The notes under the pieces are model-generated. The model did not search any database and was not told the DNA's origin. It was given only the letters and a program-made list of their open reading frames with translations. Of a DNA stretch of 64,000 nt, positions 1 through 64,000 are shown piece after piece (position 1 is the first letter of the stretch; the number at the start of each line of letters is the position of its first letter). Source of the DNA: Hyaloraphidium curvatum SAG 235-1 (taxonomy: Eukaryota; Fungi; Monoblepharomycota); the NCBI GenBank assembly GCA_025558095.1, contig JAIVFI010000030.1:248001-312000 (forward strand), written 5' to 3'. The translations under genes and the position numbers were made by a program.

Positions 1-2041
1 AGGCTCGAGCGCGTATTCAAACACGATCTCGAGGTTCGTGGAGTAGAGTCGGCCAAGATAGCCAATGATGAAGTCCAATCTCTCGTCCGGACCTAATGGC
101 ATTCTGCGATTCGCCGATGACCCGATCAAGCCAATGTGCGAGCAATCTACGCCAAACCATCCACCTTTGCAGATAGTCCATAGCTGCACGGTGCATGCCG
201 CGGGAGTAGAAGTAGTCCAAAACGGCACCGTACATCTGCGGAAAGCTGAACCCAAGGCAGCTCAACCAGCACAGAAGACCAACCTTTCGAGGAGACAGGA
301 ACGCCTCGACGAAACTAGAACTGCAAGAATTCTTCGTCCTCAAAAGCTGTGCTGCCATTGCAAGGTCGGTAACAGCATAGATCCTGACAAGCGATTCATC
401 CACAAGCTGAGCTTCCTTGCCTGCATCGCCCGGCCCGTCGGCGGAAGCAGTTGCACTGCTCAACAGGCGCGCGACTCGGCGATCGGTTAGGAAACGGCAC
501 AACGCCGCAAGCGCCGATCGATCATCATTCGTGAGATCTGATGACGCCAAATGAGTAACGATGCGTAGGACGGAGAGCGTACTCACCAGAGACAAGGCCG
601 GCGTCTTCGAGCTGCGGATAGAGTTGCAAAACCATGCCAACAGGCACGTGCAGCTCCTGAAAGAGACTCATGGCATTCTCGTAGTCGTGCTGGACCGAGA
701 ACAAGTAGTGTGCCTGGAGCAGTCGTATCCGATGGATCTCTGCGTCCTACCAAAAGACGGTCAAGTGCAATAGCGTGCGCCGATATCCAGCGCTAACCTT
801 TCCTTGCTCCGTCATGTCGCTCCGTTGAAGCAGATCAGCTGCTTCTTCGTAGCTGTGCCGTGAAGTGAGTGCTTGCACCTACGACGGGGCGCGTTCAGCA
901 TCGGTAATGCCGGCAAAGTGAACAACGACACACCTGCTCTTCAAGCGAAACCACTCGGACGCTGTACAGCGATCGCATGGCAAGCACGAGGAAGCCGGAC
1001 TCGGTTCCGTGCAAAGCTAAGCCGCCTTCGATGGCATCCGTCTGGAGAAGCTCCCCGTCCGCGACAGATCGCACTTCGATACGATCCTTTGCCGCCGCAG
1101 CGCAACCCATGACCGTGAAAGCTCGAAAGTCGTCAGATATCTGGAACCCGTGAACACCGCATAGTACCAACTCAAATCTCGCGGGTGACAGGTCCATCGG
1201 ATGTGAGTCTCGGGCACGGCAGCTTCCCTAGACAGCAACAGGGTCGTTTCTAGATCAATCGGGTCAAGATGGAACAGTTTCGACCTAAAATGCCGAAGCT
1301 AACCTTGCCGAGTTATGGCCAAACTCCCTGATGTCCCCATAGGCGAGAAGATCACGTCTCCGGATTGTGGAAGTGATGATGGGAGCTTGAAATACTCCAC
1401 AACATAGGTATCGGCGTTTGCCAGGGCATACTGGTCTCCGAGCCCCACGCAGAGGGTGGCACTGTCAACCCACGACAGCGAGTTTGGCAGCCCGATGATG
1501 GCGACATCCTGCGAGACCACACATGTCAACGAATGTGCTACGTTGAACGACAAGCAGTAAAACCTTGCGGGTGCGTCTGCTCTCGGCGTCGAAGACAACG
1601 ATCCTGTTCCTGACGGAGGCGTAGAGAAAGGGTCTGTTCGGGTCCAGAGCCAAAAGCTTCGTTCCGCGAAGTCCATCGGCAATGTGCACGGGTTTCAAGG
1701 AGTGGACATCGTGCAACGTCACATTGCCGTCTACAGGCTGTGTCAGGGCAACCGACTTGTCCGTTGCGACGGGGTCCACCTTGAACAACCCAAAGCGAGT
1801 CTGGGCCCCAGTCAGCGCGGCTAATCTGGTCGACCTTCGCCCGAACAGGGAATCGCCACGCGCATCTGAGCGCAACCGCCTCCTCGCCGTGTGAGGTGTT
1901 CAGCTCATAGTCCAGAAGGGCGCCGTCCGCAGTCCCCAAGAACACACGAGACCGAGTCCCCCCGCCATCGGGTAGAGTTGCATAGCAAAGAGCGGAGAGC
2001 TCTGTTGGAAGGTCCAAAAGCAGCTCCGCAAGCTCAAACAT
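1..2041 (-). CDS. Vps39/Vam6-like (CNH + Vps39 domain) tethering-complex subunit, multi-exon, runs off the window start
   Basis: ATG at 2041 (MFELAELLLDLP..VFLGTADGALLDY) followed by CNH-like exons. ORF 17..640 has LVDESLVRIY...LLRTKNSC...LDYFYSRGMHRAAMDYL, resembling the Vps39_1 domain. Could be the TGFBRAP1/Vps3 paralogue. Confidence 0.7.
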
Positions 2042-2110
2042 CCGCAATCCGCGGGTGGTATACTGCTGGGCGACGCGATCGACGACGCGATCGGCCGCCA
2101 CAAAGCAAAC

Positions 2111-4333
2111 ATGGCAGGGGAGCCGTCTCCGACGCGAAAGAGGAAGCACGACGCCACGGAAGATGGCGATGGAGGGCGAGATACCGAGAGGCGCCGCATT
2201 GAGAGGCGTGCGGACGAGAGTGGAGCGGAAGAAGCGCTGGTCAACCCCGATACCTACTTGGACACTGCGAGTTCCGTTGCTCAACATTCAGGTTTGCGCT
2301 AACGGCGGTTTGTTCCAGGTCGACCGACACATGTAGGGCTCCAGGAAGAAATTGGGCGGCGTGGCTCTGAACGTTCATTCTGGTTGTTGGAAGGCTCGAC
2401 TTTGACTTCGAGAAAGTGTGCTCCGTCTCCCTCTCCAACCTGAATGTCTACGCTTGCCTCGTCTGTGGAAAGTACTACCAAGGTGGACTGTGTCGCTATT
2501 GCCGGAGGCTGTAGCGAGCTCATCGCCCGCGCCTTGCCGCAGGCCGAGGTGTGTCGTCCCACGCGTATTTCCACAGCGTGCACGACGACCACCACGTTTT
2601 CATCAACCTTCAGACGCTTAAGGTGATGGAGTCTGATCTCGTTGACCAGCAGTTGTTCATGGTGTCCTTGGCGCTTGCAGGTGTTCATTTTGCCAGATGG
2701 GTACGAAGTGAAGGACCGCTCTTTGAACGACATCAAGGTTCGACAGGGGCGTCGATGTCATCGGGGCCATTTGCGCTGAGCAAACGACTATCTGCAGTTC
2801 GCTCTGCAGCCTACGTTTACGGCGTCGGAGGTCGCGCAGCTTGACAGCTCCTCACAGCCTTCCTACGATCTGAACAACAAACCATACCTACCGGGTAAAT
2901 GCCCGCAGGTCCGAGCCAGTGCTGATGCTGACCGAAGCCAACGGTCATAGGCTTCGTAGGTCTCAACAACATCAAGGCCAACGACTTCATCAATGCTGTT
3001 GTACAAGGCTTGGCCCATGCCACAGAGCTTCGTGACTTTTTCCTCCTCCAGAATCTCACGGGACGATCAGAACTTGGTGAGCCGCATGACGTTTCGATCT
3101 CGTCAAAACTGAGGCAGCATTGGCTGCAGTGCAACGTTTTGGCATGCTTCTTCGCAAGCTCTACAGCCCACGGGCCTTCAAGGGTCAAGTCAGTCCGCAC
3201 GAGTTTGTGCAGGTGAGAGGCGATCCTTCGGCTCAGAACGGTCCTAACGATATGCGGTGCACATCAGGAGGTATCCAATGCTAGCCAAAAGAAGTTTCGC
3301 TTGACGGAGCAATCTGATGTTGTCGAGTTCCTCCTGTGGTTCCTCAACAAGTTGCACCTGGATCTGGGTGGAACCAAGAAACCTGGCAGCAGTGTGTTGA
3401 GGCATCAGTCACACATTCCTTCGTAACCCTCCATGTCCTCAGGCACCGTACACAAGCTGTTCCAAGGGGAGTTGCGGATGTCAACAGAGGTACTTCCTGG
3501 CAAGGCCCCAGAACCTGTGGGGCAAGCTCAAGCCAGTAAGCATCACTGAGCGGAAAATGGAGGATGGTCTAATTTGCTATGGCAGAACAAGAGCAAAGCG
3601 TACCTTTCCTTGTGCTTGGTTTGGACCTTCCCCCTGCTCCCCTCTTCCAGGATGAAATGGAAAAAAACATCATTCCGCAAGTAGGCTACGGTCGTTGAGC
3701 TTTGCCTTGCTCTGCCTCACATTCTCACAGGTGCCATTGACAACGCTGCTTGCAAAGTACAATGGCTTGACAACTCTGGTATGTTTGCACCATCCAAGCT
3801 CCTTTTTGCTGATGATCAAACACTCAGGATGCTGGAGGTGTCCGAAAGCGCTACATCCTTACCAAGCTGCCAAGATACCTGGTTTTCCATGTGAAGCGGT
3901 TCACCAAGAACAACTTCACAATGGAGAAGAATCCGACCATTGTCAATTTTCCCATCAAGAGCCTGGACATGGCTGATTGTGAGTTGTACTCCTCTTCACC
4001 ATGCATTGTCTCATCATGTGGCACTTGGGATCCGCTGTAGTTCTTGATCCTGCAGCAGCAAGTGGAGGGAGCTTAAAGTACAATCTGGTGGCGAATATCT
4101 GCCATGAAGGGAAACCTGGACCAGGCAATGGGACCTACAAGGTCCACGTGTACAGCAAAGGGCGGGATCAGTGGTACCAGATCCAGGATCTGATTGTGGA
4201 GGAGATTCTGCCTCAGATGATATTCCTTTCTGAATCGTATCTCCAGGTGCGTGTTTGGTGCTGAGCATGCAATCCGTTGTTTCTCATGCAGTCCTTCTTC
4301 AAATTTCGAAACAAGATCTGGGAACAGCAGTAG
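2111..4333 (+). CDS. SAD1: U4/U6.U5 tri-snRNP protein Sad1/USP39, multi-exon
   Basis: Spliced YLDT|VDRHM|LDFDFEKVCSVSLSNLNVYACLVCGKYYQG (ZnF-UBP), VGLNNIKANDF, YNLVANICHEG, WYQIQDL..EEILPQMIFLSESYLQ|IWEQQ*. Confidence 0.93.
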
Positions 4334-5327
4334 CCTGCTGGGTGAATCACTCTTTTGTCATCTGGTGTGGGTATAATGCGTAGATCTAGATGTGCCGATC
4401 AAATTGAGGCCTGCTGTGTCCATTGGCTCCTTGAACGTTGGAAGTGAATGTTTTTTCTTCCATTTCCCGTGAGAAGGAGGACTGGAAGAAGGAGTATCAG
4501 GGGGAAGGCACGAGAGTTTGAGAAGGAGAGGAAGAAGCTGGAGAAGAAGCTGCGGAATATTGCGGAGCACAAGAACTCTGAGCTGCTGGATTGACTCTTC
4601 AGGCCATGCATGTGAGAGCCTAAGGGATACTACTGCTTGGGAAGACTTATGCGGGGCAGAAGGGCAAGTGTGCAAGCCCGTGCCCTTTGCGGAGCTGTTA
4701 TGCCACACAGTGTATACAAGGAGATGGTGGCCAGCGCCGAGTGCATGACCAAGATCAAGGAAGACCCCAGGCTCACGTTCCCATGCCACCGACCACTTCC
4801 CAAGGCCACGATCATGCCTTTTGGGAACCTGCTGCGCCCCATGACCCTCAACGAGCTCGAGAAGGTCCTGAAGTAACAAGGCTCTTGACGGCAGGGCAGC
4901 GGACAAGGATGGGATCAGGCTTGAGTTCGTCAAGTACAGGACCACTTTGCTGAAGTAAACAAAGCTGTTGTCGATCTCCTCAACGACGTGCTCAATGGCA
5001 TCAACGTGCAAGACTGGGGCCAGACACTGCTGGTAATGCTACACAAGAAGGGACCCAAGAACGTCGTGGCTGGCAACTACTGGGGCATCAGCATAGAGAG
5101 GGCATTGGAGAAGGTCTTTTCCCTGGTCTGAAACTCTTGGCTAGCTCCCTGGGTTGAGTGCAACAAGCTGCTGAAAGGCTCGCAGTTTGGATTCTGCGCA
5201 GGGAGGTCAACCCTTCATGCAGTGTTCCTTGCTGAGGTGCTCTTCTCGCTCCTTGGCCAACGCATGCAAGGAGAAGCTGATCATGGTTTGTAGATTTCAC
5301 AAAGGCTTTTGACACGGTGGAGCACCT

Positions 5328-5419
5328 TGTTGAGACACACTAGACCACTGAGCCAAAGAGTAGCGCACGTCGGTGGCATCCAGTAGCCTAGGCATCTAGG
5401 GCATGCACATCTCCCAACA
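5328..5419. mobile_element. 92-bp solo LTR (TRIM-sized)
   Basis: TGTTGAGA...TCCCAACA termini, flanked by 5-bp TSD CACCT (5323-5327 and 5420-5424); absent from the homologous position in LINE copy 2. Confidence 0.85.
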
Positions 5420-5702
5420 CACCTGAGGTTGTGGAAGAAGCTGGAGGAGATAGGTGTGCCCAAACAGATTGTTGACATGTTTGAGATGGCATCAGGATGG
5501 GACCAAGTGGGACTTCATCAAGTTCCTGACCGAGTGAAGCAGGGGGACCCCCTCCTCTCATCATATCACTGTTCTTCGTCTTGTTCATCAACAATATTGC
5601 TGCTTTCATGGAGGCCTTTGGTGCAAAGGGGATGGATCTGGGCATGGGGATCGAGGAGGAGGAGGATTAGGAGAGGATGGTCAGTCTAGCTTGCTGGCTT
5701 TG

Positions 5703-8700
5703 TGTTGGAATGGATTGTTGCTACGATTCTGTATCAATAGGGAGTCTATTGGCGTGTGGGGATACTTGGGTACGACCGGAGGGGTCATCTAGGGACTTGT
5801 CATCGCAAGGGAATGGACAACGGGTCAACGTGAAACTGTCCCTCTCCCCATCCCGTCCATCTGAGTTCTGACCCGGTTCAGACCACTGGGGCTACGTCTT
5901 CCCCACGCCCCATAGCCACTCCAACAGGTCTATGAGCCCAAAGGGTTGTGAAAGACGAAAGATGCGGCTGTGAAGTTGCCGGGTGGCGCACATAGCCGGG
6001 GGAGCCGCAATCTACCAACGCTGGTTCTGGAACTGCCTGGACAGGTTGGAGAACGCTGAAAGAGAGCGTGCTCAAGATGAGGAGCTTGCGGGATCGTGGA
6101 ATTGAGTTCACGATGGGAGGCAGAATATGGAGAGTGGTACAGGGGACCATTCTCAGGGAGGACGGAAGGAACCTCCGAGACTGGAAGCTTGCGATGGAAA
6201 AGAAGCTCCAGATAGAAGGACTGTTGCCCTACGTGACAGGAGCAATGGCAAAGCCAACTGTGGGTGTGGCAGGGGCCACGACCAAGGACATGGACGACTG
6301 GATTGCACACGACCAAGTGGCCCAGGGATTGATCCTGGAGACTCTACCAAGGGCACTGCAACGTGTATTCTTCTCTGTGGACACTGCCAGGGAGATCTGG
6401 GACGGTCTGGAGAGGAAATTCGCGAGGGAGAACGAACTCTGGAACACGTCTGAAGGCACAGCGGGACGGAGCGCCAATGAGGAGTGCCAGGGAGCACAAT
6501 CGACCGTGGAAACTCGAAGATCAGATGGAGGAGCATCCAAGGGAGGCCGAGATGGCGATGGAAAACGTGTCAGAGGTCAGAAACGACGCGGTGTCGAGCG
6601 AGGTGGTGATCAATCACGTGGAAGCACGAGAAACGCGTCGAGAAACGCTTGCTATATGTGTGGAGAGGTTGGGCATTACGCCAGGAATTGCTTACACCGC
6701 GGAAACGCGTGTCTTCGGTGCGGGGAACCTGGACACTGGGAGACACTCTGTAAGAGGATCGCGGAGACCAATGCGCGTGAGGAGAAGCAGATGGAGCTTA
6801 CCTTGGACGATAATCTGATCAAGGAGAACCTCGTGGATATGGTAGTGGCACTGGGAGTCAAGGATTGGAAGGAGAACGCGTTCCACGGGGAGGAGCGCGG
6901 GCGCGAAGTGCTGGAGGGTTCCAGGAAGGCAGCACACGTGAATGCTCTCGGGGACAGGACCATGGAGGAAAATAACGCGTCTAGGAACGTGTTGGAGGTC
7001 GAGGAACCACTTTTTGGAGAGGATGTTTGTGGCCTACGTGACTTTGGGACCACGAAGGGATCGGCGATGGCGGGCGGTATTCAGAAGACACAACTGAGGT
7101 TCTTGACAGGGAAGATCATCACTTTGATGGAGGATGCAAACATTGGAGATCGATGTGGAGCATTGCCATCGATTGAGAGCGTGGTGAAGATGGGATTCCT
7201 GGTGCTGTTGGGCCCAGAGGGTGGCAATATTCTTTCCCCAGAGGGTGAACTCATGGGAACACTGAGTTTGCACAACGGCTCGTATCAGATGAACGCAGAG
7301 ATCGTGGAGGATGATCCCTACCTTGCAGAGGGAGCTAGAGGCTCGGATTTCGAAGTACATGAGGTGTGTGACTTGACCAGAGGAGGGCCTGACTGTGGAA
7401 GTGGAAGTACCTTCAGCAGAGCTGAGAAATTGGACGCATCATATGGAGGGATGCAGCAGACACTCATGCAAGACGATTTGATCATGCTGGACAACCAGGG
7501 GGATTTGAATTTGGTTCAGAATGGAGATGCTGAAACAGATTTTGTTGCTGACTTGGGAAAGGAGACTAAAGATGCAAATGAACAGCTGCTTTGCGAACTT
7601 GACAGGGACATTTTGATGGAAGATCACTCCGAACCAGACATGATTCAGGAGGAGGTGGAGCTGCATGGAGAGTCTGTGAGATCTGATGCTTGCAACAAAC
7701 TGGATCCTGAGGGTGGTGAACCAGAGACAAAGGGTATTGGTGATACAGATGTTCTTGGGCACTGTACAGGGAACGACCCATTCCTGGAAGGAGCAGAAGA
7801 AAGCGATTCAGGGGGAGTGATGAAGGGTGACTCACTTTCTGGGAGACTTGCTGTTGGTGAATCACTTTCTGGGAGATGTGCTTTTGATCCAGTCAACACG
7901 GGACACGTGGAGGAGGTGTTGCAAGGACATCATCAGAGTGCTTTGCCAACAAGCTTGAAGGACAACTGGATGGACTCTAAAGGAGGAGAGCATGTGACCA
8001 ATGGAAGAGCCAGATACTCTAGGAAGACTCTGGAATGGTGGAAACTGACCAGGTGGAAGGACCTGGAGAAACCACGCATGCAATGGGACTGTTGAGCTTT
8101 GATTTAGATCAGCAGACCTTACGTGAAGGATCTGTGCAATGTGCAACGAGGCAGAACCAGTCTGTGTGCAGGAAACTAGCAAGAGGTGCATAACACTGTG
8201 ATGCAAATGACTGGACTTGAAGGACCAAAAATGGATAGCTAAGTTTGAGCATTTCAAAGCACTTCGGGGATTTGTGGAGATTTGAAAGTGAAACTGGAGA
8301 TTTCTCAGGGATTCTTGACAGGAGGGGAGTATTGAAAGTGACTTGATAATTGCAACTGGATAGCAACTGGAGAACATAACTGGGAGACAACTTTGCAACG
8401 AGGGGGAGTGTTGGAACCTATGCATTGCTACGTTGTTGGGATTGATATGCACTGGAGGGAATCTTGCAACAAGGGGGAGTGTTGGAATGGATTGTTGCTA
8501 CGATTCTGTATCAATAGGGAGTCTATTGGCGTGTGGGGATACTTGGGTACGACCGGAGGGGTCATCTAGGGACTTGTCATCGCAAGGGAATGGACAACGG
8601 GTCAACGTGAAACTGTCCCTCTCCCCATCCCGTCCATCTGAGTTCTGACCCGGTTCAGACCACTGGGGCTACGTCTTCCCCACGCCCCATAGCCACTCCA

Positions 8701-8703
8701 ACA
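5703..8703 (+). mobile_element. Non-autonomous copia-derived LTR retroelement (gag only)
   Basis: Apparently identical 224-bp LTRs 5703-5926 and 8480-8703 (TGTTGG...CCAACA), TSD CTTTG on both sides, GGTCTATGAGCCC PBS-like tract at 5927, PPT AAGGGGGAG at 8471. Confidence 0.93.
6068..8095 (+). CDS. Gag-like protein with two CCHC zinc knuckles and an acidic tail; no RT, IN or RNase H
   Basis: DW..HDQVAQGLI..L......TAREIWDGLERKF (copia gag), CYMCGEVGHYARNC, CLRCGEPGHWETLC. Confidence 0.85.
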   Translation: MLKMRSLRDRGIEFTMGGRIWRVVQGTILREDGRNLRDWKLAMEKKLQIEGLLPYVTGAMAKPTVGVAGATTKDMDDWIAHDQVAQGLILETLPRALQRVFFSVDTAREIWDGLERKFARENELWNTSEGTAGRSANEECQGAQSTVETRRSDGGASKGGRDGDGKRVRGQKRRGVERGGDQSRGSTRNASRNACYMCGEVGHYARNCLHRGNACLRCGEPGHWETLCKRIAETNAREEKQMELTLDDNLIKENLVDMVVALGVKDWKENAFHGEERGREVLEGSRKAAHVNALGDRTMEENNASRNVLEVEEPLFGEDVCGLRDFGTTKGSAMAGGIQKTQLRFLTGKIITLMEDANIGDRCGALPSIESVVKMGFLVLLGPEGGNILSPEGELMGTLSLHNGSYQMNAEIVEDDPYLAEGARGSDFEVHEVCDLTRGGPDCGSGSTFSRAEKLDASYGGMQQTLMQDDLIMLDNQGDLNLVQNGDAETDFVADLGKETKDANEQLLCELDRDILMEDHSEPDMIQEEVELHGESVRSDACNKLDPEGGEPETKGIGDTDVLGHCTGNDPFLEGAEESDSGGVMKGDSLSGRLAVGESLSGRCAFDPVNTGHVEEVLQGHHQSALPTSLKDNWMDSKGGEHVTNGRARYSRKTLEWWKLTRWKDLEKPRMQWDC

Positions 8704-8870
8704 CTTTGTTCTTTGCAGACGACACCACTTTGATCTCGAAGACGGTGAAGGATGCCGAGATGCAGCTGGATCTTCTGTCTGCATATGCCAGTGCAAATGG
8801 GCTGGAGATCAACGTCAGCAAAACAGAGTGGATGGCCAGGAGGATACCCCACCATGTGAAGCTCCTGTAC

Positions 8871-10975
8871 ACCTCAGACCACATGGCCCTGAGCCTGACC
8901 ATCAAGGCCAACCTCGTGCGACCAGCTGCGAAGGAGAACAAGCCGCACTGCAAGCCCGTGCCGTGCGACTTCCACTTCCTCGCAATAATGCGAAACCTCT
9001 ACGACGAGCCCTGGGTCAAGAAGGCGAGGCAATGCAAGAGTACGAGCAACTTCAAGCTGGATCCGACAAGTGCAACCGGCTCATCCAGATCATGGCAGTG
9101 GTGAACAAGGTCGTGAAGAAGAAGTACGACAAGGTCAGCGTACACGAAGAGGCGGACAAGTTCCTCAACGGCTTTGCGGACTCGGCAGAGAGGGGCCGAG
9201 ATCGATCGGAAGCTGTCACGTCACGCCTTCTTGAGCTGCGATCCCTCAAGGAGAAGGACGAGTGGAAGAAGGAGTACCAGGGGAAGATGCGGGAGCTGGA
9301 GAAGGAGCGGAAGAAGTTGGAGAAGAGGATGCGGAGGGTTGCGGAGCGAGAGAACTCCAAGCTGCTAGAGCGACTCTTCAGGTGAGAGCCTAAGGGGTAC
9401 TACCAGCTGCTTGGAAAGGCTCACGCAAGGCGCAAGGGCAACCCCGTGCCCTTTGCAGAGCTGGTGCGCCACATGGAGATGGTCGCCAGCGCCGAGTACG
9501 TGACCAAGATCGAGGAGGATCCAAGGCTCACGTTTCCACCACTTCCCAAGGCCACAATCACGGCTTCTGGAGACCTGCTGCGCCCCATCACCCTCAAGGA
9601 GCTGGAGAGGCAGGGTCTTGAAGAAGGCCCCCAACGGCAAGGCAAAGGACGAGGATGGGATCCGGCTCGAGTTCGTCAAGTACGGGACTGCAGTACTGAA
9701 GCAAGCTGTTGTCAACCTCCTCAACGACGTGCTCAATGGCGTCAAGATGGATGACTGGGGCCAGACACTGCTGGTGATGCTGCACAAGAAGGGGCCCAAG
9801 AACGTGGCTGGCAACTACCGAGGCATCAGCATAGAGAGGACGCTGGAGAAGTAAGGTCTTCTCCCTGGTCTCTAACGCTCGGCTAGCTCCCTGGGCTGAA
9901 TGCAACAAGCTGCTGGAAGGCTCGCAGTTTGGATTCCGTGCACGGAGATCGACCCTTCATGCAGTGTTCCTTGCCGAGGCACTCTTCTCCTTGGCCAAGG
10001 CACGCAAGGAGAAGCTGATCATGGTGTTTGTAGATTTCACAAAGGCTTTTGACACGGTGGAGCGCCCCAGGTTATGGCAGAAGCTGGAGGAGATGGGAGT
10101 ACCCAAACAGGTTGTTGACATGTTCGAGATGGCGTTCGGGCGCGTGTGGGGACGGCTGCGGGATGAAGTGTTGGAACCTATGCATTGCTACGTTGTTGGG
10201 ATTGATATGCACTGGAGGGAATCTTGCAACAAGGGGGAGTGTTGGAATGGATTGTTGCTTCGATTCTATCTCAATAGGGAGTCTATTGGCGTGTGGGGAT
10301 ACTTGGGTACGACCGGAGGGGTCATCTAGGGACTTGTCATCGCAAGGGAATGGACAACGGGTCAACGTGAAACTGTCCCTCTCCCCATCCCGTCCATCTG
10401 AGTTCTGACCCGGTTCAGACCACTGGGGCTACGTCTTCCCCACGCCCCATAGCCACTCCAACTGTAACACCAACATGAAGACGGGACCAAGTCAGACTTC
10501 ATTAAGTTCCTGACCGGAGTGAAGCAGGGGGACCCTCTCTCGTCGCTGTTCTTCATCTTGTTCATCAACGACATCACTGCTTTCATGGAGGCCAATGGTG
10601 CAAAAGGGATGGATCTGGGCATGGTGTCTGAGGAGGAAGAGGATCAGGAGAGGATGGTCAGCTTGCTGGCTCTGTTCTTTGCAGACGACACCACTTTGAT
10701 CTCGAAGACGGTGAAGGATGCCAAGATGCAGCCGGATCTTTTGTCTGCATATGCCAGTGCCAATGGGCTGGAGATCAACGTCAGCAAGACAGAGTGGATG
10801 GCCAGGAGGATACCTCACGGTGTAAAGCTCATGTACAGGGACCAGGAGCTTCACTTTTGGAGGATGTGTGACATGACCTTTGGCCACATCGGACCATCCC
10901 TGATCCGGGTGGAGAAGCACCGGAGGGATGTCCAAAAGTTGCTGTGCTCTGCGTTTGGCTTTTGCGTGGGCCTTT
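8871..10975 (+). mobile_element. Decayed LINE ORF2 fragment, copy 2 (end of APE domain to RT)
   Basis: Begins at SDHMALSLTI (APE C-terminal SDH). Then KAPNGKA..DGI, NYRGIS, QFGFR, FVDFTKAFDTV, GVKQGDPLSSLFFILFIND, FADD, GLEINVSKT. Stops and frameshifts present. Confidence 0.88.
10169..10475 (+). mobile_element. 307-bp solo LTR, long variant of the 5703-8703 family
   Basis: TGTTGG...CCAACA with TSD TGAAG (10164-10168 and 10476-10480); removing it restores RDEDGTKSDFIKFLTGVKQGD. Confidence 0.92.
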
Positions 10976-10986
10976 GAGTGTTATTA

Positions 10987-11100
10987 GTGGTTTACCAAAA
11001 ATCAGTTGTGGTTTGAAGAAAATCACTTGTGGTTTTAGGAAAATCATACGTGGTTTGTTGAAAAACGCCTGTGGCTCTCAGATTGTCAATTGTGGTTTAC
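10987..11100. repeat. Six-unit array with exact 21-bp period (GTGGTTT-n4-AAAATCA-like)
   Basis: GTGG cores start at 10987, 11008, 11029, 11050, 11071 and 11092. Confidence 0.85.
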
Positions 11101-11771
11101 ACGGACGGAGTGGGGGCGTGAGCAGCGGCAACCGCGCAACTTCGTTGATCCCCTGCATTCGCATCACACAACACAGATCTCGTCTCTTCTGCCTCCAACC
11201 CCCGTCCGCCGCCCTGCGCCGCCCTCCAGCGCCACCCGGCGCCCATCTGCCCCTCCTCCCGCTCGGCTGCCGCCTCTGCCGCTGCCGCCGCCTTGCCCTT
11301 GCCCCACCAAACCGCTGCACATGCACCCGGGCGCCGGCCAATGCAGCTGGGCCCAGTTTGACGCTTTTAGCGAGATGTGGGCGTATCTGGCGGCTGTGGT
11401 GCCATAGACAGCTGATCAGAACGCCGTGATTCGTACGCAGGAGAGGTCACGGAGTGAAGGGCGTGCGGCGCGTCACGTCCGCTCAATCAGACCCTGTTGC
11501 TGGGGATGGATGGATGTGTTTGGAGCCGTCGGATCGAGTTGGAGTTGGTCCTGGAGTTGGATGTTGGACTTGGATGGATGGGTGGATCTTGGCTAGACAA
11601 TAACCTAGGAGGGCGGCTCTAGGGAGAAGGGAATAACACAACAAACACCAGGAACGCCACCTGCCTCATCCGCACCTGTCTCTGGGCGCCTGCGACCAGG
11701 GGAACAAAGGATTAAGAGTCTCAACTGCTCTGACACGTGCCTGCTACCCCTGGAAGTCCGCCCGCGACAGG

Positions 11772-13202
11772 ATGACAGCCAACGATGCCGACAAGCCTAT
11801 CCTGCTCAACACCGGTGAAAACATGGTCCAGTGGGACCGCAAGGCCCCCATCTACCTCAACAAGCTCGGGGTGTACGAGTACGTCGTCAACAACGTCCTC
11901 AGCATCGACTGGCAGCTCGAGCAGGCCCGCAAGAGGGCTGCTGAGCGCAGCAACGCTCCAGGGCTCACCGACCGGCAGAGGGATGCCATCCTTGCCGAGG
12001 AAGAGAAGGCCGCGCACTCGATCCTCACGGAACACAAGTTCAGGACGACGGCCGAAAAGGCCTACGGCGAGCTCATGTTGATGCTCGACGACGTCCTCCA
12101 GGAAGCGTTCGACGAGCCCAAGACGGCCTACGACCTCTGGATCGCGATTCACAAGAAGTTCAAAGTTGGAAAGGCGCGCTTGGTACACGCGTCCCAAGTC
12201 CGCGTAAACAAGTGGCAGTGGGACGCTTCAAAGACTGTGGACCAAAACTTCAACGAGCTGCTGAGTATCAAGTCAGAGAGACTTGCGCACAAGAAACCAC
12301 TTTCAGACTACGACGTGGCTTTGATGGTGACGTTCGCCGAAGGCTTCCCGTTCGCAGAACTCCAAGGATTCTGGGGCCGAGTCATTGACGACGACGGGCA
12401 CTTCGACGAAGACGGCAAGAGCGAGAGTATAACATTCTCATTCAATGGCATGCGGGATGCGGCTAACACAGCCCAAGGAAACAAGATGCCGCATGCACCT
12501 GTCAAGATGACAGCTCCGACGCTCCCGCTCCCGCCCCCTGCCGGATTTGGACCCGGCTTCGCTGCCTATCAGCCGCACCAACAACAAGTTCCCCGTGGTG
12601 GTGGCAACCCCAGTCGGCCTCCGCAGCGCCCCTGGTACGAGCACGGTCGCTACGCTCCGTACCCCAGCTACAGGCCGAGCGGCATGGCTCCTATCCAAGG
12701 CCAGGGCCATGATACGCGGATGCGCGGCCACGGGTTGGCACGTGGCGGCATGCGCGGAGGCCGCGGCTACTACCCCGCGCAGACACTGAGGCCGATGGGC
12801 GGCCCAAGCTACCGCCCGGCTGGTGCTGCCGTTTGGAGGCCGACTCCGGTGACCAGTGAGATCACCTGCCGCGAATGCGGCAAGCCGGGGCACGTGGCAT
12901 CGGCGTGCCCCGACAAGAAGTGCCACAATTGCAACGGCAAGGGGCACGTACAGCGCGAGTGCCCGTCACCGCCCCAGCAGCCGTACGCCATGCTGGCAGA
13001 TGCCCAGATGGAACACAGCGAGGGTGAGCATCGGGTGGTGATGTCAGGGCCGAGGTGCCCGCGCCACGAAGGGGCCGCGGTGCTCGGCGCTTGGTTGAAG
13101 AGGAGGGCCGCGGGCCCCGCGTCGCGAAGGGCCGAGGGCCAGATGCTTGAGAGGAGGGCCGCGGGCCCCGCGTCGCGAAGGGCCGAGGTGCCAGACACTT
13201 GA
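11772..13202 (+). CDS. Copia Gag (two CCHC knuckles); probably spliced at 13024
   Basis: KTAYDLWIAIHKKF, CRECGKPGHVASAC, CHNCNGKGHVQREC; the unspliced tail runs into a tandem repeat. Confidence 0.9.
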   Translation: MTANDADKPILLNTGENMVQWDRKAPIYLNKLGVYEYVVNNVLSIDWQLEQARKRAAERSNAPGLTDRQRDAILAEEEKAAHSILTEHKFRTTAEKAYGELMLMLDDVLQEAFDEPKTAYDLWIAIHKKFKVGKARLVHASQVRVNKWQWDASKTVDQNFNELLSIKSERLAHKKPLSDYDVALMVTFAEGFPFAELQGFWGRVIDDDGHFDEDGKSESITFSFNGMRDAANTAQGNKMPHAPVKMTAPTLPLPPPAGFGPGFAAYQPHQQQVPRGGGNPSRPPQRPWYEHGRYAPYPSYRPSGMAPIQGQGHDTRMRGHGLARGGMRGGRGYYPAQTLRPMGGPSYRPAGAAVWRPTPVTSEITCRECGKPGHVASACPDKKCHNCNGKGHVQRECPSPPQQPYAMLADAQMEHSEGEHRVVMSGPRCPRHEGAAVLGAWLKRRAAGPASRRAEGQMLERRAAGPASRRAEVPDT

Positions 13203-13400
13203 GAGGAGGGCCGCGGGCCACGCGTCGCGAAGGGCCGAGGTGCCAGACGCTTGACGAGAAGGGCCGCGGTGCCCTGCGCCGCGAAGGGGCCGCGGTGCCC
13301 GGCGCCTAGGGGAAGGGCCGCGGTGCCCCGCGTCGCGAAGGGCCGAGGGCCAGACGCTTGAAGAAGAGGGCTGCGGGCCCAGCGCCACGAAGGGGCCGCG
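13050..13400. repeat. GC-rich ~51-bp degenerate tandem repeat between gag and pol
   Basis: Recurring GAGAGGAGGGCCGCGGGCCCCGCGTCGCGAAGGGCCGAGG units at ~13098, 13149 and 13201, plus partial copies. Confidence 0.85.
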
Positions 13401-13856
13401 GGCCCGGCGCGTGGAGTGTGGGGCGCGGGTTACTGGGGACCGACGGTTGAGGTTCGCGCCCCTCGGCGCGTTGGCACGCGATCGGCTGATCGAACGTGCG
13501 TGCCGACGCGGGTGTAGCGCGCGCCCAACGGTCCAAACACTCTCGGAATTCCTCGCTTGACAAACACTAACTTCCGCCTCTCCTCTTTCGCTATCTAACT
13601 TCAATCTGCTTCGTACACTCTCTGTTCATTTCGGTAAGGCGACGCCGCTGCCGAAGGTAACTCACCCGCCTCGCACCCAGATCGATCTTCATCGCAGCGT
13701 TGCCTGACAGCCTTCGGCTTCCTGGGATATGGCTCGATGGATGGTGACAGTGAGGGAGCCGATCTCAGCTATGTCGGCTACAACCACGAGCCCGGCGAGG
13801 GAGCGACCTACGGCGACGGCTTCGACTACTAACTACGTGGCGGCGGGGAGGCCGCT

Positions 13857-16800
13857 GTGATGCCGACCGTGATGGCCAACGCCGTTTCGGGGGAGGACAT
13901 CGACGGCGGCATGGTTCAAGCTCAACACGCTCGGGCATACATCAACCATGTCCGCGCGAACAACTGCGATTCCTTCTTCGATTCTGGCGCGAGTCGCAAC
14001 TCCACCAATACCCTAAGCGACCTGACCAAAGTCTACTCTATACCCAAGGTCGTTGTGCATGGACTTACGGGGCCCGTGGAGGTGTCACAGGCTGGCACCA
14101 TGTACGTGCGTTTCCGCACCAGCGGACCCGTTGTTCGGCTTGACAACGTTCTCTTCATGCCGAGCACACCGTGCCGCCTATTCTCGGAAACGGCATTGGC
14201 CGCCGCCGGCATTCGATCCAAGAACCGCTACCTGACGGACAAGCAAATGCAGAAACTGCTATACCTTGTGGACGGCACGGAGTTATGCACTCTTCCCCAG
14301 CAGAACGGCGTTTTCCCGATGTCGATCGAGGTCGTCAAACCGGGGTCAACGCTGCAGGCCATGTGGGGACTCACCGACGCAGATTTGATCCGACTGCGCG
14401 GGGTACGCATGTCACGTCTCTACGACCGTCACCTGTGGCATGCCCGGTGTGCGCACGCTCACATTGAGCGCATCCGGATAGCGCAGAGGTCGGGCGCAGT
14501 GCTTGGCCTTGAGAACGTCGATCTGGGCCCCGAGTCGGAGGTTATCGAGTGCGACGTCTGCCTGCACGCCAAGCTGACAACCGCGCCGTTCTGCCCCTCG
14601 ATGCGTGAGCACGTCAAGGATGTTATGGATCTCTGGCACGTTGACCTCAAGGGCCCGGTCGATATCACTTCCGTGCACGGCGACCGCTACTGGATGGATG
14701 TCAAGGACGAGTGGTCGCAGGAGCTTTGGTCGATCCCCCTGAAGACCAAGGACGAAGCGGCACCTCTCCTTCAGCAGCTCATCGTGTGGGCCGAGACGCA
14801 GACCGGGAAACGCCTCAAGCACCTCCAGTCTGACCAGGGTACCGAGCTCGGGCGGTGGAACGCAAGGGAGCTGGGCTGGTTCCAGACCTGGTTACGTGAA
14901 CGAGGCACTCACTTCCGGGTCTCCATAGCCGATACGCCTCAACAGAACGCGGTACCCGAACGCGAGCATCGTTCCCAGGTCGAAGGGGTACTTGCGCTCT
15001 GCATCCAGGCTGACGTCGAGAAGCGTTTCTGGAACTACGCCCTCGCATACAAGACTGAGGTCCGCAACATGCTCCCAACGGTGAAGACGATGCAACGGGG
15101 CACAAACGGAACGGTTACCACGCCGCATGAGCTGTGGACGGGGACTAAACCCGACCTGTCACGTCTCCGCACGTTCGGGTCGGAGTGCTGGTACGGCATC
15201 CTCCCCAGCCAGCGCAAGGCTCTGGACGACCGTGCACACCGTGCAATCTTCCTCGGTTTCCCGAAGCATCTGAAGGCGTACACGGTTCTGGATCTGACCA
15301 CAGGCAAGATAGTTCATGCTCGATCGGTTGTCTTCAACGAGCGCTATTCTAAACGCTCACCCGGCTCGTTCCGCGAGATTGACGAGCTGGGGAAGCAACG
15401 ACCTTTTGCTCTTGTGCATCCTCGACTTCCCCCCCGGCTCTCCAAGCCGGTGGATCCAGCGATGGATGAAGACAGCGACGATGATCAGCGGACACAGCGC
15501 AAGGATGCGGGAACGGGCCCCCAGGAATCTGCACAGCGACATGAGGCGCACGAAGCGTACGAGTGGGAGCTCCTTGAGGAAGAGATTGAGTACCCACCGG
15601 AAGCAGAGCGGGAGGAAGTGGATGCTGGCGATGGCGATGAGCCATGTGATGCGCAGCATCCCCTCGCTGGACCTGATGACGGTCTGCCAGATCCCCTCAT
15701 CATGCCCTACGCCATGATTGCGACTCCACTGACTTGCTCTCCTTCTTTTCGCTTCCCAGTCTTTGAGACGTGGCGCATTCCAGCAACGTGTGCCCCGCAT
15801 CCAGACACGAGCCCGGTGACCCTGCTGTCGGTGCATGGTGTCACCATCCCGCGCACATACAACGAATCGCAGAGGTCACCGCATGCGGCTCAGTGGGAGG
15901 AAGCGCGGCAGGAGGAGAACAAGTCGATTCTTGAGATGGGTGTGGTCGAGGAGACGGAACTCCCCACTGGTGACGAGGACAAGGTGGTGCCCTCGCACTA
16001 CGTCTACGACGTCAAGAAGGACCAGAACAACAACGTTACGCGCTTCAAGGCACGCTTGGTGGCGGATGGAAACCGCCAATCCGAGCAAACATACGACGAT
16101 ACGTTCGCTGCCGTTCCTAACCAAGTCGTTTTCCGCCTCTTCCTTCTTCTTGTTGCCACGCTGGGCCTCCTCTGTGATCACTGGGACATCAAGACGGCGT
16201 TTCTGCATGCTCCGCTGGACTACATTGTCTACATCAGGCCGCCTCCGGGATGGCGATTTCTCAAGGAGTCTTCCTCGCGCACAGTGCTTCGGCTGCTGAA
16301 GAGTCTCTATGGATTACGGCAAGCGATGCGCTTGTTCCTTGCAATGCTTGATCATTTCCTTCGCCAGGCTGGATTCGTGAAGCTGGCCTCCGAGAGCTGT
16401 CTCTACGTGCGCTTCGCGGCCGGCCGCATTATGATCGTCTTTGTCTACGTGGACGACTTGCTGGTTGCCGCCACCTCACTGCTGGAGATCGATGAATTGT
16501 TTGCCAGTCTCAAGCAGCATTTCAACATCAACTTGCTGGGCCCTGTCACTTACTGCTTGGGCGTGCACATCCGTCGCGACACCGGCACTGGTACAATCTC
16601 ATTGTCGCAGACGGCATACATCGACCGCGTCCTCCGCGACTTCGCATTCACGCGTGATGTTCCCAGCAAGGAGACAAAGTCTGCTCTCACGCCGATGCGC
16701 CCGGATGCACTCCAGATGCTGCGCCCATTCAACCCCACGGTATTTGACAGCCTGCCAACGAAGATCCAAGACGACGTCAAAAGCTTCAACTACAAGGGCC

Positions 16801-17489
16801 TGATTGGATCTCTACTTTGGATTGCTATTACAGCACGGCAAGACATTGCCTTTGCGGTTGTTTTTCTTTCTCGCTTTGCCAACAGCTTTGGGCCTCTTCA
16901 CATCAAGGCGCTTCGAGATGTTTTGCGCTACCTGCGCCGCACCCGTACCTATGGACTCGTTCTTGGTCGTCGTCCTGCGTCTGGTGATCGCTTGGATCTC
17001 TGTGCATATGCGGATGCCGATTTTGCTGGCTGTGTGATGACCCGCAAGTCGACCACGGGTCTCGTCATCCTCATGGGTGATTCCAGCATTGCCTGGCTGA
17101 CCAAGCGGCAATCCATCGTTGCACAGTCTACTACGGAAGCCGAGTATGTTGCTATGGCGCATGCAGTTCGCAACATTCTCTGGCTGCGCTCCATCCTGCA
17201 GGAACTCGGCTTTGCGCGGACGACACCTACGCGACTTTTCGAGGACAACAAGTCTGCTGAACAGCTCGCTCGTGATCCTAAGTTCCACGAGCGCACGAAG
17301 CACATCGATATCAAGTACCACCTCGTTCGCGACACTGTGCAAAATGGAACCATTGAAACTGCGCGGGTGCTGTCAGACGACAACTTTGGGGACGGCTTTA
17401 CCAAGCCTTTAGCTCCGGCCCCTTTTGACATTTTCCGTGCGCGCATTGGTGTTGTGGATCTTGATCCGGGTTCGGCTTCCAGTACGTGA
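13857..17489 (+). CDS. Copia Pol polyprotein (protease, integrase, RT, RNase H), uninterrupted
   Basis: FFDSGAS; LWHARCAH..CDVC; HVDLKGP..SDQGTE..PQQNAVPER; RFKARLVA, YVDDLL; YADADFAG, STTEAEY, EDNKSA, KHIDIKYH. Confidence 0.97.
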   Translation: MMPTVMANAVSGEDIDGGMVQAQHARAYINHVRANNCDSFFDSGASRNSTNTLSDLTKVYSIPKVVVHGLTGPVEVSQAGTMYVRFRTSGPVVRLDNVLFMPSTPCRLFSETALAAAGIRSKNRYLTDKQMQKLLYLVDGTELCTLPQQNGVFPMSIEVVKPGSTLQAMWGLTDADLIRLRGVRMSRLYDRHLWHARCAHAHIERIRIAQRSGAVLGLENVDLGPESEVIECDVCLHAKLTTAPFCPSMREHVKDVMDLWHVDLKGPVDITSVHGDRYWMDVKDEWSQELWSIPLKTKDEAAPLLQQLIVWAETQTGKRLKHLQSDQGTELGRWNARELGWFQTWLRERGTHFRVSIADTPQQNAVPEREHRSQVEGVLALCIQADVEKRFWNYALAYKTEVRNMLPTVKTMQRGTNGTVTTPHELWTGTKPDLSRLRTFGSECWYGILPSQRKALDDRAHRAIFLGFPKHLKAYTVLDLTTGKIVHARSVVFNERYSKRSPGSFREIDELGKQRPFALVHPRLPPRLSKPVDPAMDEDSDDDQRTQRKDAGTGPQESAQRHEAHEAYEWELLEEEIEYPPEAEREEVDAGDGDEPCDAQHPLAGPDDGLPDPLIMPYAMIATPLTCSPSFRFPVFETWRIPATCAPHPDTSPVTLLSVHGVTIPRTYNESQRSPHAAQWEEARQEENKSILEMGVVEETELPTGDEDKVVPSHYVYDVKKDQNNNVTRFKARLVADGNRQSEQTYDDTFAAVPNQVVFRLFLLLVATLGLLCDHWDIKTAFLHAPLDYIVYIRPPPGWRFLKESSSRTVLRLLKSLYGLRQAMRLFLAMLDHFLRQAGFVKLASESCLYVRFAAGRIMIVFVYVDDLLVAATSLLEIDELFASLKQHFNINLLGPVTYCLGVHIRRDTGTGTISLSQTAYIDRVLRDFAFTRDVPSKETKSALTPMRPDALQMLRPFNPTVFDSLPTKIQDDVKSFNYKGLIGSLLWIAITARQDIAFAVVFLSRFANSFGPLHIKALRDVLRYLRRTRTYGLVLGRRPASGDRLDLCAYADADFAGCVMTRKSTTGLVILMGDSSIAWLTKRQSIVAQSTTEAEYVAMAHAVRNILWLRSILQELGFARTTPTRLFEDNKSAEQLARDPKFHERTKHIDIKYHLVRDTVQNGTIETARVLSDDNFGDGFTKPLAPAPFDIFRARIGVVDLDPGSASST

Positions 17490-18054
17490 TGGGCCTGAGG
17501 CCAGCGTTCTCTGCGAGCCGGACCCTGCCGGGAATCTCTGCCCGTGATGAGCCTGAGGCTAGTAGGCAGCCGTTCCTTGGTTTTCTGGGGGCGTTTTCTC
17601 TACGTGTAACTCTGGATTGTATTGTGTCTTGTACTTTCTTTGCATGTATGGTCTCTGGGGGAGCCTTGTACGGCAATTGGATCGCCCGGGCTTGGGGGGA
17701 GGTGTGACGTGCGATGTGACATCAGGGAGCCTGGCCTAGGCAGCCCGAGGAACTCAATCCCGGGGCGTGGAGGAGCACGCGGTGGGGGACTCCACTCGAT
17801 CCACTCGCCTCCAAATGGGGGAGTGTTGCTGGGGATGGATGGATGTGTTTGGAGCCGTCGGATCGAGTTGGAGTTGGTCCTGGAGTTGGATGTTGGACTT
17901 GGATGGATGGGTGGATCTTGGCTAGACAATAACCTAGGAGGGCGGCTCTAGGGAGAAGGGAATAACACAACAAACACCAGGAACGCCACCTGCCTCATCC
18001 GCACCTGTCTCTGGGCGCCTGCAACCAGGGGAACAAAGGTCCAGGGTATCGCCC

Positions 18055-19524
18055 ATGGCCCTCGACGACGACGAGGATGTGGAGGTCGAGGACGTGCCGA
18101 TCCGATTGGCAAAACGCCCCTCGAACCGCGATCGGAAGACGGGGCAATCGATTTCGAGCAACGCACGCGCCTGGGAGCGCATCGACATGCTCATTGCATC
18201 GGGCAAAGCCAACTACCCTGGTCTGATCACCCTGGACACCAAATTTCTCGAATCCCTCCGAGATGGACAAAAGAACAATGGCGATCGGTTCTCTCCCGTG
18301 AGCATCCTTCAGTACCACTCGCACGCATGCTTGCTTGGGCGCCTTGTCGTGGCAAAGAAGCGCGGCATTGCGCGGGAGAACACCTTCCTAGAAGTCCCGA
18401 CGGATGACCGCGATGTTCAGACCTACCGTGAATGGCTTCGGTACTACCCGATCGACCGTCTCTGGCGCACTGTTGAACGCCACACGGCCAGCTTTGCCAG
18501 TCAATCAGTCTTTGCCGTCACCTTGCAGAAGCTCTTTACGCTCCTTCGCGGATCGCCAGATCATGCGGACCCCATGTTCTTTGGCGAGAAGATCAAGGAA
18601 CTGGCGAAGCTCACTAAGAAGCAGAAGGCACTGCAGCTTCCGCAGCTAAGCGGCTCGGATCTCCAGGTGGAGTATCGCCTGCTCCGTCAAAAGGTGGAAA
18701 GCTTCGCCCGGGATGTTCTCACGCGATACGAAACGGCGTCACCGGACGTAGTGCGCCGCGGGCTAGGAGACATCCAAGCGGCGACCATTTGTGCAATCTA
18801 CGTACTGCATCCACCAAGCAGATCTGACTACGCTTTCCTTCGCTTCACGCCCACGAAGAACACCAATTTTTACGACGGCGGAGAGGATTGCATTGTCCTC
18901 AACAACTTCAAAACAGCAGCCTCCATCGGAAGGACGTACGTCAAGGTGGAGAACGAGCTTGTCCGACGCCTTCTGCATCTGCTCGTTGATCGGATCCGCA
19001 GCCAGGACGGCGACCGCTACGTGTTCCAAAGTCGCCCGGGCAAGCCGTTTTCGACGGAATCGGGTTTCGGACAGCATGTGGGCCACTGCTTCAAAAAGGT
19101 CACAGGCGACGCCCTGCGCCCGACTTCATTGCGCCGCTTGTACATCAGCTTCCACGCCTGCGGCACCGTCGACGAGAGCGGCGAACATTGCGTGCCTAGA
19201 GCCGAGGAGAACGCTGTCCTCGCCCGAAGCATGATGCACAGTGCAGCCCAACAGGCAACGTACCGTCGACAGCCATCATTGCAGCACATCAAGTCCACGC
19301 TCCCGGTGAACGACCCGATCGTGCCTTCCACCACGACCGCTGCCGCGCTGGACGCCGTTGAGCGCATGCAAGCTGTGCAGGGAGGCGACAGTCGGGAGCA
19401 GCGTCTGGCGTGGGAACAGGCGAAGCGGGATTTGGTAAGGAAAGCGGTAGAAATCGATGAAGCGCGCGAAGCCGCGGCAAAACGCCACCGTGAGCGTCTG
19501 CATCAGAGGCGGCTGTCAAATTAG
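18055..19524 (+). CDS. Tyrosine recombinase/integrase (resembles virophage OLV11/Polinton-like-virus type), intronless
   Basis: Catalytic set R256 (YVLHPPSRSDY), K286 (NNFKT..IG), R360 (TSLRRLYIS), H395 and Y403 (LARSMMHSAAQQATY). The family assignment comes from recalled motif pattern, not a search. Confidence 0.85.
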   Translation: MALDDDEDVEVEDVPIRLAKRPSNRDRKTGQSISSNARAWERIDMLIASGKANYPGLITLDTKFLESLRDGQKNNGDRFSPVSILQYHSHACLLGRLVVAKKRGIARENTFLEVPTDDRDVQTYREWLRYYPIDRLWRTVERHTASFASQSVFAVTLQKLFTLLRGSPDHADPMFFGEKIKELAKLTKKQKALQLPQLSGSDLQVEYRLLRQKVESFARDVLTRYETASPDVVRRGLGDIQAATICAIYVLHPPSRSDYAFLRFTPTKNTNFYDGGEDCIVLNNFKTAASIGRTYVKVENELVRRLLHLLVDRIRSQDGDRYVFQSRPGKPFSTESGFGQHVGHCFKKVTGDALRPTSLRRLYISFHACGTVDESGEHCVPRAEENAVLARSMMHSAAQQATYRRQPSLQHIKSTLPVNDPIVPSTTTAAALDAVERMQAVQGGDSREQRLAWEQAKRDLVRKAVEIDEAREAAAKRHRERLHQRRLSN

Positions 19525-19536
19525 CCAGGGAAGGTG

Positions 19537-19995
19537 TCAAAGGAGCCGTTCTCCGCAGTAGATGTCGGCGAGCTCACGATCTTGCATCATGTCTTGCGCA
19601 ACGATGCGGAGGACCGTGAGGAGGCCGCGACGCCAACTCAGTGACCATTTGTTGGCGGGGGAGGTCAGGAGAGCAAGAACGAGTTCGTGGTTCCTCACCC
19701 AATCAAACGTGCGTGGGATGTCGCTCCATGAGAGCGTGGCGGCGACGTGCATGAGGCGTTTCCACGTTTTGCGTTCCGCAAGATCCCCACTGACGTGGCT
19801 GGCGGCACAATGGAGTCGGCAGAGCAGCATGAGACGGCGTCGGTAGGTGAGTTGCGTGGATGTCGACCACACGTACTCCTTTCCGCCGGCCTCCATCAAC
19901 AAGGAGATCGGATGCGTTGCGATCGCTGTTTTGTCGACCGCGGTCTGGGCCGGGCGCCCGAAGCGGGTGGCTTGCTGCGGTTCCGCCTCAGCCAT
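19537..19995 (-). CDS. Small helical protein A, stand-alone recombinase core-binding-like domain paralogue
   Basis: WSTSTQLTYRRRLMLLCRL...IPRTFDWVR...SWRRGLLTVLRIV...DRELADIYCGERL; shares motif with 20485-20934 and 21000-21488. Confidence 0.75.
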   Translation of the reverse strand: MAEAEPQQATRFGRPAQTAVDKTAIATHPISLLMEAGGKEYVWSTSTQLTYRRRLMLLCRLHCAASHVSGDLAERKTWKRLMHVAATLSWSDIPRTFDWVRNHELVLALLTSPANKWSLSWRRGLLTVLRIVAQDMMQDRELADIYCGERLL

Positions 19996-20062
19996 CGTCT
20001 TGTGCTGCAATCTTGTCGGCTATCGGAGGATGTTTTTCATCGCGGTTGGACGGAGCAAGGCC

Positions 20063-20533
20063 ATGGGGCGTTACGACGATGAGCTAGCGGACGTGGTGTT
20101 CAAAGCTGCGCAAATTGCAAATTGGAGTCCGAGCACAACTTTATTCAACAAACGACTGGTTCGATGCATTGCCGCGTTCTTCACGGCCGCCCAGCGCTTG
20201 AAGCAGGAGGGCGTGACAAACCAGGACTTCTTCGTGCTCCAGCGTCTCGCACGCCGCATTCGCGGACCCTTCGACACGACCGTTCTTCGCCGACCCAAGT
20301 TCTTCAAATGGCTGATGAAGAAGTCCGGGTGGGCCGACACTCGGATACGCAATGCGAGGCATGCGATGGGTGTAGCAGCTCATGCTGCGTTTGGGGCGGG
20401 GGCAGATGAGCCGTTTGCAAAGGCACCGAAACGTATCCGGCGTGTCGAGAAAGTGACCCTCGTCAGCAAGCGACGGCGGCGGCGTCAGGCGGGGGGAGCG
20501 GCCGAGGTTGCGGTGGAGGCGAGCGAGGCTTGA
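20063..20533 (+). CDS. Small helical protein B, more divergent paralogue with basic NLS-like tail
   Basis: KAAQIANWSPSTT...IAAFFTA..RL...LQRLARR...; KRRRRR tail. Confidence 0.65.
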   Translation: MGRYDDELADVVFKAAQIANWSPSTTLFNKRLVRCIAAFFTAAQRLKQEGVTNQDFFVLQRLARRIRGPFDTTVLRRPKFFKWLMKKSGWADTRIRNARHAMGVAAHAAFGAGADEPFAKAPKRIRRVEKVTLVSKRRRRRQAGGAAEVAVEASEA

Positions 20534-20934
20534 CGGTGAAGGCGTTCCTGAAAGCTCTTCTCGTTGTAAGCGGTCGCCAGGTACGGGTCGTGCAAAACGA
20601 GATCACAAATGATCCCCAGGGTCACAAACGCTTGTCGCCGCCATTCTCTGCGGTGGGGGTTGCCGTCCGCGTTCAGAATCCAGTCCAACGAGACAACGTC
20701 ACGCGCAAAGTTGAAATCGTCCGGCAGGTCGACGTCCTTCGACTGGCGTGCCAACTCGTCAACGTCGTCGAACGAAAAGCCCTCGTCTCGTTCCTGCAAA
20801 CGAAGCGCAGTGTAGGCGGCATGCAGCTTGGCCAGGTGGAGCGACGCAGATGCAACCTTTTTCGTCGTGCTTTCGCTCCAGAGAAGTTGTTTTCCGGCTT
20901 TTCGCATGGCCTTGGCGTACGCTGCGGAGGCCAT
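20485..20934 (-). CDS. Small helical protein C, paralogue
   Basis: WSESTT...LAKLHAA...DELARQ...LPDDFNFAR...EWRRQAFVTLGII...LHDPYLATAY. Confidence 0.75.
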   Translation of the reverse strand: MASAAYAKAMRKAGKQLLWSESTTKKVASASLHLAKLHAAYTALRLQERDEGFSFDDVDELARQSKDVDLPDDFNFARDVVSLDWILNADGNPHRREWRRQAFVTLGIICDLVLHDPYLATAYNEKSFQERLHRQASLASTATSAAPPA

Positions 20935-20999
20935 GGTTGTGTCAAACGTGACTTGGAAATTCCACGTCCTCTCCGGGCGGCGGCGCCCTGCTTCTTAGA

Positions 21000-21488
21000 C
21001 TAGTCCATGTCGTCGGGCATATCTGCGAAGTCCCCGATGGCGACCGGCGTCGGAGGCGTTGACGGCTGTTGATCCCCTTTCTTCAGGTTTCGAACCGAGT
21101 ATCGGCTTGCGAGAACGGGATCGGAGAGGAACAATTCGGCTGCGAGGCGGAGGGCCGAGATGGACGAGCGCACGTAGCTGGGGCTCCCACCCAACCTCGC
21201 AATGATGCCCAGGACGACGTCGCGTTGACGAAGCCAACCAAAGTCCCGGGGCAGGGAAGACCGGGGTAGGCGACGGGCAAGGTCGTCAATGAGAGCCCAT
21301 CCCTCCTCCGGGATCTCGCCGGGCTCGACCGTGTCGAGGCGCGATCTCAGCCGTCGAAGGGCGACAAATAGCGCGCAAATGCGACAGAGACGGGCGCCGT
21401 AGCTGTAGGCGGATGATTTGGACCATTTGGCGGCCTTGGCCACGCGGGAGATGCTTCGTTCGATGAGATCGGGCTCCGCGGATGGCAT
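21000..21488 (-). CDS. Small helical protein D, paralogue
   Basis: WSKSSAYSYGARLCRICALFVA...DDLARR...LPRDFGWLR...SYVRSSISALRLA...LSDPVLASRY. Confidence 0.75.
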   Translation of the reverse strand: MPSAEPDLIERSISRVAKAAKWSKSSAYSYGARLCRICALFVALRRLRSRLDTVEPGEIPEEGWALIDDLARRLPRSSLPRDFGWLRQRDVVLGIIARLGGSPSYVRSSISALRLAAELFLSDPVLASRYSVRNLKKGDQQPSTPPTPVAIGDFADMPDDMD

Positions 21489-21527
21489 TGACGTGACCGG
21501 CGAAAAAGCCGCGATCGACGCACACGC

Positions 21528-22142
21528 TCAGCCCCACGCAAAAGACACCCAGCACCCTCTTCTTCGTTTCCTCGGCCGCGCTTCGGCTTCATCGTCCGCT
21601 TCCCAGTCATCCACCAAAGCTTCGATCTCTTGGAGTCGCACTATCTGGCGATCGATGTCGGCAATGAGTCTACTTGTTTCCCGGTCATGGTCCTCCAACC
21701 ACCGCTGCCGGCGTCGCGCGGCGTCTTCGACCACCCGGGTGCGCTCCGTACGCAGCTCTTGAAGCTGCGAGGTGGGATCGGTCGGGTGTTGCTCGTCGTC
21801 CTGGAGATCGAAGCAAGATCGGAAGGCCGTGAGAACCGCGTCGTCGAGCACAGCAGGCTCAACAAACCGAATCGCCGAACGGCGGTTTCGATCGATGACA
21901 CGGCGGTAGAGGCAGATGGGTTGGAATTCTCGGAAGAGGGCGGCCACGCGTCGAGCGAGGTCGTCGTCGTCGGTGAGGGAGGCACCGAGGAGCTCGGCCA
22001 GCTTGTTTCGATGCACGCCTTCGCGCGGATAGGGTGGCTGGTTGGAGGTGAGGTGGTTCAGGTTCGACCAGCCGATCAGCACGCGCTCGGCTTCCAAAGC
22101 CTGACCGCGATCGGCGAAGGCAGCTCGCACTACATGATCCAT
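21528..22142 (-). CDS. Hypothetical protein with coiled-coil and NLS; N-terminus weakly GIY-YIG-like
   Basis: 204-aa intronless ORF; DRGQALEAERVLIGWSNLN; heptads LQELRTERTRVVED..; RPRKRRR. Confidence 0.55.
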   Translation of the reverse strand: MDHVVRAAFADRGQALEAERVLIGWSNLNHLTSNQPPYPREGVHRNKLAELLGASLTDDDDLARRVAALFREFQPICLYRRVIDRNRRSAIRFVEPAVLDDAVLTAFRSCFDLQDDEQHPTDPTSQLQELRTERTRVVEDAARRRQRWLEDHDRETSRLIADIDRQIVRLQEIEALVDDWEADDEAEARPRKRRRGCWVSFAWG

Positions 22143-22345
22143 GTCACAATGCGCGAAGCGTTCGGCTGGGGACGATCACGGTCGACCCGTCGGACGCGGT
22201 CAGCAGGACGCATTGCCGCACGGTGGACAACCTGCCGGCCTCTGCTTCGACGGAGCGGTCGATCTGGAACAAGTTTCTGGGAGTCAACGACGATTTCTTT
22301 TGGTTCGTCCGCCCCACAAATAGATGGCATTTTCTGTTCCACAGT

Positions 22346-22401
22346 TCAGCAAATGCAGAGCGACACCAGAAGCTCAGCAAATGCAGAGCGATGCCAGAAG
22401 C
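22346..22401. repeat. 28-bp tandem duplication
   Basis: TCAGCAAATGCAGAGCGA(CA/TG)CCAGAAGC twice. Confidence 0.9.
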
Positions 22402-22723
22402 TGCAGACCAGACTGGAAGCACTGGGCCGCAAGTGGAAAATGGAGACCTGGCTCTGGGCTCTTAGCATCAAGGAGTTCTCGACCAGCCCAGAATCAAATT
22501 GAGGCAGCAGAAGGAGAAGGTCCTCAACTCTATTGCAGTGTTGTCTCAAAGTCCACGAAGGACATCAGAAAACTGGGAAAAGAAAAAGTCTAGTAGTGAG
22601 CTGAAAGCAGGAGTTGGTACAACCACGAGCAAAACACCTACGTTCCCGGCATGTGCCATACAGTGCCATGCACTCCAGTGAGCACGACCAACTTGTCCAA
22701 AGCAGGATGTGTTCTGTTGCAGT

Positions 22724-23608
22724 TTATACTTGCAGTGATCTTTGCACAATACCTCGGACCTTCGCATTGAATGCGCCACGGTCTTCGCGATAGAGCTTCT
22801 GCCGCAGATATGGGGTATGGTAAACTCCCTGCAATAGCCGATGCCACGCTTGGCTTACAGAAGCATCAATGTTGGCTCCACTCTCGTCGTTTGGCTCAGC
22901 AAGCATGGATACAACGCTGAGCAAAATTTTCTCTATGCTCTGAACTGGGCTCCAGCGCTCGTTGCTTGACTCGTACTGGTTCGGGTCTTCCCCTGGAGGA
23001 TGCAGAATGGAGATGCAGACGCGCCCATCCGCATAGACGTTTGGATGAAACATCTCCCCTGAAGTGGATATCAGGTTGAGGCACCAACGCGCGAATGGAC
23101 GAAGAAGCACCTGTGAACCGCATAACCTGTGGAGGTAGGTCAGATCCAGGTAGCGCTTTGCCCGTGGAACACCAACTGGTGGACTCAGTGGGTAGTCCTT
23201 GGGAAAGTGTAACGTGGCCTCAAAGATCCCTCCCTCGTATGGCGTCTGAGGAAATGTCCGCGGCGGAAGCGTTGGAGCAGCCATCGCCGCATTCATGGGA
23301 ACAAACTCACGCCTTCGGGCCCGCTACGCGACAATCAGCGTCGCACGGGTCCGTGACGGGTGACGGGCGGCGCTACCTTATCAGTGCCTCCCACTCAAAG
23401 TAATTGTCCTCCGACATGGGGCCTGTTGACCATGGCTGTGTCAACTGTTCTGCCGACGAGCCGAATTCCCGTTTTACCAGCCGTGATCCCCTCCGGCGGG
23501 TTGACAGTCAACTCTGGATGATGGTGACGACGAATGAACGACACGCTCGCACGAAGCCTAGTCGCACGGACCTCGGTACTCGGTCATCAGCCGGCGAAGA
23601 GCGGTCAT
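22724..23608 (-). CDS. UBC7: Ubiquitin-conjugating enzyme Ubc7/UBE2G, multi-exon
   Basis: [11 protein letters not shown]..; [10 protein letters not shown]; [39 protein letters not shown]. Confidence 0.93.
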
Positions 23609-23804
23609 GTCTCCGATGACGACGAGCAACGCGTCAATGACGTGCTGGACTGCCTTGCTTCGCACGTCGTGTGTATGTTGACGCGTCGCTCACGTCGTGT
23701 GTATGTTGACGCGTCGATCGAGAGGACCGGCGGCGGCTGTGATGCAGTGAGAGCCAGTTCGAAACTCCGCCCTCCCCGCAAATGACCCGGTAGCTGAGGA
23801 GGCC

Positions 23805-24619
23805 ATGGTTCGTGCTGTGCTACGAGTGTCAATTGCAGCGTTCGCTGACCCGCCGCATGGCAGATAAGGTGAACCTGCTTCACCAGCGTCCCCAGCAACG
23901 CTCCAACTTCTGTCGTTGGCCCAGGTTCATTCTGGTGCAGAACAGACAAGTGGGACTCTCAGGGCAATTTATGGTGACGTTTGCTGACGGAAGAGCCAGG
24001 GGAAGACTCGGTTGCAGAAATGGTACATTCCGGCGGACGATGAGGAGAAGACCAAGCTGAAGGGGGAGGTCCACCGCTTGGTCGCCCCGAGGGACCAGCG
24101 GAACCAGTCCAACTTTGTCGAGGTAGCTTGCATGCTCTTCTTGGCGCGGCATGCTGGACCGACGCTGGTTTTCGCTGTGCCCCAGTTCCGGAACTACAAG
24201 ATCGTTTACCGGAGATACGCTGGCTTGTTCTTCTGCTTCTGCGTCGACACAAACGATAATGAGTTGGCGTACTTGGAAGCCATTCATTTCTTCGTGGAGG
24301 TGCTGGACTCGTTCTTTGGAAACGTGTGCGAGCTGGATCTCGTCTTCAACTTGTGGGTTTCAACGGTGAACCAACGTTTCAATGGTCTGAACTGTTCGGG
24401 CAGCTACAAGGTCTACGCAATATTGGACGAAGTGTTTCTTGCCGGAGAGATACAAGAGTGAGCGACGTGTCTTCTAGTGGCTGGGCTCGCGCTAACGGCC
24501 AACTCCCCCGCAGGACGAGGTCCGTGGAGACGTGACTGTGAGCTTCGAGGCGCAACTAACATCCGTCCAGCAAAGCGGTCGTGCTGAGTCGACTGGAGAT
24601 GTTGGACAAGCTCGAGTGA
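23805..24619 (+). CDS. APS2: AP-2 complex sigma subunit, multi-exon with microexons
   Basis: Spliced M|IR|FILVQNRQ|GKTRLQKWY; YRRYAGLFF; [12 protein letters not shown]; [15 protein letters not shown]. Confidence 0.93.
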
Positions 24620-24649
24620 TTGATACCAGCTGTAACTGCTTGTCACAAT

Positions 24650-26287
24650 TCATCGCTGCTTTCTCCGCAGAACGATCGGATTCGTCTCCGGCGTTGCGTT
24701 GGGATCTTCCCGAAAGATCTTAATGGTCTTGTCCGCCTCGCCGGTAATCAACCTAGTGCCAGTCTTGTCAAAAATGGAGCAGAAGATGCCCGCTTCGCTC
24801 TCGAGCGAGCCCGGCTGCGCGATGGCCTCCGTTGTCTGGAAGTTGTAACCCGACTTCCAGTCCCAGAAGTACATCGAGCCGTTGTCGCCTGAGTGCGCCG
24901 GGATCAGTCGTTGCTGTGGCGCCGCTGTCGCAGTCCTCACCTCCCGAGAACAACACGTTGTCGCTGTTTAGAGCCAGGGTGTTGATGATCGTGTTGTGGC
25001 CCTCAAAGTTCTGGATGAAGTTGCCTTCCGGGAACCTCCACTGCTTGATATTGTCGGGGCTGCCGCTCGCAAAGGCAAAGTCGGTCGGGTGCAGCGCCAA
25101 AGCCCGCACAGACTTCTTGTGGTGCGTCAACACGGACATGGTCTTGCCCGCCGCCAGGTCCCATAATCGGACGGTGCTGTCCATAGACGCCGTGATCACT
25201 TGCGGGTCCGCCTCCTGGCACTTGACGTCGGCCACCGTGGCCGTGTGGCCGGTCAGCGCAAAGATCTGCTGCTTGGTCCGCATATCCCAAACCTGAGCCG
25301 AGAAAAAGTCAGAGACAATATGCACCTTGAGGCGCAAAGTCTTACCCTGGCCGTCGAGTCCCTGCCACCCGTCACCAAGACATCGAGCGTCGGATGGAGG
25401 CTCATTGTGTAGACTCCGCTCAAGTGCCCGTGGTAGTGTCTGATGACCTTGTTCTGCTCCAGGTCCCAGCACTTCACCATTTTGTCCTCCCCGCAAGAGA
25501 AAAGGTAGGGATGGCGCGCCGAAATGGCAAGGCCTCGCACAGTGGAAATGTGCCCGGTCAACGAGAGCTTCAGCGTCCCCGACGCCAGGTCCCAAATCTG
25601 TAGTTTTGTCGGCAGCTGGCAACTTTAGCTGCCTCGGAAACCCCCACCTTGATCAGCCTGTCTCCCGCGCCGCTGGCAAACCACTCGTTGCCCGGATCCA
25701 CCGCCAATGCCCTGACCCATCCCAGGTGACCGCTGATAACCCGCATGAGCTTCCAAGGGGGGTGCCATTGTGGTCTAGGAACTTGTCGCTGCTCCTTCAC
25801 TCTGACGAGGGCCGTGGAGGAGCCCGCGAAATCGTTGCGGGGTCCGGTGCGCAGCGGCACCAACGCAGAGGAGCTGGGAAGCTCCGTGAGGACCTCCACC
25901 GCCCCAGAAACAGGGCCACACGCACGTTGAGGATCCCGAGGACGTCGCTGCTCGCTTCGCGGCGTCCGATGAGCCCCTAGCAGCCGCGACTTGGCTCTCC
26001 AGAGCCTTGGGCAGCTCCTGCACCGCAGCGTACTCATCGGCGATTTTCGACCTCAGTTTCAAGTTTTGACCGCTGGCAATGTCGGGCGGCGAGTGAGATT
26101 CCGAGCAGGACCCGAGCCATGGTGCACCGGACCTCTCGGAGACGTCGAAAGAGTAGGACGTGTTCTCCGACTCGAACAGGAGTCTGCGGGACAATCAGAC
26201 CCCGACGCAAGGCGCTTGCGCGTGGAAATCATGCCTTGTCCGCTTCAAGTTCCTCCGTATGAGCTGCTCGACCTCCATCGCGGCCAT
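24650..26287 (-). CDS. PRP46: Prp46/PLRG1 WD40 splicing factor
   Basis: [21 protein letters not shown]; [21 protein letters not shown]; [12 protein letters not shown]. Confidence 0.95.
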
Positions 26288-26360
26288 GTGTTTGGACGAG
26301 TGACGCTTAAGCACTTCCGCACTCATCACGAGCTGAACAGTCAGTGATCACACTACAGGT

Positions 26361-27654
26361 TCATACAACCGGAGCGAAGGGCCTGAGATACACGCGTTTC
26401 CCATCTGCCAGGATCGTTCGTAGCATCGGGGCCCCCGGTTCCGCCGCCTCCAGCTTCAGCAGAGCGAGTCCGACGTTGTGCAGGCCGGAGCAGAACTTCC
26501 CCATCTCCGCTTGCCGCCGATCGCGTGATGTGACAGCTCCGTCCGCCTCCTTATCATAGTCCTCGGGTGCGTCAGCGCGGATCAAGGTTGACTGCGGGAC
26601 GGGCACACCCGCCCAGTCCATATCGACGACCGGGGGCTCGTCCCCGGAAAGTGGTGTCAAAGACATCTGAATGGGCATGATCCGCTTTCTCGTAACGCCT
26701 CTGCTGTGGGTTCGCATCGTCAGTTCCTGCCCGACATAGCAGCCTTTGTGGAAGTCGACTGCTCAGGAAGATCAGCAGGAGACCTGCGCTTACACACGTG
26801 CGGCCTCACCTCCATTCATGCGGTCCAAATTGGACTCCAGGGGGAATGCGGAGCCCGGCACAATGTCTCCGGGTCCTTCGGGGATGCCACAAAGGACCCG
26901 CCGCAGAGTATACACCGAATCGTCGTGCCTCCGGAATCTGTCTCCGAAAGGGTCTACGGCGGCAAGGCAGTGAGAAGTGCCGTACACTCCACACTGTACT
27001 ACTGCAAACGTACCCGCCGAGGACGAGGCAACAACTCGCCAACCGAAACCGCTATGCCGCAGGTCGCGAATAGCAACGCAGGGGATATTCTCAGACAGCC
27101 CAAGCCCAGAGTCAGCCAAAGATAATGGCTGCCATGCGTGCCATGCTCTGAAGTCCTGGGACACGTCCGCGATCTTCGCCTTCAAGCGGAGAACGTATCG
27201 CTTCAAGTGGGCACGGAGGTCTTCCGCAACGGCGCCATGGCACTCCACCAACACCTCCGGAGCGCCTCCTGCGGAAGGAGGGAGGCGATACAAGAAGGCA
27301 TCGTATAGGACGCGCCCCTGGTGTGCCACCGATGGTTGCTCGATCAAGTCCCAACTATGAACGAGCGATGCAGCCAACCTGCGGTGTCAGAAACGCGGCA
27401 AACTGCCCCGCTCCCTCCGTTTCCAGCAGTTGGGCTTGATTCGTGATGAGTCCTTGTAGGAATTTGATCGTGTCCGCGCCCCAGACGCGTACAAAAGCGC
27501 GATTGGGCAGCGAGATCGCGCCGGAGCCTGCTGCCCAGCTATCCCAAAGATCCGACGCCGGGGTTCTGGTGCTGAGCGCACGGGCGCCTATTTGACGAGG
27601 CAGTGGACGCGCCCTGAGACCAGCGACGAGCGTTACGAGCTCGCGGGGGAGCAT
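26361..27654 (-). CDS. IBA57: Iba57/Caf17 (YgfZ-family) mitochondrial Fe-S assembly factor
   Basis: [14 protein letters not shown]|[18 protein letters not shown]|[24 protein letters not shown]. Confidence 0.92.
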
Positions 27655-27797
27655 TGTTGTTGGGAGTCGGTCCGCGCCGAGGCCGCGATCTCTAGCTGCA
27701 CTGCACGCGATCGGGTGCGCAAGTCCCTGAACTCCGATTACCCTCCGATTCCGCGTCCCGACCGTTGAGAGCCGGGCACAGGCTCGGAAGGGCCAGA

Positions 27798-30700
27798 ATG
27801 GAGCCTCCGGGTCACGCTGCCACGGGTCTGGAGGTGCTCAGCATGAAAGATGGCAAAGCCAGCATCGAGCACCAGGTGGGCCCGATGTAGACCTGTTCCA
27901 TCGCCGCGTTGATCTGATTCAACGCTCGGATTCCAGATATCCATTCACATTAACGTGGGCATCTTCTCTTGCGTCTCGCGGGTGCTTCAAGCGGGTCGTC
28001 TCACGGTGTCTGGACCACCCGTTTTAGGATCTCGTTGACGTGGACCAGGTCGAGGAGATCACACTCACGGATGTCCTGTCCGGCCTTGCCTACGTTATGG
28101 AGTACAGAATTGAGGGGGGCCGATATCCGCACCTGGACCTTGCCATTATGCGGCGGTTGGCCAAGGCGCTGCTCAACAACATGGGGAAGCAGGACAAGAA
28201 GCTCGTGAACCGCAAATTCACCCCGGAGTCCACAATGGCGTTCCGGCTCTTTGCGGAATTTCTTGCGGAAGGTGCGGGACATGCTGCTCTGGCGAAGGGC
28301 TGCCGGACTTAGTACGCCATTTCGGCGGCAGTCGAGGAGTTCAGGGTTGCCGTCACCGAGTACCCAGAGTCGGATCTGAGGCAGTTTCTGAGCATTCATC
28401 TGCGCTGCAAGGCCTCTTCGCCCCTCGAGGACAAGCTTGCCGCGGCCAAGATCCTGACCATTCTGCAGCGGATGCCGGAGTTCAAGGACTGGATGGAGCT
28501 GGTGGACGAAAAGTACCAGGGCCAGGTGGAGAGCGTTCTGAAGGAGATCGCGCCGGACATGAAGGAGATCCAGATTCCTGAGCCGGAGGCGGAGCTTCGT
28601 CCGCCACCAAGTGAGTCCCGGATCCCCACTCGCACGCAAACGGACGGCTGATCTTTCGAATCGCGCAGGCCTCTATTTTGACCGCAAGATACCGATTCTT
28701 GCCGACATGTTCAAAACGGACGTGGACAAGGGCTTGAATTCGAGCGACGTCCCCGCCCTGAGGGCCTACTACGGGACGAACGAGCTCCCAAAACCTCCCA
28801 GACCCTCCGTTCTTTGGATGCTGTTCACGCAAATAACGGACTTCATGGCACGTGGGACGCTGCGCAGCCGGTCGCGCGGGCTGACTCGTCCGCCCAGGTC
28901 ATCATCCTCCTCATTGTTGCCATCGTCGAAGCAGCTCTGCAGGAATGGCGAGAAGCCGTCATTCTGTTCGCCGTCGTCATCATGAACGTCGCCATCGGGT
29001 TCTCACAAGAATGGAAGGCCAAGCAGGCGTTGGAAGCGCTGATGTCCTTGTCCGTTCCCCAAGCAGTCGTCATCCGCGACGGCGTGACAAGCACCATCGA
29101 TTCTGCGGACATTGTTCCCGGCGATATTGTCGTTCTTGAAGAAGGCATGACGCGGACCGCGGTCCAAGTCGAAGTTGCACTTACAGCCTCCTGCAGGTGA
29201 CGCCGTTCCCGCGGACCTTCGCATCGCCGAGGCGTCGCAGCTGGAGATTGTGGAAGCCTTGTTGACCGGCGAAAGTGTCCCCGTTGCCAAGTCGCCCAAG
29301 CACATCCGTTCGACGACCAGGAAGCTTCCACTTGGCGATTGCAAGGGCAACGCCTTCATGTCGACGGTCGTGGCAAAGGGCAGGGGTAAGGGCATCGCCG
29401 TACGCACCGGCAGGAACAGCGAGGTGATGACGGCAATCGGAACTTCAATCCGGTGGTCTGACCGCTTTCGCGCGCCCAGATCGGAAAGATCAGCGCGGCC
29501 ATTACCTCGCAACCGACCGTCAAAACGCCGATCCAGCAGAGGCTGAATCGGCTAGGTCTTTACCTCGTTCTGGTCTCGGTCGTCGCCTGCGTGCTCATGG
29601 TGGTTATTGGGGTGGCATGGGGACGGCCAGCCGGTGAAATGGTCAAGATTGGCATCAGCTTGGCCGTGTCAGTCATTCCCGAGGGCTTGGTCGCCGTCGT
29701 CACGGTTACCATGGCCATTGGAGTCAGCAGGATGGCGGCTGAGAACGCCATAGTGAGGAAACTTCCGTCGGTGGAAACCCTTGGTTCCGTGACGGTCATT
29801 TGCTCTGACAAGGTGGGCCCGGAGCTCCCTGTCGGTCGGAGGCTCGTTCTCACCGCTTGGTTCAGACCGGTACGCTGACCGAAGGCAAGATGGGGACGGC
29901 GCAGCTGCGCACCGTCGATGGAAATCGCTTCGTCTTCACGCAATCCACCGATCTTGATCCGACGGTTGGAGGAATCGTCAATGGTGGCAGCAAACCAGCG
30001 AGCGTTTCCAAAGCGGATGGCAACGGGGTTGGGGTTGCCCGCCGCAGGTCCCCGTGGGCCGATTTTGCTCACCTGCAACGCCGTTCGGCAGGCGGTGCCT
30101 CATCAACCCGACGGGCAAGGGACCAACGGATCCGTCCCCACGGACCAATCCGCGGCAACCGAGGGCCAGCCGGTCGCAAAGGACGCGTCGTTGGCTCCGC
30201 CGCAGCTAGTGTTGTCCATGCTTATATGCTGTCTGTGCAACAACGCAAGTGTGAGCAAGCTGGAGGACGGCTCATGGAAACCAACGGGTGATCCTACAGA
30301 GGTGCGGAGACAGGCGCGGGGCGTGTGGTCCGGGTGCCGATTGACTCACTATCTGTCACAGGTCGCACTCGTCGTTGCGGCGGAGAAGTCTGGGTTCGGC
30401 AAGGAGTTTTGGACGAACACCATTGGTCTCACCAAGTCCGGGGAGTTTGCATTCGACAGCGATCGAAAGCTCATGAGCTCGATCTATGCTTCGGGTCGGT
30501 CTGGGACCTTGCCGCTCCAGGGTTTCGCATCTTCGATTGTCCTCGTCAAGGGCGCTCCCGAGGGGGTCCTCAGCCGCTGCGTTGCCTACCTTCCAGGAGG
30601 CGTGCCGGACCTGCGCGACGAGGCTGGGCTTCGGAACCCTGTTCCGATCGACGACGCGGCCATCCAAAGGGTGTCGGATCAAAGTGCGGAAATGGCCGGG

Positions 30701-32459
30701 AACGGTCTCCGAGTTCTCGGGCTCGCAGTACGGCTGGTGGATTCGGCCGAAGCGGCCAAAATACTGCAGAGCGAGAATCCGGAACTGTCCGAAACGGACC
30801 TTTGTTTTGTGGGCCTCGTCGGTCTGATCGATCCGCCCAAGTGAGAGCCATGTTAATTGTTGAAGAGCCTCGGATAACGGAGTGTCCGTGTCAGGGCCGG
30901 AGTCGCGGAAGCGGTTGCGACGTGCAAGGAAGCCGGAATCAAGGTTGTCATGATAACCGGTCAGTTGACAAATCTGTTCGTCGCGGCGGTCCCTAAAAGC
31001 AAGTCTAAACCGCAGGCGATCACATTGCCACGGCCAGCGCAATCGCTCGCCAGCTCGGCATCCTCGACCCTTCGGTTCCGTCGCAGGTCTGTCGTGAGCG
31101 TCGCCCACCCTTCGCACCGCGCTGACGCATCCACAGAACCGCGCCATGAAAGGCACGGATCTTGACCTTTTGTCAGACGAGGCTCTCGGAGATCTCAGGC
31201 CGTTCCCGGGCGTGTTTGCCAGGGTCAGGTACGAAGCTGTGCAACGGCCATTGATTCCTTTCCTGATCTCTCCCAGCCCCGACAACAAGTTGAAGATCGT
31301 GACCGCACTTCAGATGAAGAAGCAGTTCGCGGCCATGGTTAGCTGGTTTGCCGTCAACAGTCCATCGTATTCTGACGTTAGCGCACAGACCGGTGACGGA
31401 GTCAACGACGCCCCTGCAATCAAAAAGGCGGATGTCGGCATTGCCATGGGCAAAGCAGGGACGGAGATCACGAAGCAAGCAGCGGACATTGTGCTCGCGG
31501 ACGGTGAATGGTCCCTGATGGTGCCTTTTTTCTGCGACTGACAGTTTGTGTCCTCAGACAACTTCGTCACGATCGTCAAGGCCGTTGAAGAAGGCCGGCG
31601 TGTGTATGACAACATCATCAAGTTCATCGTCTACCTGCTCAGCTGCAACTTGGCGGAAATCATCGTGATGTTGCTGTGTGTACTGCTGTGCCAGTCATTG
31701 CCTTCCACTGAACAACGTACCCCAGGTCGGCGGCCGTCAACGTCGATCTGCCGTTCACCACGATGATGATCTTGTGGGCAAACATCTGGATGGACGTGCC
31801 GCCATCGATGGCCCTGTCCGGTGGGTACAGGAAGCTCCGTTTTTTGCGGCTTGGACGGCCTAACATGACCGGGATCAGTGGAGAAGGCCGAGCCGGACGT
31901 CATGAGGAGGCCGCCCCGTCCGCCGGAGCAAGGCGTCCTGACCAGAGTGAACAGCACCGTGATCCTCATCCAGGGTTTCACCATGGGGCTCATCTCCTTG
32001 GCTGTTTACCTGCTCTCCACCTACAATGTCCTGCGCGGCTTCGACACCCTGCCCGTGCGCCAATCTCTAGCCTATGCGGCGCTTTGCTGCATGCAGCTGC
32101 AGCAGAGCTTCCTCAGCCGCAGCGTTTCCGAGAGCGTTTTCAAGCTCGGCGTCTTTGCGAACCGCTGGCTGATTGCGGGAGTCGCCATCGCGCTCCTGTT
32201 TTTGCTCATGGGGCTCTATGTCCCAGGTGAGCCGGACATCGCGCCGTGCCTCGCAGGCGGGAAGTTGAGCTTCCGATCCGCAGGGCTCAACGACTTCCTG
32301 ACCATGGTGCCGCTGCCGGGAATCGCCTGGGCTGTCGTCGTCGTCTGCCTCGTGATCCACTTTACCCTCATCGAGACCTTCAAGGTCATCGCGCGGCATT
32401 TGATGCAGACCGGCGTGCTTATTCCCCGACGGGGGACAACCTTCTTCGAGAAGGTCTAG
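27798..32459 (+). CDS. P2-type cation-transporting ATPase with long N-terminal extension
   Basis: LTGES, VIPEGL, ICSDK|TGTLT, KGAPE, IDPP, MITG|[19 protein letters not shown]; subclass (Ca2+ versus Na+/K+) not resolved; start uncertain. Confidence 0.92.
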
Positions 32460-32546
32460 ACACCGATCGCGCCGTCTGCTCCAGCGAGTGCAGCCGCCCT
32501 GCACGCCTACTCCGATGTAGAGAGGGGTTGCCATGTACGAGTGCAA

Positions 32547-33540
32547 TCATTTCCTGCCTTCGCCATCGACCAAATAGGATCGCACCGCATCGAGCAACTG
32601 GGAACACGCGTCCGTGGCGAGGTCCACTATCGCGGGCACCTCGGATCCCTCCAGCTCGCCCGTTTGGACGACCGTGGTCACTTCGTTGATCGACGGCATA
32701 TGGGCCAGGAGCATGGTGCCCACGGCCAGACCTTCCTCCGCGTCAGTGCAGTCCAGAAAGGTAGTATCCCCGACTATGCCCTGGAGTGCCATCATCAAGT
32801 CGCGGCAAAAGCGTCCTTGCACAGGTACCCACAGCGCTGCATGCCACGACCACGTCCCGCATTGCAAAACCGGCGTCCGTGAGGGCGAGGCTCGCGCACG
32901 TCACCGCCGTCGACAGAGCCGCGTGCGTTCCGTCGCTCTCGAGCACGGTAACGAACACGTCAACCTCGCATTTGGGGAACTGCTCCGGGAACAGGGCCGG
33001 GAGCAAAGCTTGCTCGAGAATCAGCGAAAACTCTTTCTCTTGTATGTCCTTCGGATCCAGCGCGCGTGAGGTACGGCCTTGCGTACGTCAGTGCAAGACG
33101 CACCTTCTTGTAGCCCCGCCTCTTCCCGCACGAGAACGGCGCGAACTTGAAATCGCACACGAGAGAGCCGCTGCTCTGATTTGCGTCGCTCTTGATCAGC
33201 TGGCGGGGTCCGTAGCTGCCGGACTGTCAAGACCATCCCGTGCTCCGCCAACTGCATGGACTGACACTGCGCAGATGATCTTCAGATTCCCCGATTCGGC
33301 ATACGCCGACCCCGCAGCATTGTCGATAACGCCTGTCTTGAGAACTGTGTCGTGTCAGGCTCGAGATGCGTGTTGTACCAGAGACCGAGACAGACACAGC
33401 GGCCGGAACTCTTCGGGGCCCCTCCCGTCGCGGCGCGCTCCCGTATCGGGATTCACGACAGGATCAACCGATCCCGCGGCCGGCGCCGAAATGAACGGGC
33501 GGACCGACGCCTCGGGGCCCGTGATGCGCTTCCGGTCCAT
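32547..33540 (-). CDS. MTR3: Exosome RNase PH-like subunit Mtr3/EXOSC6
   Basis: MDRKRITGPE; CDFKFAPFS; FPKCEVDVFVTVLESDG...TCASLALTDAG. Confidence 0.82.
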
Positions 33541-33656
33541 TTGTTGTCAAAGCGGCGGCGGGGGACACGCGACCCGCCGCCCTGCCTTCGACCCTCGAGA
33601 GCGCTCCGAAGCAAACGCGTGCCTCTCGGACTCGAGGGCTGCCGGACTCTGCCGCC

Positions 33657-36013
33657 ATGCTACGCGCGCTTCCTACTCTGGAGGTGGATCCCGCGCTGCC
33701 CTTTCTTTGGTGGGGGAGCTGCTCACCAGGCCCCGCGGCATCCGTCTCCAGTTTCCCAACCAAGGAGGCAGCGGGCGGAAACACGAGTATGAGATTCTGC
33801 AGGAGCTCGGAGAAGGGTCATTTGCCAGGCAAGAAGCGTCCACAATTCCCCTCCGTTCGGCAGAACCCCTGAACGCCGCCCTCAGGGTGTACCTCGTTCG
33901 GGACCGCCGGTCCCGCGCCCTGTATGCCGCCAAAGTGGTCGACAAGAAACGGAGCAGCGATCCCGCGGCCATAAAAAAGGAGATCAGCATACACGCTTAC
34001 CTGAAGCACTCCAATATCATCAACCTGATCAGTTCGCACGAGGACAAGGATTACATCTACCTGTTGATGGAGTACGCGTGTGGCGGCGAGCTTTTCGACC
34101 GAATCGGTATGGCTTGTGGTTGTGGCCACCATTCGGGCAGCTCAGACCGTCGGTCACATGGCAGCGCCCGACGAGGGGCTGGAAGAGGACCTTGCCCACT
34201 TCTACTTTGTGCAACTCGTGGACGCCGTGGTGCGGATCCCTGCACGCACGGACCGCGGTCTCCATTGACCATGAATGCCATGGCAATAGGAATATCTGCA
34301 TGGAAACGGCGTTGCTCACAGGGACTTGAAACCTGAGGCGGGTCGCTGGTGCTTCGCAGTTGAATGTTCTTTGGCTGATGGCACTGGCCACGCAGAACAT
34401 TCTTCTCGACGACCAAGGTCGTTCTTCCTGTGAAGATCGCAATGTTTTGGTCTCTGATGGCATCCTTGTCGTGCAGGCAATCTGAAGCTCAGCGACTTTG
34501 GTCTCGCGAGTGTCTTCCGCTATCAAGGCAAGACAAGGATGCTCAAAACGGCGTGCGGCACGCCACCTTACGTCGGTAGGAATCAGATCGCACGGCGGCA
34601 CTGCGTCGCCGTCAAGCTGACCCGGGGTAAAGCACCGGAGATCCACCAGGACCAGTACGCTGCCGAGCCTGTGGACGTCTGGTCCACCGGTGTAATCCTC
34701 TACGTTCTGCTCGCTGGCAGTGAGAAAGGAGGCTTCCTGATCTGCAAACCCGCTGATGGTCTCCTCTTCGTCCACGTCAGACACGCCGTGGGACGAACCG
34801 ACCGGGAGGAGCCCGGAGTTCGTGGCCTATGCCTCGAACCCCAATCTGGACTTTGATCCGTGGTGCCGATTCTCTCCAGAAGCACTCTGTAAGTGCATCG
34901 AGGACCATGGCTGCGAGTGCGCTGTCGCCTGATTGCAACTGCAGCACTCGTGCGCAACATGCTGTCGATCGATCCCCGGACGCGATACACGATCGCGGAC
35001 GTGAAACACAGCGCTTGGTACCGGCGGTGAGCGCGACCCCAGTGACGCATTGGGCAAAGCTTAACTCGGGCTCTTGCAGACCGAATCGGATCATTGCTGA
35101 TGGTAAGCGAATGTGTCGCGCTCTCCACCTGTTTGGGCTCAGCTCGCCCGGCTTCCAGGCAAATCCGCCAACGTCGACTACTTGATCGAGAGGCTGAATG
35201 CCGCAAACACCGACGATGTCTTGGAAGAGACACCTCCGTTCGTGCTCGTTGATGCTTCTGGGGCTTCATTGATTGACTCGGCCCCGAAATCAGGATCTCG
35301 TACTCGCAGCCGGATATGGTCATGGCAGGCGACGACAACGAACGCGGCATGCCCTCCTTCTCCCAACCCATCTTCCGGCATCACCTGGAAGATTCCCTGA
35401 GTCAACCTACACAGGGCATTATGCAAACTCATGTGGGTGTTGCTAGAGACCCTGAGCATTTGCGGACCGTTGAACTTTGCCGCTCGATCAGTCGCAGGCG
35501 CAATCACGGCTTGCCGTGGATCGGCTCATGCGCTTCTTCAGGTATGTCAAGGGGGTAGGGCAGCCTGTGGAGGGCTTGAGCTGACGTCACACCAGTGCTC
35601 GCCAAGCGGACGAGACCTTCCGGTGGCTGACGGCGATCCTGGACGAGATCTTGGTCCCGCACAAGGCGCAGAACAACAAGGTGGGTCAGAAGATTCAGGT
35701 GCCTGACGCTGCCAACCATCAGCTCACGGCTTGTTGTGCTGACCGCAGATCACGTTCAACACCGTCGACAAGCGCAAGTGCCCCTTGCGCGGCGACATCC
35801 GCATCCAGCAGCTTGGGCCTCACCAGACGTTGGTTTGCTTCAAGAAGAGAAAGGTAGCCTTGACCGTCCTCTTGCCTGTGTGCGACTGTGCTAATGCGCA
35901 TGACAATCGACCAGGGCGACCCAGTGGAGGCGCGGCGCTTCTTCAAGCACTGCCACGCGGCTTTCCTCAACTTCCCCGATCAGAGCCAGGGCGATGCGAT
36001 GGATGTGTCTTGA
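33657..36013 (+). CDS. CHK1: Checkpoint kinase Chk1
   Basis: LGEGSFA, HRDLKPE|NILL, DFG, CGTPPYV|APE; C-terminal DKRKCPLRG...KRK|GDPVEARRFFK (Chk1 KA1 tail); start uncertain. Confidence 0.85.
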
Positions 36014-36655
36014 ATCTCGGGTTGGCCTTGGCGGAGGCTTTATTGGTTGCAACACCATGTTGCTCGAAGCCGATCTGCGTATGGTCTGGTTGATCTCCCC
36101 TCCATGACATGCTGCTCTTTCTCTCTGTTGTTGTATTTGTCTGATAATTGAACATTTCGTGTGGCATTCATTCTTTCACCATCCGCAATGACATCGGGGT
36201 CCGTAATCCTTTCGGTGATCGTATCCTTTTAACTCGGCTGCCAATCGAGGCCGTCACGGGCGGCTCGCTGCAAAATGCGCTTTCGTCCCGCCAAAACGTT
36301 TCCCATGGTATCCACGCTCATTGCTGCGATCATCACTTTTGCCTGTGTCAGACCTTGTTTGCTCGTCGCCGAACTCGGCTCCTGCCATGCGATTGACAAG
36401 ACTCGCACAACGATCGTCGCACACTCACCCTGACAAAACAGCAATGATTCGGCTGGCATCGGGGTTCCGTTAGGGTTAGGGTACGGTGGGCTGGACGGGG
36501 ATCCAAGTGGAGGCGTCAACCCTAGGTTCAAGCAAAGCAATAGGAGAGGGGTAGACTTGACATTTTCGTCGTCATCACATCCATCTGTGTACATCTACGT
36601 GCCAATGGCATCCGTTGCCGCGGCACTTGTCCGCTGTCCGCGTCACCGCACACGT

Positions 36656-38888
36656 CTAGAACTTGAGCGGCCTGTGAAATCCAAAGTCAGCTTCGAGGTC
36701 CCTCCGCCGAGCAAAACACTGAAACAAACCTGCTCTGTTCCCACGAGAACTCTTTTGCGCGTTTCGTTGTGGTGGAGGTGTTGGGGTGAGGTGGGCGAGC
36801 ATGGCAGACGTACCGGGACCCGATCAGCGACCCAAACCAACACCAAACCCTAACAACAAAAACCCACCGGGACGCCCAAAGTGGCCGTAGGCAGCGGTCT
36901 GCGAGTAGATGGGACGGAAGAGGTCGAGGTCCCTGACGATCGCACCGGGGCGGAGGTCAAAGTTGTCCTTGATGATCTTCAGGATCTCGGCGTTGCTCTT
37001 CTTGCCCGTCCCGTACGTGTCGACGTAGACTGCGGGCGCCGATGCGAATCAGCAGCTGCAACGTGGCACCTCGGCCGCACTCGAGACCCACGGGACACGG
37101 GTTCCGCGACACCGATCGCGTAGCCGACCTGGACAAGGCAGCGGCGAGCGAGGCCGGCGGCGACGATCGACTTGGCGACCCAGCGCGCCGCGTAGGCGGC
37201 CGAGCGGTCGACCTTGGAAAAGTCCTTGCCCGAGAAGGCACCGCCGCCGTGGGCACCCCAGCCGCCGTACGAGTCGACTGCGCGACGTCAGAGAACGAAG
37301 ATCGCGGCCAGCAGAACGCTCCCACCGATAATCTTGCGGCCAGTGACACCGGCATCACCCTGGGGACCGCCAATGACGAAGCGGCCCGAGGGGTTGAGGA
37401 AGTACTTGGTGTCCTTGGTCAGCAGGTTCTCCGGGATCACGGGCTGCCAGGCAGCTGTTAGCCAAGGCCAGATAAAACCAACGGCACGCGATTCCACCTT
37501 CACGACCTTCTCCATCAGCTCAGCCCTCAGCTGCTCCTGCTCAATCTCAGGTCCGTGCTGGGTCGAGATGACGACGGCATCCACGCGCTTGGGCACCGGC
37601 ACACCATCCTCCACGACGTACTCGACGGTGACCTAACACAGATCGACCAATCAGCGACCTCGTTTCCTTCCCTAGTGTTCCGATCGCCCGAACCTGGGTC
37701 TTGGTGTCGGGCCTCAGCCACGGGCAGACGCCGTTCCTCCGGGTCTCGGCGAGCTTCATGTTCAGCTTGTGCGCGAGCATGATGGTCAAGGGCATGAGCT
37801 CGGGGGTCTCGTCGGTGGCGTATCCGAACATGATACCCTGCCGACAATCGGTTGATCAGGACGGGAACAACAAGGCCGTCCCGCAGGCAACCGACCTGGT
37901 CACCGGCACCGATGTCCTCCACATTGAACGAGGTCTGCACGAGACCCTGGGCGATATCGGGGGACTGCTGCTCGATGGCGACGAGCACGTTGCAGGTCTT
38001 GTAGTCGAAGCCTGGCCCGCCACGACAATCTGAGCCCCAAACGCCCTGGAGAGCACCGTCGCCGCCACGCACCCTTCTCCGAGTCGTCGTACCCGATCTT
38101 CTTGATGGTGTTGCGGATGATCTTCTGGTAGTCCAGGTTGGCCTTGGTCGTGATCTCGCCGAGGACCATGATCATGCCCGTCTTGGTCGCGGTCTCGCAG
38201 GCCACGCGGGAAAACTTGTCCTGCTCGAGGCAAGCATCGAGGATAGCATCCGAGACCTGATCGCAGATCTTGTCTGTGGCCAGGGGCGTCGCAACGAGGG
38301 GGGTGGCCGGCGGGACGGAGAACACGGCAGTCGAGTAAGCACCCGCTGCTACACGGTCCGATCACGAGCGACCGACCGGGGTGTCCCTCGCCGACAGACT
38401 CCGACGTGAAGAGGAAGCTCTCGGGGGCGGCGGCGCTGTAGGGCGAAGGGCGGCGGAGTCGAGTCAGCACTGATCAAGGTGCGGAACCCCGAGCGCGGGC
38501 GATAGCCCGGCCGGCGAGGCCCGCAAGCGCGCGAAAAGACCGTCTCGTGGAAGGGAGGCGCCGTGCGCCGTGCCCAGCCAGTGGCCAGGTAGCCATGGCC
38601 ACGTCCTAGCGCTCCGCCAACTTCGCAGCGGATTCCCGATTGCCCGATTGATCCAGGCCGCAGAGGCCCCGATCCCGAGCCGGCAAACGAATCCCGCGCG
38701 TTATTGACCTCTCCGCAGCAACCGCCCGTTTTCATGCGGGCTCCGGGCAGCTTTCGGCGAGCGTCCCGGGCCAATGTTTGGGGCACGTGCACCGGCAGAC
38801 AGCGCTCCCCGTCCGCCGGCGGCGGCGCCTGGCCGACGCCGAGAAGAAAAGAGCCGAAAGGCATTGTTACGTACCCGTTGGTGGCCAT
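36656..38888 (-). CDS. SAM1: S-adenosylmethionine synthetase
   Basis: [13 protein letters not shown]|DKICDQVSD; GAGDQ|[11 protein letters not shown]; [23 protein letters not shown]. Confidence 0.96.
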
Positions 38889-39600
38889 TGCAGCGGAATG
38901 CGGGCGGTAGAGGGAGCGTGAGCTGACGACTTTTGTTCCAAATGGCGCGTTCGCGCTGGCTCGCGCGCGCCTCGCCAGCCCGCACCGGGCTGAGGCGCCT
39001 CCTCCTCTTCCTCCCCCTTTCCGACGCCGGGTGGCCCAGTTATGAATGCATTAGTGCTAAGAGAGACATTCCGCGATCACAGAGATGTTGCGAGGCGCTC
39101 GTGGTGGCATGGGCCCACGTGGACCATGTGGCGAGTACGCGTCGACGCCCCGGGTAGATCGAACGCATTGCGCCGCCGATCAACCGGGGGGCCCACTCGC
39201 CTTCTACTCAGGAACACATTGGAGTGAGACGCCGTCCATTTCGCATGGTTTTGAGGTTCGGAACGATCCTCGCCAAAACAAGTGAGGAGCGTTTTTGCGG
39301 CGCCACACCGACCCGGGCCTGCCCGCCGTCGTCCCGAACCTCCCGCCGTCATCGCTACGTTTCGGCTCGCGCACAAATGGCCCCTGCACCCCTCCTTGTT
39401 GCCCCTTCTCTCATGTCTCGGAGTATGCCTCGCGCAGTCGCCGCTCGGGCGCGGCCTGGCGCTGCCTCCCAGGCCAGGGCCTGTGGGTGCTTTGCCTCTT
39501 CTCGCGCCACATTCGATATCGACCGCTCCCGCCATCTCTCCCCGCTATTGCGCCCATCTCATGCCATTTCGATCCTATACGATGGCTTTGCGCGCTCCCA

Positions 39601-41290
39601 GATGCCACGCCGGCCAAGATCAAGGTCGCAAACCCCATAGTGGAGCTCGATGGGGATGAGATGACCCGCATCATTTGGCAAATGATCAAGGACAAGCTCA
39701 TCCTGCCCTACATTGGTACGTTGCGACCGAGAGCGGACAAGCAGGAATGCCGACCCGCCCGCCTCCAGACGCCGACATCAAGTACTATGATCTCTCCGTC
39801 GAGTCGCGCGACAAGGTTGTGTCCAGCGGGCCTCCGATTCCTCGTTTCCTGACCGTTTCGCGACAACAGACTAGCGATCAGATCACGATTGACGCCGCGG
39901 AGGCGATCCTCAAGTACAATGTGGGGATCAAGTGCGCCACCATCACCCCCGACGAGCAGCGCGTAAAGGGTATGGTCGCTCGCGGAGCCCGAGTGAGAAG
40001 CCACTGATCCAGATTGCTGCTCTCCGTTAGAATTCAACCTGAAGCAGATGTGGAAGTCGCCCAACGGCACCATCCGGAACATCCTGGGAGGCACGGTTTT
40101 CCGCGAGCCCATCGTCCTCAAGAACGTCCCGCGCATCGTGCCCGGCTGGACCAAGCCCATCATCATCGGACGCCATGCTTTCGGCGACCAGTACCGCGCC
40201 ACCGACTTTGTGGTCAACGAACCGGGGAAGCTGGATATGGTCTTCACTCCGGCCAACGGCGGGGAGAAGCAGGTCTACACCGTTTACGAGTACAAGAGCC
40301 CGGGTGTTGCCATGGGCATGTACAACCTCGCGGATGTGGGTTTATCTCGGTGCGGGAATGTCGACGACGGTGACGAGCGCTGCGATAGTCGATTGCTGGA
40401 TTCGCCTACAGCTGCTTCCAGGTTGCCCTGGCCAAGAAGCAGCCTCTCTACCTGAGCACTAAGGCGAGTGGCGCCCCCGTGTGCTCAGTGGGGACGAGCG
40501 CTGACTTACGCTTCTTTTTCAGAACACCATCTTGAAGAAGTACGATGGTCGCTTCAAGGACATCTTCCAGGAGATCTACGAGAAGTATGTGATCGGTTTA
40601 TGCTTGTCCCCGGTAGTCTCGGGCTCACCAATCGAGTAGGGAGTTCAAGGCGAAATACGAGGCCGCCGGCATCTGGTACGAGCACCGCCTCATTGACGAC
40701 ATGGTGGCGCAGGCCCTGAAGTCGGACGGAGGGTTCGTTTGGGCCTGCAAGAACTACGACGGCGATGTGCAGGTGTGTTGCCTCGGTCGCGCGACGATCT
40801 CCAGATCGCTTGACACTGCCGCCCCGCAGTCGGACATTGTGGCCCAGGGCTACGGCTCTCTTGGTCTGATGACGTCGGTCCTGATCACTCCCGACGGCAA
40901 GACGGTGGAAGCCGAGGCAGCGCATGGTTTGTGACGCTCCTCTACGCAGTCGGCCAATGAACTAAGCCAACGCATTTGTCAGGTACCGTCACCCGCCACT
41001 ACCGCGTCCACCAGAAGGGCGGCGAGACCAGCACGAACTCCGTGGCCTCGATCTTTGCATGGACCCGCGGCTTGGAACATCGCGCGAAGCTCGACGGCAA
41101 CGCCGAACTGTCCAAGTTCACCGCCCAGGTCGAGCAGGCTACGATCCAGACGATCGAGAAGGACGAGATCATGACCAAGGACCTCGCTTTGGCAATCCAC
41201 GGAAAGAGCCTGAAGCCGACCGACTATGTGAACACGGCTGGCTTCATCGAGGCAGTTGCCTCGCGTTTGGCCAAGACGCGGTCAGCTTAA
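39601..41290 (+). CDS. IDP1: NADP-dependent isocitrate dehydrogenase (first exon upstream, not resolved)
   Basis: [18 protein letters not shown]; [22 protein letters not shown]; EAEAAHG|TVTRHY. Confidence 0.95.
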
Positions 41291-41467
41291 ACATACATGG
41301 ACTAGAGCATGGGATGGTGGGGCGCGATAGAGCAATAAATTGAATGCCGTGCTAGGGCATGCAATGCCATGATCGTCGGCAGAGTTCTGGCCTGTTCAGA
41401 GGAGGAGGAGGAGAAGTTTGATGACTCGTCCCGCCGGCGTCACTCCTCGCAATACGTCCCGCCCACG

Positions 41468-42744
41468 ATGCAGCAGCCTCCGATACCGATGCCCGGTGGA
41501 TTTCCCGCCCTTCCTTTCCCCTTCCCGTCTATGCCGGTTGCGGTTAACCCGAAGGCCGCACGCTATCCGAAACCGCCTGTACGTGTTCCGCCCTCCAGGC
41601 GCGTTACAAGGCCTCGCTGCCGCGACAACGCGGCGATGCTGGTGCTCCGGACTCTCTGCGTGATGCGGTGCCTCATTTCCTTGGGCCACGCAGAAACGAC
41701 CGCCGCCGACGGAATCGAACCGGACGCTTTATGTTCACAACCTCCACGACAAGAAGTCCAAGAGCTGTGCGTGTCAATCGACGCGCCATCCTTGAGAGAA
41801 GCTAAAAGCACGCCGTCTGCAGTGTTGACGAAGGAGCTCATGAGCATATTCGGGCAGTACGGCGACATCCTGGAGATTTCGGTGAAGAAGCGGCTCAAGA
41901 TGAGGGGGCAGGCCTTTGTCGTCTTCAAGGAGCTGGAATCGGCGGAGACGGCGCTGAAGGAGCTGCAGGGGTTCCCGCTCTTCAATAAGCCGATGGTGGA
42001 GCTCGTCTGGATGGCTGCGTTGGACGGGCTGCTCATCCGGTCGGCGGCCCCTTCCAGGACATCCAGTACGCGAGGGAAAAGAGCGACACGGTGGCGAAGC
42101 TGGACGGCACTCTGGAAGAGAACAAGAGGCTCCGGGCCGAGCGGAAAGGTTCGTTGCTCCGGAGGGAAAACCCCGGCATGCCTTTGACCGCCTGGCAGCC
42201 AATGCCAAGGACTCGGATGAGGAAGAGGAAGACGAGGACATCAAGGAAGAGTCGGAAGAGGAGGGCGAGGAGGGCGAGGGCGAGGAGGAGCGGCCGGCCA
42301 AGAAGGCCAAGAAGGAGAACCGGAAGGATGCTCAGCCGGCAGCACCGGCAGCCGCTCCCTTCGGTTAGTGGGCCTCGAAGAGGGTATGTCTTTCTACTGA
42401 CCCTTTTCCGCGCGACGCAGCTTTCCCGAACGCGTTCGGGTTCGCGCCGGATGGCCCGCCAAACAGCATCCTCTTCGTGCAGAACGTCCCCGCGGAGGTC
42501 ACCGAGGAGGCCCTATCGGCCCTCTTCCAGCAGTACCAAGGCTTCAAGGAGGTCCGTCTCGTGCGGCGGAACAACGTCGGTGGGTGCTGGAGTGTCCATG
42601 GCCTCCGCCGGGCTTCCCTGACGCGCCGTGGCAGCGTTCGTCGAGTACGAATCGGAAGGGCAGGCCATCGTGGCCAAGATGGCCCTCCACGGCTACAAGG
42701 TCACGGATGAGGCGCTGCTGTACGTGACGTACGCGAAGAAGTGA
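41468..42744 (+). CDS. U1A/U2B''-family snRNP protein (two RRMs)
   Basis: NRTLYVHNL; [12 protein letters not shown]; [11 protein letters not shown]; [24 protein letters not shown]; YAKK*. Confidence 0.9.
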
Positions 42745-42798
42745 TGCCGAGGCTCCACTACTGCAGCGACCGGGGGACGTGGTGTCCGCGTGTCGCGT

Positions 42799-43038
42799 TC
42801 ACTTCCGTTCGGCGGCATCCCTCGCGTCCAGTGCCCGACAGAGGCAGGCTACGCGTACGCGCAGCTTTTCATTCTCTGCACGGGCGAGTTCGAGTTCCTG
42901 CGCGAGCCGCCGCACGTCCTCGGCATCGGCGACGGGTTTCGGCGGGGCGGGTTCGGCGGCCGCGCCGACGAGGCTCTTTAGCAGCGCGGCTGTTTCTTCC
43001 AGCGACGCGATGGATCGTTCGACGCGTTCCGACGCCAT
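42799..43038 (-). CDS. Small coiled-coil hypothetical protein (79 aa)
   Basis: ATG in GCC-like context; ELELARAENEKLRVRVACLCRAL; fills the gap divergent from ARC40. Confidence 0.55.
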   Translation of the reverse strand: MASERVERSIASLEETAALLKSLVGAAAEPAPPKPVADAEDVRRLAQELELARAENEKLRVRVACLCRALDARDAAERK

Positions 43039-43109
43039 GTGTGCCGGGGTGGAGAGTGATCGATCGTGCTCAGCTTCCAACCACTGGAGTCGCCCTCCCC
43101 GCCGACGCG

Positions 43110-44628
43110 ATGGCGGCGACGGCCACGCCGGTCATCACCGAGCAGCTGCTGGTGCGCGAACCGCCGCCGCCCGCCGGCCGCGCTGACGCGTCCGCCGCAG
43201 CTCGGGCCCATCTCCGCGCACGCGTTCAACAAGGACCGCTCGCGTGCGTGGCCGCGCACCGCTCTACCGCCCCGCTGACGCGCCGCAGAGGTCGCCGTGT
43301 GCCCAAACAACAACGAGGTCCACGTGTACGCGCGGGGCAGCGCCGGCTGGACGCTGGCGCAGGTGCTGGGCGAGGTGCGGAACCCCCCGCCGCCCCCGGC
43401 GCCGCTGACAGGCCCGCAGCACGACAAGCTGGTCACAGGCATCGACTGGGCGCCTGAGTCGAACAGGATCGTGACGTGCTCGCAGGACCGGAACGCCTAC
43501 GTGTGGAACCTCAACCCCGCGTCGGGCCAGTGGGAGCCCACCCTGGTGCTGCTGCGCATCAACCGCGCGGCGACATTCGTTCGATGGAGCCCGAAGGAGA
43601 ACAAGTTCGCCGTGGCGAGCGGGGCAAAGACCATCGCCGTGTGCTATTTTGAGCAGGAGAACAACTGGTGGGTCAGCAAGCAGATCAAGAAGCCCATATC
43701 CTCCACCGTCACCTCCGTGGACTGGCACCCGAGCAACCTGCTCCTCGCCGCGGGCTCGACGGACATGAAAGTGAGCGGGAGCCGGCGGTCGTGTCGGAAC
43801 GGGAGCCGAACGCCCTCCCCCGCAGGCGCGAATCTTTGCTGCCTACGTAAAGGACGTGGACGAGAAGTGCGTGCCTGGTCGGGTCGGGCTGCAGCCGCTC
43901 GGGGCTCACACATCAGTCCAGGGCCAGCGGGGCACCGTGGATAGAGGGGCGCTTGACCTTCGGCCAGGTGGTCGCCGAGTACGACAATGGCCGCATGGGC
44001 TGGGTGCACAGCGTCGCGTTTTCGCCCAGCGGCGGACAGCTCGCATGGAGCGGTATGTTTCTTAAGCCGTTTCGCCGGCCGTCGTCTGATGTGACGCCGC
44101 GTCGCAGGGCACGGATCGGACGTCTGCGTCGTCGACGGAGCGACGAAGCAGGCCAGCTGGATCAAGACCGCCAACTTGCCTCTCCTTTCCCTTATTTTCG
44201 CCTCCGAGGACAGCATCATCGCCGCCGGGCACGACTGCTATCCGGCCTTGATCCGCAAGAGCGGGGCGAACTGGTGAGCCCGTCGCCCTCGGTTTCGCGC
44301 CCGCCAACCGTGCCCGACCCCGCAGGGAGTACGTGGATAAGCTGGACGGCGGCGACAGCAAGAAGGCCGCATCCACGGGGTCCACGGCGATGAACATGTT
44401 CCGGCAGATGGACAGCCGCGCCCAGGCCGCGGCCCCGGCCGAGTCGCTGCCGTCGGTCCACCAAAATACGATCACGTGGGTGCTTGCTCGGTCGCCCTCG
44501 TGCTCCAACGGTTCTCACGCGTTCTGCCGAGCAGGAGCGTGCGGAAGTTCGAGAGCTCGCCGGCGGGGGACGTGTCGAAGTTCTCGACGACCGGCGTCGA
44601 CGGATTGCTCGTCGTCTGGCAGCTGTAG
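43110..44628 (+). CDS. ARC40: Arp2/3 complex subunit ARPC1
   Basis: [27 protein letters not shown]; [13 protein letters not shown]; ENNWWVSK. Confidence 0.95.
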
Positions 44629-44810
44629 CGGATACCTAAACTTGGCGCAATTCATTCCATTGTTCTCCATGCTTGCTGCCGTTGGCCTCGTCCCAAGACA
44701 GATACCGAGGATAGGGCGGCGCTGATCGGCGGTGATGGTTGCGCGTCGGCCCGACCCCAAGCCCGAGCATCCCGCACTCTCGACGCGCGGCTCGGGCTGC
44801 TGCCGCCACG

Positions 44811-45896
44811 ATGGCGCTGCGCGAGGATGTTATCCAGAGCGCGGTCAAGTTCCTGCAGGACCCGAAGGTCCAGTCGTCGCCCTTGGCGCGGCGCATCGCC
44901 TTCCTGGAGTCGAAGGGACTATCGTCGGAGGAGATCGAGCAGGCGATGCAGCGGGCCTCGGGCGGCACGGGGACGACGACGGCGGTCGTGCCTGCCGCGC
45001 CCGGCGTGATGCAGCCGGTCGGGGTCCCGGGCGGCGTGCAGATGTACCCGGCCCCCGGGTACCCGGCATACGGACCGCCGATGCAGCCGCCGCCCCCGCC
45101 GCCAAAGGAGCGCGACTGGAAGGACTACTTTATTGCGACCACGATTGCTGCCGGCATCGGATACGGCATCTACATGTTCGCAAAGGTTCGTTTGGGTTCC
45201 CGACGCGGGTTGCCGTCTGCTCACGCCTTGCGGCCATCAGAACTACCTCGCGCCGTGGATCCAGTTCCCCGCTCAGGAGCGCCTCGATGAGGACCGAAAG
45301 CACATGGACGAGCAGCTGTCCACGGCGTCAACGGCTCTGACTGCGGTCAAGGACGAAACGACCTCGGTGATGAAGGCCATCGATAGCCAGGCGACGAAGG
45401 TCAACGAGGCCTTGTCGCTTGTGGAAACGACCTTGAAGGAGCTGAAGGAGGCGGACGACAAGAGGGACGAGGAACTGAGGAGCCTGAAGGACGACATCGA
45501 GAACATCAAGAACCTGATCCCCAAGGCACGTCTCTCGTGCTCCGGGATCGAGGGGAAGGCTGACTTTGCCCTGCGCAGATGATTGACAAGGGGAAGGAGA
45601 CGCAGAACCAGGTCCTCACGGATCTCCAGACCGAGATCAAGTCGCTCAAGAGCCTTCTCCTGAGTCGGCGCGTCGGGCCCGGGGGGACCTCCGTGCCGAT
45701 CGGTGGGGCTGGAGGCGAGGGCGAAACCGCGAGCGCTCCTGCTGCCTTGGTCTCTGCCCCTGCCGCCCCTGCCGCGGCGAGCCCTGCGCTTCCAGTGCCC
45801 AACTCCCTGCAGGCAAAGATTCCTAGCGTTCCCAGCATCCCCAGCTGGCAGCTGCAGGCGGACGCGAAGAAGGAGGAAAGTGCCGGAAGCTCGTAG
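44811..45896 (+). CDS. PEX14: Peroxin 14
   Basis: REDVIQSAVKFLQDPKVQSSP...FLESKGLSSEEI; RDWKDYFI; EIKSLKSLLL; SIPSWQ. Confidence 0.95.
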
Positions 45897-45954
45897 TAGC
45901 ATTTTGTCTCGACCCGACCATGACACCAGCTCTGTCTACCGTGTACATAAGCGA

Positions 45955-47438
45955 TTAATCCTCCACTTCCAAAATAGCCCTGTCCCGCTCCTTGGGACGC
46001 TTTTGCACAGTGTCCGAGTGCTTGCGAACGTTGTCCCGCTTCCTTTTCTGCGCAGACAGGATCTCCCGCTTCTCCTCCTGGGCCTTGATGATGGGTTTGG
46101 GCACGTGCCGCTGCCTGCAAAGGAACGAGAGTCAGTGACGCACCGCCCAGTCGACATGCCGAACCCACTTGTCGATGCGGCGGATCTCGGGAATGTGCTT
46201 GTATCGTTCCTTGATCTGCTTCGCGTAGTCCAGCGCGTTCTGCTCCCGCACGGATTTGACGCCGAGCTTCTCGGATGCCTGGGCTTTCCACAGGCGGATG
46301 TTGCCGTCGTCGCTACCGGACATGACGAACTTGGAATCCATGCTCCACTTGACGCAGAATATCCGCTGCATGCGCTTCGTGTGGTACACCTCGCGGCTGT
46401 GCCCGTCCGAATCCCGGAATATGCGGATGGACCTGTCGTACGAGCCCGTCACGATCTCCTTGCCGGTCGGCGAGTAATCCAAATCAAGGACGGCGGAAAC
46501 ATGATCTTTCATGACGTTGCGTGCCCGGTCCAGCTTCCGCATGTCGAACATGTAGCAGTTGTGGTCCTCGTTCGCGGCGGCAAAGTTGAAAGCTTCCATG
46601 GGATTCCAACAGATGGCATTGGTCTTCATGGCAAGCACGACCTTTTGGATTGGCGACGACGACCGCACGTCGTACAGCGTGATCGTCCGGTCCGAGCCCG
46701 CGCTCGCGAGGATATTAATCTCCGTTTGGTTGAACTTCACGGCGTTCACCGTTTCCGTTCCCCACTCAAACGTCCGGGTAGGCTCCGCCCGCGAGTGGTC
46801 CCAGATGTCCACGACGGAGCTCGCCGTGGCAAAAGTGGTCCTCGACCGGTGGTGGTCGACCGCATTGAGCGCCGCCTTGTGAGTGTACACGGCCGTGGGG
46901 GCCGTACTGCTCTCGTCCCATATCCGCACCGTCTGGTCATCGCCCACAGTAACGAACGAACCCTCAGAGAAGGGCACGATAGTGACGCCCCGGACGAAAC
47001 CCGAGTGCGCGTTTCGGTTCTGCCATACGGTTGCTCCAGACGCCAGGTTCCACAACCGCACCTCTGCAACGCAAAATATCATGAGTCGAGAGTACGTTCC
47101 GTGAAGAGACTAGCCCACCTCCGTCCGCGCTGCCCGAAGCGATCTTGCTGAGCTTCGTCGGGTGCTTTGCAAGGCAGTACACCCCGTCCACATGGCCCGA
47201 AAGCGCTCTGACAAAAGGTGCCGCAAAGAGCCGCTCCAGCTTCGTCGCGTTCAGGGCCCGTGTATACTCCCTCGCCCGCTCGAAGGGGTGGAGGGAGGGA
47301 TCGACGTTCTTCTGGGTCCGGAAGACATCGTTGCTCCGTTCCCGGACATGGTCCTCCGTCCGCCGCGATATTGCCTTGATTTTCTGCGGAACCATTGAGT
47401 CGGAGTCGGCCGCCAAGGGCCGTAGAGCTCCTCACCAT
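45955..47438 (-). CDS. SOF1: Sof1/DCAF13 WD40 U3 snoRNP protein
   Basis: M|KIKAISR; LHPFERAREYTRALNATKLERLFA; SREVYHTKRMQR. Confidence 0.96.
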
Positions 47439-47535
47439 CTCTCGGAGCAGAGGGAAGACGTTGAAGCGTCGCAATGTTTACCTCGGTCAAGTCAACAGCA
47501 GAAACCTCAAGCCCGTGGACCGTGGAAACGTCGCG

Positions 47536-50051
47536 ATGAAGGTCAAAAAACGCACAAAAAACTTCGTCAGCAAGCACTTGAAGCAGACGATTGAGAACAG
47601 ACGGAAGGCGAAGGACTTCCAGCGGAAGAAGGACAATAGGAAGGCCCGCCGGGGGCCGGGCCGGGATCGTCAACCGACCGAGCCGGAGAAGGGCCCTCGC
47701 GAAGCCGAATCGGACGACGAAGATGTCGAGAGCGACATCGAAGTGGAGAGGCCCTCGAAGAAGGCTCCTTTGGGGTCGAAGCCGCGGAAAGCCCCGGGCA
47801 AAGACGCCGTGGAAGCCGCCCACAAGGGCGAGCTTGAGGACCTCCGCGAAACGGACCCGGAGTTTTTCAAGTTTCTTCAGGACAATGACGAAGCGCTGCT
47901 CGCGTTTGGAGACGACATGGAGGAGGGCTCTGACGAAGAAGAGGGATCCACCGACGACAGCGGTTCCGAAGTCGCGGACGAAGACCAGATGGACGCCGCT
48001 GCTTCTGACGACGAGGATGTTGGCGAGGACGACGCTCCGATCCTCACGAACCAGATGCTGGACGCCTGGGAAGCCTCACTGGCAAAGAACAAGTCGCTGA
48101 GGATGGTGCGGAGACTGCTGGCGGCGCTGAAGGCTGCGGAGCAGTTCACGGAAGGCGAGCAAGACGAAGGAGCGGCGTACAGCTTTGATGATCAATCCGG
48201 TAAGCGAGCTTTGGGCATCTGGTGGCGCCAAGGTTGCTTATGCTCTGTTCGTAGTGGTCACCCGCCTTGTTTCTGTCTGTGTGACTGCAATCCCGCCTGT
48301 TTTGGACCACCATTTGCCCGTCAAATCATCCGGCAAGGCTCGGTTGGTCGATGATTAATACCAGGTTCCGCCGGCTTACTCATGCGGATCCCATAGGATT
48401 GCCTTGCCATCGGCTTCCCCTCGTTGGACGAAAGTGCAGCCGGTCGTCAAGAGCTACCTGAATCACCTTTTGAAGGTGTCCAAGCAGTTCACCAACGCGA
48501 ACCTGCAACACTTCTTGCTGCGGAACTTTGTTCCTTCCATACCGTACTTTGCTTGCTTTCCGAAGCTCTCTCGAGATCTGCTGAAGCGGCTTCTGGATGT
48601 CTGGACCAGCGGAGACGAGAAGGCACGCATCTCTGCTTTCCTCGCCATCCGGAAGCTTGCAACGTTCTCGAGCGCGCTTTTGACATTGGTCATGAAGGTC
48701 TGGAGCCTTGAGGCGTCCGCTTCACCGTGTCGTAACGCTCCTACATTCCCTTGGAAAACAGAAAGCTTATCTTTCCTTCGGCAATCTGGCTGCCAACACC
48801 AACAATCACACCTGGACGCACATCCAGTTCATGAGGGACTGCGTTGCGGAGCTTTACGCCATGAACGCAACAGCTGCCTACCAGCACGCATTCGTCTACA
48901 TCAGACAGCTGGCCATCACGCTTCGCAACGCAATTACTACCCGCACCAAGGTTCGTAGCTCCGCATAGTTGTATGGCCAGCCGCTCATCCGCCACTTTAG
49001 GACTCCTACAAGGCCGTTTACAATTGGCAGTACATCCACTGTTTGCGCCTGTGGGGCAAGGTGCTGGCGAATCACGCGCAGTCTCCCGCCCCCAAATCCA
49101 ACAAGGCGTCCCTGGCTGAACTCATCTACCCTTTCTCCCAAGTTGTTTTGGGCGTCTGCCGGTGCGTGTGCCCGTCGCAGCTCCTGGTAGCCTTTCTCAT
49201 GTGTCGCGGCAGTCTCCTTTCGAACCCACAGTACTTCCCGCTGCGGTTCCAGTGCATCCGGACCCTGCTCGACTTGAGCGAGGCGACCGGTGTGTACGTC
49301 CCGCTGGTTCCATACCTCGTCGAAGTCCTGGACTCTCCGGAGGTCACCAACCGCGCCAAGCCGTCGACGATGAAGCCCTTGGATTTCCGCCTTTCCTTGA
49401 AGGCTCAAAAGCCGTACCTGCACACCATGGTTTACCAAGATGGACTCATTCAGGAGGTGCACTACCTGCTTCTGCGGTTCTATGCGATACACGCCAAGTC
49501 GATCGCATTTCCCGAGCTCGCCACTCCCCTGCTGATCCATCTGAAGCGAATGGCCAAGAAGAGCCGCAATCCCAAACTGAGCAAGCAAGCCAGAATGCTG
49601 ATCGAAAAGGTGGGCCGTTCCACAAGCGTGATTTGACATTTATGCTTGATCGCTTCGCCACGCAGCTGGAGCAGAATGCCAAGTACATCCAAGATGAAAG
49701 GTTAAAGGTGGATTTTGCGCCGACGGACGCCGTCAAGGCTGTGGGTTCTCTTCGCTGTCACACCACGGCGTTTCTCACGGCATTCAGTCCGAGTTCCTCG
49801 CGACCGTTGCTCCCAGCGCGATACCGGTTATCCGGCATTTAGAATCCGTGAACAAGCTCAAGGCTAGGATCGAGGGCGGAGGTGCTCCGGAGGATTCGCA
49901 GCCGCTCAAGAGGAAGGTTGAGGCTGAGGAGCGCCGGACTACAAAGAAGGCAAAGGCCGCGCCGAAGCGGGCCAAGCAAGTGACCGTGGAGGAGGAAGCT
50001 GAGGAAGCCGACGAAGATGAGGATGACATCGTCGAGGACTTTTCCTTGTGA
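47536..50051 (+). CDS. NOC2: Nucleolar complex protein Noc2
   Basis: HKGELEDLRETDPEFFKFLQDND; AYQHAFVYIRQLAITLRNA; YNWQYIHCL; YFPLRFQCIR. Confidence 0.94.
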
Positions 50052-50133
50052 TTCTTTAAGATTGGGATTACGCCTCGACCACAGGCCAGTGATCGTCCGC
50101 GGTCGTCGAGGACGCGTCCAGACACCCGCAGCG

Positions 50134-50915
50134 ATGGTCAACGACCAGGACAAACTGCTGGTCAATGCCGCGCCATTCGCCACTACAGGCGAGCTGGGAG
50201 GCTCAATGAGCTCCGGAGCACCGGCTGATCCCGAGGTTGGGGGAGTGTCAGGGATCCTCCGCGCGAGCAGGTGCGCCCCTCGTTCTCTGCTGCGCTCGTT
50301 TGCCGACGCCTGCCTCCCGCGTTTGACCCAGCCACCCTGGAGTGCTCATATTTCATCTTTTGTTTCGAACGCTGGCCCTGGCTACCTACATACTGGGCAG
50401 CTTCTTCTCTTCTAGCTTCATTCTCCTTTTCGTTGTCACGACCTTGCTCCTTGCGTTCGATTTTTGGACCGTGAAGAACGTTTCCGGGCGCCTGCTTGTC
50501 GGACTCCGGTGGTGGAATGAGATTCGGGACGACGGGTCGAACGTCTGGGTCTTCGAATCGAAGCCGGTAGGTTGGGAGCCGCTGACAGGCGGGATGGCGG
50601 ACCGACGCTTTCGCGCAGGACCGCTCGGTGAATCCAATCGACTCGCGCATATTCTGGACCACTTTATATGTGTTTCCTTTGCTATGGGTGTTCTTTGGGT
50701 TCGTCGCGCTCGTGAAGTTCAGCTTTGGCTGGCTGCTGCTCTGCTCAATCGCGGTGGCCTTGAACGTGTCCAACACGGTGTCCTACTACCGATGTGAGCA
50801 GGATGCGAAAGCCAGGTACTCGACTTTCATGGGAGCCAACAACGGCTTCCTGGGGAGCATGGTCAGCGGAATCGTCGGCAGCCGCATTGGATCTCTTTTC
50901 GGCGGATCGAGGTGA
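50134..50915 (+). CDS. TVP23: Golgi membrane protein Tvp23
   Basis: [20 protein letters not shown]...WVFES; NPIDSRIFW. Confidence 0.95.
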
Positions 50916-50956
50916 AGTGGAGGTGATGATTATACCCCTCTTTGTACATGGCATAG

Positions 50957-52335
50957 CTAGTGGAGACCCATTACGCGACGTACTTCGGCCATGGTCTGCG
51001 TGGCAAGGCTCGTCGCAGCCTCCTCGCTGTCGCGCAGTGTTCTGTCCACATAGGTTTCGTCCTTGCTGAAGTCCTCGAAACGCTCCCGCACCGCTCTGAG
51101 CCGCTCCACGCACGACTCGGCGACGGCCTCCTTCAGGGCCCGAGCCTGCTTTCCGCGGAATAAGGCGACGGCTTCGTCAACTTCAATATCCTCCAGACCC
51201 GCGTAGAGGTTGATCAAACTGGCCACACCGGGTCTTCCATCCGGATCGTAGTCGATCGTAGGATGAGAATCCGTAACGGCCCGCTGGACTTTGCGGCGAA
51301 TGCTGTCCGGCGAGTCCGTGATGTTGATCCGGGACTGGTCTGACGGGTCCGATTTGGACATCTTCGACGTGGGATCTCGAAGAGACATGATCCGTTTTGA
51401 GCTTGTAGCTTTTGAGGGGAATTGAGACGAAAGGGCCCTCGGCTTCAAGAAGCGCACTGTACCAAGCAGCCCGTTCGGTACGGGAAACACATGCCCGAAT
51501 GTATGGTTGAACCTTTGGGCGACGTCCCGAGCAAGATTCAGATGCTGCATCTGATCCTCTCCGACGGGTACATCAGTCGCTCTGGGCGTATTGCTCGATG
51601 TTGAGCATCACAAGGAACTGGCGAGAATGTCACTCACTTGAAAAGCATGATGTCCGCTGCCTGCAAAACTGGATATGCCAGCAGGCCCAAGCAGGGGCCC
51701 TGAGCATCGTTGTCACGCTCCCCTTTAGTCTGGAAGGGCGGTACACTGGTCGGCCTTCTCAAGGGTGGAGGAAAGCATGGAAACCCGCCTTCCATTGGTG
51801 CATTCGATACAACCAGCTTATCGGTGTCTGGCACATCAGTAGCCACCCGAGCTCGGCGTGTTGAGCTACCTGCACGAGCAGCTGTGACTTCCGTCGGGAA
51901 CCGCAGCCCGTCAAATCCACGACAGACCTTGGACTGACGGTACACGATGCTCTTCGCCGGATCAATTCCGACCGCAAGCAATGATGCCGCCATTTCCATG
52001 GTATTCTTGTGCAGAGCCTTCGGGTCTTGGGGCAGAGTCAAGGCATGCAAGTCCACGATGCAGTAGATGGGCTTCAGCCTGTCGCCGTCCGTAACAGGCT
52101 TGGATCCAGCATTCGAGGAGGCAGCAGGTGTCAAATTCTCCGTCAAAGCATCTTGCATGCGGACCCAGTGAACCAGCGCCCCAAGGTAGTTGCCGAGATG
52201 CGGCACTCCGGTTGGTTGGATGCCGGAGAACGTCCTGCGCCGAATCGCCGATTTTCCGGCTTCTTTGGCGCGTGAAGCGAATGTTCGGATGGCGATGCGG
52301 AGCAGGCCGCGTATAGGAAAACGCGACTTCATCAC
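50957..52335 (-). CDS. MSW1: Mitochondrial tryptophanyl-tRNA synthetase
   Basis: Targeting peptide; FSGIQPTGVPHLGNYLGAL; YPVLQAADI; KMSKS. Confidence 0.95.
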
Positions 52336-52601
52336 GAGGAGGTCTCTTGGAGTGTTGGGCCTGTTGCGGTGGCGGGCGGAGGACGAGAATCGGACTCACG
52401 GAGGCGTCCTCGATCCCGACATGGCGGCTCGTCTTTTCAGCGCTCATACATCGCGAGCACGCCCTTTATCGCGTCCATACAATAAGAAGCGCCCCGCCGC
52501 CCAAGTGCTCCGACGCTACGCCTCCCAAAACCTCCATGTGACAGTCTGAGCTCCGAGCGACAGCATGGTGAATCTCATCCCGAGACAGTTCAGAAAAGGC
52601 G

Positions 52602-53700
52602 TCAGTTGGCGTCATCGTCGTCGGCTCCAGCGCCGTCCACACCGAGCTGCCCGCTGCCCGCGATGCCCCCATTTGTCGGAGACATGGAGGCGTTGGCCAC
52701 GAAAGCCGGGTTGCCCGCCAAGGCCATGCGCTGCTGAAGCTGCGCATAGATCTGCTGAGGGATCTGAGCAGCGATGTTGGCAGCGTTGGGCCGCGGGGGC
52801 GAGCCGTGGACGCCATTCGAAGGCGTGAAGGTCACTCCGTTGGGATTCAACACCACCGGAACGTTGCCCGATACCTTCAACTGGCCACTCCGGATCTGGT
52901 TCGCAAACACGCCCAGCTGCTGCTGCAGATAGAGCGAGCTCTGTTGCGGTGACACGCTGGCCTGCGCAGGCTGTGCACCCCCAGGAGTCTGCTGCTGACG
53001 CTGCCGCATGATGTTGACCCTCTGTTGCTGGGCCGCGGCGGCCTGCTGCTGCTGCAGCGAGGATGCCGTGGAAGAAGCAGTCGCAATGGCAGAGCCGGCC
53101 CCGGGCGCCGTAACGGGCGTTCCCGGGCTCCCAGTCGGAGAATTGGCCAAAACGCCCGCAGTAATCAGGCTGTTCTTCATCCCCTGCGCGGCCAGCTTCG
53201 TGGGGCTGAGAACCTGCTGCCCATTCAGCGCCGGGGAACCAGGGCTCTGCTGAACCGCGGCACTGTTCAGAACGGGCGACCCAAGCGAGGCCGAGAGAGA
53301 AGGCGATGCGAGGGCCGCGTGCGCACTTCCGACGAACCCGGCCGTGTTCTGCGCCCCCATCTGGTTGGCGAGCAAAGGCAATGCCTGCTGCAGATGAGCT
53401 TGCTGCAGCTGAGGCTGAAATCCGTTCTGGATCGCGTTCTGCTGCTGCGTCCGCGCTTGAGCCTGCAACTGGGAAGACATCTGCTGGATCTGCTGAGCTC
53501 CCTTGGCAGCCTCGCGCATCAAGATCTTCACGGCGGCTGCCTTGGGATCCTCCTCCCCTTTGATGGGCTTGCCAGCCGCCTTGTTCAGCGCGAGCTGCGC
53601 CTGACCAGCCTGCCCCGCGGCGAGCGCAGCCATCCCCTCGCTGGATAGCCGGGCCACCGCCTGCTTTTTCTTCGAAGCCTGCTGGGCCTGCTGCTGGGCC

Positions 53701-53733
<33 letters not shown>

Positions 53734-56088
53734 GCGACCGGCGCTTGAGGGCGGACCACCTGCGGAGGCGGCATGTTCGGCTGCGCAGTGCGCAATCCCG
53801 AAATGCGGGGCTCCGCCTGCTGCGGGATGCGGGGCACGACTTCCAGCAGCTTGTGCTCCAGTTCGCCGATCAAGGAGTACCGTAGCAACAAAGCGCTGCG
53901 ACGAAGAGGTGAGCGAAAGCAAGGGGATAAACAGGAAGTTGTTCAACGGTACCTAGTGTTGTCGTAAATGGGCATGCCCGCGTCGTCGGCCAAGATTGCC
54001 AGTTCCTCGTCGTCCGTATCGCCCCAGCGGAACCGCGACAGCTTCTCCTGGTTCTCCTGGCGCAGCTTGGCTTCGTTCTCCATTTCGAAATTCGGCGCGG
54101 GCTTCCACCGCGACTCCGGCTCGCCCGGCAACCAGGCATGTTGCGGCCCCATCTCGGGAAACACGTCCCCCATTCCACAGCGCCGGTCGTGTATCCTCCG
54201 CCCACCACGACCGATGCGGACCCTGCCCATGCGGGCCCGCAAAATGGATTCCTTCCTCCCTTCCTCGACGTCGGGGTCGGGCAGGAAAGGCACATTGAAG
54301 TCCGCGGCCGGATCCCCAGCCTGCATGAGAAAAGTAGGCACCACGCCGTCCTCTGCGCTCGGCGACGGGTACGAAAGGATGTCCGTGTAGTCCTCCCGGA
54401 AGAAACGGTCGCCCGCATGTGTCGGCGGCATGGGGACGTAGGGGTTCTCGGTGAGATCCATCCAACCGAGACGCTCGTCCTCCTCGCGCTTCCGCTTCCG
54501 TGCCTCCGCAGCCTGGTCGCTCGCCAGCAAGCTCGCATCGCGCGTCGACTTGAGCAGGATCTTCATCGGGCCCATGGGCCTTTCGACGGGCCAGCAAACA
54601 TTAACACGAACCAAAGCACTCGACCCATCGAACGCACCTGTCCTCGGGCTTCTTTGCCTTGGCCTGCTTGACAGGGCTGGCATCTTCGGCCGCGGAAACA
54701 CCCAGCTTCTTCTTCATCCGGCGAACGACGATCTTCTGCTGGAAAATGAGCTCCTCGAGGATGAGGCTCTCTTTCCGGTAGCGCTCGCGCTTCGTGACGA
54801 GATCGAGCAGGTTCCGGGCCTGGTCCATCTGCTGCCGCAGTTGGCGGACCTTATCCATGGACTGCTGATCTACCCGCCGCGTCTTGCGCATGGGGCGGTT
54901 CTCGCGCCGCCGGAAACAGATGTAGGCATCGTTTGCGCCCGTATCTTCGGTCTGACAACGAACCGCAACGCATTAAGCGCCGGAAGACACCGCTCACGAC
55001 GCGGTTCCGCGCACCTTTATCGTCGGCTGGATCGGACGGTTGTCCCGCTGCTTCCGCCGCTCCTGCCAGTGCGCAAAGACGGCCGCAGCAGCAGCCTTGA
55101 GATTCGGGTGCTTGATGATCTGCCTGGAAGACGGCAGGAGGGCCGAAGAGGTTTTCAGGTACGTCTCGAGGTCCTCGAGCGTGGCCATCTCCCCGAGGTG
55201 CGGCGAGAACTTGTTGGACCAGGGATCCACCCAGTTCTGCGCGCGACAGTGAGCAAGGGAAAAGGCATGCAAAGGCGCGTCCAACCCACCTTCTCCTGCG
55301 TGATCTTCTCCAGACCCCACATCAGCTCCTCAAACTGGTCCTCCGTCAACCGCGCATGCTTGGAGACCTCGCCGCGGTCGCATCGCGCGTTGTGGTCCGC
55401 CAGCCACGCGTCGTCGACGCCGTCCATGTTGTACGGGCATCCGATCCATTCCTCGATCGGTGCCGAGAAGCGGATGAGCGTCTTCGAGAGCACGAAAGGT
55501 TTGTTGTAGAACTTGTCGTAATCATCGAAGGGACGGTCCGCTTCCGGCACGGGGATGAAGGTCTTGGCTTCGGAGCCATAGTGCGTGGCCAAGGCGAGCT
55601 GGAGATGCTCCTCCTGCAAGAGGGCGCGAAAAAGTCAGAAAACCTGCAGCGTGGCGCCTCCAAACGCAAGCCCAAAGAAATCCCAAAAGCCGGCGCGAAA
55701 AATCCGCCACCCCCGCGGAAGCATAGCACTGCACCATGGGCGCGTCGTCGGTGCGACAACGTGCCGAATGACCCCCGATCGGCGCGTGTGGGACGCCGAA
55801 AGTGCGCGCAAGGCCTCGTTTCCGCACGGTGCGCCCAAAAAGTCACGTGACCCGGTCCGCCCCGCGTCCCGCGCGCCCGCAGCGGCGGAAGGAGATACTT
55901 TCCTCCTCTTCCTCCTTCTCGACACCGGTGGTAGCCACCGGCACGAGCTGGGAGTTGTTCAGCTCCTCCTTCTCGGCGAGGTCCGACTCGCGGTAGACGG
56001 GCAAAGGTTTGCGCACGTCGATTTTCCGCGACCTGAAGGCCGTCTGCTTGTTTGCACCGCCGCCGGAGCGGCCGTGGTTGGAAGCCAT
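52602..56088 (-). CDS. EPL1: Enhancer of polycomb-like NuA4 subunit with Q-rich tail
   Basis: [12 protein letters not shown]; TGVEKEEEE|EHLQ; YNMDGVD; [10 protein letters not shown]; [15 protein letters not shown]. Confidence 0.92.
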
Positions 56089-56258
56089 GCTGCCGGCGGA
56101 TTTATCCCGAGGCCATAGCCAGCGGGAAACCCGCAGGGGCGGGAGCAACCTCCTGCCACGCGGCCGGCAACGGTTGGCGGCTGGTGACGCCGCAGTAAAC
56201 AACCCCGGCCTGGATTCACTACAACACGCGTCGGAGCCGCGGAGCGGCGGCCTGCGCG

Positions 56259-57926
56259 ATGAGGTCCGTTCCTTTGCAGTGTGTTCGGACCGGCGGCCTG
56301 ACCGGCCGCGCCGCAGCGTCATCCTGGAGACCTCCGCGGGCGACATCGTCATCGACCTCGAGGTGGACCGGTGTCCCCGGGCGTGCACCAACTTCATTAA
56401 GCTCTGCAAGATGAAGTACTACAACTTCTCGTGGGTTTCGAGCCTCCGGAGCCGCAGGCGACCGGCTGGGGAGGCGTGGCGTAGCTGACGCACCCGAAAC
56501 GACCCCACGTACCGGAAACCGCGCAGCCTCTTCTACAAGGTGCAGAAGAATTTCCTCGCCCAAGCCGGCGATCCGACGGGCACGGGGAGCGGCGGAGAGA
56601 GCGTCTGGGGGTCGGTACTCGCGCCGCCGAGGTGCTGGGTGCGCTGACCCTCCCAACGCGCCAGTCTCGTCCACGGGCAGAAACGGCGGTACTTTGTTCC
56701 CGAGTTCCACCCGAAGCTGAAGCACGACGTGAAGGGGCGCGTCTCGTTTGCATGCGTGCCGGACGCGGCCGGCAACCCGCTCGCGGGGTCGCAGTTCTTC
56801 ATCACCCTCGGCGAGAACCTGGACTACCTGAACGGGAAAGCGGCCGTCTTTGGCCAGGTTGCCGAAGGGTTCGACGTGCTGGACAAGCTGAGCGCGGCCA
56901 TTGTGGACGAGGAGGAGCGGCCGATGGTGGACATCCGGATAAAGCACACCATCGCGCTGGACGACCCGTTCGACGACGTGGAGGGGATGGTGGTGCCTCC
57001 GCGGAGCCCAGACCCCACACCGGAAATGCTCAGAGGCGCGCGGTTGAGGGAGGAGGACCTGATAAAGCCGGACATGTCCGCGGAGGAGCTGGAGAAAGAG
57101 CAGCGCCGTCAGGAAGCGGAGGCTCGGGCGCTGACGCTGGAGATGGTCGGGGACCTTCCGTTTGCGGAGATCAAGCCTCCGGAGAACATCCTTTTTGTGT
57201 GCAAGCTCAATCCGGTCACGCGGGACGAGGACCTGGAGCTCATCTTTTCGCGGTTCGGGACGATCCGGAGGTCGGCGCCAGCACTGCGGTTGTCCTGTGG
57301 TCCGGCCGCTCACCACCACCTTGCGTAGCTGCGAGATCATCCGGGACAAGAAGACCAACGACTCGCTGCAGTACGCCTTCATCGAATTCGAGAACAGGGA
57401 GGACTGCGAAGAGGCCTACTTCAAGATGGACAATGTCCTTATTGACGACCGGCGGATCCACGTCGACTTTTCGCAGAGCGTCAGCAAGCTGCACAAGGAG
57501 TGGATGGGTGAGTTGGTCTGCTGGTGCGATCGAAGCCCACCTGACCGTCCGTGGACAGTCGGGAGACGCAAGGCGCTGGGCTTTGGCGGCAATGCGGAGT
57601 TGGAAAAGCGATCCAAGTACCGCGACGAGCGCGCGGAAGCGGACAGCTACGAGCTCGTCTTTGAAGCAGGGGACCGAACTTTGGAGGAGGAGAAGCGTGC
57701 GCGCTCGGGGCCCAAGCCGCCGAGCGCCCGACCGGACGAGGGCAAGCCCCGGGGACGCGAGCGGAGCGGCGAGCGGCGGCGCAGTCGGAGCCCCGATCGG
57801 GGTGGGCGCGGGCGTGGCTCGAGCAGAGATCGATGGGATGAGAGGCGTCGGGACGATCGACGCGACCGAGACGAGCGGGATCGGCGGGAGCGCGAACGAT
57901 CCAGGGACAGGGGCCGTAGATATTGA
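56259..57926 (+). CDS. PPIL4: Cyclophilin-RRM protein PPIL4/Rct1
   Basis: [16 protein letters not shown]; SQFFITL; [16 protein letters not shown]; [20 protein letters not shown]; RS/RD tail. Confidence 0.95.
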
Positions 57927-58094
57927 TGTTTTCTTGATGAACGAATTGATGATGACTTCGGTACTTGGCGCAGCATCGTCCCGCAAGGAGCCCACCAGCG
58001 GGCCACTAGCGCGGCTCGGCGACACGCAAATCGACAAACTTCGAGTGACCGGCTCCCCCATCGCCGCCACCTTTCCCGCGCCGGAGCCGCCATC

Positions 58095-59734
58095 ATGGCG
58101 GACGACGAGGACCACGTGCGCGCGCCGCCGTCGGACTCAGCCGACGAGGACCGCGAGGACCGCATGGAGCAGGACGAGGGCGACGACGGCGACGGCGGAG
58201 GTAGGGCGGGCGGGGCGGCGGGGCGGCGGACACTCAGCGTTGGGCAGCGAGCGGCGCAGGCAGCGGGCCGGACGAGCGGGACGCGGCGGCGAACGGCGAC
58301 TACCGGCGGCGCGACCGCGAGCGCACCGAGGGCGGCCGCCACGCCTCGAGCCGCGTGCGCACGCCGTACGAGCGGCCGCACGCCGATGGCCGCCACGACG
58401 ACCGCGACGACGACGACGCGAAGCCGGCGAACAAGTACTCGGCGCCGCGGCCCAAGGACCGCGTCAGCGACAAGGAGTGCCGGATATACGTCGGCAACCT
58501 GGCCTACGAGTGCGGCTGGCAGGACCTGAAGGACTTTATGCGGCAAGGTGCGTGAACATCGCGCATCGGAGCGGCGATGGCTGCGGGGCGGGTTGTGACT
58601 CTGTCCGGCAGCCGGGGACGTGGTGTTTGCCGACGTCCTCACCAACGCGATGGGCCGGTCAAAGGGCTGCGGCGTGGTCGAATTTGCGACGCCCGAAGAG
58701 GCCAAAAAAGCCATCGAAACGCTGAACGACAAGCAGCTGATGGGTCGGCCCGTGTTCATCCGCGAGGTGGGTGACACCAAAATTGTGCGGCACTGGACGG
58801 CCCTCACCAAAGCCATCGCAGGACCGGGAAAGCGACGCCCGCTTTGGCATGGGATCCGGTGGTGGCGCGCCGAGGGGCGGCGGAAGGGGAGGCTACGGTG
58901 GCGGCGGCGGTTGGGGAGGACCCCGCGACGACCGCGATGTGGCCGGCCGGCAACTGTTTCTGGGCAACGTGAGCTACTTTCGCGTGGACGGCGGCGAGCT
59001 TGACCCACCTTTTCTGCTCCAGCTGCCGTATGTAGTGGCTTGGCAGGACATCAAGGTAGCTCAGCTCGGGGCGGTGAGCAGTTCATCAGCGCTGACGATA
59101 CCGCTTTACCAGGACCTGTTCCGAGAAGCCGGCTCAGTGATCCGCGCCGACGTCCACGAGACGCCTGATCGCAGGCCGAAAGGCACCGGCATCGTCCTGT
59201 TCGAGCGCGAGGAGGACGCGCGGAAGGCGATATCGATGTTTGACGGCTACGATTGGCACGGGCGGAGGATCGAGGTTCGGGAGGTTGGCTGGAGTGCTTG
59301 CCACTCGAAGATTTGGGTCTCATTGTCCTTCCCGTCCAGGATCGTTTCCCCGGGATGCCGGCCGGGCCTCCGCGAGGTTTCCCGCCGCCGCGGTACCCCC
59401 GAGAATTTTACGGACCGCCTCGCGACGGTCCTCGGGACTACTACGGGCGCGGATACTACGGCGATGGTGCGTTCGTCGAGAGACTGGTGCGGATCGCGAC
59501 TGACATCGATCTCCTTTTCTTTTCAGGATACGGCTGGGGCTACCCCCCGTACGATCCGTACTACGACTACTACGCGGCGGATTACTACGGCCCGCCCCCA
59601 GGTAAGGCCCTGCGAAAGGCGGGATGCGGCATTCTGACGATCGACCAGGTTACGGCCGGGGCCACGAGGCTTACGGGCCCCCGCCGCCGGTGGATCCGAG
59701 CTACAACAGCAATAGGGTCGTGTACGAGAGGTAG
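58095..59734 (+). CDS. Gbp2/Hrb1-like SR-type RRM protein
   Basis: RIYVGNLAY...WQDLKDFMRQ; GRSKGCGVVEF; GRPVFIRE; MFDGYDWHGRRIEVRE. Confidence 0.85.
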
Positions 59735-59842
59735 CACATTCTTGAACCCGTTTTGCGAACAGCGTGATGTGTGCGCCCCAGAGAAGGGGTGACCGCCGTC
59801 CCCGTTTTCCTCTCGCGATTGCGTTTCTGAACCCGGCCCGCG

Positions 59843-61378
59843 ATGGCATCCGCGGCGTCACTGGACTCGCTGCCGATCGAGGTGCTCGAGCTCGTGCTCT
59901 CCTACGTGGACGCGGCCACGCTGCGCGCGTGCCTGCTGACGCGCGCGCTGTTCGAGGCCGCGGTCGACGCGCTGTGGCATACCGTCGCGCTGCCGCCACA
60001 GCTGTCGCCCGCCGCGTGGGCCGTCGTGCGCGTGCTGCGCAAGGGCACGCTGGGGGCGCAGTCGTCGCAGTCGCAGCCCGACTCGCAGAACAGCGGGCGG
60101 GCGAACCCCCCCGCGAAGGGGGCGGCCAAGGCGGCCCGCAAGCCCGCGACAGTGTTCCCCTATGCGCAGTGGGTCCGATCGTTGGCCGTGCACACCGCCG
60201 CCGCGGAGCTGTCGCCCAAGATGCTCAAGGACATCGCCGGCAACCTGACCGGGGGGCGGCTGCGGCGGCTGGTCCTCACAATGAGGGAGCGGGCGGTGCA
60301 GGACATGTGGGCGTCGGTCGTCGACGCGCTGCCGGATTTCGCGGACCAGATCCGGGAGCTGCACCTGCTCGGGGTCGACGCGGTGGGCCCGCGGCTGGTC
60401 ACGATGGTCTCGCAGTTCGAGCACCTCGAGGCGCTGGGCCTCGAGGTGCGCGGCAGCACGGCCCCGGACCGCGTGAGCAACCTGATCCGGGGCGTGCTTT
60501 CGGGCAACCGCTCGCTGCTCTCGTTCGAGTACTCGGACTCGGCGCCGTGGCTGTGGTACGACCCCATCCGCCTCGAGGGCAGCCTGGGGACCATCTCCAA
60601 GCACGGCGGGCACATCGCGTCGCTCAAGCTGCGCGGGATCCGGTACTGCGACGGCGCGCTGCTCCGCGCGCTCGCCGAAGGGTTGGGCCGCCTGCAGGAG
60701 CTGGCCCTGCGCGACTTTTGGCTCGCCGAGGACGCCTCGTTCGCGGATTTTTTCAAGGCGCTGCCCAAGCTGACCCGGCTGCGCATGGAAAACACCACCT
60801 CGATCCCCTCGGACGCGCTGGAGCCGCAGACGGAGCTGCAGCACCTCTCGCTGTGCCTGGACCTCCCCCCCCTGCTGCTGGAAAAGGTCGCCAGCTTCCT
60901 GGAAAACGTCGTGGAACTCGACGTGCGCAGCGCGACCGCGCACGCCGACGTGGACCTCGACGCGCTGGCGCCCATCGCCGACAGGCTGCAGTTGCTCTAC
61001 CTGGACACGGTGCAGCTCGCATCCATCACGCCCCGGGCGACCTTCCCCGCGCTCACGCGGTTCGGCCTCGGCCCGGCGGTCCGCCTCGCGCAGGGCGACA
61101 CGCTCGGCGCCGCCGCGGCGCGGGACCTCTTCGCGGGGCGGTTCCCGCGCCTGCACACGGCGGGGCTCGCGGCGTTCTACGGCGCGCTGGGGGACAGGGT
61201 GGACCACCGCTGGCTCTCGGAAACCTTCCTCGCGGCGCACCCGGGCGTGCGCAGGGTGTTTCTGGGCGTGGCAAGTGCGTCGTTCGTCGCGGCGGACAGG
61301 CTGCCGGAGCTCAGGAGGAGGCACAGGGACGTTTCCTTCGAGCGGTGCGACTGGTTCGAGGGCGGCAGGGCGCTGTAG
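59843..61378 (+). CDS. F-box/leucine-rich-repeat-like protein, intronless
   Basis: LDSLPIEVLELVLSYV (F-box), followed by LxxLxL repeats. Confidence 0.8.
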   Translation: MASAASLDSLPIEVLELVLSYVDAATLRACLLTRALFEAAVDALWHTVALPPQLSPAAWAVVRVLRKGTLGAQSSQSQPDSQNSGRANPPAKGAAKAARKPATVFPYAQWVRSLAVHTAAAELSPKMLKDIAGNLTGGRLRRLVLTMRERAVQDMWASVVDALPDFADQIRELHLLGVDAVGPRLVTMVSQFEHLEALGLEVRGSTAPDRVSNLIRGVLSGNRSLLSFEYSDSAPWLWYDPIRLEGSLGTISKHGGHIASLKLRGIRYCDGALLRALAEGLGRLQELALRDFWLAEDASFADFFKALPKLTRLRMENTTSIPSDALEPQTELQHLSLCLDLPPLLLEKVASFLENVVELDVRSATAHADVDLDALAPIADRLQLLYLDTVQLASITPRATFPALTRFGLGPAVRLAQGDTLGAAAARDLFAGRFPRLHTAGLAAFYGALGDRVDHRWLSETFLAAHPGVRRVFLGVASASFVAADRLPELRRRHRDVSFERCDWFEGGRAL

Positions 61379-61415
61379 GTGCCTAGGAGGCGCTCGGACG
61401 GCCGTTGTTTTGGGT

Positions 61416-62794
61416 CTATTGCGCCTGGGCCACGGCCTCGTCGAGCTGCTTGAGCTCGTCGGGGAAGGTCGAAACCGTGTCGAGCGTGTCCGCGGCCATC
61501 TTGCGCATCTCTGAAAGCAGCGCGGCCAGCTGCCGCAGCTGCAATAGACCGTCAGTCACACAATCGCTGCAGTGGTTGCGCCGGATGTCCACCTTTTCCA
61601 GCGACGGCGCCTTTGCCGGGTCCTCATCCCCGCACTCGCCCACCAGCGACCCCAGCAGCACGTTCGCCTGCTTCAGCTTGGCCACCAGCGCGTCGACGCT
61701 GGGCACGATGAGGCCGGGGATGGGGTGGCGCACCCCGCGCGAGTGCGCGGCCGAGGCGAGCTGCTCGTGCAGCGGCGCGAGGCGCTCGAAGAGCGGCCTG
61801 AGCTTTTTCAGGGCTTCGATCTGCGGCAGGCGGAGAGCAACGATTAGTGCCGTCCCGACCCGGAGACGGGACGGGAGCGAGCACCTGCTGGAGGAGCACC
61901 GCCGCCGTCCCCGCCTGCCTCCTCCCCTCCTCCACCCTCATCCGCAGCGCGTGCGCCCTGTCCAGTTCCTCCCGCAGCAGCTCCGCGGCGGCGAGCAGCT
62001 GCCTCTCGGCCGAGGCGCGCTGCTCCGCGTACGCTTTCTGCGCGCGCACGGCGAGCAGGCGCCACTGCAGCAGGCGGATGTGGGCGAGGTAGACCTGCTC
62101 GTCCGAGACGGGGGGGAGGGGGGCGCGCGGGCGCGCGGAGGCGGGGGCGGGGAGGGAGGCGGGCGGGGCGGGGGACGGGGAGGCGGAGGTGAGGGCGGGT
62201 TCGGGGGAGCAGGGGGCAGTGCCTGCCGCCGAGGAGGGGAGCAGGAGGGATCTGCCGGCGGACGGTCTGCCGGAGATGGCAGCATGCCGCGACCAGGAGG
62301 CAGACGAGGGTCCGGTGGCGGGTCCGGCGGTGGGGCCGGCGGAGGGTCCGGGGCGCGGGGCCACAGGCCTCTCTGGCGGCCGCGTGGACGGCAGCGGCCT
62401 CGGCACCACGCCCGACTTTGCGGCCACCGCCGGCCTGGCCCCACGTCCGGCGTCCGCGTGCGCGCGCCCCGGCTGCGGCGGCCGCGGTGCGGGCAGCGCG
62501 GATCTGTTTGCCGGGTCGGGTGCGCTTGCGAGCGGCTTCGCGTTCGGCCGCTTCGGCGGGCTGAGCGAGCGCTTCCCGGGCGGCGCGGCGGCCTTCTGCG
62601 GGGCGGCCTTCTGCGGGGCGGCGAGGTAGCGCGAGGCCACGTAGCGGACTGCCGAGAGGTGAGCGGGCGGGAGCGGGGGAGCGCGGGCGCGGGGGAGCGC
62701 ACCCACCCTTCGGCGCGCCCGGCTGCCCCGACTCCGACTCGGCGGGGCTCGCGCGGCCCGATGGCGGCGACGCCGTGCGGCCCTCGGCGCTCAT
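61416..62794 (-). CDS. HAUS8/AUG8 (QWRF-like) augmin subunit candidate, multi-exon
   Basis: N-terminal VASRYL, basic P/S-rich linker, RLLQWRLLAVRA..A...Q...AERQL coiled coil. Confidence 0.6.
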
Positions 62795-62892
62795 CGCGAG
62801 GGGCTGCAATTCGGGGCAGCCGACCTCGATCAGACCTCGATCACCAGTCGCCCGCTCTCCCGGCTCGGGGTCCTGCGGGCCCGCGGCGGCCG

Positions 62893-63879
62893 ATGTCTTT
62901 CGGAGCACGCGGGCTTTCTTGCTTGGTTGTGCTGCAGCTGCTCGTCGGCCTCGCGTTCCTCGTCCGCTCTCCGGGCGGCACACAGCCCGGCGTCCCCCGG
63001 CCCGCCCTCCCCGCCATCGCGCCGGCACCCGATGCGCAAACCCCGGCGGACGCGTTCGAGCCGTTCCATGCCGCCTCACCCCCGGGCCCCGTGCCCCCCG
63101 GCTCCCGCCTGCGCGTCGCCGCCCTCGCCATATTCAAGGACGAGGCGCACGCCATGGAGGAATGGATTTCGCACCACCTCCTCCTGGAGGGCTTCGACGC
63201 CCTCGTCCTGCTCGACAACGGCTCCACGGACCGCTCGGCCGCCGTCGCAAACGCGACCGCCGCCGCCCTCAACCGCACCTCGGACGTGCACGTGCTCAAC
63301 GCCGCCGCGCGGAGCCGCCAGTCGGTGCACTACAACGCCGCCATGCCCCTGCTCCGTTCCCTCGCCGACGTCGCCCTCGTCGCGGACCTGGACGAGTTCC
63401 TGTACTCGGCAGACGGCACGACCGCCGCGGACCACCTCCGCGCCGCATTTTCCCAACCCGTCGCCCAGATCACCCTCCCCATGCTCCGCTTCGGCTCCTC
63501 GGGCCACGCGAAGCAGCCACCCTCGATCCGCAAGGGCTTCGTCCACCGCCGGCGGGAGCACCCCGCCGAGGACGCCCTCTTCGGCAGCCGCAAATCCGCC
63601 GTGCGCCTCGCGTCGACCCTCCTCTTCGTGGTGCACGTGCACCAGGTCTTCGGCGAGACGGTGGCGTGGGACGCCGGCGGGCCGGTGAGGCTGAACCACT
63701 ACCGCATACAGAGCAGGGAGTTTTTCGGGACGGTCAAAATGGGGCGGGGGGACGTGGCGGGCTTGGACAGGACGGCGGGGAGGGATTGGGGTTACTTCGA
63801 GAGGGAGGACTACAGGGACGTCGTGGACACGGGGCTCAAGGACAAGGTGGAGGCGTGGGAGAGGCGGGGCGGCCGATAG
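62893..63879 (+). CDS. Type II membrane GT-A glycosyltransferase (GT92/GT2-like), intronless
   Basis: N-terminal TM; AIFKDEAHAMEEWISHH...LLDNGSTD; ADLDEFLY; RLNHY. Confidence 0.85.
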   Translation: MSFGARGLSCLVVLQLLVGLAFLVRSPGGTQPGVPRPALPAIAPAPDAQTPADAFEPFHAASPPGPVPPGSRLRVAALAIFKDEAHAMEEWISHHLLLEGFDALVLLDNGSTDRSAAVANATAAALNRTSDVHVLNAAARSRQSVHYNAAMPLLRSLADVALVADLDEFLYSADGTTAADHLRAAFSQPVAQITLPMLRFGSSGHAKQPPSIRKGFVHRRREHPAEDALFGSRKSAVRLASTLLFVVHVHQVFGETVAWDAGGPVRLNHYRIQSREFFGTVKMGRGDVAGLDRTAGRDWGYFEREDYRDVVDTGLKDKVEAWERRGGR

Positions 63880-64000
63880 CGCTGTTCGTCGGCGCTATGG
63901 AGAGAGGACGCAATCGGTGACGCGATCAGCATCTGCACCACTCTCCCTTCGCTGTCCCGCACTCTAAAGGGCCGTTCGAGCCCAATTCCCCGTACATCCT

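What the first reader, a model, noticed from the sequence alone, without database searches (positions are those of the whole stretch)
18055..22340. Candidate undescribed element: tyrosine recombinase plus four stand-alone paralogues of its own DNA-binding domain
Seen: in a genome where most genes carry many introns, six ORFs are packed into ~4.2 kb with no introns, gaps of 12-67 bp and one 49-bp overlap. ORF 18055-19524 keeps the YR nucleophile and most catalytic residues (R256, K286, R360, H395, Y403; the box-II His appears as Thr). Four neighbouring 149-162-aa ORFs on both strands are mutual paralogues, and their motif recurs in the recombinase N-terminus (FSPVSILQYHSHACLLGRL...EWLR...FAVTLQKL...FFGEKI versus WSTSTQLTYRRRLMLLCRL...DWVR...LLTVLRIV...YCGERL). 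Known: YRs have a helical core-binding (CB/SAM-like) domain ahead of the catalytic domain. As I recall them, the PPxRxDY / FKT..G / LRxxYIS / MxHS...Q..Y motifs resemble virophage OLV11/PLV recombinases rather than DIRS, Crypton or Starship DUF3435. Inference: this is a capsid-less or reduced YR mobile element whose catalytically dead CB-only proteins act as directionality factors, specificity adaptors, dominant-negative regulators or DNA-coating proteins. I know of no described element with this architecture.
Basis: partly seen in the sequence, partly recalled or inferred. Interest (0 to 1): 0.92.

Follow-up and report, generated by a model that had tools for sequence, protein, structure and literature searches.

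The report
Compact recombinase cassette in a chytrid genome
A real but unusual tyrosine recombinase gene sits beside four related small genes and a fifth unrelated gene in a tightly packed, intron-free 4-kb block inside a transposon-rich patch of what is probably a chytrid fungus genome; it looks like a resident integrative element or its remnant, but neither its mobility nor the claimed kinship between the small proteins and the recombinase's DNA-binding domain could be shown.

Summary
ORF 18055-19524 is a genuine tyrosine recombinase (YR). Its family profile hits the solved XerC-like, XerA and XerH structures. R256, K286, R360, H395 and Y403 are kept in at least 39 of 41 relatives. The box-II His position is never His in this clade.

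The four small ORFs are true mutual paralogues: leave-one-out HMM E-values run from 6e-7 to 4e-15. Their proposed link to the YR N-terminus is not established. HMMER finds nothing. hhalign gives P between 3e-4 and 8e-2 depending on settings, and decoys come close. Foldseek on a moderate model finds no fold match.

The closest relatives are divergent paralogues in Hyaloraphidium curvatum: YR at 31%, an N-terminal-only protein at 42%, and ORF6 at 58%. More distant relatives lie on two IMG/VR viral contigs next to primase-helicases.

No capsid genes, terminal repeats, second copy or tRNA target was found. A young copia element abuts the YR start codon. The adjacent RT is a degraded non-LTR type, so this is not DIRS/Ngaro.

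Best reading: a resident YR integrative element or its remnant, a new variant of a known kind. Mobility is unproven.

The parts
18055..19524 (+). Tyrosine recombinase gene, 489 aa, intact. It has an acidic N-terminal tail, a helical N-terminal region (about residues 75-200), a catalytic domain (about 240-410) and a charged helical C-terminal tail.
   Evidence: ORF. 41 relatives by exhaustive phmmer. The family profile hits XerC-like 4a8e (8e-6), XerA and XerH. Catalytic R/K/R/H/Y are conserved and box-II His is absent family-wide. 8 of 41 relatives hit Pfam Phage_integrase.
19537..19995 (-). Small ORF s1, 152 aa from the first ATG (the ORF is open back to a TTG at 20010). Basic, pI 9.5. Member of the four-gene family.
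20063..20533 (+). Small ORF s2, 156 aa from ATG. Very basic (pI 11.4) with a Lys/Arg-rich C-terminal run. The most divergent member of the family. Its 3' end overlaps s3 by 49 bp.
   Evidence: (E 6e-7 with an HMM of the other three)
20485..20934 (-). Small ORF s3, 149 aa, family member.
21000..21488 (-). Small ORF s4, 162 aa, family member. AlphaFold2 model is all-alpha, with about 6 helices over residues 7-129 and a disordered tail.
21528..22142 (-). ORF6, 204 aa, acidic, with a coiled-coil-like C-terminal half and a short basic run. Unrelated to the small family and to the YR. It has a 58%-identical full-length paralogue on another contig of Hyaloraphidium curvatum.
22143..22723 (.). Right flank up to the stop codon of the neighbouring E2 gene. 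It contains a 28-bp tandem duplication at 22343-22398. The right boundary of the cassette lies somewhere in here.
11495..18039 (+). Neighbour: Ty1/copia LTR retrotransposon (gag ORF, pol ORF with RVT_2 and rve). The 216-bp LTRs are 215/216 identical. Its 3' LTR ends 15 bp before the YR start codon.
9538..11426 (+). Neighbour: degraded non-LTR (R2-like) reverse-transcriptase remnant, with its reading frame split over several frame pieces. A second, 79-98% similar copy lies at about 4792-5925.
22724..23296 (-). Neighbour: last exon(s) of a host ubiquitin-conjugating enzyme gene. Further intron-bearing host genes follow: AP sigma, a WD40 protein and a P-type ATPase.

Best explanation
The block 18055-22142 is a resident tyrosine-recombinase integrative element, or the surviving part of one. 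It belongs to a lineage carried by chytrid-grade fungi (Hyaloraphidium, Phlyctochytrium) whose recombinase is distantly shared with small virus-like elements found on environmental viral contigs.

Shown:
- The recombinase keeps every residue needed for the phosphotyrosine chemistry except the first His of box II, which the whole clade lacks.
- Four tandemly amplified, mostly basic, all-helical 150-aa proteins and one coiled-coil protein are packed around it without introns.
- All six reading frames are intact although the paralogues have drifted to about 25% identity. That implies long-term selection on the proteins.

Inferred:
- The recombinase would cut and rejoin DNA at a short core site through a covalent 3'-phosphotyrosyl intermediate and a Holliday junction. 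The block would then enter and leave chromosomes as a circle, as proposed for Cryptons and known for phage and ICE integrases.
- The small proteins are accessory nucleic-acid-binding factors of the element.
- Whether they descend from the recombinase's N-terminal domain is open; I put it at about 40%.
- The present copy may no longer be complete, because a young copia element abuts its left edge.
For: - YR identity and intact catalytic set. Cre and topoisomerase IB are the top Foldseek hits, though not significant and obtained with a poor model.
- Compact intron-free packing on both strands, next to intron-bearing host genes.
- Real four-way paralogy with intact frames.
- Location in an 18-kb transposon island between Vps39 and E2 host genes.
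- Divergent family members on three other contigs of the same genome: YR P0003 at 31%, N-terminal-only P0002 at 42%, ORF6 paralogue P0049 at 58%. Another chytrid also has one (P0012).
- Distant YR relatives sit on IMG/VR contigs next to S3H/D5-type primase-helicases, endonuclease VII and GIY-YIG genes.
- YRs are known integrases of virophages (PMC8547959). Cryptons are YR-only DNA transposons without long terminal repeats that sometimes carry an extra gene (PMC3212892).
Against: - No terminal direct or inverted repeats, no target duplication, no tRNA target and no second copy in the window.
- GC and GC3 are indistinguishable from the copia element and host exons.
- The known paralogues are only 31-58% identical, which fits an old gene family as well as an active element.
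- No homologue of the small family was found anywhere else. That search was limited to proteins sharing words with the query and 84-266 aa long.
- No relatives were found in IMG/VR for the close family, nor in phage records.
It is therefore unknown whether the six genes travel together.
Confidence: 0.5

Rival explanations
1. One reading: the four small proteins are stand-alone copies of the recombinase's own core-binding (SAM-like) domain. They would act on the same DNA sites as regulators, adaptors or competitors of the full enzyme.
For: - Score is 24-28.6 and P is 3e-4 to 5e-3.
- It exceeds reversed, column-shuffled and 150 block-permuted decoys: mean 13.2, max 24.3.
- Helix order in the s4 model matches the helix order predicted for YR residues 80-165.
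- Three of the four small proteins are basic.
- P0002 shows that an N-terminal-only derivative of this YR family is annotated in the same genome.
- Stand-alone YR N-terminal domains have a precedent in ALOG proteins (PMC3537659).
Against: - HMMER sees nothing in either direction.
- The hhalign signal falls to P 4e-3 or vanishes with another match-state rule. The tool's own run returns only a spurious match at the catalytic Tyr motif.
- Negative controls reach scores of 16-22.
- The signal drops to P 0.02-0.04 when only close or only distant YRs are used.
- There is no Pfam SAM-like integrase domain or ALOG hit.
- There is no PDB sequence hit to any recombinase.
- There is no Foldseek hit in PDB or BFVD, although the model is only moderate (pLDDT 66).
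Confidence: 0.2
2. Host gene cluster: a domesticated recombinase-derived gene and lineage-specific small genes that are fixed in the genome and no longer part of any element.
For: - Composition and GC3 are host-like.
- All frames are intact despite deep divergence.
- Paralogues are annotated as ordinary proteins at 31-58% identity.
- No element ends are detectable.
- Domestication of Crypton YRs is documented (PMC3212892).
Against: - Domesticated YR derivatives usually lose catalytic residues, whereas here the set is intact.
- Intergenic gaps of 12-67 bp and a 3' overlap are atypical for the neighbouring host genes.
- The block lies in a transposon island.
Confidence: 0.2
3. Fragment of an integrated polinton-like virus, virophage or giant-virus-associated element. 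Its capsid and replication genes would have been lost or cut off by the retrotransposon insertions on the left.
For: - Virus-like gene packing.
- Distant YR relatives on an IMG/VR contig with an S3H primase-helicase, endonuclease VII and GIY-YIG, and on a giant-virus MAG contig with an AEP-PriCT-D5 primase-helicase.
- The left edge is disrupted by copia and a non-LTR remnant.
Against: - No capsid, ATPase, protease, polymerase or primase-helicase gene lies anywhere between the two host genes.
- The close family has no IMG/VR relative.
- There is no compositional contrast with the host.
- The small-family HMM finds nothing on the two viral contigs.
Confidence: 0.08
4. DIRS/Ngaro-type retroelement: the reverse transcriptase to the left and the YR would belong to one retrotransposon split by the copia insertion.
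For: An RVT_1 reverse transcriptase lies on the same strand upstream of the copia element.
Against: - The best solved relatives of that RT are R2 non-LTR proteins.
- It is degraded while the YR block is intact.
- Its second copy at about 4.8-5.9 kb is not followed by a YR.
- There are no split or inverted terminal repeats.
- None of the 41 YR relatives carries an RT or RNase H domain.
Confidence: 0.02

Closest known systems
Crypton DNA transposons (YR-only eukaryotic transposons; PMC3212892)
   Same: A eukaryotic nuclear element built around a single tyrosine recombinase, without an RT and without long terminal repeats. Some Cryptons carry one extra gene. They are found in fungi.
   Different: This YR has no GCR1_C (CryptonF) or DUF3504 (CryptonA) signature, and none of its 41 relatives has one. 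It lacks the box-II His. It is accompanied by five intron-free extra genes. The short terminal direct repeats that mark Crypton ends cannot be assessed from one copy.
Tyrosine recombinases of virophages, polinton-like viruses and giant-virus-associated elements (PMC8547959 for YRs in virophages)
   Same: The nearest relatives with context outside fungi are YRs on IMG/VR contigs beside primase-helicase genes. Gene packing is dense and uses both strands.
   Different: Similarity is distant (E about 1e-7, about 30% over the catalytic domain only). There are no capsid, packaging or replication genes here.
Xer/Cre-type tyrosine recombinases (PDB 4a8e, 5hxy, 5jjv; Cre)
   Same: The profile matches over the catalytic domain. 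R, K, R, H and Y are conserved. The layout is two domains, with a helical N-terminal part.
   Different: Ser/Thr/Asn stands in place of the HxxR histidine across the clade. The single sequence gives no Pfam hit. It has long acidic and basic terminal extensions and a eukaryotic host.
ALOG proteins: stand-alone derivatives of a YR N-terminal DNA-binding domain (PMC3537659)
   Different: ALOG carries a zinc-ribbon insert and is recognisable by profile methods. The small ORFs here give no ALOG or SAM-like Pfam hit, and their link to any YR domain is unproven.

Membership tests
Tyrosine recombinase superfamily | Catalytic Arg-Lys-(His)-Arg-His/Trp-Tyr set in the right order and spacing | tested here: met
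   R256, K286, R360, H395 and Y403 are kept in 39-41 of 41 relatives. The HxxR His is replaced by S/T/N/A/Q/D in all of them, so this is a clade-wide variant.
Tyrosine recombinase superfamily | Significant profile similarity of the catalytic domain to solved recombinases | tested here: met
   The family profile hits 4a8e at 8e-6, 3nkh at 7e-5, 5hxy at 3e-4 and 5jjv at 2e-3. 8 of 41 relatives hit Pfam PF00589. The query alone gives no Pfam hit.
Crypton | Group signatures: GCR1_C C-terminal domain (CryptonF) or DUF3504-type YR (CryptonA) | tested here: not met
   There is no such Pfam hit in the query or in any of the 41 relatives.
Crypton | Short (4-6 bp) direct repeats at both termini, defined from multiple copies | not testable with these tools
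   Only one copy is visible. The left edge is occupied by a copia LTR. The paralogue loci could not be fetched.
DIRS/Ngaro YR retrotransposons | RT/RNase H of the DIRS type in the same element, with split direct or inverted terminal repeats | tested here: not met
   The neighbouring RT is R2-like non-LTR and degraded. No such repeats were found.
Starship | DUF3435 'captain' recombinase | tested here: not met
   There is no PF11917 hit in the query or its relatives.
Polinton-like virus / virophage | Major and minor capsid proteins, packaging ATPase, protease, and a replication module | tested here: not met
   None lies between the flanking host genes by Pfam or PHROGs. Capsid proteins of these viruses often escape Pfam, but every ORF of the block is accounted for and all are too small.
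YR core-binding (SAM-like) domain, for the four small ORFs | Significant sequence-profile or fold similarity to the N-terminal four-helix domain of a tyrosine recombinase | tested here: inconclusive
   hhalign P ranges from 3e-4 to 8e-2 depending on settings, and decoys reach scores up to 24. HMMER is negative. Pfam, PDB and Foldseek are negative. The model is of moderate quality.

The most novel reading that the evidence does not exclude
This would be a previously undescribed class of compact, capsid-less tyrosine-recombinase element of early-diverging fungi. Its recombinase belongs to a His-less clade shared with small virus-like elements. Its cargo would be an amplified family of free-standing derivatives of the recombinase's own DNA-binding domain, acting on the element's sites.
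Probability: 0.15. Interest if true: 0.8.

Novelty: new variant of a known kind. Interest (0 to 1): 0.5.

Why it matters
Eukaryotic tyrosine-recombinase elements are few and poorly understood: Crypton, DIRS/Ngaro and Starship. This recombinase belongs to none of them by their Pfam signatures. It defines a small clade, 41 representatives among 1.84 billion proteins, that lacks the box-II histidine and links chytrid fungi with virus-like contigs.

If the six genes prove to travel together, this would add a new compact element type to early-diverging fungi. It would also give a possible bridge between cellular YR transposons and the integrases of small eukaryotic DNA viruses.

The amplified small-protein family has no detectable relatives and is a clean target for structure determination. 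If it does derive from the recombinase's N-terminal domain, it would be a second natural case, after ALOG, of that domain living on its own.

Tried and rejected
- Pfam, PHROGs, NCBIfam and PDB sequence searches of all six proteins gave nothing usable for the single sequences.
- The search for homologous proteins returned only the query itself for the YR. It returned nothing for the small-family profile and one paralogue for ORF6.
- Both metagenome-contig scans (P0004, and P0005 with P0004) found no locus.
- Viral-contig scans with P0015, the close YR family, P0046 and P0028 were empty. Only P0006 gave loci.
- A genome-contig scan with P0010 was empty. tblastn against phage records was empty.
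The loci of P0002, P0003, P0004 and P0049 were therefore never seen, and this is the main gap.
- The single-sequence AlphaFold model of the YR was poor (pLDDT 48). Its Foldseek list is only suggestive.
- ORF6 as a fifth member of the small family was rejected.
- The DIRS-like reading was rejected.
- A shared promoter motif upstream of the six genes was not found.
- The antisense ORFs 19847-20533 (long form), 20530-21003 and 21630-22502 were treated as by-products of high GC.

One search printed raw hhalign output, including that program's own consensus lines.

Full report
**1. What is in the sequence**

- YR, 18055-19524 (+, 489 aa)
- s1, 19537-19995 (-, 152 aa from the first ATG)
- s2, 20063-20533 (+, 156 aa)
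- s3, 20485-20934 (-, 149 aa)
- s4, 21000-21488 (-, 162 aa)
- ORF6, 21528-22142 (-, 204 aa)

They are separated by 12, 67, 65 and 39 bp, and s2 and s3 overlap by 49 bp at their 3' ends. All six are uninterrupted.

The window is 55-70% G+C, so long chance ORFs are common. Several antisense ORFs overlap the block. ORF length alone therefore proves nothing, and the case for coding rests on homology.

**2. Surroundings**

It has a gag ORF and a pol ORF with RVT_2 and rve. Its 216-bp LTRs are 215/216 identical. The 3' LTR ends 15 bp before the YR start codon. I could not find a matching 5-bp target duplication.

Left of the copia lies a degraded reverse-transcriptase remnant at 9538-11426. It matches RVT_1, and its best solved relatives are R2 non-LTR proteins. 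A second copy lies at about 4.8-5.9 kb, with a copia-gag-like ORF between the two.

Host genes with introns bracket this island:
- a Vps39-domain gene at the far left;
- a ubiquitin-conjugating enzyme, an AP-complex sigma subunit, a WD40 protein and a P-type ATPase from 22724 rightwards.

The cassette is thus the right-hand tenant of an 18-kb transposon island. Its left edge has been overwritten. Its right edge lies in 22143-22723. No tRNA gene is present. No direct or inverted repeats flank the block.

**3. The recombinase**

The single sequence hits nothing in Pfam, PHROGs, NCBIfam or PDB. It has no relative sharing words with it in the 5.8-billion-protein index.

The exhaustive phmmer scan of 1.84 billion representatives found 41 proteins at E <= 1e-3. 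The close relatives are:
- P0003, 483 aa, 31% identity, full length;
- P0004, 484 aa, 30%, from a metagenome;
- P0002, 220 aa, 42% identity, covering only YR residues 28-239;
- P0005, a fragment.

P0002 and P0003 are annotated proteins of Hyaloraphidium curvatum on two other contigs. P0012 comes from the chytrid Phlyctochytrium arcticum. The rest are metagenomic or Logan proteins. Because the closest hits and the ORF6 paralogue all come from H. curvatum, I infer that the window is from that genome. This is inference only.

The 41-sequence alignment shows near-invariant R256, N271, K286, R360, H395 and Y403. The box-II His position carries S/T/N/A/Q/D and never His. A profile of the alignment hits solved XerC-like, XerA and XerH recombinases and an integrase at 8e-6 to 2e-3 over the catalytic domain. 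Eight relatives hit Pfam Phage_integrase, and none hits DUF3435, DUF3504, GCR1_C, RVT or RNase H.

Even the poor single-sequence model (pLDDT 48) draws Cre and topoisomerase IB to the top of the Foldseek list. The E-values are non-significant, about 0.1.

Conclusion: this is a genuine tyrosine recombinase of a small, distinct, His-less clade.

**4. Virus link**

One distant relative is P0006 (E 9e-8, 32% identity over residues 201-403). It lies on a 10.9-kb IMG/VR contig, L001, beside a 688-aa DUF5906/VapE-type primase-helicase, an endonuclease VII gene and a GIY-YIG gene. A relative of P0006 lies on a 6.7-kb giant-virus-MAG contig, L002, beside a 969-aa AEP-PriCT-D5 primase-helicase.

YRs are known in virophages (PMC8547959). 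No named virophage protein came back from any search, so the specific comparison with the Organic Lake virophage recombinase remains untested.

The close family has no IMG/VR relative and no phage relative.

**5. The small ORFs**

BLASTP gives 25-28% identity and 37-45 bits among s1, s3 and s4, and 24-27 bits for s2.

Leave-one-out HMMs settle the question. Each ORF is retrieved by the other three from the six-frame translation of the whole window, at E 6e-7 to 4e-15. Nothing else scores below 0.03.

Nine columns beyond the start Met are invariant, among them the Trp and two Ser of a Trp-Ser-x-Ser motif, a Pro and two Arg.

Three of the four are basic, and s2 carries Lys/Arg runs.

Retention of four open frames at this divergence argues for selection on the proteins.

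No homologue was found elsewhere. That search saw only proteins of 84-266 aa that share words with the query, so the blank is weak evidence.

**6. Are the small proteins copies of the recombinase's N-terminal domain?**

Against:
- HMMER finds nothing in either direction.
- The tool's hhalign runs give probability below 1%. The second returns only a short match at the catalytic Tyr motif, which is plainly spurious.
- There are no Pfam SAM-like or ALOG hits.
- No recombinase appears in a PDB profile search.
- The s4 model gives no Foldseek match in PDB or BFVD. The model has pLDDT 66 and pTM 0.59, and only one of five models reached that quality.

For:
- The N-terminal region of 34 relatives was used with the query's columns as match states. 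This is stable across three aligners.
- It is above reversed decoys (8.3) and column-shuffled decoys (mean 7.9).
- It is above block-permuted decoys (mean 13.2, SD 2.9, max 24.3; 0 of 150 reach it).

Caveats on that signal:
- Real-sequence negative controls reach 16-22.
- The signal weakens to P 4e-3 over 43 columns, or disappears, under the 50%-gap rule.
- It weakens to P 0.02-0.04 when only close or only distant YRs are used.

I rate the homology at about 40%. It is a lead, not a finding.

P0002 is independent evidence that N-terminal-only derivatives of this YR family are at least annotated in the same genome. It could equally be a truncated gene model.

**7. ORF6**

ORF6 is unrelated to the small family and to the YR. 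It has a 58%-identical, full-length paralogue, P0049, on another H. curvatum contig. It is therefore a real gene family in this genome.

**8. Element or host genes?**

For an element:
- an intact recombinase;
- virus-like packing without introns;
- residence in a transposon island;
- divergent family members on at least three other contigs.

Against:
- no ends, no second copy in the window and no target duplication;
- host-like GC3 of 0.67-0.73;
- low identity between the paralogues.

The test that would decide is whether the six genes are linked at the other loci.

I settle on a resident YR integrative element or its remnant (confidence 0.5). The rivals are:
- a domesticated host cluster (0.2);
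- a virus fragment (0.08);
- a DIRS-type retroelement (0.02, effectively refuted).

**9. Mechanism**

Shown: the catalytic residue set, the two-part domain order, the paralogy and the packing.

Inferred from established knowledge of tyrosine recombinases:
- cleavage through a 3'-phosphotyrosyl link at Y403;
- strand exchange through a Holliday junction between short identical core sites;
- hence integration and excision as a circle, as proposed for Cryptons (PMC3212892).

The family-wide loss of the box-II His, together with an invariant Asn at 271, suggests a modified general acid/base arrangement. This is speculation.

The role of the small basic proteins as accessory DNA-binding factors is inference from charge, helical content and linkage only.

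**10. Comparison and novelty**

The block works most like a Crypton: YR-only, no RT, no long repeats. It fails the Pfam signatures of CryptonF and CryptonA and carries five extra genes. Its enzyme is nearest to YRs of small virus-like contigs, but it has no virion or replication genes.

I file it as a new variant of a known kind, a eukaryotic YR integrative element. It is not categorically new, because mobility, boundaries and the small-protein link are all unproven.

Interest is 0.5: a real, odd cassette and a distinct YR clade, but the most exciting part of the claim did not survive testing as more than a hint.

- The six cassette genes have no breaks.
- The non-LTR RT remnant is broken by frameshifts and stops, at least two. 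I did not count further and list no positions.
- I slipped once by recalling, in my reasoning only, a stretch of a bacterial Xer protein from memory.
- The window is not human.
- No spliced model was needed.

Noticed in passing
window 11495-18039: Apparently young Ty1/copia element. Its LTRs are 215/216 identical, and gag and pol lie in separate ORFs. No matching 5-bp target-site duplication is visible at its two edges, so it may be a recombinant between two copies.
   Followed up: partly
window 13058-13421: Array of about 52-bp G+C-rich tandem repeats inside the copia element, between the gag and pol ORFs (five copies, 62-100% identical).
   Followed up: no
window 4792-5925 and 9538-10837: Two copies (79-98% identical in blocks) of a degraded R2-like non-LTR reverse-transcriptase repeat. 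A 675-aa ORF with copia-type gag and a zinc knuckle (6068-8095) lies between them, so this is a nested transposon island.
   Followed up: partly
window 22343-22398 and 23663-23718: Two unrelated 28-bp tandem duplications. The second lies between the E2 and AP-sigma genes.
   Followed up: no
window 20935-20999 and 21489-21527: The short regions upstream of s3 and s4 both contain the heptamer GTCACGT. No motif is shared by three or more of the six upstream regions.
   Followed up: partly
YR residues 271 and 357 (alignment A2): Across all 41 relatives the box-II His position is never His (S/T/N/A/Q/D). An Asn at position 271 is kept in 40 of 41. This is a clade signature that may mark an altered catalytic arrangement.
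   Followed up: partly
P0002 (Hyaloraphidium curvatum KAI9026291.1): A 220-aa annotated protein, 42% identical to YR residues 28-239 and lacking any catalytic domain. It is either a natural N-terminal-only derivative or a truncated gene model. Its locus could not be fetched.
   Followed up: partly
L001:1-10862 and L002:1-6697: On two IMG/VR contigs, one from a giant-virus MAG, a distant relative of this YR sits next to a large primase-helicase (DUF5906/VapE type on one, AEP-PriCT-D5 type on the other). L001 also carries endonuclease VII and GIY-YIG genes.
   Followed up: partly
window 58000-64000: G+C rises to 0.70-0.78, with many long overlapping ORFs on both strands. Not examined.
   Followed up: no
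window 19537-22142: The profile search with the small family returned nothing, not even s1-s4 themselves, and the ORF6 search did not return ORF6. The YR search did return the YR. So these five ORFs are probably absent from the public annotation of this genome, at least at these lengths.
   Followed up: no
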